From NCBI GenBank assembly GCA_947645535.1, contig CANSDD010000001.1:1-51561 (forward strand): DNA of 51,561 nucleotides. The letters run 5' to 3'. Of this stretch, positions 1-51,561 are shown one piece after another. Under the pieces are notes generated by a model. It was given only the letters and a program-made list of their open reading frames with translations, ran no database searches and had not been told where the DNA came from. Position 1 is the stretch's first letter. Every line of letters begins with the position of its first letter. The DNA comes from an uncultured Mycoplasmatota bacterium (lineage in GTDB: Bacteria > Bacillota_I > Bacilli_A > RF39 > UBA660). The position numbers and the translations under genes are program-made.

Positions 1-4
1 ATAA

Positions 5-621
5 AAAAAGATAATAGTAAAGTATGCTTCCATATGCGAATGTAATTATGATATACCTCTTGTATTTAAAATTTTAATAAGTAGTAACACAAAAATGGTT
101 CCATCTAAAATATTTCAAAATGATGAATTAATAGCTTTGCAAGCCAACTATGAAAAAGGGTTAGAAAAATTGTATGACTTTTTTAATAGATTATTGTCTG
201 ACCAAAAATTATATATTGATGAGTTGAATTTTAAAATACAAAACAATTCTTTGAAACAATAACAGCAGATTATTTTTATCTTGATTGTGCAGAAATTTAT
301 GATATGAATAATATACCAATTAAAGAACAAAATGAGAAATTATTTTTGGAAAGAAATAACCTTGATTTAGAAATAGAAAAATTTTACAAAAATTTAAGTG
401 AGATGATCATGAAATATAAGATTAAGAATAATACTATACCAAATAAAGAAATATTTTTAAATATGCGCAAAGAAAGAGTTAAACAAAAGTTAGAACAAAT
501 AAAAAGGAATTTGATAATATGTTATTTTTGGATTATTGGACAGATGCACTGTACTACGATATTTAGTCTAATATTAAAAAGGAGGGATAGTAATGGGAAA
601 ATATATAACATTAGAGAATGA
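5..621 (+). pseudogene. Frameshifted remnant of a hypothetical coiled-coil gene, probably continuing from upstream of the window
   Basis: One frame is open from 5 to TAA 260-262 (..MVPSKIFQNDELIALQANYEKGLEKLYDFF..). Track ORF 304-621 is open back to 234 with no start or RBS. The two frames overlap at 234-262 and need a 1-nt indel to join. No family recognised. Confidence 0.35.
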
Positions 622-1192
622 TTTCTATGAAATATTTATACCTGAATCTTTACAAGATTATGGAAAAGAAGTAATAAAATATTCCACAGATAAATTAGAA
701 AAATCTTTGCGTTTTTTTAAGGAAGAAAATTATGGTCAAAAAATAAAAGGATCGTTTTTTATGAATCGTGAAGATTTTTTTAATAGAATTAAAATGTTAG
801 ATTCAGCAGCTAATCCTCCAAGTTGGGCTCAGGGATGCTTTTATGGTGGGGAGACGCAAATATTACTTAATCCTGAAAATATATATGATAGATTTTGCAC
901 TCTTGCTCATGAATCATTTCATTTATTATTTCAAAAATTTATATACGAAAAAAATAATATGGATAGAATTGTATGGCTTGATGAATCTTTAGCTGGAAAT
1001 TTTGATGGAACAACTGAAAAAATCATAGAAAATGGCAAATTTTTAAAAATTATAATGAATTTAAAAAATAATCAAAAATTACCTAAAATGAATGAATTAG
1101 AATTTTCTAAAGGAAATATAAAAATGGAAGACTATAGTGGTTATGACTTATTCAAGGTAGTAGGAAGATATTTAATTGAAACAAAAAGTTAG
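593..1192 (+). CDS. HEXXH zinc metallopeptidase-like protein (gluzincin / Peptidase_MA-like), cut short by an in-frame TAG
   Basis: AGGAGG lies 7 nt before the ATG. HEXXH (LAHESFHLLF) is followed by WLDESLAGNF as the third-ligand Glu region. The frame stays open after TAG 1190-1192 up to TAG 1304-1306. Confidence 0.6.
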   Translation: MGKYITLENDFYEIFIPESLQDYGKEVIKYSTDKLEKSLRFFKEENYGQKIKGSFFMNREDFFNRIKMLDSAANPPSWAQGCFYGGETQILLNPENIYDRFCTLAHESFHLLFQKFIYEKNNMDRIVWLDESLAGNFDGTTEKIIENGKFLKIIMNLKNNQKLPKMNELEFSKGNIKMEDYSGYDLFKVVGRYLIETKS

Positions 1193-1456
1193 GATGAACT
1201 ATTAAAATACATAAATGATAAAAGTACAATTATAAATGATGGTAATGTTATATTAGAAACAAGCATAAGATATTTTCTAGAAAAATATAATTTAAGCGAA
1301 AATTAGTAGACATATTTCTTCTTTTATAAGCTTAAATAAAAAGTATAACTATAGAAAAAGTTATGCTAGATGATAAAAATATTGAGAATTTAATTTTAAT
1401 CTCATTCCTAGTATTTAATGTTTATCAATACTTTTTTAGTGATTATTATAAGATAA

Positions 1457-1485
1457 TTGACTAATTTTTCTAAATATTGTACAAT
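1457..1485 (+). promoter_or_regulatory. Sigma-A type promoter TTGACT-17-TACAAT
   Basis: TTGACT at 1457-1462, a 17-nt spacer, then TACAAT at 1480-1485. It sits about 25 nt before the ATG at 1510. Confidence 0.6.
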
Positions 1486-1509
1486 GCTCAACTAGAAATG
1501 AGGAAGATT

Positions 1510-2037
1510 ATGAGCAAGCAAAAAAGAAACTTTATTAACTTTTGGGAATTTTTAGAAATACCAATGAATTCACCAATTAAAAATATTAAATTAGCATTCT
1601 ATAGCAAATTTAATAAAATAGAACATTCTATCACTAGTGGAGAGAATCATTATTCACTAGAAGATTTAAACACATGCATTAGTGCTTATGAAACATTAAG
1701 TAATCCATATTCTAGATTTTTACATAATTGTGAAATAGATGGTGAGGAACCACCAAGAGATATAGATTGGGATGATTATTTTGAAGTTGATGGAAAAGCA
1801 GATGTAGATTTATCAGAAGAAGAAATTCAATATTTTCTTCTTTGGTTACAGTTAAAAGTGGTACGTTATGACTCACTAATGAATATAGTACTTGAAGAAA
1901 AAAATACTACAGATAAAAAGTTAGATATTACAATTGAAACTTTTAGAGAGATGGTAAGTAGATTATATCAAATATTTATGAGAGAACAAGAAAAGAATGA
2001 ACAAAAAGAAAAAAGTAAAAAGAAACTATATAACTAA
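1510..2037 (+). CDS. Hypothetical protein with a degenerate J-domain-like N-terminus
   Basis: GAGGA lies 5 nt before ATG 1510; the track start 1477 is a TTG inside the promoter. NFWEFLEIP..IKLAFYSKF..AYETLSNPYSRFLHN resembles J-domain helices, but there is no HPD tripeptide. The middle is acidic and the tail is K/E-rich. Confidence 0.55.
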   Translation: MSKQKRNFINFWEFLEIPMNSPIKNIKLAFYSKFNKIEHSITSGENHYSLEDLNTCISAYETLSNPYSRFLHNCEIDGEEPPRDIDWDDYFEVDGKADVDLSEEEIQYFLLWLQLKVVRYDSLMNIVLEEKNTTDKKLDITIETFREMVSRLYQIFMREQEKNEQKEKSKKKLYN

Positions 2038-2112
2038 TGATTGATGTATTATAAAGTTGGCATTTATTGCTAGCTATTTTTTAAGAATTAAATTTGATTA
2101 TGGTGGTGCTAG

Positions 2113-2592
2113 ATGTCTAAAATTAGTAATGTACTTATAATGCTTGAATATTTAAGTTCAGGAAGAAAATATAGTATAAAAGAATTATCTGAAAAAATAG
2201 AAGTAAGTCCTAGGATGATTCGTGTTTATAAAGAAGAAATAGAAAAAGCAGGAATTTATATTGATACAATAAAAGGACCTTATGGTGGATATGTTTTAAA
2301 TCAAAATATCAATGTTCCCAAAAGATTTATTATGCCTAATAATATAAATGTAGAAAATAACGAAGTCTTGAATTTAGTTAATCGTTCTATAAAAGAAAAA
2401 AGAAAATGCTATATAGAATATTATTCGAAAGACAAAAAGATGATTACAGAAAGAACTATTCATCCATATGATTTAATTTTAATTGGGAATGAATGGGGAG
2501 TAGCTGCTTATTGTGAAGTGAAAGATGAGATAAGGCATTTTTATATAAATCGAATAAAAAAAATAGAACTATTAGAAAACTTTTATAACTGA
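2113..2592 (+). CDS. Short HTH-WYL transcriptional regulator (YafY-like)
   Basis: GGTGGTG RBS. N-terminal HTH (KYSIKELSEKIEVSPRMIRVYKEEIEKAGIYIDTIKGPYGGYVL), then a WYL-type core (ERTIHPYDLILIGNEWGVAAYC..RHFYINRIKKIELL). It is only 159 aa. Confidence 0.75.
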   Translation: MSKISNVLIMLEYLSSGRKYSIKELSEKIEVSPRMIRVYKEEIEKAGIYIDTIKGPYGGYVLNQNINVPKRFIMPNNINVENNEVLNLVNRSIKEKRKCYIEYYSKDKKMITERTIHPYDLILIGNEWGVAAYCEVKDEIRHFYINRIKKIELLENFYN

Positions 2593-2603
2593 CAGATATA
2601 TTT

Positions 2604-2647
2604 CCTCTTCTGTTGCTACAATGTAATTAGCAAAGGAGAGGTTTTTT
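2604..2647 (+). terminator. Intrinsic terminator of the WYL gene
   Basis: cctcttctgttgct (2604-2617) pairs with agcaaaggagagg (2629-2641) with one bulge, followed by T6. Confidence 0.7.
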
Positions 2648-2676
2648 ATAAAGTAAATTTAGAAATATATCATAAT

Positions 2677-3204
2677 TTGGTTGTGATTTCTACAAGTGGA
2701 AAGACAAGGAGTAGGAGAAGCATTAACGAATTTTCAAGGGAAAGAAATATCTAATTTGTAAAAACAAAAAAGGCAGATTACAAAGTAATTTCTTAGCAAA
2801 ATGAATTTTATGAAAGAGAAAAAAGTTTTATTTCTTTGATTGTATGTTTAGGTACAATTACCTTATTTCTTGATAAAGATACATCTTTACTGCAAATAAT
2901 GAGTGGGTATTAAACTCCAATATCTAGTAGTATTTTAGAATCTAATTTAATAGAGGCTGAACTTTGTGCTTCAGCAATTCATGATAAAGGTTCTTTTTGT
3001 CATGAGAGAAGTAATTTATTGTTTAGATTATCCTAAAGGTCATATTGCTTATTTAATACGGAATTAAAAGAGTTAGATTATTTATCTGTTCAGTCTATAA
3101 GTAATGAATATCCTAATTTGACTATATTTAAAACTTCTGATTTATATGAAAATATATTTTGGAAAGAATATTATCTAATACTTCAAATGTATTTTTTTCT
3201 TTAG
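2677..3204 (+). pseudogene. Relic coding frame with four internal stops; family not recognised
   Basis: A single frame of 176 codons is interrupted only by TAA 2752, TAG 2794, TAA 2911 and TAA 3034, and ends at TAG 3202. A random frame in DNA this AT-rich should hit a stop roughly every dozen codons. Confidence 0.4.
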
Positions 3205-3299
3205 GAAGATAGATGCTAGCAAAAATATGGATTTAACTTAACTAGAATGTAATTCAAAACTTGTAAAAAAAATATATAATTTTAAAGGAGGAATGTAGT

Positions 3300-3917
3300 A
3301 TGGAAAAACTAATATTTGCAACAGGAAATATCAATAAAGGATTTGAAATTGAAGAAAGATTTAATAGAGAACGAATACCGATTGAAATTGTAAAAATAGA
3401 TTTTAATGAACCAGAATTAAATGATATAACTACTGTCTCAAAACGCAAAGCAATAGAAGCTTATCAAATTTTAGAAAAACCTTGTTTTGTAATTGATTCT
3501 GGATTCAATATTTATAATTATCCTAATAATCCTGGATATCCTGGTGCTTTTGTAAGACGAAGTGGGATATCTAAAGACATAGATGGATTATTAAATACTT
3601 TAAAAGATGTTAAAGATAGAAGGTGCCAGTTTTTAGATTGTTTGACTTTCTATGATGGGACAGAATTTTATTGTTTTTATGGAAAAGATGAAGGAACTAT
3701 AACATATGAAAAAAGAGGAAAAGAAAATAAAGCAATGCGTTCAGCTTTGTGGTATGTATTTCAGCCAAAAGAATCTGTTAAAACACTAGCAGAAATGACT
3801 GATGAAGAAAGAATAAAGCGAAAAGATGGGCATATCTCAGCAAAAGAGCAATTTATAGAGTGGTATCAAAAGAATTATAAGAGTGTGAAAAAATTAGTAA
3901 AAGAGAAAAATATATAA
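3300..3917 (+). CDS. Non-canonical purine NTP pyrophosphatase (Ham1/RdgB/ITPase family)
   Basis: AGGAGG RBS. The N-terminal FATGNINKGFEI motif, NEPE and VIDSGF segments are typical of the Ham1 family. Confidence 0.7.
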   Translation: MEKLIFATGNINKGFEIEERFNRERIPIEIVKIDFNEPELNDITTVSKRKAIEAYQILEKPCFVIDSGFNIYNYPNNPGYPGAFVRRSGISKDIDGLLNTLKDVKDRRCQFLDCLTFYDGTEFYCFYGKDEGTITYEKRGKENKAMRSALWYVFQPKESVKTLAEMTDEERIKRKDGHISAKEQFIEWYQKNYKSVKKLVKEKNI

Positions 3918-4012
3918 TATGGATATAGTTAATTATTAAATTATTACTAACTATTTTTTGAAATATTGTCGCATTTATGTTATTATATTATACATTTAAA
4001 GAAGAAAAAATT

Positions 4013-4096
4013 ATGAATTTTTTAATAGGAAGTTCTATTAAAATAGATGAATATATAGATAAAATAAAACAATTAAAAAGGAATTTGAAACTATAA
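4013..4096 (+). CDS. Possible 27-aa small ORF or small transcript
   Basis: TTGAAA-17-TATTAT at 3958-3986. ATG 4013 gives MNFLIGSSIKIDEYIDKIKQLKRNLKL and ends 5 nt before the terminator hairpin. The SD is weak. Confidence 0.25.
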   Translation: MNFLIGSSIKIDEYIDKIKQLKRNLKL

Positions 4097-4100
4097 AAAT

Positions 4101-4127
4101 GAGAAGCTTATTTGGCTTCTCGTTTTA
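4101..4127. terminator. Bidirectional hairpin terminator
   Basis: gagaagc (4101-4107) pairs with gcttctc (4115-4121), flanked by an A-run and a T-run. The srtB stop codon lies in the loop. Confidence 0.65.
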
Positions 4128-5436
4128 TTAATTTGGCATGTAATACAACTTTATCTGTGTCATCATAACAAGTAGAAAGTGTTAGGATTTTATCAGTAGA
4201 ACTTATGATAGTGTTAAAATCATGCTCGCTTCTACTAAGTAATTTATTTGTAAAATTTGTAAATTCTTCTTCATCTTTAAAATTGATTTTTAAGTAATCA
4301 TTTGTTGTAGGTATTTTATAGACACTAAACACTTGCCACAATGTATTTTCGTATTCAGTAGATAGTTTAATAATATAGTTGTTAGGATTATCAATCCAAC
4401 TACTTTTTATAATATTTTTTAAAGAACCAAACATTGTATTATCTAATCTTCCATGAGCATAAATAATTGTGTTTTTATTAAAACTTGAAATGCTATTTCG
4501 ATAATCCATGAACACCCAACCAGCAGAATTATAGCTTTTATTAAAAGCATGAGATAGATAATAATCATTATCTGTTGTTTGAACAAAAGGATAGTTAATA
4601 TTTGTACCATTCACTTGTATCCAACCAGCTACTTCATTATTTGTTTGCTTTAATTCAGTAAAATCAACGTTAATCAAATTCATTTTAATATAATCCCAAT
4701 AAGGATTTGCTTTATCAATTTCTTCTACTGGTTCAATAACTTCTACAGCCTCGCTATCAGGAACTTCTTCTACTTCAGATTTCTGTTCAATTTCAGTAAC
4801 TTGTTTTTCAATTTCTTTATTTTCTTTTTTCCACACAAATATATGACTTGCTGAGACAACTAATCCACTAATACAAATAATAAATAAAAGAATAACTATG
4901 ATATTTATTATTTTTTTGCCTTTAGCCTTTTTATCTTTTACTATTGTTGAATCTACTTTTGTTTTAATCTGTTTATGAGACTGAGGCTTAGACTTTGGTG
5001 TTTTTCTTTTTTCTACTTTTTTCGTTTGATTAGTATTGGAAATTGATTTTTCTATTGCTTTTTGTTTCTTGTCTTTTTTAGAACTTTGTTGTTCTTTCTT
5101 TTTTACGATTTCCTTTTTCTTTTCTTTAGTAGGAGTAAGCGGTTCTTTTATTTCAAAAGTATTTCTTTTGGATTTAGCAAGAGTTGTTTTTTCTTTGAGA
5201 TTGGAATCTAATTTTGTTTTCTCGTTATTAGAAACTTTGCTTTTTATATTATCTGTTGCTTCTTTCGATATAACTATATTTTTCTTGTTAGTATTATTGG
5301 TGTTTGTTGTTTTCTTTTTAGTGTTTGAACTATTTCCTTTCTTTTTAGAATTTGAAATCTTATTTTTACTTTGATTTTTGTTTTTTGATGTTACAACTTT
5401 TTGCACAACTTTCATATTTATTTTTTTCTTTTCCAT
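4108..5436 (-). CDS. srtB: Class B sortase with a long polybasic N-terminal extension
   Basis: TLSTCY catalytic-Cys motif, IIYAHG His region, and an SrtB-like core (AGWIQVNGTNINYPFVQ). A single TM (IINIIVILLFIICISGLVV) follows about 175 K/N/S/T-rich residues. Confidence 0.85.
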   Translation of the reverse strand: MEKKKINMKVVQKVVTSKNKNQSKNKISNSKKKGNSSNTKKKTTNTNNTNKKNIVISKEATDNIKSKVSNNEKTKLDSNLKEKTTLAKSKRNTFEIKEPLTPTKEKKKEIVKKKEQQSSKKDKKQKAIEKSISNTNQTKKVEKRKTPKSKPQSHKQIKTKVDSTIVKDKKAKGKKIINIIVILLFIICISGLVVSASHIFVWKKENKEIEKQVTEIEQKSEVEEVPDSEAVEVIEPVEEIDKANPYWDYIKMNLINVDFTELKQTNNEVAGWIQVNGTNINYPFVQTTDNDYYLSHAFNKSYNSAGWVFMDYRNSISSFNKNTIIYAHGRLDNTMFGSLKNIIKSSWIDNPNNYIIKLSTEYENTLWQVFSVYKIPTTNDYLKINFKDEEEFTNFTNKLLSRSEHDFNTIISSTDKILTLSTCYDDTDKVVLHAKLIKREAK

Positions 5437-5755
5437 AATGCATCACAACAGGTATTATACCATCAATTTAGAGAAATTCCATATAAATTTATAGAAAAAT
5501 CAAATATAAAATTGCAATATTTTCAATTATTTATATAGTCATTTAAGAAAATGCTAAATAATTTGTCGAATTTGGGAAAATAATCTTGATTTTTGAATAT
5601 ATTTGTATTAGAATATTTGGTACAAATCACGTAAGTTCAATGTATTAACTTTGAAATTATGATAAAACTATTATCAGGGGGGTTATATGTTGTACGAAGG
5701 TATCCCATATTAGTGGTTTGAATTGAGATTTATAATTTTAAAAGGAGGAAGAAAA

Positions 5756-7258
5756 ATGAAAAAAGGGATAAGATTATTCGCTGCTTTAGTAGCAACATTT
5801 ATGTTAGCTATGACAGGGGCAAAAGCAGATGATGCAGTTACAAACAATGTAATACTTGATAGTGCTACAAGTGAATTAGGTGGAACAACAACTGTAACAT
5901 TTAAAGAGGAAAAAGATGGAGTTAATTATTATAGTGTAAAAATTGTTGCTGATGAAAATTCAAAAACAAGTATTTTAAGTGCTACATCTGACAAAATATT
6001 TACAATTACTCCAGATTTCAACGATGCTGGTGCAGGAACTAAATATGAAGTAAACTCTGTTGAACAAAATGATACTGCATTTTCAGTTGGAACTATTTCT
6101 GTAGATTATAGTACAGATGGTGGAGTTACTTGGAATCAGTTAGAAAGTAATGATATTACTACTACTATTGAAGCAGCTATTAAAGCAAAAGTAGGAGAGA
6201 AAACATTAGAATATGGAGTAGACTATCGTTTTAGTGTTCAACCTGGATCAAAAGCATCAGTTGTAGAATATGCGTATACAGATAATAATGGTGATACAGT
6301 TAAAACTTCTATTAGTTTGGAATATGAAATCATTTTCCCAGTATCAGGAAATTTAGTTGTTGGAGAAAATGATGTTCAACAAGTATATTACCCAACATTA
6401 GAAGTAGCACTTAATAGTGTGTCTGATGAAATTACAATCAATAATAACTATACTATAACTACAGGAAATAGTGTAGAATTACCAGAAGGAAAAAGAATTA
6501 TAATTGCTTCAGGAGTAAAAGTAACTGTAGAGACAAGAGCTTCATTAACAAATAATGCATCTCTTCAAGTACAAAATGGAGGAAGTATTGTTATTGAGGG
6601 AACAGGAACTTTAGATAATGAAGATAATTTAACAAACTATGGTACTATTACTAGTGCTACAGAAATTGAAAATAATGGTTATTTATATAACAATAATACT
6701 ATTACAGGAAGTGTTTTTGTTGGTGAAGAAGGCGAACTTTACAATGATGATAATGGTACTATAGTAGGAACTTTAACAAATGATGGATTAGTTTACAATT
6801 ATGGAGAAATCGATGGAGACTTAATTAGTGATGGTGAAGTTTACGATGCTGGAAATATTACAGGAGACATCAAAGATTCAGAAGGTAATATTTATCATTT
6901 TATCAATGTACTTGACTCAGTAAATGGTAGCATTTATGCACCTTACAATATGTCAACTGTTGGAAGTAAAGTTATGCTACTTGTTTATGAAGAAGAAGGA
7001 TATGAATTGTCTACATTAAAAGTAGTATATCAAAAAGATGGTAAAACTGTAGAAGTGGCAGTAAATAAAGAAACACTTGATGATTATACATACTATACAT
7101 TTGAAATGCCAGATGCTGAAGTAGAAGTATCAGGAACATTTGTAGAAATTAAAAATCCAAATACTGTTGATAATATTTCTACATATTATGTAAGTGGAAT
7201 TATTTCACTATTTGGATTAGCAGGACTATCACTTTATTCTAAAAAAAGAATGAACTAA
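5756..7258 (+). CDS. Cell-surface protein with a signal peptide, beta-helix-like N-x-G repeats and a C-terminal sorting signal (NPNTV)
   Basis: AGGAGG RBS before ATG 5756. Signal peptide MKKGIRLFAALVATFMLAMTGAKA. The C-terminus is NPNTV (7154-7168), then a hydrophobic stretch, then KKR. The gene is divergent from srtB. Confidence 0.8.
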   Translation: MKKGIRLFAALVATFMLAMTGAKADDAVTNNVILDSATSELGGTTTVTFKEEKDGVNYYSVKIVADENSKTSILSATSDKIFTITPDFNDAGAGTKYEVNSVEQNDTAFSVGTISVDYSTDGGVTWNQLESNDITTTIEAAIKAKVGEKTLEYGVDYRFSVQPGSKASVVEYAYTDNNGDTVKTSISLEYEIIFPVSGNLVVGENDVQQVYYPTLEVALNSVSDEITINNNYTITTGNSVELPEGKRIIIASGVKVTVETRASLTNNASLQVQNGGSIVIEGTGTLDNEDNLTNYGTITSATEIENNGYLYNNNTITGSVFVGEEGELYNDDNGTIVGTLTNDGLVYNYGEIDGDLISDGEVYDAGNITGDIKDSEGNIYHFINVLDSVNGSIYAPYNMSTVGSKVMLLVYEEEGYELSTLKVVYQKDGKTVEVAVNKETLDDYTYYTFEMPDAEVEVSGTFVEIKNPNTVDNISTYYVSGIISLFGLAGLSLYSKKRMN

Positions 7259-7274
7259 ATCTCTTATTTCATTA

Positions 7275-7322
7275 AAGTATAATTTAAGATTATGAATATA
7301 ACATCTAGATTATACTTTTTTC
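7275..7322 (+). terminator. Probable terminator of the surface-protein gene
   Basis: aagtataat (7275-7283) pairs with attatactt (7309-7317), followed by a T-run. The loop is long. Confidence 0.45.
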
Positions 7323-7421
7323 TCGTTAAAGAAATAATTATGCTTCAAAATGAACCTTGTCAAAAATGATATCTATTAAATATATAAAATAAATAGATGT
7401 TTTTGCAGAAGGATTGAGATA

Positions 7422-7922
7422 ATGAAAAATAATTTATCAAACTTAATGAGTATTGTATCTGGTGAAGAAAGAAAATTTAATAATTCTGGATATGATTTAA
7501 ATGCATATGTTTATAATATTTTAGTTTAAGAATTAAATGGAACTTTAAATATTATTGAAGATTACAAAAAAGATTTTTCTCAGATATTAAAAGAATATCA
7601 AGAAACACAAGCGAAAATTACTAAAATGAAAACAACCATTTATAAAAGAAATAATTCATTAAAATTACCAGATGGAAGAACAATTCAGTAGGCACTTGTT
7701 GATAATACTAATTTACAAAAAATGAAAATAGTAGACTTAGAACTTCTTTCTAAAACAAAAAAGAAAATTACAGAAGTCCATAATTTTTACTTTGAGTGAA
7801 AAACAGTAAACTTCGATGTGGGAGTTTTAAAACAAGAATATCAAGTGTTAGAATAAAAGATACAAGATATTGAGTTTGAAATATCAAAACTAAATTCAAT
7901 AGAATTTAAAATAGATATTTAA
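7422..7922 (+). pseudogene. Coiled-coil hypothetical gene inactivated by four in-frame stops with no frameshift
   Basis: GAAGGA RBS and ATG 7422. One frame of 167 codons is interrupted by TAA 7527, TAG 7689, TGA 7797 and TAA 7854, and ends at TAA 7920. Confidence 0.6.
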
Positions 7923-8163
7923 AAGGTGTTTACTAAGTTATTTTGTAAGATAAATGAGAACAATTTAATAGTCTTACTATTTTTTTAATTTTAGTGAGAA
8001 AATGAAAGTAAGTGATAGATTTTTAAAATTCCATCTCTTTTAGAGATTTACTGCTATTACAAATTATATTTTTGTTATAATTCACACTTTTCATATAATA
8101 TTTATATTAAAATATATAAATGAAAAAAATTTAGATGTTATTTTAATGTAAAGAGAGGAAGTG

Positions 8164-8194
8164 CCTTACTATTTAGGTAGTAGGAACTTTTTTT
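8164..8194 (+). terminator. Hairpin plus T7 upstream of the ABC operon promoter
   Basis: ccttacta pairs with tagtagg (one bulge), then aac and ttttttt. Confidence 0.45.
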
Positions 8195-8249
8195 GATGCT
8201 TGTTCATTTTTACATCTTATAGTATAATAAAATAAGCAAGGAGGAAATT

Positions 8250-9008
8250 ATGTTAAAGATTAAAAACTTAAGGAAAAAATTTATTAAATATAATGCCAAA
8301 AAGAAACCAGAAGAATTTTATGCCGATAATGGAATCTCATTCTCAGTAAAAGATGGCGAAATACTTGGAGTTTTAGGGCCTAATGGAGCAGGTAAAACAA
8401 CATTACTTAGAATGATAGCTGGAATATTAGAACCTACAGAAGGAGAAATTGATTTTGATAAATTAACATATCAAAAAAATGAAATTGAAATAAAAAAGAA
8501 TATCGCTTATTTATCTGGGAATACCAAAATATATAATACCTTGTCAACATATGAACTACTTAAGATGTGTGCTGAAATATATGAAGTTCCAAAAGATAAG
8601 CAAGAGAAAAGAATAGAAGAGATTGTAGATATTTTAAATATGAAATCATTTTTATATAATAAAATAGGTAATTTATCAACAGGGCAAACTCAAAGAGTAA
8701 ATATAGCTAGATGTTTAATTCATGATCCTAAATATTATATTTTAGATGAAGTTACGAGTGGACTTGATATTATATCTAGTCAAATTATTCTTGACTTTAT
8801 AAAAAATGAAAAGAAACGTGGAAAGATTATTTTATACTCTACTCATTATATGGAAGAAGCTGAGAACATTTGTGATAATGTTGTTATGATCAATAAAGGA
8901 ATTGTTATAAAAGAGGGAACACCAGAACAAATTAGAAAAGATACTAAAACAACTAATTTGAGAGATGCTTTTTTTGCTTTAATAGGAGGTGTTTCAAATG
9001 AAGAATAA
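8250..9008 (+). CDS. ABC transporter ATP-binding protein (ABC-2 / NatA-like)
   Basis: AGGAGG RBS. Walker A GPNGAGKTT, signature LSTGQTQR, Walker B YYILDEVTSGLD. Confidence 0.9.
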   Translation: MLKIKNLRKKFIKYNAKKKPEEFYADNGISFSVKDGEILGVLGPNGAGKTTLLRMIAGILEPTEGEIDFDKLTYQKNEIEIKKNIAYLSGNTKIYNTLSTYELLKMCAEIYEVPKDKQEKRIEEIVDILNMKSFLYNKIGNLSTGQTQRVNIARCLIHDPKYYILDEVTSGLDIISSQIILDFIKNEKKRGKIILYSTHYMEEAENICDNVVMINKGIVIKEGTPEQIRKDTKTTNLRDAFFALIGGVSNEE

Positions 9009-10146
9009 TTTATATAACATGTTAAAAAAAGAACTACGTGAAATGTTTAGAGATAAGAAATCATTATCAATGATGCTTATTATACCAATTATGATACCAT
9101 TACTTGTTATTGGCATGTCAGCTCTATTTGAATCTCAAATAAATAAATCAGTAGAAGAATATAATAAAATAGGATTTGACTATGAATTAAATGAAATAGA
9201 AAAAGAGATTGTGAAAAATGCACAAATAGATGCGGTTTATATAGAACCAGATAAAATTGCAGAAAGCTATCAACGCGGAGAAGTAGACTTATATGTTACA
9301 AAAGAGGGAAAAAATTATGTAATACATGGAGATGATAATGAAACAACAAGTTATGCTATTCCATTAGTAGAAGGCTATTTTTCCCTTTATAAAGAATATT
9401 TACAGCAAGAACATCTAATGAACATAAACGTTAATTCTGAAGAAGTTTTGAATATTATTACGGTTAATAAAGAAATTAAGGAAATAGACAATTTTTATGC
9501 AGGTTATATTACCAATTATGCTTTTCTATTTATCATTATGGCTATTACAGTATCAGCAACATATCCAGCAACAGATACAACAGCAGGAGAAAAAGAAAGA
9601 GGTACACTAGAAACATTATTAACATTTCCAATTAAAAGTAAAGACATTATCATAGGAAAATATTTTAGTGTCACATTATCATCAATTATAACAGGAGTAT
9701 TAAGTTTAATACTAATGGTAATTTCTTTAATAATTGCCAATAATATGTTTGAAATTTATGAAGGTGTTAATCTAATGTTACCAATAACAAGTTTGATTTT
9801 TGCTTGTATTGTGATTATTGCTTATTCACTACTTATTAGTGGTTTATGTATTGCAATAGCAAGTAATTCAAAATCGTTTAAAGAAGCACAAAGTTCACTG
9901 ACACCACTTACATTTATATCTTTCTTTCCAAGTATGATAGCATTTATGATTAACTTAAAAACAACAACAGTTTTATCTTTAATACCATTTTTAAATTTCA
10001 CTTTATTATTTACTGATATAACAAGTGGAATAATCAATTACTTACATATTTTCTTAATGTTAGTATCAACAATTGTAATAATTACAATTATTTTAAAAGT
10101 TATTATTAAACAATATAAATCAGAAAAAGTTTTATTTTCAAATTAA
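8998..10146 (+). CDS. ABC-2 family permease (NatB-like)
   Basis: GGAGGTG lies 6 nt before ATG 8998 and overlaps the upstream stop. An N-terminal TM and a large extracytoplasmic loop are followed by about 5 C-terminal TM helices. Confidence 0.8.
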   Translation: MKNNLYNMLKKELREMFRDKKSLSMMLIIPIMIPLLVIGMSALFESQINKSVEEYNKIGFDYELNEIEKEIVKNAQIDAVYIEPDKIAESYQRGEVDLYVTKEGKNYVIHGDDNETTSYAIPLVEGYFSLYKEYLQQEHLMNINVNSEEVLNIITVNKEIKEIDNFYAGYITNYAFLFIIMAITVSATYPATDTTAGEKERGTLETLLTFPIKSKDIIIGKYFSVTLSSIITGVLSLILMVISLIIANNMFEIYEGVNLMLPITSLIFACIVIIAYSLLISGLCIAIASNSKSFKEAQSSLTPLTFISFFPSMIAFMINLKTTTVLSLIPFLNFTLLFTDITSGIINYLHIFLMLVSTIVIITIILKVIIKQYKSEKVLFSN

Positions 10147-10160
10147 AAAATATCATAAAA

Positions 10161-10299
10161 ATATCAATGTCATTAACTTAAGAATTAGGAATAACAAATC
10201 AATAAAAATTTTAGGAATAAAAAGTATAAGTTTCCTTGATTTACAAACTTTTATTTTCTTAAATTTCATCTAGAGTTTCCTTAAGTTAATGATATTGTA
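10161..10299. repeat. Imperfect ~20-bp inverted repeat pair bracketing ~90 nt
   Basis: atatcaatgtcattaacttaagaa (10161-10184) against ttccttaagttaatgatattgta (10277-10299). The 13-nt core tcattaacttaag is perfectly complementary. Confidence 0.5.
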
Positions 10300-10379
10300 A
10301 AAATATGGTATTTTTTCTTTAAGAATAAAAATGATTTCTTTTTTGAAAGTTACTTGCTATAATAATAGTAGGTGGTAGA

Positions 10380-11420
10380 ATGAAGAAGAGTGTAATAATT
10401 ACTATTTTAATATTTTTAATTATTTGTGTAAATGTAGGAGCTATTTATTGGAATTTTTTTAATAAAAATGAAGAATCTAAACAGGAAGAAATTGTAGAAA
10501 GTACAAAAAAAATAGAAAAGCCGAAATTAAAAATTATTGATGAAGAATCTAATTCAAGACCATATGCAATTATGATTAACAATAATATTGCAGCTTGGCC
10601 TAATCATGCAGGTTTAAGTGATGCATATTTGGTATATGAGATTATTACTGAAGGTGGTATTACAAGGTTAATGGCTTTATTTAAAGATAAAAATACAGAA
10701 AGAATTGGTTCAGTTAGAAGTTCTAGGCATTATTTTTTAGATTATGCACTTGAAAATGATGCGATATATGTACATTTTGGTTGGAGTCCACAAGCTCAAT
10801 CTGATATTAGTACACTTAATATTAACAATATCAATGGTATTTATGACAATAGTTTTTGGAGGGATAAGTCACTAGGCGTTGCATATGAACATACTGCTTA
10901 TACAAATCTAGAAATATTATCTTCTTTAGCAGAAAAGCGTCAATATACAAGAGAAACAAATAGGAAAATATTATTAAATTATAGTACATCAGAAGTAGGA
11001 TTAGCACGTATAGAAGGTTCAATAGAGGCCAAACAGGTGAAAATTCCATATTCCTATTCTTATACAGTAAATTATGAATTTGATCCAGTAAAACGAGTTT
11101 ATCTTCGTTATATGAATGATAAAGCTCATACAGATGGAATTACAAAAGAACAATACACTACGAAGAACATCATTGTTCAAAAAGTGAAAAATTACTCTAT
11201 TGATTCCTATGGAAGGCAAGATATTGACAATATTGGAACAGGAGAGGGATATTATATAACAAACGGATATGCAGTACCAATTATTTGGAAAAAAGAGAAT
11301 AGAAACAGTCAAACTATATATCAATATTTGAATGGAACAGAAATCACGGTTAATGATGGAAATACATTTATTCAGATAATGCCAATAACAATGACACCTA
11401 CCTTTGGAATGGAATCTTGA
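10380..11420 (+). CDS. DUF3048-family protein, membrane anchored
   Basis: GGTGG RBS and an N-terminal TM. RPYAIMINNNIAAWPNHAGLSDAYLVYEIITEGGITRLMALF and SSRHYFLDYA match my recollection of DUF3048. Confidence 0.65.
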   Translation: MKKSVIITILIFLIICVNVGAIYWNFFNKNEESKQEEIVESTKKIEKPKLKIIDEESNSRPYAIMINNNIAAWPNHAGLSDAYLVYEIITEGGITRLMALFKDKNTERIGSVRSSRHYFLDYALENDAIYVHFGWSPQAQSDISTLNINNINGIYDNSFWRDKSLGVAYEHTAYTNLEILSSLAEKRQYTRETNRKILLNYSTSEVGLARIEGSIEAKQVKIPYSYSYTVNYEFDPVKRVYLRYMNDKAHTDGITKEQYTTKNIIVQKVKNYSIDSYGRQDIDNIGTGEGYYITNGYAVPIIWKKENRNSQTIYQYLNGTEITVNDGNTFIQIMPITMTPTFGMES

Positions 11421-11502
11421 TATACAATTTACATAAATTGATGAAATAACGTATTATTTTTTTCATTTATATGATATACTATTATAGTACGAGGTGAAGC
11501 AA

Positions 11503-12006
11503 ATGATGAATACAGAACTTGATACTGAATACAGTAAAATTGTATATCACATTTTAATAAATGAAGAATTTAATAAAATAAAGGCAATTGAACATCATGG
11601 TGTAACTAGATATGAGCATTCTTTAAAAGTATCTTATTATTCATATAAGATAGCTAAAATATTACATTTAGATTATGAAGATGTAGCACGTGGTGGATTA
11701 TTGCATGACTTCTTTTTGAGTAGTGAAGAGAGAAATAAAAAAGAAAGATTTATATCCACATTTACACATCCCAAGAAAGCAGTAGCAAAAGCCATAGAAA
11801 ATTTTGAATTAGATGAAAAAGAAATTGATATGATAAGAACACATATGTTTCCAATTAACTTAGCTATTCCAAAATATGCAGAAAGTTGGGTTGTTAGTGC
11901 AGTTGATAAAATTGTAGCACTTACTGAATTTAGTAAGACTTTTGGATATCGTTTAGCATATATAGCAAATGTTTATTTTATATTACTTATAAATTATTTA
12001 AGATAG
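11503..12006 (+). CDS. HD-domain phosphohydrolase
   Basis: GAGGTG lies 6 nt before ATG 11503. H..HS and GGLLHDFF form the HD motif. Confidence 0.75.
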   Translation: MMNTELDTEYSKIVYHILINEEFNKIKAIEHHGVTRYEHSLKVSYYSYKIAKILHLDYEDVARGGLLHDFFLSSEERNKKERFISTFTHPKKAVAKAIENFELDEKEIDMIRTHMFPINLAIPKYAESWVVSAVDKIVALTEFSKTFGYRLAYIANVYFILLINYLR

Positions 12007-12025
12007 AAATTTCTATCTTTTTTTC
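12001..12025 (+). terminator. Intrinsic terminator
   Basis: The perfect palindrome agatagaaa/tttctatct is followed by T7. Confidence 0.7.
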
Positions 12026-12054
12026 TTCTTTAAAAAGTGTTATAATGTAATTAT

Positions 12055-12131
12055 GTCTCCGTAGCTCAGTTGGATAGAGCGACCCCCTCCTAAGGGGTAG
12101 GCCGAAGGTTCAAATCCTTTCGGGGACACCA
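12055..12131 (+). tRNA. tRNA-Arg (anticodon CCU)
   Basis: A 77-nt cloverleaf folded by hand. Acceptor GTCTCCG/CGGGGAC, D arm GCTC/GAGC, anticodon stem ACCCC/GGGGT with loop CTCCTAA, T arm GAAGG-TTCAAAT-CCTTT, and an encoded CCA. Confidence 0.9.
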
Positions 12132-12142
12132 TAATAATATTT

Positions 12143-12167
12143 AGTCTTGAATTTCAAGACTTTTTAA
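12143..12167 (+). terminator. Terminator after the tRNA
   Basis: agtcttgaaa pairs with tttcaagact, followed by T4. Confidence 0.65.
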
Positions 12168-12198
12168 TAACAAAATTAAAAAATTTACTATAATTATT

Positions 12199-12227
12199 TT
12201 GACATTTCGATTAAATATGTGTATGAT
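12199..12227 (+). promoter_or_regulatory. Sigma-A type promoter TTGACA-17-TATGAT
   Basis: TTGACA at 12199-12204, a 17-nt spacer, then TATGAT at 12222-12227. Confidence 0.55.
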
Positions 12228-12254
12228 AGTGCTACTTATCAAGGAGGAAAATCC

Positions 12255-13466
12255 ATGACAAAAAGAAAAGATGAAAAAACGGATTTAATTGTAACTGAAC
12301 TATATAGAACAGGGAAAGAATTTTTACGAGCCAAAAAATATGATGAAGCAATAAAATATTTTTTAGAATGTTATAAGTTAAAACCTACTCATGGAGGAAC
12401 ATGCTATCAATTGTTTTTCAAAAACATACATAAAAAACAATATGAAGAAGCTTTACAATATTGCATAGCGCTTTATCATTCTGAAACAGTAACTCCACGT
12501 GATATAAAAGACAACAATTTCTTCTTGTTTTTATTAAGTATGTTAATGGAGTTACCACAAGAATATAAAGAATATCTTAAAACATTAAAATTTAATGATA
12601 TGAGTGTAGATGAAGAGGATTATAGATTTTTAAATCCAAAAGATCAAAATCAAATTCGTAAACTTGCTTTTGAAGGACGCTTTGGAGCAGCTTATTATTT
12701 ACTGAAAAATAATGCTGATGAAGAAGAACGAGAATTAAATGTAGTAGAAGTAATGATAAAATTACTACTAAGTAGAGTAATATCAGAGCAAGAAGTAATG
12801 AATGAAGAAATATTAAACTTTATAAATCAGAAACAATATTATGAATTGATTTTATATTTGAGAACAAAAGAGCAAATCAGGCCATTAAGTCTACAATATT
12901 ATCATATATTAGTATTAGTCTATAATTTACTTGAAATAAAAGTGAAAAGAAAAATACCAGAAAAGGTTATTTTTCAGACCTATAGTATATTTGATGCCAT
13001 AGCTTCTAAAGATTATGAATATGCTCTTTACTTAAGCAAATCATATAATGAAAAGGCTATTATTGCAAATACAGTAAGTCTAGCACTTAATAAATTACTT
13101 ATAGAAATCAATCAAGTAATTGAAGAAATCCAAAAAGAACAAAATATACAATCATCATCGTCATTTACTCATGCACATTCTAATGATCAAAGAATCATAG
13201 AATTTGCTAATTTCATTATGACAGGAACACCATTTGAAGAAGTATGTAAAACATTTTATTTATCAGAGCAGGAACAAATATTATTGATATTGAAATTAGT
13301 CCAAAGTTACTATATAATAGGCAATAATGTACTTGGAGATAGTTATGTCATACGAGTTGAAAAATATTCATTAACTTTAGAACAACAAAAGGAATTAGAA
13401 GAAATGAAGTCTTATAAAAATGAAAAGAAAGAAAAAATAACAGTATATTCTATCAAAAAATTATAG
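12255..13466 (+). CDS. All-helical hypothetical protein with TPR-like N-terminal repeats
   Basis: AGGAGG RBS before ATG 12255; the track start 12219 lies inside the promoter. KKYDEAIKYFLECYKLKP and KQYEEALQYCIALY resemble TPR units. Confidence 0.6.
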   Translation: MTKRKDEKTDLIVTELYRTGKEFLRAKKYDEAIKYFLECYKLKPTHGGTCYQLFFKNIHKKQYEEALQYCIALYHSETVTPRDIKDNNFFLFLLSMLMELPQEYKEYLKTLKFNDMSVDEEDYRFLNPKDQNQIRKLAFEGRFGAAYYLLKNNADEEERELNVVEVMIKLLLSRVISEQEVMNEEILNFINQKQYYELILYLRTKEQIRPLSLQYYHILVLVYNLLEIKVKRKIPEKVIFQTYSIFDAIASKDYEYALYLSKSYNEKAIIANTVSLALNKLLIEINQVIEEIQKEQNIQSSSSFTHAHSNDQRIIEFANFIMTGTPFEEVCKTFYLSEQEQILLILKLVQSYYIIGNNVLGDSYVIRVEKYSLTLEQQKELEEMKSYKNEKKEKITVYSIKKL

Positions 13467-13515
13467 TTTATACTTTTTTTTCTTAAAAAAGTGTAAATAA
13501 ATTGATAATTATTAT

Positions 13516-13944
13516 ATGGAAACTATTATATGTGGTTATATAATAAAGAAGAGTAGCATAAAACATATTGCAGGATTATTGATAATAGAACTTGCTATTG
13601 TGGAATTTATAATATTTAACAATTATATCAAAAAGAAAGGCTATGAATTAGAAAAATTAGAATTAATTTTATTTGAAATACCTATTGTTATATTGATTTT
13701 TAGAAGATTCATTAGTACAGTTGTTGAAGTAGAAATAAAAGGCATAGAATTTTTTAATTATTTTCTCTCATATTTATTAGAGCTTATAACAATAAGTACA
13801 GTTATTTTATTAGGATATTATTATTTAGTGAGAACAGTAAAAATAAAGCAACATATTTCTTTAAAAATTTTAGGTAAATATTATATTATGACTATTTTAA
13901 ATATTTTAATCATTTATATTTTACCTTATCCAAATATTGATTAG
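13516..13944 (+). CDS. Multi-pass membrane protein, interrupted by an in-frame TAG
   Basis: Several hydrophobic helices. The frame continues after TAG 13942-13944 through one more TM segment (LLPLVLAISNIIFTVFCSIYILIINSILFLF) to TGA 14062-14064, which lies inside the terminator hairpin. Confidence 0.5.
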   Translation: METIICGYIIKKSSIKHIAGLLIIELAIVEFIIFNNYIKKKGYELEKLELILFEIPIVILIFRRFISTVVEVEIKGIEFFNYFLSYLLELITISTVILLGYYYLVRTVKIKQHISLKILGKYYIMTILNILIIYILPYPNID

Positions 13945-14050
13945 GATGGTTTACTACCTCTTGTATTAGCAATCTCAAATATAATATTTACAGTTTTTTG
14001 TAGTATTTATATTTTAATTATAAATTCAATTTTATTTTTATTTACCAAAA

Positions 14051-14085
14051 AAAGTTATAGATGAATTTCTTATAACTTTTCTTTT
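14051..14085 (+). terminator. Intrinsic terminator
   Basis: aaagttata (14051-14059) pairs with tataacttt (14071-14079), followed by a T-rich tail. Confidence 0.6.
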
Positions 14086-14133
14086 AGTTTTAATTTTGTT
14101 CAATATTTGATATAATAGTATAGAGGTAATGAT

Positions 14134-14715
14134 ATGAAACAGAAAGAAGCATTATTATATAAAATTGTAAGGCCAATTATTTCTGTACTGTTTAAGTTTT
14201 TGTATACCCCAAAAATCATTGGAAAAGAAAACATTCCAAAAGATGGTAAAATTATTTTAGCTGGAAATCATACTAATAATTTTGATTGTCTACTTCTTAT
14301 GAGTTCTACCAAAAGATGTATTCATTTTCTAGCCAAAGATGAACTTTGGAAAGGAATTAAAAAAATAATATTTGGAAATATGGGACTCATACCTGTAAAT
14401 AGGAGAATGAAAGATCATAATGCTTTGACAGTAGCAGAAGAATATTTAAATAATGAAAAAGTAATTGGTATTTTTCCAGAAGGAACAACAGAAAAAGAAG
14501 TTGGTAAAATGCTTCCATTTAAAATGGGAGTAATTAAAATGGCAAAAGATACAAATACACAGATTGTACCATTTTCTATAACAGGATCTTATAAACTGTT
14601 TTCCAAAGATTTAACTTTAAAATTTGGAAATACTATATCGATTACTAATGACAACTTAGAAAGTGAAAAAAAGAAACTAGAAAAAACAATAGAACAATTA
14701 ATGAGAGGTGAGTAA
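14134..14715 (+). CDS. plsC: 1-acyl-sn-glycerol-3-phosphate (lysophospholipid) acyltransferase, PlsC family
   Basis: HX4D motif (GNHTNNFD), the FPEGT motif, and an AGAGGTAA RBS. Confidence 0.85.
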   Translation: MKQKEALLYKIVRPIISVLFKFLYTPKIIGKENIPKDGKIILAGNHTNNFDCLLLMSSTKRCIHFLAKDELWKGIKKIIFGNMGLIPVNRRMKDHNALTVAEEYLNNEKVIGIFPEGTTEKEVGKMLPFKMGVIKMAKDTNTQIVPFSITGSYKLFSKDLTLKFGNTISITNDNLESEKKKLEKTIEQLMRGE

Positions 14716-14717
14716 CG

Positions 14718-16451
14718 ATGTCTATATTTGATATTTTTAGACGAAAAAAAGAAATCCCAGCGCCTTGGAGTAAATACTATAAGGAAGAAGAACTAAATAT
14801 TAAGATTCCTAATATTAGTATGTATGAGCAAGTAAAAAGAAGCAAAGCAAAATATCCACAATACACTGCATATGAATATTTCGGTAAAAAAGTTAATTAT
14901 CAGAAATTCCTATCTCAAATAGATGAAGCAGCAAATGCTTTTAGAGCATTAGGGATTAAAAAAGGAGATATTGTAACATTATGTATGCCAAATGTGCCTG
15001 AAGTTTTAATTTCTTTATATGGATTAAATAAGATTGGTGCCATAGCCAATATGCTACACCCTTTATCAGCAGAAGAAGAAATAAAAGAAAACTTATTATC
15101 TACTAATTCAGAATATCTAGTAATGATAGATATGTTCTATTCTAAAATAAAAAATAATATTACAGAAACAAAAGTTAAAAAAGTGATATTTGTAAGTGCT
15201 AGTAATTCTATGAAATTGTTTATGAAAATTGGTTATCGCTTAACACAAGGTAGAAAATTTGAAAAGTATCCTAAAAATGACATGTTTTTAAGTTTCAACA
15301 GCTTTAGAAAGAAAGCTAAGACAGTAAAAACAGAAATCAATTTCAAATTTGGTAAAGATACCCCAGCAGTTATTATTCATAGTGGAGGAACAAGTGGTAC
15401 TCCAAAAAATGTTGTTATTCAAAATCGTGCATTTATTTTAGCAGCAAAACAAGAAAGCATATCGTTAAAAAGATTGAAGCCTGGAGATTGTTGTTTAGCG
15501 ATTATGCCTAATTTTCATGGATTTGGACTTAGTGTACTTATGCATACTCCTTTAGCACTTGGCTGTTATACAATACTAGTTCCACAATTTGATTCTAAAA
15601 AATTTGATATTCTATTTAAGAAAACAAAGCCAACTTGTGTGCTTGGAGTTCCAACACTATTTGAAGCACTAAGTCAAAATAACAATATCAAGAATTTAGA
15701 TTTATCCTTTTTAAAATATGCAGTATCAGGTGGAGATATTTTAAATAGTAATCTAGAAGAAAAAATAAATACTTATTTTAAAGAGCATAACTCAACAGCT
15801 AAAATTACACAAGGATATGGTTTATCAGAAGGATTAGCAGCCATTTGTTTAGCAGCTGATGATGTAAATAAAAGTGGTTCTGTTGGAATACCTTTAGCAG
15901 GAAATCATATTAAAATAATTGATCCATCTACAAGAGAAACCTTACCTTTTAATGAAATAGGTGAAATCTGCGTTCATACAAAAGCATTGATGATGGGATA
16001 TTTAAACAATGAAACTGAAACAAACGAAATTATGCAAGTTCACAAAGATGGCCATGTATGGCTTCATACAGGAGACTTAGGCTATATGGATGAGGATGGA
16101 TTTATATTTTATAAAGGAAGAGCGAAACGTATGATTATATCTAGTGGGTATAATGTTTTTCCAGCACATATAGAAGAAGTAATTGAAAACCACCCAGCAG
16201 TACTTCAATGTACAGTAGTAGGTGTAGCGCATCCATATAAGCAAGAAGTTCCTAAAGCTTTTATCGTATTAAAAGAAGGTTTTCATGGATTATTTATTAA
16301 ATCAGAAATAAAGGAATATTGTAAAAAGAATTTAGCAAAATATATGGTACCAGCAGAATTTGTATATAGAAAAAAGTTACCAAAAACCAAACTTGGTAAA
16401 GTAGATTTTCAAAAATTAAAAAGTGATATAGGAGTTGATGATGATGAATAG
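14718..16451 (+). CDS. AMP-forming long-chain fatty acid-CoA/ACP ligase
   Basis: GAGGTGAG RBS. AMP-binding motif HSGGTSGTPK, plus GYGLSE and TGDLGYMDEDGF. Confidence 0.85.
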   Translation: MSIFDIFRRKKEIPAPWSKYYKEEELNIKIPNISMYEQVKRSKAKYPQYTAYEYFGKKVNYQKFLSQIDEAANAFRALGIKKGDIVTLCMPNVPEVLISLYGLNKIGAIANMLHPLSAEEEIKENLLSTNSEYLVMIDMFYSKIKNNITETKVKKVIFVSASNSMKLFMKIGYRLTQGRKFEKYPKNDMFLSFNSFRKKAKTVKTEINFKFGKDTPAVIIHSGGTSGTPKNVVIQNRAFILAAKQESISLKRLKPGDCCLAIMPNFHGFGLSVLMHTPLALGCYTILVPQFDSKKFDILFKKTKPTCVLGVPTLFEALSQNNNIKNLDLSFLKYAVSGGDILNSNLEEKINTYFKEHNSTAKITQGYGLSEGLAAICLAADDVNKSGSVGIPLAGNHIKIIDPSTRETLPFNEIGEICVHTKALMMGYLNNETETNEIMQVHKDGHVWLHTGDLGYMDEDGFIFYKGRAKRMIISSGYNVFPAHIEEVIENHPAVLQCTVVGVAHPYKQEVPKAFIVLKEGFHGLFIKSEIKEYCKKNLAKYMVPAEFVYRKKLPKTKLGKVDFQKLKSDIGVDDDE

Positions 16452-17040
16452 AAAAGTACCATTTTTATATAAATTTGGGAAACTTATTTTAGGACCTATT
16501 TTTAAATGGTATTACCATCCGACAATTATAGGAAAAGAAAATATCCCCCAAGATGGTTCTATTTTAATCGTTGGAAATCATAAACACTTATATGACCAAT
16601 GTTTAACCATTATTGCGACCAAACGTGGTATTCATTATATGGCGAAAAGAGAATACTTTGATGATAAAAAAGTAGCATGGTTTTTTAAAGGTACTGGTTG
16701 CATTTCGGTAGATAGAAGCAAAAAAGATGAACATGCTACAGATCTTGCTTTATCTGTTTTAAAAGATGGAGGTGCGATTGGATTATTTCCAGAAGGTACA
16801 AGAAATAAAACAGAATCCTTTTTATTACCTTTTAAATTTGGTGCAGTAAGTATGGCCAAAAAGACCGATTCTTATTTAGTACCTTTTGGGATTACAGGAG
16901 ATTATAAATTTAGAAGTAAAAATTTAACAATCCGTTATGGGAACCCATTTAAAGTAAACAATATGGATTTAGAAGAAGCTAATAATAAACTATATTATGA
17001 AGTAGAAATGCTCATGAAACAAAATTTAGATAGAAAATAG
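16438..17040 (+). CDS. Second PlsC-family acyltransferase
   Basis: HX4D (GNHKHLYD) and FPEGTR. The start is ambiguous within TTG-ATG-ATG-ATG (16435-16446) after AGGAG, and overlaps the ligase stop. Confidence 0.8.
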   Translation: MMMNRKVPFLYKFGKLILGPIFKWYYHPTIIGKENIPQDGSILIVGNHKHLYDQCLTIIATKRGIHYMAKREYFDDKKVAWFFKGTGCISVDRSKKDEHATDLALSVLKDGGAIGLFPEGTRNKTESFLLPFKFGAVSMAKKTDSYLVPFGITGDYKFRSKNLTIRYGNPFKVNNMDLEEANNKLYYEVEMLMKQNLDRK

Positions 17041-17050
17041 GAGGATAATT

Positions 17051-18475
17051 ATGGGGCTGAAAGACATGTTCCAAAATGTAGTCAAAGGAGCAAATGACTA
17101 TTTAACAAATGGAAACTTAAAAGAAAAAATGATGGAAATAAAAGATAAAACAGTTGCAAAAGTAAAGGGAATAGATAATCCAGAACTTTATTCTGCACCA
17201 GAAGGATTTACTGTTTTTACAGTACCAGTAGCAGTTAGTATGTTGGATGCAAATGAGGCAGCAAAAGAAAAATTAAAGTCTATTTATTCGAATGTTGGAG
17301 AGAAAGTAGCTGATTCATATATTAGACTTTTAATACTTCTATCAGAAGGAGAAAAAGTTATTTATGAAATGTCAGCAACAATGAAAAAATCATATATTGT
17401 TGCTTGGACAAATAAAGATAGAATTATTATTGTACATAAAGAAAATTATAAAATATTTACAAGAGAAGAAATTCATACATTTAGGATAAAAGAAACAGGA
17501 GTATCAGGATTAACATTTATATTGAACGAATATGAATTAGTTGGAACAGATAAATCAAAAACATATCATTTTATTAGAAATTATTGTCATGAAACAACTC
17601 CCAATTATATGTATATTCCATATGTTCCAGTTACAAAGAATTTGAATTATTACGAAAACTTTAAATATAATAAATTAGCCCATGAGAATGATGCAGTAGA
17701 TGAAAACAAACAACTAAGTGTTGCTTTTGCAGTTAATGAATATCCTATTGTAAGTATATTTGCTAATAATTTTGGACATACTTATGTACTTGCTTTAACA
17801 ACAAATCATAAGCTTTATATTATAAACGAAAAAGAATATACCATTTTGGATATGTCGGAAGTTAAGCAAATAGGTCTTATGAATAAGGGGGTCTTTAGTG
17901 CCGAATTCTATATGGATAATTATTATTTTACTGGTAGTGGACAAGAAGATAATGTACTTCGTTTTATAGAATACATGCATAATAGCAATGCTTATGAAGA
18001 AGCTAAAAATAATTTATTGGAAGATAACAGAGTTCTTATGACTTTTCCTTTTGAAAATGCAACAGCCTATCAAACATTAGGCGGAGAAGGACTGGTTGTA
18101 AGTGCAGATAAAGAAAAATTTTTAATCTGCTTAAAAGGAAAAAAAATGGAGATGTATGAAAAAGAAGACTTTGGACATTATGAACTTATTTTAGAAGAAG
18201 GAATCAATAAAGAAAACGTTTGGAATACAAACAATAATGGTGAAATTCCTAAAGTGAAAATTACAAAAGAAATGGCCATTCCTAGATATGAAAATGCAAG
18301 TGCTTTAATATTTCTTAAAAATAAACAAGTTGAAGCTTTAAAAATTCCATTTATTTTAATGAAAACAATTATATATGCTGAAGAAGAAATTACACTAAAA
18401 CCTAGTGAAGATAGTACAAAAAAAATGATTGAAGTATTAGATTTTTTAGTTACCAATAACATAGAAAGTAAATAG
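17051..18475 (+). CDS. Hypothetical 474-aa protein with repeated bacterial-PH-like modules
   Basis: AGGAGG RBS. Repeated pattern: a hydrophobic beta-strand run, T(N/T)..(L/I)II(V/I), then ..I..(I/M). Examples are YIVAWTNKDRIIIVHKENYKIFTREEIHTFRIKE and YVLALTTNHKLYIINEKEYTILDMSEVKQIGL. Confidence 0.6.
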   Translation: MGLKDMFQNVVKGANDYLTNGNLKEKMMEIKDKTVAKVKGIDNPELYSAPEGFTVFTVPVAVSMLDANEAAKEKLKSIYSNVGEKVADSYIRLLILLSEGEKVIYEMSATMKKSYIVAWTNKDRIIIVHKENYKIFTREEIHTFRIKETGVSGLTFILNEYELVGTDKSKTYHFIRNYCHETTPNYMYIPYVPVTKNLNYYENFKYNKLAHENDAVDENKQLSVAFAVNEYPIVSIFANNFGHTYVLALTTNHKLYIINEKEYTILDMSEVKQIGLMNKGVFSAEFYMDNYYFTGSGQEDNVLRFIEYMHNSNAYEEAKNNLLEDNRVLMTFPFENATAYQTLGGEGLVVSADKEKFLICLKGKKMEMYEKEDFGHYELILEEGINKENVWNTNNNGEIPKVKITKEMAIPRYENASALIFLKNKQVEALKIPFILMKTIIYAEEEITLKPSEDSTKKMIEVLDFLVTNNIESK

Positions 18476-18477
18476 AT

Positions 18478-18756
18478 ATGAAAATAAAAGGAATAAATGT
18501 AGATATAGATGATTTAATAGATGAATTAAATATTGACTGTGACTTTTATTTAAAAAGAAAAAATGGTCTTGTATTAAAAGATTCACAAATTAAAATATTA
18601 GAAAGATATCAAATATTTTATCAGAATTATAATAGTTTATCTTCATTACTTTTTTCTATTGAAGAATGTTTAAATGAAGTACCTGATGCCGAAGATTTAG
18701 AAAAAGTAAGTAGTGAGTTATCTGAAATTCATTATTATGGTGAAACAAATAAGTGA
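18478..18756 (+). CDS. Hypothetical 92-aa acidic protein
   Basis: It starts 2 nt after the upstream stop (coupled). No motif recognised. Confidence 0.5.
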   Translation: MKIKGINVDIDDLIDELNIDCDFYLKRKNGLVLKDSQIKILERYQIFYQNYNSLSSLLFSIEECLNEVPDAEDLEKVSSELSEIHYYGETNK

Positions 18757-18887
18757 GAATAGAAGAGTAATATTTTCTTTTTATTGTCTTTTTTAAATAA
18801 TAGATAAATATATTAGAAAGATAGATAAAAAATAATAAAATATAGTAAATTTTTGATATAATTAATTCAAAAGATGGGGTGAAGGGA

Positions 18888-20627
18888 ATGCAGAATTATA
18901 ATTTTCATACACATACTTTTAGATGTGGTCATGCAGATTTAGTCAATGATGAAGAATATATAAAAGAATATATATCAATGGGATTTAAAAGAATCGCTTT
19001 TACTGATCATTGTCCAGAGAAAACGATAATAGATACCAGAGATAATGTTAGAATGTTATATAATGAGAAAAAAGAATATTTAACAGTTATTCAAAAATTA
19101 AAAGAAAAATATGCTAATCAAATTATTATTGAAAGCGGATTTGAAGTAGAGTATTTGCCTGGAGAAGAAGAAAATCTTAAAGAATTAAAGAAAGAAACAG
19201 ATAAGATAATTTTAGGACAACATTTTATATATGATAAAAATGGTAATCTAAAGTATTTTAGAAATCACAGTAATTTTGATAGAAAAGAATTGTTAACTTA
19301 TGTATCTTATATTGAAGAAGCTATTAAATTAGGGATTCCAGATATCATTGCCCATCCTGATGTTTATATGTTAGGAAAAGATATATTTGGTGATGCTGAA
19401 GCTGAGGTAGCACATAAGATTTGTCAAATTGCAGAAAAATATAATATTCCACTTGAAATTAACTTAGCACAAATATTTAATCATACTTATTATAAAGATA
19501 AAGTGTTAAATAATGATTCTATTGAAAAGCAAAAAGAAAGATTAAATAATGTCAGTTATCCATGTAAAAAATTTTGGGAAATAGCTTCTAATTATAATAT
19601 CAAGGTATTGTATGGGATAGATGTGCATCATAAAGGACAAATAAGTTTATTTCATAATCTAGCGACTTTGGCTAATGAAATTATTGGAGAAAGTACAATA
19701 AATAAGTTAAGATTTATTACCAATGAAGATATATTGATAGATAGTATCCCTTTCTTTTGGGAATGTACTTCTATTACTCAAGATTTAAGAGGACATTCTA
19801 CTGCATTTAGATATATTTGTGAGAAACAAAATAAAACCTATTTTGTTAAAATATATAAGAATAATAGAATAAAAGATTTAGACTATATTGAAGATGTTTA
19901 TCATAAATTAGGAGTTCCGACTGCGAAGATAATTGAAAAAAGATATTTAGAAGTATACAATAAAACTTATGCAATTTATGAATACATAGATGGAAAAACA
20001 CTAAAAGAATTAACTCAGGAATTAAGTCTAGAAGAACTTGAAATAATAGGTAAAGAGGTAGGAAACTATTTATCAAAGTTTAAGAATATATGTGGTGATA
20101 AACAAGAACTGATGAAAATATGCGATAAAGAGTTTGAAATATTGACAAAAAGTCTTTATACTATAAAAAATATTGAATGTATTGATATTGATAGAGCAGT
20201 TAAAAATTTTAATGATTTAAAAAAATATGTGTATGAGACAAATCCATCTTTCATTCATAAAGATATTAATTTAAATAATGTTATTGTGAATAATAAGAAG
20301 CCGTATTTTATTGATACTGATGGTGGTAAGGTAAGTTTTAGGACATTAGATTTTAGAGGCATTTGTTGGTGGACTTGGGATGGAGATAACAAATTAAATG
20401 AACAAGCAATGTATAGAGGAATATTTAAAGGTTTGTTTAATGATAATATACCAGATATGTTTCATAAAGAAATAGCTTTTACAATTTATTATGAATTTTT
20501 TCTCAAAATAACAGAGGCAACAAATAATAACGATGAGCAAAGAATGAAGTTTATTTTTGATAAATTTGGTAAAATATTTGATAGAACTAATTATTTTGAA
20601 GATTATAAATTTGATTGGTTTCATTAG
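18888..20627 (+). CDS. Fusion of a PHP-family (HisJ-like) phosphoesterase and an APH/choline-kinase-like phosphotransferase
   Basis: GGGGTGA lies 5 nt before ATG 18888. The N-terminus has NFHTHTFRCGHA, FTDH and IAHPD PHP motifs. The C-terminus has FIHKDINLNNVIV (HxDxxxxN) and FIDTDGG kinase motifs. Confidence 0.75.
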   Translation: MQNYNFHTHTFRCGHADLVNDEEYIKEYISMGFKRIAFTDHCPEKTIIDTRDNVRMLYNEKKEYLTVIQKLKEKYANQIIIESGFEVEYLPGEEENLKELKKETDKIILGQHFIYDKNGNLKYFRNHSNFDRKELLTYVSYIEEAIKLGIPDIIAHPDVYMLGKDIFGDAEAEVAHKICQIAEKYNIPLEINLAQIFNHTYYKDKVLNNDSIEKQKERLNNVSYPCKKFWEIASNYNIKVLYGIDVHHKGQISLFHNLATLANEIIGESTINKLRFITNEDILIDSIPFFWECTSITQDLRGHSTAFRYICEKQNKTYFVKIYKNNRIKDLDYIEDVYHKLGVPTAKIIEKRYLEVYNKTYAIYEYIDGKTLKELTQELSLEELEIIGKEVGNYLSKFKNICGDKQELMKICDKEFEILTKSLYTIKNIECIDIDRAVKNFNDLKKYVYETNPSFIHKDINLNNVIVNNKKPYFIDTDGGKVSFRTLDFRGICWWTWDGDNKLNEQAMYRGIFKGLFNDNIPDMFHKEIAFTIYYEFFLKITEATNNNDEQRMKFIFDKFGKIFDRTNYFEDYKFDWFH

Positions 20628-20862
20628 CGAATGTGTAAATAAAAATATATTAGGTATAAGAAATATTTAAATTTAAAATGAAAAGAATATAGAAAAATTA
20701 AGAAATATATAAGGTAATCAAATATGTCTATTATCAATACGTAATAACTGATGAAGGTATTAGTCTTATAAGAAATAGTGAAATAAATATAAAACTGTAA
20801 AAGATTTTAATCATTAAAATGATGGAAAAATTACATAAATTAGGTATGGATGGGATGATAAA

Positions 20863-21402
20863 ATGAGTCAAAAGAAAGATATTGAATATTTAGATGTATT
20901 AGATGAATTTGGTAATATTACAGGAATAGTCAAGTCAAGAGAAGAAGCTAAAAGAGATAAAGATTATTATAGAATTGTATTTTTATGGATGTATAACCCT
21001 AAGTTAAAAAAAATACTTATTCAAAGAAGATCAATGAATAAAGAAACAGCCCCTAATAGATGGGATTTAACAGTTGGAGGGCATGTACAAGCTAGGGAAA
21101 GTAGTATAGATGCTATTATCAGAGAAACTAAAGAAGAAATAGGGATAGATATAAGTGATGATTGTATTACTAAAGTATTAGAAGTAAAACCAAATGAAAA
21201 GAAACCCAAATTCACAGATATTTATTTTGTAATCAAAGAAGTAGATATTGATGATATTAAATTACAACTAGAAGAAGTATCAGAAGTTAAATACGTTTCT
21301 TTGGATGAGCTTGTTGAAATATATAGAAATGATAATCCAGATTTTATAAATCATTCTTTTTTTCCTGAATTGATAGATATAGTTAGTAAATTAATAAAAT
21401 AA
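20863..21402 (+). CDS. Nudix hydrolase
   Basis: Nudix box GGHVQARESSIDAIIRETKEEIGI. Confidence 0.85.
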   Translation: MSQKKDIEYLDVLDEFGNITGIVKSREEAKRDKDYYRIVFLWMYNPKLKKILIQRRSMNKETAPNRWDLTVGGHVQARESSIDAIIRETKEEIGIDISDDCITKVLEVKPNEKKPKFTDIYFVIKEVDIDDIKLQLEEVSEVKYVSLDELVEIYRNDNPDFINHSFFPELIDIVSKLIK

Positions 21403-21479
21403 AAAAAGATATTATAAGAACAATACAGGAAACATAAATAGCATATTTATTATATTCCAAAGAAAAAATATAAAATTTA

Positions 21480-21511
21480 AAAGATTTTTCAGTAAGAAGA
21501 ATCTTTTTTTT
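21480..21511 (+). terminator. Intrinsic terminator
   Basis: aaagatt pairs with aatcttt, followed by T8. Confidence 0.6.
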
Positions 21512-21586
21512 GAAAAAAAATCACTTAATTTTTCCTTTAAAAATAACACTTTTACAAAATGTTATTAAAAAAATGTTAAAAAGTTG

Positions 21587-21615
21587 TTGACAAATTCATC
21601 TCTTTTTAATATACT
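21587..21615 (+). promoter_or_regulatory. Sigma-A type promoter TTGACA-17-TATACT of the first NAD operon
   Basis: TTGACA at 21587-21592, a 17-nt spacer, then TATACT at 21610-21615. Confidence 0.6.
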
Positions 21616-21622
21616 GTTATTA

Positions 21623-21640
21623 ACAGAAAGGCCAATCTGT
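21623..21640 (+). promoter_or_regulatory. Palindrome ACAGA-N8-TCTGT just downstream of the -10; candidate operator or leader hairpin
   Basis: acagaaaggccaatctgt sits 8 nt after the -10 element. No regulator could be assigned. Confidence 0.3.
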
Positions 21641-21691
21641 ATAATTTTTAAATCCAGATATTAACAAAAAATTAAAAAGAGGTGATGGAAG

Positions 21692-22243
21692 ATGAGTAAA
21701 GAAGAATGGATAATATATCGAAATTGGATAGAGTTTACAAAAAATCAAAAAGAAATTTCTTTAGGAAATATAAAATCATTACAAGAATTTATAAAAATAT
21801 TAGAAGGATTACAATTAGATCTTTCTATTGATAGTTGTGCCAATGTAGAAAAGACAATATTTTATATTATAGAACCACATTATGTGAAAAAATATAATGG
21901 TTATATTAAAGAAAATGAAGGAAAATTATGGATAGATGATTATGAACTTGTAGAACAGATTCCTTATACTTTCAGAAAAGAAGTTTCTAATGGAAGAGAT
22001 GAAGATGGAGATTATGATAATCCATATGATGCCATTCTTACATCTCTCTTAGAAGATAATGCTTATCTTATAAATGGGCTAGATAAAAATAATATCTATC
22101 GTTATTTAGAAAAAGATATAGATGGTAAATATATGCCTATTTTAGAAGTGAATCATTATTTAAAAATAAGAAGACAAAAGCAAATAACAAATAAGGTAGC
22201 AAAAGTCTACCAATTATTAAACACAAGTGTTATTAACATTTGA
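21692..22243 (+). CDS. Hypothetical 183-aa protein, first gene of the NAD operon
   Basis: GAGGTGA RBS. No motif recognised. An acidic patch (RDEDGDYDNPYD) is present. Confidence 0.6.
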   Translation: MSKEEWIIYRNWIEFTKNQKEISLGNIKSLQEFIKILEGLQLDLSIDSCANVEKTIFYIIEPHYVKKYNGYIKENEGKLWIDDYELVEQIPYTFRKEVSNGRDEDGDYDNPYDAILTSLLEDNAYLINGLDKNNIYRYLEKDIDGKYMPILEVNHYLKIRRQKQITNKVAKVYQLLNTSVINI

Positions 22244-22265
22244 ATAAAAAGAAAGAGGAGATAAA

Positions 22266-22934
22266 ATGAAAAAGAAATTAGTTGTAGTTGTTGATATGGT
22301 AAATGGATTTGTAAATATAGGTGCATTACATGATAAGTATATCAATCATATTGTACCTGGAATAAGAAAGATGATTGAAGAGAATTTAGAGCTTAAAAAT
22401 GATGTGATAGATTTTAGAGATTGTCATAGTCTTACAGATGAAGAATTTAAAGCATATCCAGTTCATTGCTTAGATGGAACAATTGAGAGTGAATTAGTAC
22501 CAGAATTAAAACCATTGGCACACTACATGATAGATATTCCTAAAAATACAACAAATGGTTTTAATACAGAAAAGTTTAGGAAATTTTACGAAGAACATTA
22601 TGATGAGTATGATGAAGTAATTGTAGTAGGATGTTGTACTGATATTTGTGTAACAGACTTTACAACGTCTTTAATAGATTTCCAGAAAGAGAATGGGATC
22701 AATACTCGGGTTACTGTTCCTATGAATTTAGTAGAAACATTTGATGGTCCAGGACATAATCGAAAGACAATGAATGAAATTGGATTTGAAAAAATGCGAA
22801 AAGCAGGAGCAAATATCGTAAGAGAATATGGAGAAGAATTTGGGTTTTGGAATTTACAAGAATCCGAAAATAATCCAGAAAATAAATGTGAAAAAGTCAA
22901 ACAAAAACAATATGTATTAAGGAAAGAAGGATAA
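22266..22934 (+). CDS. pncA: Nicotinamidase (isochorismatase-like hydrolase)
   Basis: Catalytic Asp (VVDMVNGF), Lys (PKNTTNGF) and Cys (GCCTDICV), a metal site (DCHS..YPVHC), and a following DGTIESEL motif. Confidence 0.85.
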   Translation: MKKKLVVVVDMVNGFVNIGALHDKYINHIVPGIRKMIEENLELKNDVIDFRDCHSLTDEEFKAYPVHCLDGTIESELVPELKPLAHYMIDIPKNTTNGFNTEKFRKFYEEHYDEYDEVIVVGCCTDICVTDFTTSLIDFQKENGINTRVTVPMNLVETFDGPGHNRKTMNEIGFEKMRKAGANIVREYGEEFGFWNLQESENNPENKCEKVKQKQYVLRKEG

Positions 22935-22936
22935 AT

Positions 22937-23338
22937 ATGAGATTATTATTTAGTAAATCAGAAACAATAGAATTATTAGAATTATATTATCGTGAAATAG
23001 AAAACGCTGATGTAACAGTAAACATATCTGCTAAGTCTGCTCATTTAGGATATGGCATGGCAGAATATGATGGATGTTTAGTTACTATTAAAGTAAAAGG
23101 AACAATGTCATTACTTGGGAAAGAACGTTCATTTGAAAAAGAATTATCAAATAAAGAAGTTACTTCTATGATAACAATAGTATTAGAAAGAGCTGGAATG
23201 GAAGTTTCTTCAGTAGAGATGAATTCAGGAAACAAATCCATAACAGAGGGATATGGAATGGGTGAAAGAACAGTTTCTAGGGCCTATTTCAATGGAATTA
23301 TTATTGAAGCAGAAAAAAAATTAGAGAAAGTTAGATAA
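22937..23338 (+). CDS. Hypothetical 133-aa protein embedded between pncA and pncB
   Basis: It starts 2 nt after the pncA stop and has a GAAGGA RBS. The GYGMxE motif is duplicated internally. Confidence 0.6.
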   Translation: MRLLFSKSETIELLELYYREIENADVTVNISAKSAHLGYGMAEYDGCLVTIKVKGTMSLLGKERSFEKELSNKEVTSMITIVLERAGMEVSSVEMNSGNKSITEGYGMGERTVSRAYFNGIIIEAEKKLEKVR

Positions 23339-23358
23339 ATTAAGAAAGAGGGATAAAT

Positions 23359-24819
23359 ATGAAAATTAATGAAATTATGTCAACCGATCGTTATGAATTT
23401 ACAATGGCAAGTGGATACTTTGAAGAAGAAATGAAAGATAAAATAGCTTATTTTGATATTTTTCTTAGAAGAAATCCGCTACAGAATGGTTATACCATTA
23501 TGGCAGGATTAGATCAAATAATAGATACAGTCAAAAACATTCACTTTGAAGAAGAAGATGTAGAATATTTTAGGAATCAAGGAATTTATAGTGAAAAATT
23601 CTTAAGTTATTTAAGAAATTTTAAATTTGAAGGAGATATTTATGCAATAGAGAATGGAACTCCAATATTTCCAAATGAACCAGTAATTACAGTAAGAGCA
23701 AATTTAATAGAATCACAAATTTTAGAAACGATATTATTAAGTCACTTTAATAGTAGTTCATTAGTAGCAACAGCTACAAAAAGAATTGTATTAGAAGCAG
23801 GAAAACCAGTTATGGCATTTGGTACAAGAAGATGCCATAGTAAAGCAGCAATCGATGCTGATAAAAATGCTTACATGGCAGGATGTTGTGGAAGTTCTAA
23901 TGAAGCTACTGGAAAATATTATGGTGTGCCAACACTTGGTACAATGGCACATTCTTGGGTTACTGCTTTTGATACAGAATATGAAGCATTCTTGAAATAT
24001 GCGAAACGTCATCCAAATAATACTGTATTTTTAGTAGATACTTATGATGTACTTAGAAGTGGTATTCCGAATGCAATTAAAGTAGCAAACGACTACTTAA
24101 AACCAAATGGACTTCCATTTAAAGGAATTCGTATTGATAGTGGAGATTTAGCCTACCTTTCAAAAGAAGCAAGACGTATGTTAGATGAAGCAGGATATCC
24201 TGATGCTACTATTTGTTTATCAAATGGGCTTACAGCAGAAGCAATTAGAGATTTAAATATGCAAGGAGCGAAAGTGGATTCTTATGGAGTAGGTGATAAT
24301 ATCTCTTATCCTTTAGATCGAGTAGGTGGCGTATATAAATTAGTAGCCATAGAAGAAAATGGAAAAATTATTCCAAAAATAAAAGTAAGTCAAGATGAGA
24401 TTAAAACCATTAATCCTGGAGTTAAAAAAGTATATCGTTTTTATGACAAAAAAACAGGGTATGCACTTGGAGATGTTGTTGCTCTATCACATGAATTAAT
24501 TCCGAAGGATACATTTACTTTAGTAGATCCTACAGATACTTGGAAGAGAACAACCATTAAAGATTATGAAATAAGAGAATTACAAGTACCTATCTTCAAA
24601 GGTGGAGAATTAGTATATGATGTCCCTACATTAAAGGAAAGTAGAGATTATTGTACACGAGAGATGGATACATTATATGAAGAAGTAAAAAGAATTGAAA
24701 AACCACATAAATATTATGTTGATTTAACACTAGAATTATTAAAACTAAAAAAAGAATTGATTGTTAGTACGACAGAAAAAACAGTTCCAAAAGAAAAGAA
24801 GATAGGTGGCTTATGGTAA
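23359..24819 (+). CDS. pncB: Nicotinate phosphoribosyltransferase
   Basis: The N-terminal TDRYEFTMASGYF, FGTRR and GTMAHSWV segments are typical of NAPRTases. About 486 aa. Confidence 0.9.
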   Translation: MKINEIMSTDRYEFTMASGYFEEEMKDKIAYFDIFLRRNPLQNGYTIMAGLDQIIDTVKNIHFEEEDVEYFRNQGIYSEKFLSYLRNFKFEGDIYAIENGTPIFPNEPVITVRANLIESQILETILLSHFNSSSLVATATKRIVLEAGKPVMAFGTRRCHSKAAIDADKNAYMAGCCGSSNEATGKYYGVPTLGTMAHSWVTAFDTEYEAFLKYAKRHPNNTVFLVDTYDVLRSGIPNAIKVANDYLKPNGLPFKGIRIDSGDLAYLSKEARRMLDEAGYPDATICLSNGLTAEAIRDLNMQGAKVDSYGVGDNISYPLDRVGGVYKLVAIEENGKIIPKIKVSQDEIKTINPGVKKVYRFYDKKTGYALGDVVALSHELIPKDTFTLVDPTDTWKRTTIKDYEIRELQVPIFKGGELVYDVPTLKESRDYCTREMDTLYEEVKRIEKPHKYYVDLTLELLKLKKELIVSTTEKTVPKEKKIGGLW

Positions 24820-25430
24820 GAAGAGAAAAATTAGAAGAATTAAAAAGTTATATTGAAGAGTTAAAAATCATTAAAATGGAAACATTAGATACTTCAAAGC
24901 AAAAAGAAATATTAGATAGTCCATCATTCTTGAGTTTTACCAAACATCGTTATTATTTAAATAACGGAAAGGTAATGACAAGAGAATTACTTCATAAACA
25001 AGGAGGAAACGGAAATGCAGCTCTTGTACTTCCAATTACTGAAGATGGAAATTGTATTCTTACAGTAGAACCAAGACTTGGAGCTACTAGAACTGTTGCT
25101 GTAGGTTTGCCTGCTGGCTATGTAGAGAGAAGGGAAGAAGCGCTAAAAGCAGCGATTCGGGAATTACAAGAAGAAACTGGATATGTTTGTAGAAACTATT
25201 ACTTGCTTGCTAAATATTATCAAGATCCAGGTATTAGTCAGGCCTATAATTATGCTTACTTAGGAACAGAGGCAAAAAAGGTAGGAAAGCAAAAACTAGA
25301 TTCTGAAGAATTTATTCGTTATTTTGAATGTACTTACAAAGAAGCATTAGAATTAGTAGATTTAGGCTATATAGAAGATGTACAAGCACAGCTTGCTTTA
25401 GAAAAAGCAAAACAATATATATTAAAATAA
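24813..25430 (+). CDS. ADP-ribose pyrophosphatase-type Nudix hydrolase
   Basis: AGGTGG RBS and a 7-nt overlap with pncB. Nudix box PAGYVERREEALKAAIRELQEETGY. The overall layout resembles B. subtilis NudF. Confidence 0.8.
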   Translation: MVRREKLEELKSYIEELKIIKMETLDTSKQKEILDSPSFLSFTKHRYYLNNGKVMTRELLHKQGGNGNAALVLPITEDGNCILTVEPRLGATRTVAVGLPAGYVERREEALKAAIRELQEETGYVCRNYYLLAKYYQDPGISQAYNYAYLGTEAKKVGKQKLDSEEFIRYFECTYKEALELVDLGYIEDVQAQLALEKAKQYILK

Positions 25431-25487
25431 AGGAGATAAAATTATGCTAAAAAATGTTGTCTTATGAATATGCTGAGAAAACAATAG

Positions 25488-25514
25488 AAGAATAAGCTAT
25501 TTATGCTTATTCTT
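25488..25514 (+). terminator. Hairpin between the two NAD operons
   Basis: aagaataagc pairs with gcttattctt (10 bp). The T-tract is weak. Confidence 0.45.
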
Positions 25515-25524
25515 AATAACTATA

Positions 25525-25559
25525 AATGTTACTTATAATAGTCATTATTTTTAGATATT
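25525..25559 (+). repeat. Copy A of a shared ~35-nt intergenic motif
   Basis: AATGTTACTTAT, then 3 nt, then AGTCATTATTTT. The same two 12-mers recur in the same order at 33855-33884. Confidence 0.55.
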
Positions 25560-25630
25560 ATACTTTTGTTAAAAAGTAGAATATAATGAATATAGAAACG
25601 AAGAAGAAAGTTTCAAAGGAGGAATGGAAT

Positions 25631-26389
25631 ATGAAATTTGATGCTAAATGCGAAAAAGAAAGAATTGTTTCTTTTATTAGAAATTATTACAAAGAAAATA
25701 ACTTAGGTGGAGCAATCCTTGGAATTAGTGGTGGAAAAGATAGTGGAGTTGTTGCTGGACTATTTGTAGAAGCTTTAGGAAGTGAAAATGTAATTGGAGT
25801 AACACTTCCATGTCATTCAGTAGAAACTGATAGAAATGATGCCAAATTAGTAAGTGATTATTATAACTTTCCACTTTACAATTTTGATTTAACAGGAGTA
25901 TTTAATGAATTTAAAACGGAATTAGAAAAAATTGGAACATTTACAGAGGAAGAAGCTAAAGATAGTGATATTAACTTAAAACCACGTCTTAGAATGTCTA
26001 CATTATATTATTTAGCTGCTTTATTTTCTAAAGTAAATGGAAAAACTTATTTAGTAGCAGGTACTAGTAATAAATGTGAACTTTATGTAGGATATTTTAC
26101 TAAGGGCGGAGATAGTGTACATGATATTTTGCCACTTGCTGATTTTACAGTAGATGAAGTGATTGCTTTAGGAGAAGAATTACATGTCCCAGAACCTGTT
26201 TTATATAAAGCTCCAAATGATGGCTTGTCTAATAAAACAGATGAAGATAAATTAGGAGTAACTTATAAAGCAATTGCAGATTATATGGAAAATCCTAATT
26301 CTGTATCAGAGCAAGACAGAAAAACAATAGAAAGATTACATAAAAATAATGCTCATAAATTTAATATCCCAACGTATAGGAGAGAATAA
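25631..26389 (+). CDS. nadE: NH3-dependent NAD+ synthetase
   Basis: AGGAGG RBS before ATG 25631. PP-loop GISGGKDSGV. About 252 aa. Confidence 0.9.
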   Translation: MKFDAKCEKERIVSFIRNYYKENNLGGAILGISGGKDSGVVAGLFVEALGSENVIGVTLPCHSVETDRNDAKLVSDYYNFPLYNFDLTGVFNEFKTELEKIGTFTEEEAKDSDINLKPRLRMSTLYYLAALFSKVNGKTYLVAGTSNKCELYVGYFTKGGDSVHDILPLADFTVDEVIALGEELHVPEPVLYKAPNDGLSNKTDEDKLGVTYKAIADYMENPNSVSEQDRKTIERLHKNNAHKFNIPTYRRE

Positions 26390-26390
26390 T

Positions 26391-27179
26391 ATGAAAAAAG
26401 TAAGACTATTTGTAAATGAAAATGAAAAATCAAGGGAAACTGCAAATGAATTAACAGAACTACTTTATTCTCGTGGATTTACCATAACAGAAGAAAACTA
26501 TGAAATTGCAATTTCAATTGGAGGGGATGGTGCTTTCCTTAGAATGGTAAAAGAAACGGATTTTGATCCTAGTATTTATTATATTGGAATCCATACAGGT
26601 ACATTAGGCTTTTTACCAGAAGTACTACCAAATGAATTAAAAGAATTTGTTTCTTATTTAGAATATGGTGATTACAAAGTGAATGAAGTAGGAGTATTAG
26701 AAACAATAGTAGAATGTAAAAAAGATAGTAAACATTTTATTTCATTAAATGAAATTGTTGTTCGTGATTCTTTACTAAATAGTCTTACGCTAGATATTAA
26801 ATTAGAAAATGAGTTATTAGAACGTTTCAAAGGAGATGGAATGTTAGTATCTACTTCTATTGGTTCTACTGCTTATAATTTATCATTTGGAGGAAGTATG
26901 GTTTATTTTAAACTACACACACTCCAATTAACACCAATTGCACCTTTTAATAGTAATAGTTATCGAAATTTGCAAAATTCAGTTATCATTCCAGAATATG
27001 TTCCTATTGAGATGATGCCAGTAGAAAAAAATGATTTATTGTTAACAATAGATGGAGAAAATCACTATATAAAAGGTGTAACAAAGATTAATACAAAAGT
27101 TGGTAATAAAAAAATAAAACGATTACGTTATCATAATGTTCCATTTAGTAAAATTATTAAAGAAAAGTTTTTAGGGTAG
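26391..27179 (+). CDS. nadK: NAD kinase
   Basis: GGDGAFL, NEIVV and GDGMLVSTSIGSTAYNLSFGG motifs. It starts 1 nt after the nadE stop. Confidence 0.9.
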   Translation: MKKVRLFVNENEKSRETANELTELLYSRGFTITEENYEIAISIGGDGAFLRMVKETDFDPSIYYIGIHTGTLGFLPEVLPNELKEFVSYLEYGDYKVNEVGVLETIVECKKDSKHFISLNEIVVRDSLLNSLTLDIKLENELLERFKGDGMLVSTSIGSTAYNLSFGGSMVYFKLHTLQLTPIAPFNSNSYRNLQNSVIIPEYVPIEMMPVEKNDLLLTIDGENHYIKGVTKINTKVGNKKIKRLRYHNVPFSKIIKEKFLG

Positions 27180-27187
27180 GTGAAAAG

Positions 27188-27766
27188 ATGAAAATTGGTA
27201 TATTTGGAGGAAGTTTTAATCCTCCACATAAAATGCATGAGAGAATGGCAAGAGAATTGATTCAAAAAAAGATTTTGGATAAAATAATTTTTGTTCCAAC
27301 AGGAAATAAGTATCAAAAAAAAGAACTGATAGATGGAGAATATAGACTTGCTATGTTAAATATTATTGCTTCTAAATATTCATCTTTTAATGTATCTGAC
27401 TTTGAATTAAAAAATGAACTTACTTACACTTATCAAACACTTGAATATTTTAAAGAAAAGTATCCAAATGATGAGATATATTTTATATTAGGTGCTGATA
27501 ATTTATCAGATATTAAAAATTGGAAAAATTATGAATATTTGTTAGAACATTATTATTTTGTCGTAATCAATAGAGGAAATGCTAAAATGAAACTGTTAGA
27601 AGAATACAAAGATTATGAAAGTCATATTGTTTTTGCGCCAATAGCTCAAGATTCCCTTTCTTCGACACAAATTCGCTATTGGTTAAAAAATCATGAAGAG
27701 CATGCATTGCTAGAATTAGATGGTGATGTACTTGAGTATATCAAGAAAAATAAATTATATGAGTAA
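27188..27766 (+). CDS. nadD: Nicotinate-nucleotide adenylyltransferase
   Basis: The GIFGGSFNPPHKMH (H/T)xGH-type motif and a C-terminal SSTQIR motif. Confidence 0.9.
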   Translation: MKIGIFGGSFNPPHKMHERMARELIQKKILDKIIFVPTGNKYQKKELIDGEYRLAMLNIIASKYSSFNVSDFELKNELTYTYQTLEYFKEKYPNDEIYFILGADNLSDIKNWKNYEYLLEHYYFVVINRGNAKMKLLEEYKDYESHIVFAPIAQDSLSSTQIRYWLKNHEEHALLELDGDVLEYIKKNKLYE

Positions 27767-27819
27767 AAATTATGGATTATTTTTAAAAGAGTATGATAAG
27801 ATAAAATAGAGGTGTTAAT

Positions 27820-28302
27820 ATGTTAGAAAAAGCAGAAAAAGTAGTAAAATTGTTAATAGAAAGAAAAGAACAAATAGCAACTATGGAGTCTTGTACTGGA
27901 GGCGGACTTGCAAATATGATAACCAATATTTCAGGAGCAAGTGAGGTGTTGCTGTTTAGTGCTATAACTTACTCTAATGAATATAAAATTAAAATGGGAG
28001 TACCAGCAGAAACAATCGATGAATTTACCGTTTATAGTATGGAAACTGCTACTGAAATGGCCAAAACAATCTCTTTCTTTGCGCGTTCTGATTATGGAGT
28101 AGGTATTACAGGAAAACTAAAGCGAAGTGATCCAAATAATATTACAGAAAATGATGATTTGGTCTATTTTGCTATCTATGACCAAAAGAATAATTGTTGT
28201 TATACAGACTCTTTATATGTAACAAAAGATGAACGATATCAAAATAAAGATATGGTAATAGAGAAAATATTAGAAAGTTTAGAAGAAATATTAAATAAAT
28301 AA
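27820..28302 (+). CDS. pncC: CinA C-terminal domain protein / nicotinamide-nucleotide amidase
   Basis: The ATMESCTGGGLANMITNISGAS motif of the CinA-C/PncC family. 160 aa, stand-alone. Confidence 0.8.
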   Translation: MLEKAEKVVKLLIERKEQIATMESCTGGGLANMITNISGASEVLLFSAITYSNEYKIKMGVPAETIDEFTVYSMETATEMAKTISFFARSDYGVGITGKLKRSDPNNITENDDLVYFAIYDQKNNCCYTDSLYVTKDERYQNKDMVIEKILESLEEILNK

Positions 28303-28330
28303 AATGAAAAAATTTGTAAATAATAATAAA

Positions 28331-28367
28331 AAAAACTGTTAGAAGTTATATGAACTAACAGTTTTTT
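28331..28367. terminator. Bidirectional terminator
   Basis: An A-run, ctgttag (28336-28342) pairing with ctaacag (28355-28361), then T6. Confidence 0.7.
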
Positions 28368-28722
28368 AAGCGAAAAATGTTGGACCAGCATCAGAAGAAA
28401 AATTTATTTCAGAAGTTGTTTTTTCGCTTTGAATATTACTATTATTGGCTACAGGTGTTTGTGGTTGTGTATTAGTAGGAGTATCTACTTTTTTAAATTC
28501 ATTCATTACACGGAACATTGTTTTTGCATTTCTCATCATTGGAGATACTTGTTTTACAACTGGAATAGCTTGATTTACAAAATTTAACGTTTTTTGAGCT
28601 CCATTTAAAAGAGTAGAAAAACTGAATCCTCTAGAACCTAAAACACCACCTAAAATTCCATTTGTTGTAGGATTTGCCATACTTGTATAAGGATAGAGAA
28701 AATAAGGGTTATAGTAATTCAT
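28366..28722 (-). CDS. yqfQ: VrrA/YqfQ-family protein
   Basis: AAGGAG RBS before ATG 28722. TLLNGAQKTLNFVNQAIPVVKQVSPMMRNAKTMFRVMNEFKK matches the conserved core of YqfQ as I remember it. Confidence 0.6.
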   Translation of the reverse strand: MNYYNPYFLYPYTSMANPTTNGILGGVLGSRGFSFSTLLNGAQKTLNFVNQAIPVVKQVSPMMRNAKTMFRVMNEFKKVDTPTNTQPQTPVANNSNIQSEKTTSEINFSSDAGPTFFA

Positions 28723-28843
28723 ACTAGTACTCCTTTCTAAGATATTATATGAAATTGTCAAAAAAAGTTTTACAAATTTAAAATATGTGATATAATTTTA
28801 ATAGTGTAAAAGAGTAGAGGAGATTGGAAGGTGTTTATTTGTT

Positions 28844-30730
28844 ATGAATAATCCAATACTAAAAATTGTAATGATGCCATTGTTGATGGTGAAATGGTGC
28901 TGTTTAGGATTCTTTTTTACTATGTGGTTTTTTATTTCTTGTGTCGTAACAGGAATTACATTTGTATCGTATGGTGTTTATCGTGTTGTGAAAGTGATTG
29001 CAGGGATAGTTGGAAAAATTATTATTTATCCGTCGCTTTTGATTTACAAAATTATCAGTTTCCCTTTTAGGGCGATATCTGGAACTTCTGGTAAAAGTGC
29101 TGAGCAAATCCAAGCTCAAAAAGAACAGAGAAAAGTAGAACAAGCTCAAAAATTAGAGGCTAAAAAGTTAGAAAAAGCAAAAGCATTACAAGAAAAACAT
29201 GCTAGGATAGAAAAAGAAAAAGCAGAAAAAGCAAGAATTACAGAAGAACGAGAAAAATTGAAAAAACGCTCAAATGAATCTTATGTTAACGAAAATGCTA
29301 AACGTGAAAAGAAAACTATGGGTGAAAAAATCAATGATGCACTAGTGCATATGGGACAAACACCTAAGAGAATGGTGCAAAATACAAAAAAACGTTGGAA
29401 TAATTTAACGTTTGTCAAAAACGCAAGAAATAAAAAAGATATCAATAGACAAGCTTTATTAATCAACTTTGAAGGTGAAGATGCAAAAAAATCCGATAAA
29501 AAGCTGATGTATCAATATGAAGGTAAAAATGCAGATGGAAAAGTTGTAAGAGGATACTTTGAAGCATATTCAAAAGTAGAAGTTCATTCCTTCTTATTAA
29601 GTGAAGGGTTTGAAGTATATAGTATTAAAACCAATAAATTGATACAATTATTACATAGTAATGCTGCAGGTAGTACAGTAAAAGTAAAAACAAAAGATTT
29701 AATTTTCTTTTTAACACAATTATCAACTTATATAAAAGCTGGTATTCCATTAGTAGATGCTCTTAAAATATTGACAAAACAATTTAAAAACAAAACATAT
29801 CAACGTATTTTTAGAGCTATGGTTTATGATTTGACAATGGGAGAGAGTTTCTCATCAGCATTAGAAAAACAAGGTACTGCTTTCCCTAGATTACTTATCA
29901 ATATGGTGAAAGCTTCAGAAATGACTGGTGAACTACCAGAAGCACTTGATGATATGGCAGATTATTATACTGAATCAGAAAGAACTAGAAAACAAATGAT
30001 TAGTGCAATGATGTATCCTAGTATTGTATTCGTTGTTGCAGTAGCAGTAGTGACATTTATTCTTTTATATGTTGTTCCTAAATTTGTAGATATTTATAAG
30101 ACAATGGATGAAAGTTCAATTCCAGGTTATACAAGATTTGTATTAAGTGTTAGTGATTTCTTACAAAATCATTTTATGTGGATATTAGTTGGAATTATTA
30201 TAACAATATTGGTGTTAAAATACTTATATGCTAATGTTAAAGTAATTCGTACAATGTTGCAATGGATTATCATGCATCTTCCTGTATTTGGAAATGTTAT
30301 CATTTATAACGAAGTTACAATGTTTACAAAAACTTTTAGTTCTTTATTAGCGCATAATGTATTTATTACAGATAGTATGGAAGTATTAAATAAAATTACA
30401 AATAATGAAATATTTAAAATGTTAATATTAGATACAATTACAAACTTAGCTAAAGGTGAAAAGATATCTGAAGCATTTAAAGATCAATGGGCTTTCCCTC
30501 TACCAGCATATGAGATGATAGTAACTGGTGAGAGAACAGGACAATTAGCAGAAATGATGGCAAAAGTATCTAGTTATTATCAAGATTTACATGCAAATGC
30601 AGTAACAAGAATCAAGGCTTTCTTAGAGCCAGCACTTATTGTTTCATTAACAGTTGTTGTTGGGTTTATCGTATTAGCAGTTGTTATACCAATGTTTAGT
30701 ATGTATGATTTAATTCAAACAGGAGTATAG
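28844..30730 (+). CDS. pilC: Type IV pilus / T2SS platform protein (GspF/PilC/ComGB family) with a ~200-aa N-terminal extension
   Basis: Two T2SSF-type repeats (LTQLSTYIKAGIPLVDAL.. and FTKTFSSLLAHNVFITDSM..). The canonical N-domain starts near YQYEGKNADGKVVRGYFEA, at about aa 222. Total length is 628 aa. Confidence 0.85.
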   Translation: MNNPILKIVMMPLLMVKWCCLGFFFTMWFFISCVVTGITFVSYGVYRVVKVIAGIVGKIIIYPSLLIYKIISFPFRAISGTSGKSAEQIQAQKEQRKVEQAQKLEAKKLEKAKALQEKHARIEKEKAEKARITEEREKLKKRSNESYVNENAKREKKTMGEKINDALVHMGQTPKRMVQNTKKRWNNLTFVKNARNKKDINRQALLINFEGEDAKKSDKKLMYQYEGKNADGKVVRGYFEAYSKVEVHSFLLSEGFEVYSIKTNKLIQLLHSNAAGSTVKVKTKDLIFFLTQLSTYIKAGIPLVDALKILTKQFKNKTYQRIFRAMVYDLTMGESFSSALEKQGTAFPRLLINMVKASEMTGELPEALDDMADYYTESERTRKQMISAMMYPSIVFVVAVAVVTFILLYVVPKFVDIYKTMDESSIPGYTRFVLSVSDFLQNHFMWILVGIIITILVLKYLYANVKVIRTMLQWIIMHLPVFGNVIIYNEVTMFTKTFSSLLAHNVFITDSMEVLNKITNNEIFKMLILDTITNLAKGEKISEAFKDQWAFPLPAYEMIVTGERTGQLAEMMAKVSSYYQDLHANAVTRIKAFLEPALIVSLTVVVGFIVLAVVIPMFSMYDLIQTGV

Positions 30731-30751
30731 AGACGTAGAGGAGTAGATAAA

Positions 30752-31528
30752 ATGGAAATATATTATATGATTACATTCTTTATATTAGGAACTATCTTTG
30801 GTTCCTTCTATAATGTTGTTGGATATCGCTTACCGAAGGGAGAATCAATTATGTTTCCTCCTTCGCATTGTACCAATTGCAATCATAGGTTAGGACCATT
30901 AGAATTAATTCCTATTGTCTCTTTTTTTATACAAGGAAGAAAGTGTAAAAGCTGTCATCAAAAAATATCATGGTTTTATTCATTCTTTGAATTTAGTTGT
31001 GGGGGGTTATTTGCTTTATCTTACTTAATTTTTGGTTTATCATTAGATTTGCTAATTGCTTTAACATTTATATCTATGCTTTCTATTATTGTATTAAGTG
31101 ATTATGAATATATGATTATTCCAGATGAAGTTCTTATCTTTTTTGGAATTACACTTATTATAGAGTTTTTCTTTAAAGATGGATTGCAAGCTACAGGGAT
31201 GCATATTTTAAGTGGAATGCTTGCTTTCTTTACGATGTGGGGAATAAAAAAGCTTGGAGATTTATTATTTAAGAAAGAGTCAATGGGTGGAGGAGATATA
31301 AAGCTAATGTTTGTCTTTGGTTTAGTATTAGGTTATCCACTTGCAATTTTATCTATTTTTTTAGGATCTATTATAGGGCTTCCTATTTCACTGATTATGG
31401 TATCTAAAAATTCAAATCACGAAATACCATTTGGACCTTTTTTAAGTATTGGTGCATTAGTTCTATTTTTATTGCAGATTGATTTTAATAATTTAATAGA
31501 TGCCATGAATTATTTAAATATATTTTAA
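30752..31528 (+). CDS. pilD: Prepilin peptidase (A24 family)
   Basis: An N-terminal Cys-rich CxxC..CxxC segment, the GGGDIKL active-site motif, and multiple TM helices. Confidence 0.9.
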   Translation: MEIYYMITFFILGTIFGSFYNVVGYRLPKGESIMFPPSHCTNCNHRLGPLELIPIVSFFIQGRKCKSCHQKISWFYSFFEFSCGGLFALSYLIFGLSLDLLIALTFISMLSIIVLSDYEYMIIPDEVLIFFGITLIIEFFFKDGLQATGMHILSGMLAFFTMWGIKKLGDLLFKKESMGGGDIKLMFVFGLVLGYPLAILSIFLGSIIGLPISLIMVSKNSNHEIPFGPFLSIGALVLFLLQIDFNNLIDAMNYLNIF

Positions 31529-31558
31529 AAAGTGCGTATTTGCACTTTTTTCTTTTTT
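31527..31558 (+). terminator. Intrinsic terminator of pilC-pilD
   Basis: aaaagtgc pairs with gcactttt, followed by a T-rich tail. Confidence 0.7.
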
Positions 31559-31594
31559 CTGCTATAATAATCACTCGAAAGAAGGGGAAATATT

Positions 31595-32440
31595 ATGGAA
31601 TTAAAAAAAATAGTTTTAGAAGAAGAAGCCGAAATTATTAGAAAAGGAGATAATGAAGAAGCTTTTGCGAATCTTCAAGAAGCAGAAATTTATTTAAAAA
31701 ATTTAATCAATAATAGAGATCATTATATCGAAAGTAAGTTTAAAAGAAAAATAGGTGAGGGTTCTTATTGGAGATCGATTGCGGTTATAATTCTAGCTCT
31801 TGTTGGAGCTATAGCTGGTTTGGACTACGCGGATTTTAACCAGATTAGCTTGATACAAGGTAGTTTACTTGGAGTAGGAATACCTTGCACACCAATCGTA
31901 CTATATGATGGCTTGAAAAGATTTTTTTCAAAACGAAATGCAGTCAAAGAAGTAGATTCTGATATTAATGCATTAAAAGTAAAATGTGGATATGTCAATG
32001 AAGATGAAACAGTATTAGAAGAAATTAAAACAGTAGCAAAAAAATCTGAAGTAGCAACTACAACAGTAGATACCTTTATTGCGAATATACGTGATGATGT
32101 ATATAGAATTACAAATACTAGATATCCAGGTTGTGAACAAGATTTAAAAGAACTTTGTACATTAGCAGAGGATTATTTAGAATTTAAAAGAAAACTTGGT
32201 ACTACTAGCGATTCATATGCGTTAGCGCAAAACTCTAGTTATTTTGATCGATTATTGACAATAGAATCGAGAATTACACAAAATGAAAAAGTAAAAAGAG
32301 ATCAAGAAGCAAATATGCAAGTAATAGATAAAATAAAAGAAGAATTACAAAAAGAGAGAATGAGTTTAGCGCAGATAAAGGAACCTACAGAAAAAGAAAC
32401 AAAAAATAATAATCCACAGTTAACATTAGGAGGTAAATAA
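31595..32440 (+). CDS. Hypothetical membrane protein with a coiled-coil C-terminal domain
   Basis: AAGGGG RBS, a TGcTATAAT promoter just upstream, and two hydrophobic segments (WRSIAVIILALVGAIAGL, LIQGSLLGVGIPCTPIVL). Confidence 0.6.
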   Translation: MELKKIVLEEEAEIIRKGDNEEAFANLQEAEIYLKNLINNRDHYIESKFKRKIGEGSYWRSIAVIILALVGAIAGLDYADFNQISLIQGSLLGVGIPCTPIVLYDGLKRFFSKRNAVKEVDSDINALKVKCGYVNEDETVLEEIKTVAKKSEVATTTVDTFIANIRDDVYRITNTRYPGCEQDLKELCTLAEDYLEFKRKLGTTSDSYALAQNSSYFDRLLTIESRITQNEKVKRDQEANMQVIDKIKEELQKERMSLAQIKEPTEKETKNNNPQLTLGGK

Positions 32441-32454
32441 TAATACCTCTTTTT
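32430..32454 (+). terminator. Intrinsic terminator
   Basis: gaggta pairs with tacctc, followed by T5. Confidence 0.6.
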
Positions 32455-32541
32455 GATGTGATTATTATTAAATTTATAATTTTTATTGTATAATTTATGT
32501 ATAAGAGATTTTACGATTAGAATTAAAGATGGAGGTAAGTA

Positions 32542-32950
32542 ATGGATAATAAATTACTTAAAGAGGAAAATAAATAATATATTCATCAATATCAACGAAT
32601 TCGTTATTACCAGTAGAAGTAAGGTTTATAGTGCTGTGAATACTGAAATATTGGAAAAGTGATAATGGAAATTCAAAAGGGTGATGAAAAAGCAAGTTAT
32701 GGGGATGAGGTTTTAGAAAAATTATCACAAAAATTGACTGAGGAATTTGGTAAAGGTTTTTCTAAAAGAAATTTAGAAAGAATGAGAAAGTTTTATATAA
32801 ATGAAACAATTAATTCTAGATGGAGTGTTAGAGAACTTCAAAGACAAAGAGATTCGCTTATTGTATGAAAGACTATCATTATCTGCTGATAAAGAAAAAA
32901 GATTGCGAGTAATTTTCGAATACAAAACAATTGAAGCGATAGTATTTTAG
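32542..32950 (+). pseudogene. Degraded N-terminal fragment of a YhcG/DUF1016-family (PDDEXK nuclease) gene
   Basis: GGAGGT RBS and ATG 32542. Family-typical segments are spread over three frames: SRSKVYSAVNTEIL, QKGDEKASYGDEVLEKLSQKLTEEFGKGFSKRNLERMRKFY, WSVRELQRQ and LLYERLSLSADKE. Part of the interior and the whole nuclease domain are missing. Confidence 0.7.
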
Positions 32951-33055
32951 ATATAATATTTTTATATTATTAAGTATACTGATTGGTATATTTGATTTTT
33001 TATTATCAAAGTATATAATAAATTTTAGTTTGGTGATATAATTAAATATGCAGTA

Positions 33056-33589
33056 TTGGAACTGAAAAAAAGAGGTGGTTGGTCAGTAGGATATGAAGAT
33101 ATTACGCAAGGTTTTATAGTTTCAAAATGTTACGTGATGGAGAGTAATATAGTATATCATTCTGATGGAAGTAATGAAATAACTCATAAAGTAGTATTCC
33201 CTTTTGAAAATATTTCGTGTTTTGGAGCGAATGATAGGCAAATTTTAGGTAATGAAAATATACCTTATTACGATGCTTGCAATAACCCAAGGCCAGTTAA
33301 TGTAGTTACAAATTTATTTGATTCATATGAAGAAGCGAAAATTGTTGCCGAAGAAAGAAATGGAAAACTAAAAAATAATTTAATATTTGAAGTGGAAATG
33401 TCAGAACCAGATTGGAAGGAAACGTTAGAAAAATTAGAAAAAAAATTTGATAAAAGATTGGAATTATGTTATTTATTCGAACAATTAGTATTAGAAAAAA
33501 CTAGCGATATGAAAATAAGCAAACAATTATCTACTAGTGGACAAAAAAACTTTGTGAAAATTTTAGAACCAATGAGAAAGCAAGTATAA
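33056..33589 (+). CDS. Orphan hypothetical protein
   Basis: TTG start without an SD, and TGaTATAAT at 33034-33042. No motif recognised, and the start is uncertain. Confidence 0.4.
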   Translation: MELKKRGGWSVGYEDITQGFIVSKCYVMESNIVYHSDGSNEITHKVVFPFENISCFGANDRQILGNENIPYYDACNNPRPVNVVTNLFDSYEEAKIVAEERNGKLKNNLIFEVEMSEPDWKETLEKLEKKFDKRLELCYLFEQLVLEKTSDMKISKQLSTSGQKNFVKILEPMRKQV

Positions 33590-33608
33590 TTTTGATTAAA
33601 TTCAGGAT

Positions 33609-33636
33609 AAATTTATCAACTAACAAAAAAATAAGC
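33609..33636 (+). repeat. Direct repeat, left copy (AAATTTATCA[A/T]CTAACAAAAA)
   Basis: It matches 33902-33927 at 20 of the first 21 positions and again in the final aagc. Confidence 0.45.
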
Positions 33637-33671
33637 CGCGGCATAATATTTGATAAAGGTAGTGATGTGTC

Positions 33672-33767
33672 ATGACAAGGAAACCAAAAGAATTAATGAA
33701 AATAATAGAATTATTTGGCGAAGAAGATTTTATAGAAGAGAAAGAAGAATTACCAATAAATGCATAA
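33672..33767 (+). CDS. Possible 31-aa acidic mini-protein
   Basis: ATG 33672 gives MTRKPKELMKIIELFGEEDFIEEKEELPINA. The stop lies in the loop of a 13-bp terminator hairpin. The SD is weak. Confidence 0.3.
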   Translation: MTRKPKELMKIIELFGEEDFIEEKEELPINA

Positions 33768-33784
33768 TTTATTGGTAATTTTTA
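33749..33784 (+). terminator. Strong hairpin terminator
   Basis: attaccaataaat pairs with atttattggtaat (13 bp), followed by a T-run. Confidence 0.65.
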
Positions 33785-33854
33785 TGAAAATACAAGTTAT
33801 ATTGTAGACATCAGAAAAGAAACATCTGTCAAGTAAATTTTAAATATTTGTAAT

Positions 33855-33890
33855 AATGTTACTTATTATCTTAGTCATTATTTTAGTATT
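33855..33890 (+). repeat. Copy B of the shared ~35-nt intergenic motif
   Basis: AATGTTACTTAT, then 6 nt, then AGTCATTATTTT. See copy A at 25525-25559. Confidence 0.55.
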
Positions 33891-33901
33891 TTTGAAGTAT
33901 G

Positions 33902-33927
33902 AAATTTATCATCTAACAAAAACAAGC
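33902..33927 (+). repeat. Direct repeat, right copy
   Basis: See 33609-33636. Confidence 0.45.
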
Positions 33928-33960
33928 ACTTTAATTATTTGTAATGCAGTATATTGTAAA

Positions 33961-33983
33961 GAAAAAGAATGCATTTGCATTCT
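33961..33983 (-). terminator. Terminator of pilB
   Basis: agaatgc pairs with gcattct and overlaps the TAG stop. There is a T-run on the minus strand. Confidence 0.6.
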
Positions 33984-35433
33984 ATAATTCATCTAAATTG
34001 AAATCTAATGGAGAACGAGCTGTTTCTCTAGTATTTTCATATCTGTCATCTTCATCATAATCATTATAATCTCTTTCTCTAGGTTCTGCCTGTCTAACTC
34101 GTCTATCATAATCTTGATCATAACTAGAACCATTATTCTCATCATAATCATCATATTCTTCATTTCTAGCTCTTCTAGCTGCAGTATGAGTAGAGATATC
34201 AGTATAATCAATTGCAGTTTTTAAATCAAATGAACCAGCTAATTTATCATCATCATCTAATTCAATCAATTTTAATATTTCTTCAAATGTAGTAAGTCCA
34301 TCTTCAACTTTTTCTAATCCATCTTGAAGAAGAGTAGTAACATCAGCACTATATACTAATTTACGTAATTCTTCTTTTGGAATATCAGCACTTATGGCAT
34401 CTTTGATATCTTGATTGATTAAAAGAACTTCATGAATTGCAACTCTTCCTTTATAACCATTACCACATTCCTCACAGCCTTCAACAGCGTAAATTTCATC
34501 AACAGAATGACCTAAAACTTTTCTAAATAAATCTTTTTCATATTGATTAGTAGGTCTTTTAGAACGACAATGTGGACATAATTTACGAGCTAATTTTTGA
34601 GAAATAATTCCTTCTAAAGCACTTGATAATAAGTAACGTTCTACATCCATATCTAATAAACGTTCAATTGTATTTAATGAGTTATTTGTATGGATAGTAG
34701 ATAATACGATATGCCCTGTAATAGATGCACGAACAGCTATTTTGGCAGTTTCTGTATCACGAATTTCTCCAATCATAATAACATTAGGGTCTTGACGTAA
34801 AATAGAACGTAGGGCAGTAGCAAAATCAAGTCCAATTTCAGCATTCGTTTGAACTTGGTTAATTCCTTCTATGTCCATTTCTATTGGGTCTTCAACTGTG
34901 ACAATATTTGTATCTTCTTTATTTAATTTTTGAAGAATAGAGTAAACTGTTGTAGATTTACCACTACCAGTAGCACCAGTTACTAGAATAATTCCATTTG
35001 GAACTCCAATCATTTTTAATACTTTCTTGTAATTTTCTTCACTAAAGCCTAAATGTTCAATACCACTTAAACTCATCGAATAGTCAAGAATACGAATAAC
35101 GATTTTTTCTCCTTCATTTGTAGGTAAACAAGAAACACGAAGGTCTAAGTTTACATTTTGAAGTGTCGCCTTAATCGCACCATCTTGTGGTAATCTTGAT
35201 TCTGTAATATTCATACCAGAAATAATTTTGATACGCGTTACTAAATTTTTTTTAATTGAATTAGGAACTTCAGCATAGTCAATTAACGCACCATCAATAC
35301 GAATTCTGATCTTCATAAAATCTGCATGTGGATCAAAATGGATATCACTTGCTCCTCTTGTAGCAGCATCCACCATGATTTCATTTACTACCTCAACAAC
35401 AGGCATTTTTTCAAAGTCAAATTTTTTTAACAT
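33982..35433 (-). CDS. pilB: Type IV pilus / T2SS assembly ATPase (GspE/PilB/ComGA family) with an acidic C-terminal tail
   Basis: Walker A GATGSGKST, Walker B VIMIGEIRD, His box GHIVLSTIHTN, and a tetracysteine CPHC..CEEC. A 93-aa D/Y/E/R-rich tail follows. Confidence 0.9.
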   Translation of the reverse strand: MLKKFDFEKMPVVEVVNEIMVDAATRGASDIHFDPHADFMKIRIRIDGALIDYAEVPNSIKKNLVTRIKIISGMNITESRLPQDGAIKATLQNVNLDLRVSCLPTNEGEKIVIRILDYSMSLSGIEHLGFSEENYKKVLKMIGVPNGIILVTGATGSGKSTTVYSILQKLNKEDTNIVTVEDPIEMDIEGINQVQTNAEIGLDFATALRSILRQDPNVIMIGEIRDTETAKIAVRASITGHIVLSTIHTNNSLNTIERLLDMDVERYLLSSALEGIISQKLARKLCPHCRSKRPTNQYEKDLFRKVLGHSVDEIYAVEGCEECGNGYKGRVAIHEVLLINQDIKDAISADIPKEELRKLVYSADVTTLLQDGLEKVEDGLTTFEEILKLIELDDDDKLAGSFDLKTAIDYTDISTHTAARRARNEEYDDYDENNGSSYDQDYDRRVRQAEPRERDYNDYDEDDRYENTRETARSPLDFNLDEL

Positions 35434-35530
35434 AAATTTTCATCCCCTTTTATATTTTTGGACTAGCTTTTATCCTGAAACTATTATATAATACTATTAG
35501 AATAAATTCAAGTCTGTGGGAGGAGTTTTT

Positions 35531-36034
35531 ATGAAAAAGTTAAACAAAAAGGGGTTTATGTTGACAGAAACATTGGTGGTAGCTACATTTATTGTAACAA
35601 CGCTTGTATTCTTATATACACAAGCTAGGACAATCAATAAAAGTTATACCAATGGATTTAAGTATAATAATTCAGAAGAATTATATGCACTAGGAAATGT
35701 AAGCGATTATTTAAAATTAAATGGGCTTAATATGATAGGATCAGCTTCTATATCAATTAGTAAAAAATATATTGAAGTAAGTAGCTGTAGAGATACTTAT
35801 TTATCTGAAACAAGTTATTGTAATGCACTGATGACATCTTTAAAAATAAAGAAAGTGATTATTACAAGCCAAAATTTAGATGGATTAAAAAGTGTTATGC
35901 AAACAGATAGCGATTTATCAGAAGAAATGAAACAATTTATTACATCTATAAAATATAGTAATAGTGATAGTACGACTTATAGATTGATTGCAGAGTTTGA
36001 AGATGGAACATTTGCAACATTAAATATAGCATAG
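35531..36034 (+). CDS. Prepilin-type N-terminal cleavage domain protein (pilin/pseudopilin-like)
   Basis: GGGAGGAG RBS. KKGFMLTETLVVATFIV gives a G/F cleavage site with Glu at +5, then a hydrophobic helix. Confidence 0.7.
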   Translation: MKKLNKKGFMLTETLVVATFIVTTLVFLYTQARTINKSYTNGFKYNNSEELYALGNVSDYLKLNGLNMIGSASISISKKYIEVSSCRDTYLSETSYCNALMTSLKIKKVIITSQNLDGLKSVMQTDSDLSEEMKQFITSIKYSNSDSTTYRLIAEFEDGTFATLNIA

Positions 36035-36044
36035 AGGTGAAAAA

Positions 36045-36551
36045 ATGAAGAATAATAAAGGTTTTACACTAATAGAGTTAATTGCATCTTTTACATTAGC
36101 TCTCATTATTATGTTTTTCTTATTTCAAATAGTTATTGTTGTGAAAGAATTGTATGTATCTTCTGGGCTAAAAACAGAAATGATGATAAAAAAGTCTAAT
36201 ATAGAGAAGCAAATAGGATTAGATTTTAACACATTGGAAATTACAAAGATAGTAGCTTGTGGAACTGATTGCTATACATTTACTTATAGTGATTCTAGTA
36301 CGAAAATATTAAAAGTAGATAGGGCAAATAAGACCATTATTTATGGAGATTATCAAATGACAATGATGGATGGTAGTTCTATTGGCGAATATAAGATTAC
36401 GCAAAACACAGTATCAGGAGTAGGAACAGGAAAAAATAATACTATTTTAATTATTGAAATTCCTGTAACCAACAAGGTAATTGCTGATAGAAACTTTGGA
36501 ATACGTATGGTTTATCAATATGATAATAGAACTAAAAATCTTGGTTTATAA
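36045..36551 (+). CDS. Prepilin-type N-terminal cleavage/methylation domain protein
   Basis: GAGGTGA RBS. The canonical NKGFTLIELIASFTLALII motif is present. Confidence 0.8.
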   Translation: MKNNKGFTLIELIASFTLALIIMFFLFQIVIVVKELYVSSGLKTEMMIKKSNIEKQIGLDFNTLEITKIVACGTDCYTFTYSDSSTKILKVDRANKTIIYGDYQMTMMDGSSIGEYKITQNTVSGVGTGKNNTILIIEIPVTNKVIADRNFGIRMVYQYDNRTKNLGL

Positions 36552-37526
36552 AAAATAAATCCAAAAATCAAATAATAAGAAAACAAGAATTGATGCAAGA
36601 AGAGCATGGAGTAATCTAGCAACTAGGAATGGAAAATAACGTATTTTCGTGTCGCTAATAATACTCTCCACTTGCATATGGACAGATAGTCCACCAAATG
36701 AAAGTATCATAGCACTTAAGATACTTTTTAATTTTAATGGAATATTTAGAATACTAACATATTTTAAACCCTGTGTCATTTCAATAAATCCATTTAAGAT
36801 GCTTTGATTATAATTACCTAATTGAATATTATGATCTATAATTGTTGTAATTACTAAAAATGTGGTAACAGTACCTAAAATAAGAAGTAATGTTTCAATG
36901 CTTTTTTGAAGCGAACGAGTTAAAACTTGACCAAAATTAAGGGGATTATTGATCCTTTTTTGATGCATAGAACTGATTGCACTTTTTAGAGAAACAGAAG
37001 TATCTTTTTCTTTGGTAGGGTGGAAATTTCGAAACAAAAAACCAATTATAAAATTACTAATATAATGACAAATTAGAATCAAAATGCCTACTTCTTTATT
37101 ATTTAGAAAAAGAATAGAAACAGTACCCAAAATAAATAAAGGATTAGAAAAACAAGTAAACATAAGTATTTTAGTAGCTTCATTTTCATCAATAAGTCCC
37201 TGATTCAATAATTCTCGTGTGTACTTGGCATTTGAGGGAAAACCTGATATAATGCTCATGACAAAGATAAATGCAGAATTACTACTCGTTTTAAAAAAGC
37301 GAACCATAAGTGGTTTCAATATTTCAGCACATAATTCAACAAAGCCATAATTCATTAGTATTTCTGATAGTACAAAGAATGGAAAAAGAGAAGGAAATAT
37401 ATTATTTTTCCATATGTTAAAAGAGAATGTAACAGATTTTAAAATTTCTTTACTTTCTGTTAAAATTTGAAAACCAATAAAAATGAAAAGACTCATTATT
37501 AAAATACTAATCCATGTTTTTTTCAT
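36546..37526 (-). CDS. ylbJ: Sporulation integral membrane protein YlbJ (nucleoside-recognition-domain family)
   Basis: AAGGAG RBS before ATG 37526. IWKNNIFPSLFPFFVLSEILMNYG is typical of YlbJ, and the protein is polytopic. Confidence 0.75.
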   Translation of the reverse strand: MKKTWISILIMSLFIFIGFQILTESKEILKSVTFSFNIWKNNIFPSLFPFFVLSEILMNYGFVELCAEILKPLMVRFFKTSSNSAFIFVMSIISGFPSNAKYTRELLNQGLIDENEATKILMFTCFSNPLFILGTVSILFLNNKEVGILILICHYISNFIIGFLFRNFHPTKEKDTSVSLKSAISSMHQKRINNPLNFGQVLTRSLQKSIETLLLILGTVTTFLVITTIIDHNIQLGNYNQSILNGFIEMTQGLKYVSILNIPLKLKSILSAMILSFGGLSVHMQVESIISDTKIRYFPFLVARLLHALLASILVFLLFDFWIYFL

Positions 37527-37571
37527 AACATTCTCCTTTATTGATATAATTGTTATAGAGAGGTGATTCAT

Positions 37572-38582
37572 TTGATTACTAAAGTTTATGATAAAGTCAA
37601 ACAATTTTTGATAGAAAATATTCGTTTTTTTACAATTCTTATTGTATTAGGTGTAGTACTTACTTATGAGTTTCCTTATTATATAGACGCTCCTGGAGGA
37701 TTATTAGATGTATCTGAGCGAATTGAAATTGAGGGTGGGTATCAAAGTGAAGGTAGTTTTAATCTTGCCTATGTATCAGAATTAAAAGCAACAATTCCCA
37801 CTTTATTGATTGCTTATTTTTCACCAAGCTGGGATATATTAAAAGAAGAAGATATGTTATATGATAACGAGACAATGAAAGAACTTATTTTTAGAGATAA
37901 AATACTATTAGAAGAAGCAATTAGTAATGCGACAATCGTAGGATATGAAAAAGCCGGAAAAAAAGTAGATATAAATTCAGAAAAGATATATATTAGCTAT
38001 ATAGATGAAGAAGCTATTACAACCCTTGCAGTAGGAGACCAAATTTTAGAAGTAGAAGGTAAAACAATCAAAAGTAAAGATGATTTATCAGAAGTTATTA
38101 ACACTTTAAAAGCAGGAGATGAAATTACTATAAAGGTATTAGCAGATGAAAAAGAGATTTTTCGAACTGCAACGATTCAAAATATAGAAGGAAAAAATAT
38201 TGTTGGTGTATTATTATCACAAGTAGCACAGTTAGATACAGATCCTACAATAAAATTTCATTTTACTAATAGTGAATCAGGTCCCTCTGGTGGACTTATG
38301 ACAGCTCTTTCCATTTATAATATGTTAATAGAAGATGATTTAACAAAAGGACATACGATAGTCGGAACAGGAACAATCGATTTAGATGGGACTGTAGGCA
38401 GTATTGGAGGAGTAAAATACAAACTAAAGGGAGCCGTAAAAAAGAAAGCTGAAATCTTTTTTGTACCAGCAGGTGAGAACTATGAAGAAGCAGTAGAATT
38501 AAAAGAAAAAAACAACTATAAAATAGAAATTGTTTCAATTTCTCATATTGATGAAGCAATAGAATATTTAAAAAATCTATAG
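37572..38582 (+). CDS. ylbL: PDZ plus Lon-like S16 serine protease (YlbL/SepM family)
   Basis: GAGGTGA lies 6 nt before TTG 37572; a GTG at 37563 is also possible. An N-terminal TM and a PDZ domain (GDQILEVEGKTI) are followed by SGPSGGLMTALSIYN with the catalytic Ser. Confidence 0.8.
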   Translation: MITKVYDKVKQFLIENIRFFTILIVLGVVLTYEFPYYIDAPGGLLDVSERIEIEGGYQSEGSFNLAYVSELKATIPTLLIAYFSPSWDILKEEDMLYDNETMKELIFRDKILLEEAISNATIVGYEKAGKKVDINSEKIYISYIDEEAITTLAVGDQILEVEGKTIKSKDDLSEVINTLKAGDEITIKVLADEKEIFRTATIQNIEGKNIVGVLLSQVAQLDTDPTIKFHFTNSESGPSGGLMTALSIYNMLIEDDLTKGHTIVGTGTIDLDGTVGSIGGVKYKLKGAVKKKAEIFFVPAGENYEEAVELKEKNNYKIEIVSISHIDEAIEYLKNL

Positions 38583-38880
38583 TGAAAGTGTGCTTTTTAA
38601 TCACGTTTATAACAGAATAAACAATTATCCTTTTATTATGCATTTACAAACTGTCTTAGTAAATGAATATATCAAAGTTAAACAAATAAGTTAGTCATCA
38701 GCACATAAGTGAAAATTGCAATATAACCATAGAGTTACAAAGGAAATATCGTTATAATATCAAAACGATTCCAATCAAACATATTGATAAAGGCTTTAGA
38801 ATATTAAAAAAATTAGAAAAATAAAGGAGAAAAGATGGACTTCTCTTTTATTTTTGTGCTAAAATGTAATTGGTGAGACC

Positions 38881-41439
38881 ATGAAAAGTAATGAAGTAGA
38901 TTTAACAAAAGTAACCCCAGCAATGAGGCAATATTTAGAAATAAAAGCTGAAAATCCAGATGTTATCATCTTTTTTAGACTAGGCGATTTTTATGAAATG
39001 TTTTTCGAAGATGCCATTTTGGTTTCTAGGGAATTAGAGCTTACGTTAACAGGGAAAAGTGCTGGATTAGAAGAACGTATCCCAATGAGTGGAGTTCCTT
39101 ATCATTCAGCTAATTTATACATAGATAAACTAGTGGAAAAAGGATATAAAGTTGGAATATGTGAGCAGTTGGAAGATCCTAAATTTGTAAAAGGAATTGT
39201 GAAAAGGGGATTAACTCAAATTGTATCAAGAGGAACTATTTTAGATTATGATTCATTACCTGAAAAAGATTTTAATTATATTGGAAGCATTTTAGATTTT
39301 GGACATATTTATGCACTAGCATATGCTGATATATCAACAGGATTTATGGCAGTAGAATTGATAGAACACAATGTAAACAAACTAGTAAGTGAAGTTGTTA
39401 GCATTGGATTAAAAGAAGCCATTATCAGTGATAAAGTTGATAATGTAGTAGTCTCTTTACTAAAAAATCAATTTAAAGTATCTATTTCCGTTTCTGATAA
39501 TATTGAAGATTATGAAGAATATCGTTATATCTATGAAGATATTGGAGATATGAGATATATAGAAGTAATCAAACATTTATTAACTTATATTACAAATACT
39601 CAAAAAAGAAGTTTATCTCATTTACAAAAAGCTGTAATAGAAGAACAAAAAAATTATTTAAAAATGGATATTCATACAAAAAGAAATCTAGAATTAACAG
39701 AAACACTTAGATTAAAACAACGTAACTATTCACTTGTTTGGTTATTAGATAAAACCAAAACAGCAATGGGTGGAAGAATGTTAAAGTCCTTTATTGAAAA
39801 TCCGCTTGTTGACAAAGAAGAAATTAATCGCAGATATGATACAGTAGAAACCTTATTAAAAGAATTTATTTTAAAAGAAGATTTGTGTTCTGCACTTTAT
39901 GAAGTATATGATTTAGAACGTTTAAGTGGAAGAGTTGCCTTTGGAAATGCTAATGCAAGAGATTTATTACAATTAAAAAATTCTTTAAAAGTACTTCCAA
40001 CAATAGCTGAAATATTAAACAAAATTGGATTTTATCACACGATTGAAACGTTAGATGATTTATATGAATTATTAGATAAAAGTATTTATGAAAATCCCCC
40101 AATTACTTTAAAAGAAGGATATTTGATCAAAAGAGGATATAATGCTGAAGTAGATGAATTAAAAGATTTACGAAAAGGTGGAAAAGATTTTGTTGCCCGT
40201 TTTGAAACAGAAGAGAGAGAAAAAACAGGGATTAAAAATTTAAAAGTTGGATATAATAAAGTATTTGGATACTATATTGAAATTTCTAAAGCAAATTTAA
40301 ATTTAGTAAAGCCAGAGTATGGTTATGAAAGAAAGCAAACACTTGTTGATAGGGAACGTTATATTAGCCCAATTTTAAAAGAAAAAGAAGCACTTATTTT
40401 AAATGCTGAAGAAAAAATCATAGATCTTGAATATCAATTATTTACAGAAATTAGAGACAAAATAAAAGAATATATCCCAAGACTTCAACAGGTTTCTAAA
40501 GTAATTAGTGAAATTGATGTATTACAATCATTTACAACAGTTTCTGAAGAAAATAATTATATAAGGCCTACATTAACAGATGAACAAGTAATTGAAATCT
40601 ATGATGATAGACATCCTGTTGTTGAAAAAGTAATTGATGGTGAATATGTTCCGAATGATATAATAATGGATAAGAAAACAGATATTTTATTGATTACTGG
40701 TCCGAATATGGCAGGAAAATCAACTTATATGAGACAACTTGCAATTACTGTGATAATGGCTCAAATAGGTTGTTTTGTACCAGCAAGTAAAGCGATGATC
40801 CCAATATTTGATCATATATTTACGCGTATTGGAGCGAGCGATGATTTAGTAAGTGGTGAATCAACTTTTATGGTAGAAATGACAGAAGCAAATAACGCGA
40901 TTAGTAATGCCACAGAAAAGAGTTTGATTTTATTTGATGAATTAGGTAGAGGAACAGCAACTTTTGATGGTATGAGTTTAGCGCAAGCTATTATTGAATA
41001 TATACATGATAACATTCATGCTAAAACGTTATTTTCGACTCATTATCATGAATTAACCGATTTAGAAAAGAATTTAAAACATTTAAAAAATATTCATGTA
41101 AGTGCTCATGAAGAAGAAGGAAATATCACATTTTTACACAAAATAAAAGAGGGTAGTGTAGATAAAAGTTATGGAATCCATGTTGCTAAACTAGCAAATC
41201 TTCCAGATAGTTTAATAAAAAGAGCGGATCAAATTTTATCTGTATATGAGAATAAAGAGAAAAAAAGAGATATTAAAATCCAAGAATCTCTGCCACTTGA
41301 TGAATTGGTAGCTGTACCTCAAAAATCAAAAGTAGAAGAAGAATTAGAAAAGTTAAATATTGTAGAGATGACACCACTTGAAGCATTAAATGTATTATAT
41401 CGTTTAAAAAATGAAGTAAAGGGAAAAATAAACTCATAA
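38881..41439 (+). CDS. mutS: DNA mismatch repair protein MutS
   Basis: TPAMRQYLEIK, GDFYEMFFEDA, Walker A GPNMAGKST, LILFDELGRGT and STHYHEL. 852 aa. Confidence 0.97.
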   Translation: MKSNEVDLTKVTPAMRQYLEIKAENPDVIIFFRLGDFYEMFFEDAILVSRELELTLTGKSAGLEERIPMSGVPYHSANLYIDKLVEKGYKVGICEQLEDPKFVKGIVKRGLTQIVSRGTILDYDSLPEKDFNYIGSILDFGHIYALAYADISTGFMAVELIEHNVNKLVSEVVSIGLKEAIISDKVDNVVVSLLKNQFKVSISVSDNIEDYEEYRYIYEDIGDMRYIEVIKHLLTYITNTQKRSLSHLQKAVIEEQKNYLKMDIHTKRNLELTETLRLKQRNYSLVWLLDKTKTAMGGRMLKSFIENPLVDKEEINRRYDTVETLLKEFILKEDLCSALYEVYDLERLSGRVAFGNANARDLLQLKNSLKVLPTIAEILNKIGFYHTIETLDDLYELLDKSIYENPPITLKEGYLIKRGYNAEVDELKDLRKGGKDFVARFETEEREKTGIKNLKVGYNKVFGYYIEISKANLNLVKPEYGYERKQTLVDRERYISPILKEKEALILNAEEKIIDLEYQLFTEIRDKIKEYIPRLQQVSKVISEIDVLQSFTTVSEENNYIRPTLTDEQVIEIYDDRHPVVEKVIDGEYVPNDIIMDKKTDILLITGPNMAGKSTYMRQLAITVIMAQIGCFVPASKAMIPIFDHIFTRIGASDDLVSGESTFMVEMTEANNAISNATEKSLILFDELGRGTATFDGMSLAQAIIEYIHDNIHAKTLFSTHYHELTDLEKNLKHLKNIHVSAHEEEGNITFLHKIKEGSVDKSYGIHVAKLANLPDSLIKRADQILSVYENKEKKRDIKIQESLPLDELVAVPQKSKVEEELEKLNIVEMTPLEALNVLYRLKNEVKGKINS

Positions 41440-41468
41440 AATAATATAGAATAAGAAGGAGAAAAATT

Positions 41469-41978
41469 ATGAAATTATTAGAAAAAGAAAATTGGTGGAT
41501 TTGGTTAGTACTTGCTTTTTTATCTGGAGGAAGTAGTATGCTTGTTTTAGGCGCACTATTAGATGTTTATGATAAAGAGGCTTGGTATTATCGATGGACA
41601 AAGAAGTTACCTAAAGGTATTTTTATATTTGTACTTATTTTGATTGGACTTATATCATTATTCACAACATTCGCGTTTTCAGCTTTTGCAGTAATCGAAA
41701 TACCAGAATTAACTGGTATATTAGGAATTATCCTTTCGCTTGTTTCTGTTGCTTTTGCAGCTTTTATGTTTGCACTAACAGTCTTTCAACTTCAAATTTT
41801 AGTAGAAGTAAATGCAAAACTAGAAACACCAGGTAGAGAAATATATTTCTCACCATATATTTGGATATTAGGCCTAATTATTCCAATTATTGGTTGGATT
41901 ATGCTCGTTGTGATGTTTATGTATTTACAGATATGGTATTTGGTTATGTTATATCGTGGAAAAGGAACTGAAATTTGA
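41469..41978 (+). CDS. Small polytopic membrane protein
   Basis: AGAAGGAG RBS and about 4 hydrophobic helices. Confidence 0.6.
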   Translation: MKLLEKENWWIWLVLAFLSGGSSMLVLGALLDVYDKEAWYYRWTKKLPKGIFIFVLILIGLISLFTTFAFSAFAVIEIPELTGILGIILSLVSVAFAAFMFALTVFQLQILVEVNAKLETPGREIYFSPYIWILGLIIPIIGWIMLVVMFMYLQIWYLVMLYRGKGTEI

Positions 41979-42016
41979 CAAAATTTTACAGTCTCTTTTT
42001 TTTACTTGATTTTTCT

Positions 42017-42045
42017 TTGACAATAATAGTATTTTATTGTATAAT
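42017..42045 (+). promoter_or_regulatory. Perfect consensus sigma-A promoter TTGACA-17-TATAAT
   Basis: TTGACA at 42017-42022, a 17-nt spacer, then TATAAT at 42040-42045. Confidence 0.75.
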
Positions 42046-42069
42046 AAATTAAGTAATGGAGGGGTTACT

Positions 42070-43410
42070 ATGGCATTAAATTCTAAAGTAATATATTTAA
42101 GGAAAGAGAATGGCTCTAGTATAAAAGCTTATGTGGTAGATTATTTATTAGATACAGAAACTGAAAAAAAGTATGTAATAATTGTAAATGCAGATGGTAA
42201 AAGTGCAAAAGGCTTTGAACTTGTAGAAGGAGACGCTTTCATTTTATCTACTGAAGAAGGAAGATTAATTGGTAATTATAAGAATGATGATACATTTAGA
42301 GTTTTAACTGATATTTATGAAGATGGATTAAGTTTTAATTTAAAGAGAAGAAAAAAAGTAATTACATCAGAAATAGAAAGTGCAGGTTCATCAATTACTA
42401 GTACAATAAAAAACAAACTTGATATAAAGCAAGAAGAAAATTCGATTGCGCCTATTGATAATAATGTAGAAAAAAATGAAACAAGTAGTGATTTAATTGA
42501 GGCTTCTGATAACGAATTAGAGAAAAATGAAGAAGCTGAACAAGTAGGGAAAGACATTATTTTAGAAGAAACAGTTAATAATAAACTATCAGAAGAGACT
42601 ACGAATGGTATAAATTTTTCTATATATCAAGGAACAATAGATAATAATGAATTGGGAAAAGAAATTATATTTTATGTTTATGATCAAACTATAGTAAAAA
42701 AATATCAAGGTAAAATAACTTTAATTGAAAATGCTGAAATTAGTGTTTCTAATTTGAAATTGTTAGAAAAAATAAATGTTTCACTAGATTTTGACATTGA
42801 TCAATATATAAGTGGAGAAGATTTTGAACCAGGTGCATGTTTTGTAGATTATGAAAATTATATTCCAACAGTGAAAATGGTAGAGGGAAAACCAGTTACA
42901 AGTGCACGGATGATTCATTTTTTGAGAAAACCTATGATTAAACAAGAAAATAATTCAGATTTAGAAGAAACAAGTTTGGCAGAAAACAAAATTATAGTAT
43001 TTAATGGAGAAAGTGAATTTTATGAAAATAAAATGCACTATAGTATATGGGGGGCTATTGCTACAGTAGTATCTAAAAAACCATTAACAATTATTCCAGA
43101 AAAAAATGGAATAAAAACGATTATATATGAAGATCCTAATGCAACTTCTGTAGAAGAGACTTGTCAAAGCTATCAAAATCTATATCCATCACTTCCCGTT
43201 TATTTATTACATGAAAAAAATTTAATTGGAAGCAAAGAATATGTATTAGAAGAAAGCGATTATACTGCATTTTCTGTTAATAGTATAGTGAAAAATGAGA
43301 GTTTATTAACTCAAGGGCGTAAAATTCTAACAGAAAAAGAGATGATTGCAAGAAGAGAAGCTGAACTGGTAGCTTTGAGAGAAACTAATTCAGCAAAAAA
43401 AAAACGATAA
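42070..43410 (+). CDS. Hypothetical 446-aa protein (N-domain, acidic linker, C-domain)
   Basis: GGAGGGG RBS before ATG 42070. No motif recognised. It ends just after the A10 tract (43395-43404). Confidence 0.6.
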   Translation: MALNSKVIYLRKENGSSIKAYVVDYLLDTETEKKYVIIVNADGKSAKGFELVEGDAFILSTEEGRLIGNYKNDDTFRVLTDIYEDGLSFNLKRRKKVITSEIESAGSSITSTIKNKLDIKQEENSIAPIDNNVEKNETSSDLIEASDNELEKNEEAEQVGKDIILEETVNNKLSEETTNGINFSIYQGTIDNNELGKEIIFYVYDQTIVKKYQGKITLIENAEISVSNLKLLEKINVSLDFDIDQYISGEDFEPGACFVDYENYIPTVKMVEGKPVTSARMIHFLRKPMIKQENNSDLEETSLAENKIIVFNGESEFYENKMHYSIWGAIATVVSKKPLTIIPEKNGIKTIIYEDPNATSVEETCQSYQNLYPSLPVYLLHEKNLIGSKEYVLEESDYTAFSVNSIVKNESLLTQGRKILTEKEMIARREAELVALRETNSAKKKR

Positions 43411-43496
43411 ATAAGAAATTAAATCATACACCAATATCTGATCATTATTTAGAAATATGTCCAAATGATGTCGTATTTGCAAATTATATTAGATGC

Positions 43497-43862
43497 TTGG
43501 AATTAGCTGGAATAACAGAAGAAAATTTAAGAGCTAATGGTTTATTAAAAGAAATGGAAACTAGAATGGCTCGTGCAGAGATTATGATAAATTTTCCATC
43601 TGTCCCACCACTTATGTGGAATGAGTCAAAGATAACACTAAATTTTCCTTTTTGTCAAGATTCAGTAGGAAACTTTAGAATACCTACAATCTTTAAAAAT
43701 GGCATTATTTTAGTAAAAGGAGAGATGAAACGTTTTGGTCATCATGCTGAAAATATTTTAGTAGAAATGAAAATCCCAGAACAATTATTAAATTTTCTGT
43801 CAAGTAATTTACCAGATGTAAGGCAAATCGAAAATGAAGAGACAAAGTCAAAAGCAATGTAA
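43497..43862 (+). CDS. Hypothetical ORF lacking its own RBS; its frame is open back to 43389 across the A10 tract
   Basis: The TTG start has no SD. The upstream in-frame sequence is coding-like (..HTPISDHYLEICPNDVVFANYIRC..). It is probably the C-terminal part of the 42070 gene. Confidence 0.4.
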   Translation: MELAGITEENLRANGLLKEMETRMARAEIMINFPSVPPLMWNESKITLNFPFCQDSVGNFRIPTIFKNGIILVKGEMKRFGHHAENILVEMKIPEQLLNFLSSNLPDVRQIENEETKSKAM

Positions 43863-43877
43863 TGTTGCTTTTTTTCT
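43851..43877 (+). terminator. Intrinsic terminator
   Basis: aaagcaa pairs with ttgcttt, followed by a T-run. Confidence 0.65.
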
Positions 43878-43919
43878 GTTTTTGATATATAATACCTCAT
43901 ACATAAGGGGGGTTATACT

Positions 43920-44294
43920 ATGAATGTAAATATCAATGGCAAAACTAAAAATGAAATTATTTATAATAAGTTAATTGATAGTATGAATGAAATGAAAATG
44001 TCAAAAGATGAACAAATCGAATATTTAAAATTAAAAGTATCAAATTTAGAAGTTGAAACTAGAAATAAATTTCTACTTTTAACTCTTTTAACAATTGGTA
44101 CTATTGCTTTATTAGTAGGATTATATTTAATGTATGTAAGGCTTTATATTTTGGGGTTGATATTTGTTTTCGGAACCTTCATTGCATTATCCATAAAACT
44201 AATTATGACTGCTAAACGTAGTGCTGTAATACGTAATAGTAAATATGATGAAATAGAAAGAATAAAATCTTTATTAAATATAAAATTAAAGTAG
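43920..44294 (+). CDS. Hypothetical membrane protein (coiled-coil N-terminus, 2 TM)
   Basis: AAGGGGGG RBS. Hydrophobic LLLTLLTIGTIALLVGLYLMYV and LGLIFVFGTFIALSIKLIM segments. Confidence 0.6.
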   Translation: MNVNINGKTKNEIIYNKLIDSMNEMKMSKDEQIEYLKLKVSNLEVETRNKFLLLTLLTIGTIALLVGLYLMYVRLYILGLIFVFGTFIALSIKLIMTAKRSAVIRNSKYDEIERIKSLLNIKLK

Positions 44295-44312
44295 GAATCT
44301 TCCTATTTTTTT
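44292..44312 (+). terminator. Short hairpin plus T7
   Basis: tagga pairs with tccta, followed by ttttttt. Confidence 0.5.
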
Positions 44313-44348
44313 CTATTTATGATAAAATGTTATTTAGGTGATTTAAGA

Positions 44349-44771
44349 ATGGAACAATTAACAAGAAGCGAACTTCGCGTTAAAATTATGACAATTTTGT
44401 ATCAGATTAACGTATACCAAAAAAATAAAATACCATATCAAGTTGATGATATTATAAAAGAAGTTGCAACAATAGATAATGAATTTATAAAAGAAGTTGT
44501 TTATGGAGTACTTACATATCAAAAAGACATTGATAATATAGCCAATCGGTATTTAAAAGATTGGACAATTGATCGTTTAGGAAATACAGATCAAGCAATA
44601 CTTAGAATCGGTATTTATGAATTATTATATACACCAACTCCAGAAGTCGTTGCCATCAATGAAGCAGTAGAACTTGCAAAATCTTATAGTGATAATGAGG
44701 TACGTAAAATGATTAATGGAGTATTAGATAAAGTGTATCATGAAAAGGAGATTTTGAATGAACCAAGATAA
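44349..44771 (+). CDS. nusB: Transcription antitermination factor NusB
   Basis: AGGTGA RBS before ATG 44349. RSELRVKIMTILYQ, ILRIGIYELLY and INEAVELAK. Confidence 0.9.
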   Translation: MEQLTRSELRVKIMTILYQINVYQKNKIPYQVDDIIKEVATIDNEFIKEVVYGVLTYQKDIDNIANRYLKDWTIDRLGNTDQAILRIGIYELLYTPTPEVVAINEAVELAKSYSDNEVRKMINGVLDKVYHEKEILNEPR

Positions 44772-46026
44772 GTATTTAACAGTAAGTGCTGTTACCAAAT
44801 ACTTAAAATTTAAATTTGATACAGATGAACATTTAAGAACTGTTTTTTTAAAAGGAGAAATATCAAATTTTAAAGCCCATACAACTGGTCATTTTTATTT
44901 TTCATTAAAAGACGAAGGAAGTAAAATCAATGCTATTATGTTTAGTACTAATGCTAAAAAAATAAATTTTTCACCATCAGAAGGTATGAAAGTTTTAGTA
45001 GTTGGTAGAATAAGTGTGTATGAAGCAACTGGTGGATATCAAATATATGTAGAAAAAATGGAGCAAGATGGTTTAGGAAATTTATATATTGCATTTGAAA
45101 AATTAAAACAAGATTTAGCCAAAGAAGGATTATTTGATGCGGCACATAAAAAAACTATTCCTAAAATTCCAATGAGAATTGGTATTGTAACAGCACCTAC
45201 AGGAGCAGCAATCAAAGATATATTATCCACAATAAAAAGACGATTTCCAATATGTGAAACAATTCTTTTTCCAGCACTTGTACAAGGAGAAAATGCAGCT
45301 AGTGATATCGCAAATAAGATAGATATGGCAGCAAATTATGAAATTGATACTTTAATTGTTGGAAGAGGCGGAGGTTCTATAGAAGATTTATGGCCCTTTA
45401 ACGAAGAAATTGTTGCACGTGCCATTTATCATTCTAAAGTTCCTGTGATTAGTGCTGTTGGACATGAAATAGATTATACAATTAGTGATTTTGTATCTGA
45501 TTTAAGGGCACCTACACCAACAGGAGCAGCTGAAATAGCTGTTCCTAATATGATTGACTTAGTAAAGCATATAGAACAATTAAAAATTAGATTAAAAGAA
45601 AGTATTTTAAAAAAGGTCAATTATAATAAATTATATTTAGATAGTTTGAAAAATTCTTATGTAATAAAGACTCCAATGATTATGTATGAAAATAAAAAGC
45701 AAAAATTAGATTTAATCGAAACAAAAATAAATACTTTAATCATACATAAATTGGAAACTTCCAAGCAATTATTTGAACATCTTAAAAAAAACCATATTTT
45801 AAAAAATCCACAAGAGATTTTTGAACCAAAAGCAATTATATTAAAACAAATAATTGAAAAATTAGAATTATTAAATCCGCTTGGAATATTAAAACGTGGA
45901 TATACACTTACTTATCAAAATAATCATATAATCAAAAGTATTTCTGATATAAAAGAAGACAGTATAGAAATAAGACTGTACGATGGAACAGTCAAAGCAA
46001 AAGTTGTAGAAAAGGAGAAAAAATAA
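44758..46026 (+). CDS. xseA: Exodeoxyribonuclease VII large subunit
   Basis: The N-terminal OB fold (VFLKGEISNFKAHTTGHFYFSLKD), IGIVTAPTGAAIKDI and GRGGGSIEDLWPFNEE. Confidence 0.95.
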   Translation: MNQDKYLTVSAVTKYLKFKFDTDEHLRTVFLKGEISNFKAHTTGHFYFSLKDEGSKINAIMFSTNAKKINFSPSEGMKVLVVGRISVYEATGGYQIYVEKMEQDGLGNLYIAFEKLKQDLAKEGLFDAAHKKTIPKIPMRIGIVTAPTGAAIKDILSTIKRRFPICETILFPALVQGENAASDIANKIDMAANYEIDTLIVGRGGGSIEDLWPFNEEIVARAIYHSKVPVISAVGHEIDYTISDFVSDLRAPTPTGAAEIAVPNMIDLVKHIEQLKIRLKESILKKVNYNKLYLDSLKNSYVIKTPMIMYENKKQKLDLIETKINTLIIHKLETSKQLFEHLKKNHILKNPQEIFEPKAIILKQIIEKLELLNPLGILKRGYTLTYQNNHIIKSISDIKEDSIEIRLYDGTVKAKVVEKEKK

Positions 46027-46027
46027 A

Positions 46028-46252
46028 ATGGCCGAAAAAGAACAAAAATTTGAAGATAAAATAAAAGAATTAGAAACAATTATCAATGAATTAGAAAATG
46101 GAACTTCGGATTTAGAAGATTCTATTAACAAATATACAAAAGCAATGAAGTTAGTAAATGAATGTGATGAAAAATTAAAATCAATAGAAGAACAAGTAAA
46201 TAAAATCATTTTAGAAAATGGAGAAATAACTGATTTTGAAATAGAAGAATGA
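46028..46252 (+). CDS. xseB: Exodeoxyribonuclease VII small subunit
   Basis: 74 aa. FEDKIKELETIINELENGTSDLEDSINKYTKAMKL is typical of XseB. It lies 1 nt after xseA. Confidence 0.9.
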   Translation: MAEKEQKFEDKIKELETIINELENGTSDLEDSINKYTKAMKLVNECDEKLKSIEEQVNKIILENGEITDFEIEE

Positions 46253-46262
46253 TATTTTACTA

Positions 46263-46287
46263 AAAATACCAAAATGGTATTTTTTTG
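46263..46287 (+). terminator. Intrinsic terminator
   Basis: aatacc pairs with ggtatt, followed by T7. Confidence 0.6.
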
Positions 46288-46290
46288 TAT

Positions 46291-46319
46291 CTATAATTTT
46301 ATTTCTTTTTTCCATAATA
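46291..46319 (+). promoter_or_regulatory. Possible forespore (sigma-G/F-like) promoter of spoIVB
   Basis: CATAATA (46313-46319) fits the sigma-G -10 element CATxxTA. The -35 match cTATA, 17 nt upstream, is weaker. Confidence 0.25.
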
Positions 46320-46355
46320 CTAATGTAGTCTGTAAAAGTAAAGGAGAGATTAAAA

Positions 46356-47354
46356 ATGTTTTTTAAAAAATTTAAAAAATCATTCCTGTTACTTCTTCTT
46401 TCATTATATATCATACCAATAAATGTATTTGCTTATTCAGATTATTTAATTGCTGGTGGGGAGAATATTGGAATTGAGATCAATTCTAAAGGTGTGATGA
46501 TTGTTGGTGTATACAAAGTAGAAAATACATATCCAGCAAATGAAGCAGGATTAAAAGTAGGAGATATTATTGTATCTATTAATGATAAAAATATATCAAG
46601 TATTGACGATATGGTTACAGAAATAAATGAACATAAAACAGAAGGAACTATTAAGATTGGCTATAAAAGAGATGACCTTCTAAAAAATACCAATTTAAAA
46701 TTGTATAAAGATGAAGCAGGCGTTTATAAGACAGGATTATATGTAAAAGATAGTATTAGTGGAATAGGAACACTCACATTTATTGACCCAGAAAGCAAAA
46801 TATTTGGAGCTTTAGGTCACGAAATTACTGAAAAATCAACAGGCAAAATTTTAGAAATTAAAGATGGAAAAATATATGAGTCCAATGTAACTAGTATTGA
46901 TTCTAGTAAAAATGGTGTCCCAGGAGAAAAAAACGCTGAATTTAATTATGAAAAAGTAAATGGTACAATTGTGGAAAATACTGCACAAGGAATATTTGGT
47001 AATTATACTGGAGATATAGATGGTAGAGAAAAATATCAAGTCGCAAATCCTAACGAAATTCAAAAAGGAAGTGCGAAAATATTAACTGTATTAGAAGGAA
47101 AGACAATAAAAGAGTATAATATAGAAATTACAAAAATTGATAACAATTTAAAGCAAAAAACAAAAAATTTAGTATTTGAAATTACTGATCAAGAACTTTT
47201 AAATAAAAGTGGAGGAATTGTTCAAGGAATGAGTGGATCTCCAATTATTCAAAATGATAAAATTATAGGAGCTGTAACACATGTAGTTGTTGATAATCCG
47301 AAAAAAGGTTATGGTATTTTTATTACAAATATGTTAGAAGAAGCAGAAGATTAA
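46356..47354 (+). CDS. spoIVB: SpoIVB peptidase (S55)
   Basis: AAGGAG RBS, signal/TM, PDZ (GLKVGDIIVSINDKNI), GTLTFIDPESKIFGALGH and the catalytic GMSGSPII. Confidence 0.9.
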   Translation: MFFKKFKKSFLLLLLSLYIIPINVFAYSDYLIAGGENIGIEINSKGVMIVGVYKVENTYPANEAGLKVGDIIVSINDKNISSIDDMVTEINEHKTEGTIKIGYKRDDLLKNTNLKLYKDEAGVYKTGLYVKDSISGIGTLTFIDPESKIFGALGHEITEKSTGKILEIKDGKIYESNVTSIDSSKNGVPGEKNAEFNYEKVNGTIVENTAQGIFGNYTGDIDGREKYQVANPNEIQKGSAKILTVLEGKTIKEYNIEITKIDNNLKQKTKNLVFEITDQELLNKSGGIVQGMSGSPIIQNDKIIGAVTHVVVDNPKKGYGIFITNMLEEAED

Positions 47355-47427
47355 GAAGTAATTGCTTCTTTTTCTTGTATAAAAAGTAATATTATATTAT
47401 AATAAAATTAAGTATAAGGAAGGGATT

Positions 47428-47832
47428 ATGATGTTAAAAGAATTTAAGGAATTTATTTCAAGAGGAAATGTACTTGACATGGCAGTAGGTGTTATTATTG
47501 GAGGGGCATTTAGTAAAATTGTTACATCTGTTGTAAATGATTTATTGATGCCAATTATTGGAATGATACTTGGAGGTTTAGATTTTACTAGTTTATCTTT
47601 AAAAATAGGAGATGCTGTTATTGGTTATGGAGCCTTTATTCAAAATGTAGTTGATTTCTTAATCGTAGCAGCTTGTATTTTTATTCTACTGAAAATCATC
47701 AATAAAATTACACATAAAGAAAATAAGAAAGAAGAGAAAAAGGTAGAAGAGAAATCTAAAAAAGCAGATGATGTTGTATTATTAGAAGAAATAAGGGATT
47801 TATTAAAAGAAAATAAAAAAGCAGCCAAATAA
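47428..47832 (+). CDS. mscL: Large-conductance mechanosensitive channel
   Basis: [27 protein letters not shown] is canonical for MscL. Confidence 0.95.
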
Positions 47833-47863
47833 TGATTTGACTCCTGTTTAGGACATATCAATA

Positions 47864-47890
47864 AAAGAGAAAAGTTATTTTTCTCTTTTT
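47864..47890. terminator. Bidirectional terminator
   Basis: aaagagaaaa pairs with ttttctcttt. Confidence 0.65.
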
Positions 47891-47941
47891 AAGTAATTTT
47901 CTCTTTTTTTAACTTTTGATTTTAATCTTGTTGTGTTATTT

Positions 47942-48058
47942 TTATATAAATATTAATGAAGAAATATACATAGCAACAGTTGCTAATAATAAAATGATTA
48001 CACCAATTTTTTTGAAATTTATATTCATTGTTTTTTTAGATTTATTATTTTTGCTCAC
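47942..48058 (-). CDS. Unlisted 38-aa single-TM protein
   Basis: GAGGTGA (complement of 48064-48070) lies 5 nt before GTG 48058. The product is VSKNNKSKKTMNINFKKIGVIILLLATVAMYISSLIFI, and it ends before the shared terminator. Confidence 0.45.
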   Translation of the reverse strand: MSKNNKSKKTMNINFKKIGVIILLLATVAMYISSLIFI

Positions 48059-48104
48059 AAAAATCACCTCATATAGCTATTATAATATAATTTTTTATTT
48101 TTTG

Positions 48105-48132
48105 GAATAACTTTTTTTCTATTTCATATAAT
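48105..48132 (+). promoter_or_regulatory. Possible sigma-E-type promoter of spoIIM
   Basis: GAATAAC, 13 nt, then CATATAAT. This compares with the sigma-E consensus as I recall it (-35 kmATAww, about 14 nt, -10 CATACAhT). Confidence 0.3.
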
Positions 48133-48149
48133 TTAGCGAGGTGAAATAT

Positions 48150-48779
48150 ATGAAACAAAAAATGGACAAGTTAAAAAGTAAAATTAAAACAAATAAAAAG
48201 TTCACTATCTTTCTTTTAGTATTAGTATTAATTGGTGTGATTACAGGAGCATTTTTTATAACAATTTTATCAAGTTCAGATAAAACACTGGTAAAAGAGT
48301 ATCTAAATAATTATATTAATGTAATAAAAGTTGAAAAAATAGATTATATATCTCTTTTGATAAATAATGCTTTAAATAGTACATTATTAGCACTTACAAT
48401 ATGGCTTCTTGGAATATCAATTATAGGAATTCCTATTATGCTATTTTTATTTTTCTGTAAGGCTTTTACCTTAGGATTTTCCATTGGAACTTTATTTTTT
48501 ACCTATAATTGGAAAGGTATTATTATGGCTTTAGTATATGTATTTCCTCATCAAATAATTGCTATACTTTCCTATACTATTTTAATGATTTATGCTCTTT
48601 CTGTTTCTTTAAAAATGATTGAAGCAACTTTTAAAAAAAAGACAATAGATTTTAAAACAATTATGGGCAAGTATTCTGTTGTCTTAGGAATTGTTTTAGT
48701 ATTATTACTATTGTGTACATTATATGAAACACTTGCTATGCCTAATATTATGAAAATGATTACTCAGATAATAAAATAG
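48150..48779 (+). CDS. spoIIM: Stage II sporulation protein M
   Basis: GAGGTGA RBS before ATG 48150. About 5 TM helices with the typical SpoIIM layout (FFITILSSSDK.., GISIIGIPIMLFLFFCKAFTLGFSIG). Confidence 0.8.
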   Translation: MKQKMDKLKSKIKTNKKFTIFLLVLVLIGVITGAFFITILSSSDKTLVKEYLNNYINVIKVEKIDYISLLINNALNSTLLALTIWLLGISIIGIPIMLFLFFCKAFTLGFSIGTLFFTYNWKGIIMALVYVFPHQIIAILSYTILMIYALSVSLKMIEATFKKKTIDFKTIMGKYSVVLGIVLVLLLLCTLYETLAMPNIMKMITQIIK

Positions 48780-48853
48780 ATAAATTTCTTTTATTGTACA
48801 TATGATTTGATAATGGTATAATGATAAACAAAAATTTATAAGAAGAGATTTAA

Positions 48854-49102
48854 ATGGAATTAACAAATATTGTCTTTGATATTGATTTAATAGCTATGCA
48901 AGAATGTATTAGACAACACAGTAATCAACCATTTTGGAAAAAATACGAATGGCGAGCTAATAAAGATTTAAGAGCACCACAAAATATTGAAAAATTAAGA
49001 GAAGTTTTAAAACGGATAAAACATTCTGAATTGTTGAAAATATATATAATAAAATGGCTAAATATAATATGTATTCTATTATTATGTATTTTTTGCATTT
49101 AA
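48854..49102 (+). CDS. Hypothetical 82-aa protein with a hydrophobic tail
   Basis: Weak RBS. The 3' end overlaps the mnmA promoter (TGaTATAAT). No motif recognised. Confidence 0.35.
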   Translation: MELTNIVFDIDLIAMQECIRQHSNQPFWKKYEWRANKDLRAPQNIEKLREVLKRIKHSELLKIYIIKWLNIICILLLCIFCI

Positions 49103-49127
49103 TGATATAATGTTAATGGTGAGTTTT

Positions 49128-50234
49128 ATGAAAAAAGTTGTAATTGGAATGAGTGGTGGAGTTGATAGTAGTGTAGCTGCTATATTACTTAAAAATCAAG
49201 GATATGAAGTAATTGGTTTATTTATGAGAAATTGGGATGCTTCTTTAAATAATGATTTTTTAGGGAATCCTACATTAAATCAGAATATTTGTCCGCAAGA
49301 GCAAGATTATAATGATGCATTAAAAGTTTGTAAGCAGATTGGAATTCCTCTTCATAGAATTGATTTTGTAAAAGAATATTGGGATTATGTTTTTACTTAT
49401 TTTTTAGAAGAACTAAAATTAGGAAGAACACCAAATCCAGATATTATGTGTAATAAATATATAAAATTTGATATGTTTGTAAAAGAAGCAAAAAAATTAG
49501 AGGCTGATTATATAGCTACTGGTCATTATGCCAGAATTGAAAATGGTAAATTATTAAAGGCAGTTGATCATAATAAGGATCAAACTTATTTTTTATCTCA
49601 ATTATCTAAAAAACAATTATCTCATGTTTTATTTCCAATTGGAAATTTAGATAAACCTGAAGTAAGAAAACTTGCTAGTGAATATAATCTTGTTACAGCC
49701 AAAAAAAAAGACTCTACTGGAATATGCTTTATTGGAGAACGAAATTTTACTAAGTTTTTAGAGAACTATTTACCAAATATTCCAGGTAAAATTATAAATA
49801 TAGAAACAAATGAAGTAATAGGAAATCACATTGGACTAATGTATTATACAATTGGACAAAGAAAAGGATTAAATCTAGGGGGGAATGATGAGCGAACTTT
49901 TGTAGTAGGAAAAAATTTGAATAGAAATATATTATATGTAGCACATGGAGATGATAATGAATATTTATATAGTGATAGTGCTATTATCGATACAATCAAC
50001 TGGATAGGAGATACAAAGCCAAATAAATGTTGTGCTAAATTCAGATATAGGCAACAAGATAATCCAGTCAATATGGAATATATAGATGATAATCATATTC
50101 TAGTAACATATTCACAAGGTATTAAAGCAGTAACACCAGGTCAAGCATGTGTATTTTATAAAGACGACGAATGCTTAGGTGGTGGACTTATTAAAGAAGT
50201 TAGGAAAAACGGAGAAAAATTATGGTATTTATAA
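49128..50234 (+). CDS. mnmA: tRNA 2-thiouridine(34) synthase
   Basis: GGTGAG RBS before ATG 49128. PP-loop GMSGGVDSSV, ATGHYAR, DQTYFL and GICFIGE. Confidence 0.95.
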   Translation: MKKVVIGMSGGVDSSVAAILLKNQGYEVIGLFMRNWDASLNNDFLGNPTLNQNICPQEQDYNDALKVCKQIGIPLHRIDFVKEYWDYVFTYFLEELKLGRTPNPDIMCNKYIKFDMFVKEAKKLEADYIATGHYARIENGKLLKAVDHNKDQTYFLSQLSKKQLSHVLFPIGNLDKPEVRKLASEYNLVTAKKKDSTGICFIGERNFTKFLENYLPNIPGKIINIETNEVIGNHIGLMYYTIGQRKGLNLGGNDERTFVVGKNLNRNILYVAHGDDNEYLYSDSAIIDTINWIGDTKPNKCCAKFRYRQQDNPVNMEYIDDNHILVTYSQGIKAVTPGQACVFYKDDECLGGGLIKEVRKNGEKLWYL

Positions 50235-50238
50235 TAGG

Positions 50239-50274
50239 GTAGAGGAGAGTGATTGTCACTTTCTCTACTTTTTT
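50239..50274 (+). terminator. Intrinsic terminator
   Basis: gtagaggagagtga pairs imperfectly with tcactttctctac, followed by T6. Confidence 0.65.
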
Positions 50275-50349
50275 AAATTTTATGGACTTTTTGTTTACAC
50301 TTGACATTTGACAAGAAAGTGATAAAATGATAATAGGAGGGTTGATGAT

Positions 50350-51135
50350 ATGGACAGATTAAATGAAATATTACATGAATTAGGAATATCAAAAGTCAAA
50401 TTATCAAAATTTTTAGGAGTATCTAGGCAAATGGTTTATAATTACTTAGAATTAGATGATATAAACAAATTACCAAAGGATAAAAAAGTTCTATTATTAA
50501 ATTTATTAGGCATTAAATCTGCAGAAGAATTAGATGATATTAAAGTAGATACAGATTATATTATGGACGTAGAAGCACGTATCAATAATTTGTTTGAAAC
50601 TTCACAGAAAAGTTCTTCTATTGAATCTAACAATTCTATCTATAGTGGATTAAATAAAAGGCAAAAAGAAGTTATGATGAATGTAGTAGATATTATGAAA
50701 GAACGCCTAGAAGACGATAAAGATGATGATGCTTATTATACATTCAAGTATTTATATCATTTTTTACAGTCTTTAGATAGTTCTAGAGAATTAAAATATA
50801 TCTTAGCATATGTAGCAAAAGCAACTGGATCTATTAAGCCATTAGAATTTGTTTTTAATGAAGATGAACAATTTATTTTCGAAAGTATCTTATTCTCTGC
50901 ATTTACATTATATCATGGTGGTGGGGCTTCTAAGACTAAGATAGCTGAATGTCATAAACGATTTATTGATCAAATTGAACATAAAATTGAAGAAAAAATG
51001 AGTCGTACATTAGAATTAAACACTATTAAAGTTCAAGCTTTAAAAGAACTTGGATATACTGAAATAAATGAAAAAAATGCTGCAGAAATATTTGAAAAAA
51101 TCGCTGAAATACAATCTAGAAAAGTAAGTGAATAA
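50350..51135 (+). CDS. XRE-type HTH protein with an uncharacterised C-terminal domain
   Basis: AGGAGGG RBS and a TTGACA..TGaTAAAAT promoter. The HTH is ISKVKLSKFLGVSRQMVYNYL. Confidence 0.65.
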   Translation: MDRLNEILHELGISKVKLSKFLGVSRQMVYNYLELDDINKLPKDKKVLLLNLLGIKSAEELDDIKVDTDYIMDVEARINNLFETSQKSSSIESNNSIYSGLNKRQKEVMMNVVDIMKERLEDDKDDDAYYTFKYLYHFLQSLDSSRELKYILAYVAKATGSIKPLEFVFNEDEQFIFESILFSAFTLYHGGGASKTKIAECHKRFIDQIEHKIEEKMSRTLELNTIKVQALKELGYTEINEKNAAEIFEKIAEIQSRKVSE

Positions 51136-51138
51136 AAG

Positions 51139-51162
51139 TACTATATTATATAGTATTTTTTT
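51139..51162 (+). terminator. Intrinsic terminator
   Basis: tactata pairs with tatagta, followed by T7. Confidence 0.6.
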
Positions 51163-51561
51163 GTGTCCCTTCCCCCTACTTTCATGTTTTTTTTAAACAG
51201 TAGGGGATGAGTAATTTAAATTTTTAATTATGAGATAATGAATTATCCATCTAAATCATTTTAAATTAAAATAAATAAGGTATAGAAACGTATTATATTA
51301 TTAAAATATGAAAATGCTTAATCAGAATTAGATAAAATAATAGTTTTAAATGATATATTTATAATGATTCATTTATATAAAATAATAAGATGATAATTAT
51401 ATATTTTATATATTGTTCAGAAGATAATATATCATGTAATTATTACAAATTTTGTTTGATTTTGTTATAAATAGTACATATTATTTTCTTTTATAAAACT
51501 TTCTATAATGTATATTATGTTAACTTCTTTTGATAGAAAGAAAGATTTCCTTACATTTAAT

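Follow-up and report, generated by a model that had tools for sequence, protein, structure and literature searches.

The window analysed here is a 51,561-nt stretch of DNA containing nine co-directional genes on the plus strand (21692-28302), which comprise a nearly full set of NAD/NADP recycling enzymes plus two further ORFs, orf183 and orf133. Their order is orf183, an isochorismatase/pncA-like gene, orf133, pncB, a Nudix gene, nadE, nadK, nadD and pncC, one gene fewer than the ten counted in the initial annotation. The genes and their associated non-coding features are listed below, with the strand given where one was assigned.

21561-21583: operator copy 0, GTTATTAAAAAAATGTTAAAAAG; 20.7 bits, directly 5' of the -35 box
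21587-21615, plus strand: sigma-70-type promoter TTGACA-17-TATACT; 11/12 match, best in the region
21602-21624: operator copy 1; 15.6 bits, -10 box at the palindrome centre
21623-21640, plus strand: short hairpin ACAGA-N8-TCTGT at the predicted transcript 5' end; paired in 9/9 loci
21657-21679: operator copy 2; 17.2 bits, abuts the Shine-Dalgarno (SD) sequence of orf183
21692-22243, plus strand: orf183, a lineage-specific, fast-evolving gene between operator copies 2 and 3
22229-22251: operator copy 3; 16.9 bits, spans the orf183 stop codon just 5' of the pncA SD
22266-22934, plus strand: isochorismatase-family amidase, probable nicotinamidase (PncA-like); PF00857, E 2e-18
22937-23338, plus strand: orf133, uncharacterised family of about 135 aa; tandem beta-alpha-beta-beta duplication, GYGMxE motifs
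23359-24819, plus strand: pncB, nicotinate phosphoribosyltransferase; NF006695, 589 bits (cutoff 469), three NAPRTase Pfam domains
24813-25430, plus strand: Nudix hydrolase, ADP-ribose pyrophosphatase type (NudF/ACT-like); PF00293
25488-25514: hairpin between the Nudix gene and nadE; 10-bp stem, z -2.9
25554-25576: weak operator-like site within the leader conserved upstream of nadE; 11.2 bits
25631-26389, plus strand: nadE, NH3-dependent NAD synthetase; TIGR00552, 172.7 bits (cutoff 63.65)
26391-27179, plus strand: nadK, NAD kinase; both Pfam domains (PF01513, PF20143), NF003424 189 bits
27188-27766, plus strand: nadD, NaMN adenylyltransferase; TIGR00482, 153 bits (cutoff 112)
27820-28302, plus strand: pncC, NMN deamidase, stand-alone CinA C-terminal domain; PF02464, E 8e-30
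28330-28367: intrinsic terminator working in both directions; 13-bp stem between an A-run and a T-run, -12.3 kcal/mol for either strand

The distances between genes were 22 nt from orf183 to the pncA-like gene, 2 nt from there to orf133, 20 nt to pncB and -7 nt to the Nudix gene, followed by 1, 8 and 53 nt at the nadE-nadK, nadK-nadD and nadD-pncC junctions, and a purine-rich SD preceded all nine genes. These spacings, the promoter and the closing terminator (z -3.3 and -5.6 for its two strands) were as the initial annotation had described them. The hairpin reported at 25488-25514 is likewise real; because its T-run is confined to the minus strand, leaving the plus strand without a U-tract, the division into two operons that had been drawn there is unproven, and all operon boundaries within the cluster are putative. 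About 75 nt upstream of nadE were kept between the window and the related locus L008 although the upstream genes differ, and this conserved leader with its weak operator-like site suggests separate control of the nadE group. For nadE itself, the start at 25631 was better than the alternative at 25586, with an AAGGAGG SD and in agreement with the 252-aa calls in relatives.

The gene identities support the earlier proposal that the genes are gathered into a Preiss-Handler module for salvage and recycling, which covers the steps from Nam through NA, NaMN, NaAD and NAD to NADP, from NMN to NaMN, and from ADPR to AMP and R5P. As had been noted, NadA, NadB and NadC are missing from the window, with no match among the 30 ORFs scanned. 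The product of the Nudix gene (Nudix205) matched solved ADP-ribose pyrophosphatases in the PDB (E about 2e-14) and retains an intact Nudix box as read from its sequence, and PncC scored 85 bits with TIGR00199 (cutoff 68.9). The pncA assignment could be kept as probable rather than proven: the protein (PDB matches 3hb7 and 3eef) reached 17.7 bits with the NCBIfam PncA model, far under the cutoff of 174, and matched the generic isochorismatase Pfam model only. Because the triad D10/K93/C128 and the metal pattern D/E52-x-H54...H67 (D52 in the window protein) were both conserved in 11/11 cluster-encoded pncA-like homologs, the gene nevertheless probably encodes a nicotinamidase. The enzymology is that of Bacillus subtilis (PncA/PncB, NadD, NadE, NAD kinase, a CinA/PncC-type deamidase and NudF), whose NAD genes are dispersed over several loci. 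While the initial annotation regarded the consolidation as an unexplained structure, the same multi-enzyme cluster was present in all related loci examined, in keeping with a known design.

The most informative non-coding feature of the cluster had been overlooked: a 23-bp palindrome with the consensus GTTATTAAyAwaaTGTTAATAAC. A position weight matrix (PWM) trained only on loci other than the window gave seven window matches of at least 9 bits, versus 1.2 +/- 1.0 expected in ~51 kb, and five of the seven fall within the 6.8 kb of the cluster, where they mark the promoter, positions close to SDs and the region preceding nadE. The position of copy 0 was also occupied in L008, L018 and L023, equivalents of copy 1 in relatives were near-perfect (GTTATTAATATAATGTTAATAAC, 26-28 bits), and the placement of copy 2 relative to the SD of the first gene recurred in all related loci. 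Copy 3 had an equivalent in L008 (9351-9373), and internal sites in other loci lay before pncA or pncB. All related loci share this layout of a -35 box, a palindrome over the -10 box, a hairpin, a palindrome at the SD and internal sites before pncA/pncB. The sigma-70 scan overall showed no enrichment relative to shuffled sequences (57 matches, 55.6 expected), and we therefore took the promoter at 21587-21615 as real not from its scan score but because 11 related loci preserve its -35/-10 layout.

In gene content the cluster agrees with published NrtR regulons, which have an internal site ahead of pncB and in which sites overlap promoters or sit between promoter and start codon; ADPR relieves binding (PMC2330246). 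Likenesses to these operons (PMC2330246) include the clustering of the Salvage I genes pncA and pncB with the universal nadD and nadE, palindromic operators over the promoter or between promoter and start codon, the internal site before pncB, and an in-operon nrtR in relatives of the window. NrtR (Nudix + WHD_NrtR) is encoded within the operon in L008, L014, L015 and L023/L024. The window cluster adds nadK, pncC and the ADPR pyrophosphatase and is therefore more complete than the described NrtR operons (PMC2330246), making it an unusually complete case of a type already known, the NAD salvage regulon controlled by an operator. In contrast to those operons, it includes orf183 and a member of the orf133 family, both outside described NrtR regulons, and its 23-bp operator has a CA-N3-TG core, unlike the 21-bp published NrtR site with its GT-N7-AC core (PMC2330246). 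In addition, tblastn detected no nrtR gene in the 51.5-kb window, and nrtR was also absent from several related clusters inspected. We infer both the identity and the effector of the repressor, which is most likely of the NrtR type and responsive to ADP-ribose.

Both the poor fit of the palindrome to the NrtR core and the loci without a nearby nrtR, the window among them, would agree with an operator belonging to a non-NrtR regulator, for example NiaR/YrxA or some other factor, in which case the NrtR genes of relatives would be regulated cargo or act at other sites. The core ACA-N3-TGT also resembles the ACA/TGT signatures of NiaR (TGT-N4-ACA, ACA-N5-TGT), and in the B. subtilis NiaR (YrxA) regulon the repressor likewise works through a palindrome that overlaps the -10 box (PMC2330245). 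However, the core of NiaR type I sites is TGT-N4-ACA, unlike that of the window palindrome (PMC2330245), and niaR was present in none of the clusters examined. Since none of the clusters inspected was seen to carry a gene for a NiaR-like or any other transcription factor, NrtR is the only regulator repeatedly found inside these operons, and NrtR motifs are documented as highly variable between lineages, we consider a non-NrtR operator unlikely. Control might instead act on RNA, with the conserved leader serving as a riboswitch-like element or a protein-bound translational operator through its 5' hairpin and the SD-abutting palindromes, which are able to form AU-rich hairpins. This would be consistent with the compensatory changes in the 5' hairpin (two of five pairs changed on both sides across loci, with a variable loop length), with the many operator copies that abut SDs directly, also inside the operon, and with a leader conserved far better than orf183. 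Yet the best copies, perfect palindromes, are centred on the -10 box or lie 5' of the -35 box, in both cases outside the transcript; the hairpin is thermodynamically insignificant (-4.1 kcal/mol, z -0.4), the stems are short and AU-rich, and Rfam gave no match even at E<=10, all of which makes RNA-level control very improbable.

Searches of curated families agreed with the initial annotation that orf183 and orf133 cannot be placed. For orf133, sequence and profile searches gave no match in Pfam, NCBIfam, PHROGs, PADLOC or the PDB; its previously undescribed family comprises 138 representative clusters at E<=1e-3, metagenomic without exception, and accompanies NAD salvage enzymes in many relatives. 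All 12 distinct related loci place the family in an operon for NAD salvage, adjoining or near pncA/pncB in 11 of them, and the orf133-pncA junctions were short or overlapping in most loci irrespective of gene order. In L018, the homolog opens a Prs-nadD-pnuC-nadR operon, so the tie between orf133 and PncA is not a strict one. Co-occurrence with pncA/pncB, which had been proposed as a test, was borne out in relatives down to 24% identity, and judged by this synteny orf133 appears to be an integral, conserved part of the NAD salvage module.

The internal duplication of orf133 was recovered by hhalign (93.5%), and its AF2 model reached a pLDDT of 85, built from only five sequences; Foldseek gave no fold match (best E 0.025 in the PDB and 0.0086 in BFVD, with a query TM <= 0.4). 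The positions that hardly vary in the family hold Tyr, Phe, Gly, Met or Glu, and the conserved residues include the aromatics Y17, Y18, Y106, Y117 and F118 and the carboxylates E43 and E110. Our best guess is a ligand-binding accessory protein, although none of its neighbours in structure or sequence speaks for ligand binding. The predicted topology, beta-alpha-beta-beta twice with internal pseudo-symmetry, resembles that of tandem beta-alpha-beta-beta 'SHS2'-type domains that bind small molecules (GyrI/SbmC, BmrR C-terminal domain), and the conserved aromatic and acidic residues are of the kind that line pockets for cationic aromatic ligands. The resemblance is one of topology only, and SHS2 membership was unsupported: the PDB proteins matched by Foldseek (best E 0.025, TM < 0.3) include none of this type, and no sequence profile matched. 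One orf133 repeat (about residues 70-127) resembles S5MB08 of Bacillus phage Shanette (phrog_20484, 67 aa), with a Foldseek probability of 1.0, target TM of 0.56, 31% identity over 64 columns and E 0.019, next to a weak PHROG match (E 0.078). Because the phage protein is itself uncharacterised, this likeness gives no functional information, and no orf133 relatives were found by tblastn of 50,697 phage genomes or in IMG/VR contigs.

orf183 showed a different evolutionary pattern. A search of 5.8 billion proteins returned one 98% cluster as its sole match, and a homolog occurs in one other species only, at the same position in L008 (33-34% identity). Whereas the enzymes share 68-84% identity with their L008 orthologs and orf133 shares 61%, orf183 reaches 33%, and within the species orf183 differed by one synonymous and four non-synonymous changes. 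It had no family (Pfam, NCBIfam, PHROGs, PADLOC), PDB or phage match, and its AF2 model was unusable (pLDDT 36). The test of co-occurrence with pncA/pncB failed for this ORF, which is missing from all syntenic clusters but that of the closest relative; it is probably a lineage-specific insertion into the operon leader and not a core pathway component. Unrelated ORFs were embedded at similar positions in L019 (133 aa) and L022 (72, 70 and 15 aa).

The reading that neither ORF is functionally related to the cluster, both being small lineage-specific or selfish genes carried along in a strongly expressed operon whose NAD context carries no hint of their function, has a little under an even chance in our estimation. 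The restriction of the fast-evolving orf183 to two species, its operator-flanked position as if inserted into the leader, and the other embedded ORFs in L019 and L022 speak for it. For orf133 the reading is largely refuted by synteny, as the association was maintained over about 24-61% identity and two gene orders and the NAD context persisted where pncA/pncB are replaced by Prs-nadD-pnuC-nadR. orf133 could itself be a DNA-binding regulator or co-regulator replacing or assisting NrtR, a pseudo-dimer whose two long beta-hairpin arms would read the 9-bp sub-palindromes GTTAnTAAC. It was present in every operator-bearing locus while NrtR was in-cluster in only ~5/13 (window included), but the loci were selected via orf133, so that this 100% co-occurrence holds by construction and the links of the operator to orf133 and to NrtR are not separable. 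Its internal two-fold pseudo-symmetry, usual position as the first gene downstream of the operator, basic C-terminal tail (median +3) and weak profile match to the DNA-binding C-terminal domain of T4 MotA (E 0.36) would fit such a role. However, with a median pI of 5.7 the family is acidic, its near-invariant residues are not the Arg, Lys, Asn or Gln of DNA readers, the MotA match is not significant, Foldseek returned no DNA-binding fold, and NrtR regulons of such gene content are already established (PMC2330246); we therefore consider a regulatory orf133 improbable.

We favour, with somewhat better than even confidence in the reading as a whole, a chromosomal NAD(P) salvage regulon under an NrtR-type repressor, with orf133 as an accessory protein and orf183 as an insertion. 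In the host, an uncultured gut Bacilli bacterium, transcription of orf183, the probable nicotinamidase gene, orf133, pncB and the ADP-ribose pyrophosphatase gene would start at a single strong promoter, and nadE-nadK-nadD-pncC would be reached via read-through and/or a second, weak promoter. A dimeric, ADP-ribose-responsive repressor of the NrtR type, whose gene relatives carry in the equivalent operon, would act on DNA at the 23-bp palindrome, with four copies around the promoter and leader, before orf183 and pncA, and one weak site before nadE. NAD consumption would yield ADP-ribose and nicotinamide, ADP-ribose would release the repressor from its operator, and the derepressed operon would allow NAD and NADP to be rebuilt from nicotinamide and NMN; the Nudix enzyme would meanwhile degrade the inducer. 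As a small soluble accessory protein, orf133 may bind a pyridine ligand in a pocket formed by the conserved aromatics and carboxylates, and it may work alongside the first salvage enzymes, where we place it because of its tight coupling to pncA in most loci.

The NAD salvage cluster of the window comprises nine co-directional ORFs (21692-28302) in the order orf183, a pncA-like isochorismatase gene, orf133, pncB, a Nudix gene (205 aa), nadE, nadK, nadD and pncC. All nine had been listed in the initial annotation and were recovered here, each with a purine-rich Shine-Dalgarno sequence (SD) in front, while the count of ten genes appeared only in its title. The window has a G+C content of ~26% with nearly every gene on the + strand, and the junction spacings of 22, 2, 20 and -7 nt, then 1, 8 and 53 nt, were as claimed. 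The nadE start is most likely 25631, with an AAGGAGG SD and a product of 252 aa as in relatives. Curated models exceeded their cutoffs for pncB, nadE, nadD and pncC, both Pfam domains were found for nadK, and none of the 30 scanned window ORFs was NadA, NadB or NadC, in agreement with the reported lack of de novo NAD genes. The 205-aa Nudix protein scored under the cutoffs of the NCBIfam equivalog models; its assignment to the ADP-ribose pyrophosphatase type is borne out by its nearest solved structures, which carry that annotation (8wv3, 9jax, 5c7q and 1v8i; E 2e-14 to 8e-8, the best at ~2e-14), and its Nudix box, read from the sequence as GYVERREEALKAAIRELQEETGY, is intact and agrees with GX5EX7REUXEEXGU.

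The naming of the second gene as pncA stood in part. Its product belongs to the isochorismatase family, with a family-level match only to the generic isochorismatase model and with uncharacterised family members as nearest solved structures (3hb7, 3eef), but it falls far under the cutoff of the curated PncA equivalog NF008623 (17.7 bits, cutoff 174). Hallmarks of the nicotinamidase PncA are a catalytic Asp-Lys-Cys triad and a D-x-H...H metal site. Both patterns are kept: D10, K93, C128, H54 and H67 are invariant across 11 cluster-encoded homologs, which have D or E at position 52, indicating a probable nicotinamidase.

The non-coding features of the cluster had been described without its regulatory palindromes. 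Comparison with related loci from other genomes, found through orf133, revealed a 23-bp palindrome (GTTATTAAyAwaaTGTTAATAAC, core CA-N3-TG; as a pattern, GTTATTAAYANNNTGTTAATAAC). A weight matrix trained on non-window loci only (threshold at least 9 bits) returned seven sites in the window, compared with 1.2 +/- 1.0 expected, and five of the seven are inside the cluster.

Operator sites in the cluster (coordinates, matrix score, position)
21561-21583, 20.7 bits, directly 5' of the -35 box
21602-21624, 15.6 bits, over the -10 box
21657-21679, 17.2 bits, adjoining the orf183 SD
22229-22251, 16.9 bits, 5' of the pncA SD
25554-25576, 11.2 bits, 5' of nadE

The two weak matches outside the cluster (10045-10067, 9.6 bits; 36222-36244, 12.7 bits) correspond in number to the chance level, and the latter lies within a coding ORF.

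The promoter TTGACA-17-TATACT (21587-21615) proved to be the top match in its region, and its surroundings follow an architecture that is constant in at least 11 loci: a TTGACA -35 box, a palindrome centred on the TATAAT -10 box, a 5-7-bp hairpin, and another palindrome right next to the first gene's SD. Extra copies directly 5' of pncA or pncB likewise occur in at least 11 loci. Promoter and leader are near-identical between the window and L008, a locus from an uncultured Bacilli MAG, although the orf183 proteins of the two share only 33-34%. Copies that precede the -35 box or have the -10 box at their centre fall outside the transcript, and the palindrome is therefore read as an operator at the DNA level, the predicted site of a dimeric repressor. 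The leader hairpin (21623-21627 pairing with 21636-21640) is paired in 9/9 loci with two compensatory pairs and is energetically weak; it may, with low confidence, be a 5'-terminal stem-loop of the mRNA. Rfam searches of the whole window at gathering score matched a tRNA alone, and at E <= 10 the leader region (21400-21800) gave nothing relevant, NAD+ riboswitch classes included.

At the 3' end, the bidirectional terminator that closes the cluster (28330-28367) was confirmed. The internal hairpin at 25488-25514 exists, but with its T-run on the minus strand it is not convincing as a + strand terminator. Downstream of it, ~75 nt 5' of nadE are conserved between the window (25515-25630) and L008 (14650-14725) despite different upstream genes, namely the Nudix gene in the window and a radical-SAM block in L008. 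A TATAAT box lies in this stretch together with a weak operator-like site, so that nadE-nadK-nadD-pncC may have a promoter or leader of their own under separate regulation.

NrtR combines a Nudix-like effector domain with a C-terminal winged-helix domain, and its gene usually adjoins its targets. Such a gene (Nudix plus WHD_NrtR) is present within the operon in L008, L014, L015 and L023/L024, and no other regulator gene was seen in the related clusters. The window differs from these loci in having no nrtR: a tblastn search of its full length with the L008 NrtR as query gave a best E of 1.0. Among the NrtR regulons in the literature is nrtR-pncA-pncB-nadD-nadE, which has a further site inside it, 5' of pncB; in such regulons the sites overlap promoters or fall between promoter and start codon, and ADP-ribose is the anti-repressor (PMC2330246). 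In line with this arrangement, the window sites lie over the promoter or between promoter and NAD-gene start, as they do in all related loci. Whereas the published NrtR operator is a 21-bp palindrome with a GT-N7-AC core, strongly divergent lineage motifs being allowed (PMC2330246), the palindrome described here has 23 bp and a CA-N3-TG core, and ACA/TGT signatures like those of the window operator are also found in NiaR sites. Weighing the in-operon NrtR of relatives and the likeness to published regulons against the missing window gene and the different core, we regard NrtR as the leading candidate only. A 179-aa YfcD/IDI-like Nudix protein encoded immediately 5' of the cluster (20863-21402) was rejected as NrtR, as it is without a winged-helix domain and shows no similarity to NrtR.

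The two ORFs without family, orf183 (21692-22243) and orf133 (22937-23338), both carry the database name 'hypothetical protein [Bacilli bacterium]', the source being a MAG. In keeping with the initial annotation, which could place them in no family, neither matched Pfam (for orf183 even at E <= 1), NCBIfam, PHROGs or PADLOC. For orf133, a word-indexed search returned four close clusters and an exhaustive profile search 138 representatives at E <= 1e-3 (71 at E <= 1e-10), nearly all of 130-140 aa. All members are metagenome-derived and are unnamed or named only as hypothetical Bacilli proteins; scanning 74 of them revealed no common Pfam family. No domain fusions were found, longer family matches being tail extensions or spurious repeat proteins. 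The family profile gave nothing significant against PDB sequences (best E 0.36, T4 MotA). An AF2 model built from five sequences (pLDDT 85, pTM 0.73) shows the element order beta-alpha-beta-beta twice. The halves are homologous by hhalign (93.5%, E 2.4e-7), and each has a GYGMxE motif at a hairpin turn. Near-invariant residues are Y17, Y18, G105, Y106, E110, Y117, F118 and G120, and the proteins are acidic with a basic tail. Foldseek gave no match for the model at E <= 0.001 in PDB and BFVD; one repeat resembles, in a match that is not significant, a functionally uncharacterised 67-aa protein of a Bacillus phage.

The strongest evidence on orf133 is its genomic association. A scan of GTDB species genomes with patterns from a narrow orf133 alignment recovered one species only, that of the L008 MAG, and a metagenome scan with a six-sequence alignment recovered seven loci. 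Across the 12 distinct related loci (24-61% identity to the window protein), all with operator-controlled operons, the homolog was found in an NAD salvage operon in 12/12 and with pncA/pncB beside or near it in 11/12, as the proposed co-occurrence predicted. Two gene orders place it near pncA/pncB, with junctions to pncA that are mostly very short or overlapping. In L018, the homolog instead leads a Prs-nadD-pnuC-nadR operon, so what the family follows is the regulated salvage module and not strictly PncA. Because of its conserved aromatic and carboxylate residues and its gene coupling, we tentatively propose that orf133 could be a small pyridine-ligand-binding partner that assists or regulates the first steps of salvage, a possibility that we hold to be appreciable though short of probable. 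A more far-reaching reading, which we consider unlikely, makes the orf133 family a new functional component of niacin/NAD salvage in bacteria, a pyridine-ligand sensor in direct control of the pathway that would act as allosteric partner of PncA/PncB or as co-regulator at the operator. As the latter, it would be an effector-sensing co-regulator of the palindrome in genomes without nrtR beside the cluster, the window included. On either form of this reading, an NAD-recovery operon induced by ADP-ribose would have recruited orf183 and the other, unrelated embedded ORFs as fast-evolving modulators.

For orf183 itself, conservation is much narrower. Among 5.8 billion proteins, its relatives formed only one 98% cluster, and contrary to the expected co-occurrence with syntenic clusters, no related locus other than L008 has a homolog (226 aa, same position, 34% identity, E 4e-22). 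Identity between the window and L008 is 33% for orf183, 61% for orf133 and 68-84% for the enzymes, and within the species orf183 differs by one synonymous and four non-synonymous changes. The operator copies at 21657-21679 and 22229-22251 bracket the gene, which looks as if it had been inserted into an ancestral leader. PDB sequences gave a best E of 0.29, and the single-sequence AF2 model (pLDDT 36) is unusable, making a fold search meaningless. We therefore treat orf183 as a real but lineage-specific passenger with a putative NAD link. Unrelated small ORFs are embedded at similar positions in other lineages: in L022 (5706-6608, with an equivalent in L021) a 15-aa uORF accompanies 72-aa and 70-aa ORFs, and in L019 (2145-2546) a 133-aa ORF has an operator copy 5' of it. 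No relatedness was found among the embedded ORFs of different loci, and related NAD salvage operons seem to accumulate lineage-specific genes. A link to phages or defence was rejected: PADLOC returned generic Nudix matches only, and relatives of orf133 and orf183 were found neither on IMG/VR viral contigs nor in 50,697 phage genomes.

The degree of consolidation had been put forward as an unexplained structure. It is instead common to the whole lineage and by itself neither new nor surprising, and the cluster is a real, unusually complete operator-controlled NAD salvage regulon of a known kind, probably NrtR-type. What is new is the orf133 family, as a conserved uncharacterised partner of niacin salvage genes, and the lineage-specific operator motif. 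For Preiss-Handler NAD salvage in bacteria, the set of enzymes is considered complete. That one further conserved protein accompanies pncA/pncB, or more generally the regulated salvage operon, throughout an uncultured lineage points to an accessory, sensing or regulatory function still missing from the picture, and the orf133 family is small, soluble and confidently modelled with clear candidate ligands, so that it is directly testable. For this gut Bacilli lineage, which is probably niacin-dependent, the cluster also supplies an operator motif that is clean and new, together with the architecture of the regulon. This bears on how vitamin B3 is cross-fed within gut communities and on recovery after NAD-depleting stress.

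The setting of the cluster is chromosomal and Firmicute, with acyltransferases, an AMP-binding enzyme, a PHP-APH fusion, a second Nudix, type IV pilus proteins, a sortase, SpoIVB and MnmA in the flanks; SpoIVB (46356-47354) suggests that the host is a spore-former. The fusion, two genes 5' of the cluster (18879-20627, 582 aa), joins a PHP (histidinol-phosphatase-like) domain to an APH/choline-kinase-type phosphotransferase and keeps its position in same-species contigs. The 179-aa Nudix gene is missing from L008, has a weak PADLOC PDC-S07 match via its Nudix domain, and is followed by a stem and T-run at ~21470-21500 that looks like its own terminator. Directly 3' of the cluster, 28844-35433 carries type IV pilus/competence-type genes, including those for a PilC-like T2SSF protein with a long N-terminal extension, a prepilin peptidase and a PilB-like ATPase (minus strand).

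Radical-SAM genes recur in related operator-controlled NAD salvage operons, and none is present in the window.

Radical-SAM regions in related loci (locus, coordinates)
L008, 12481-14588
L014, 11144-12031
L015, 12607-13913
L016, 2199-2948 and 6536-8348
L018, 4114-5414
L025, 3773-5585
L027, 5544-7356
L022, 10859-11638

An FMN-reductase-like gene lies alongside in L016, L025 and L027, a small 131-aa protein with the C-terminal end ...SSGCGGGGSSRSGC in L018, and the L008 region contains a 146-aa methyltransferase-like fragment and a 39-aa ORF. A longer PncB (581-584 aa, ~100 aa more than the 486 aa of the window protein) is encoded in L014 (8062-9807), L016 (4122-5876), L025 (1360-3111) and L027 (3132-4880).
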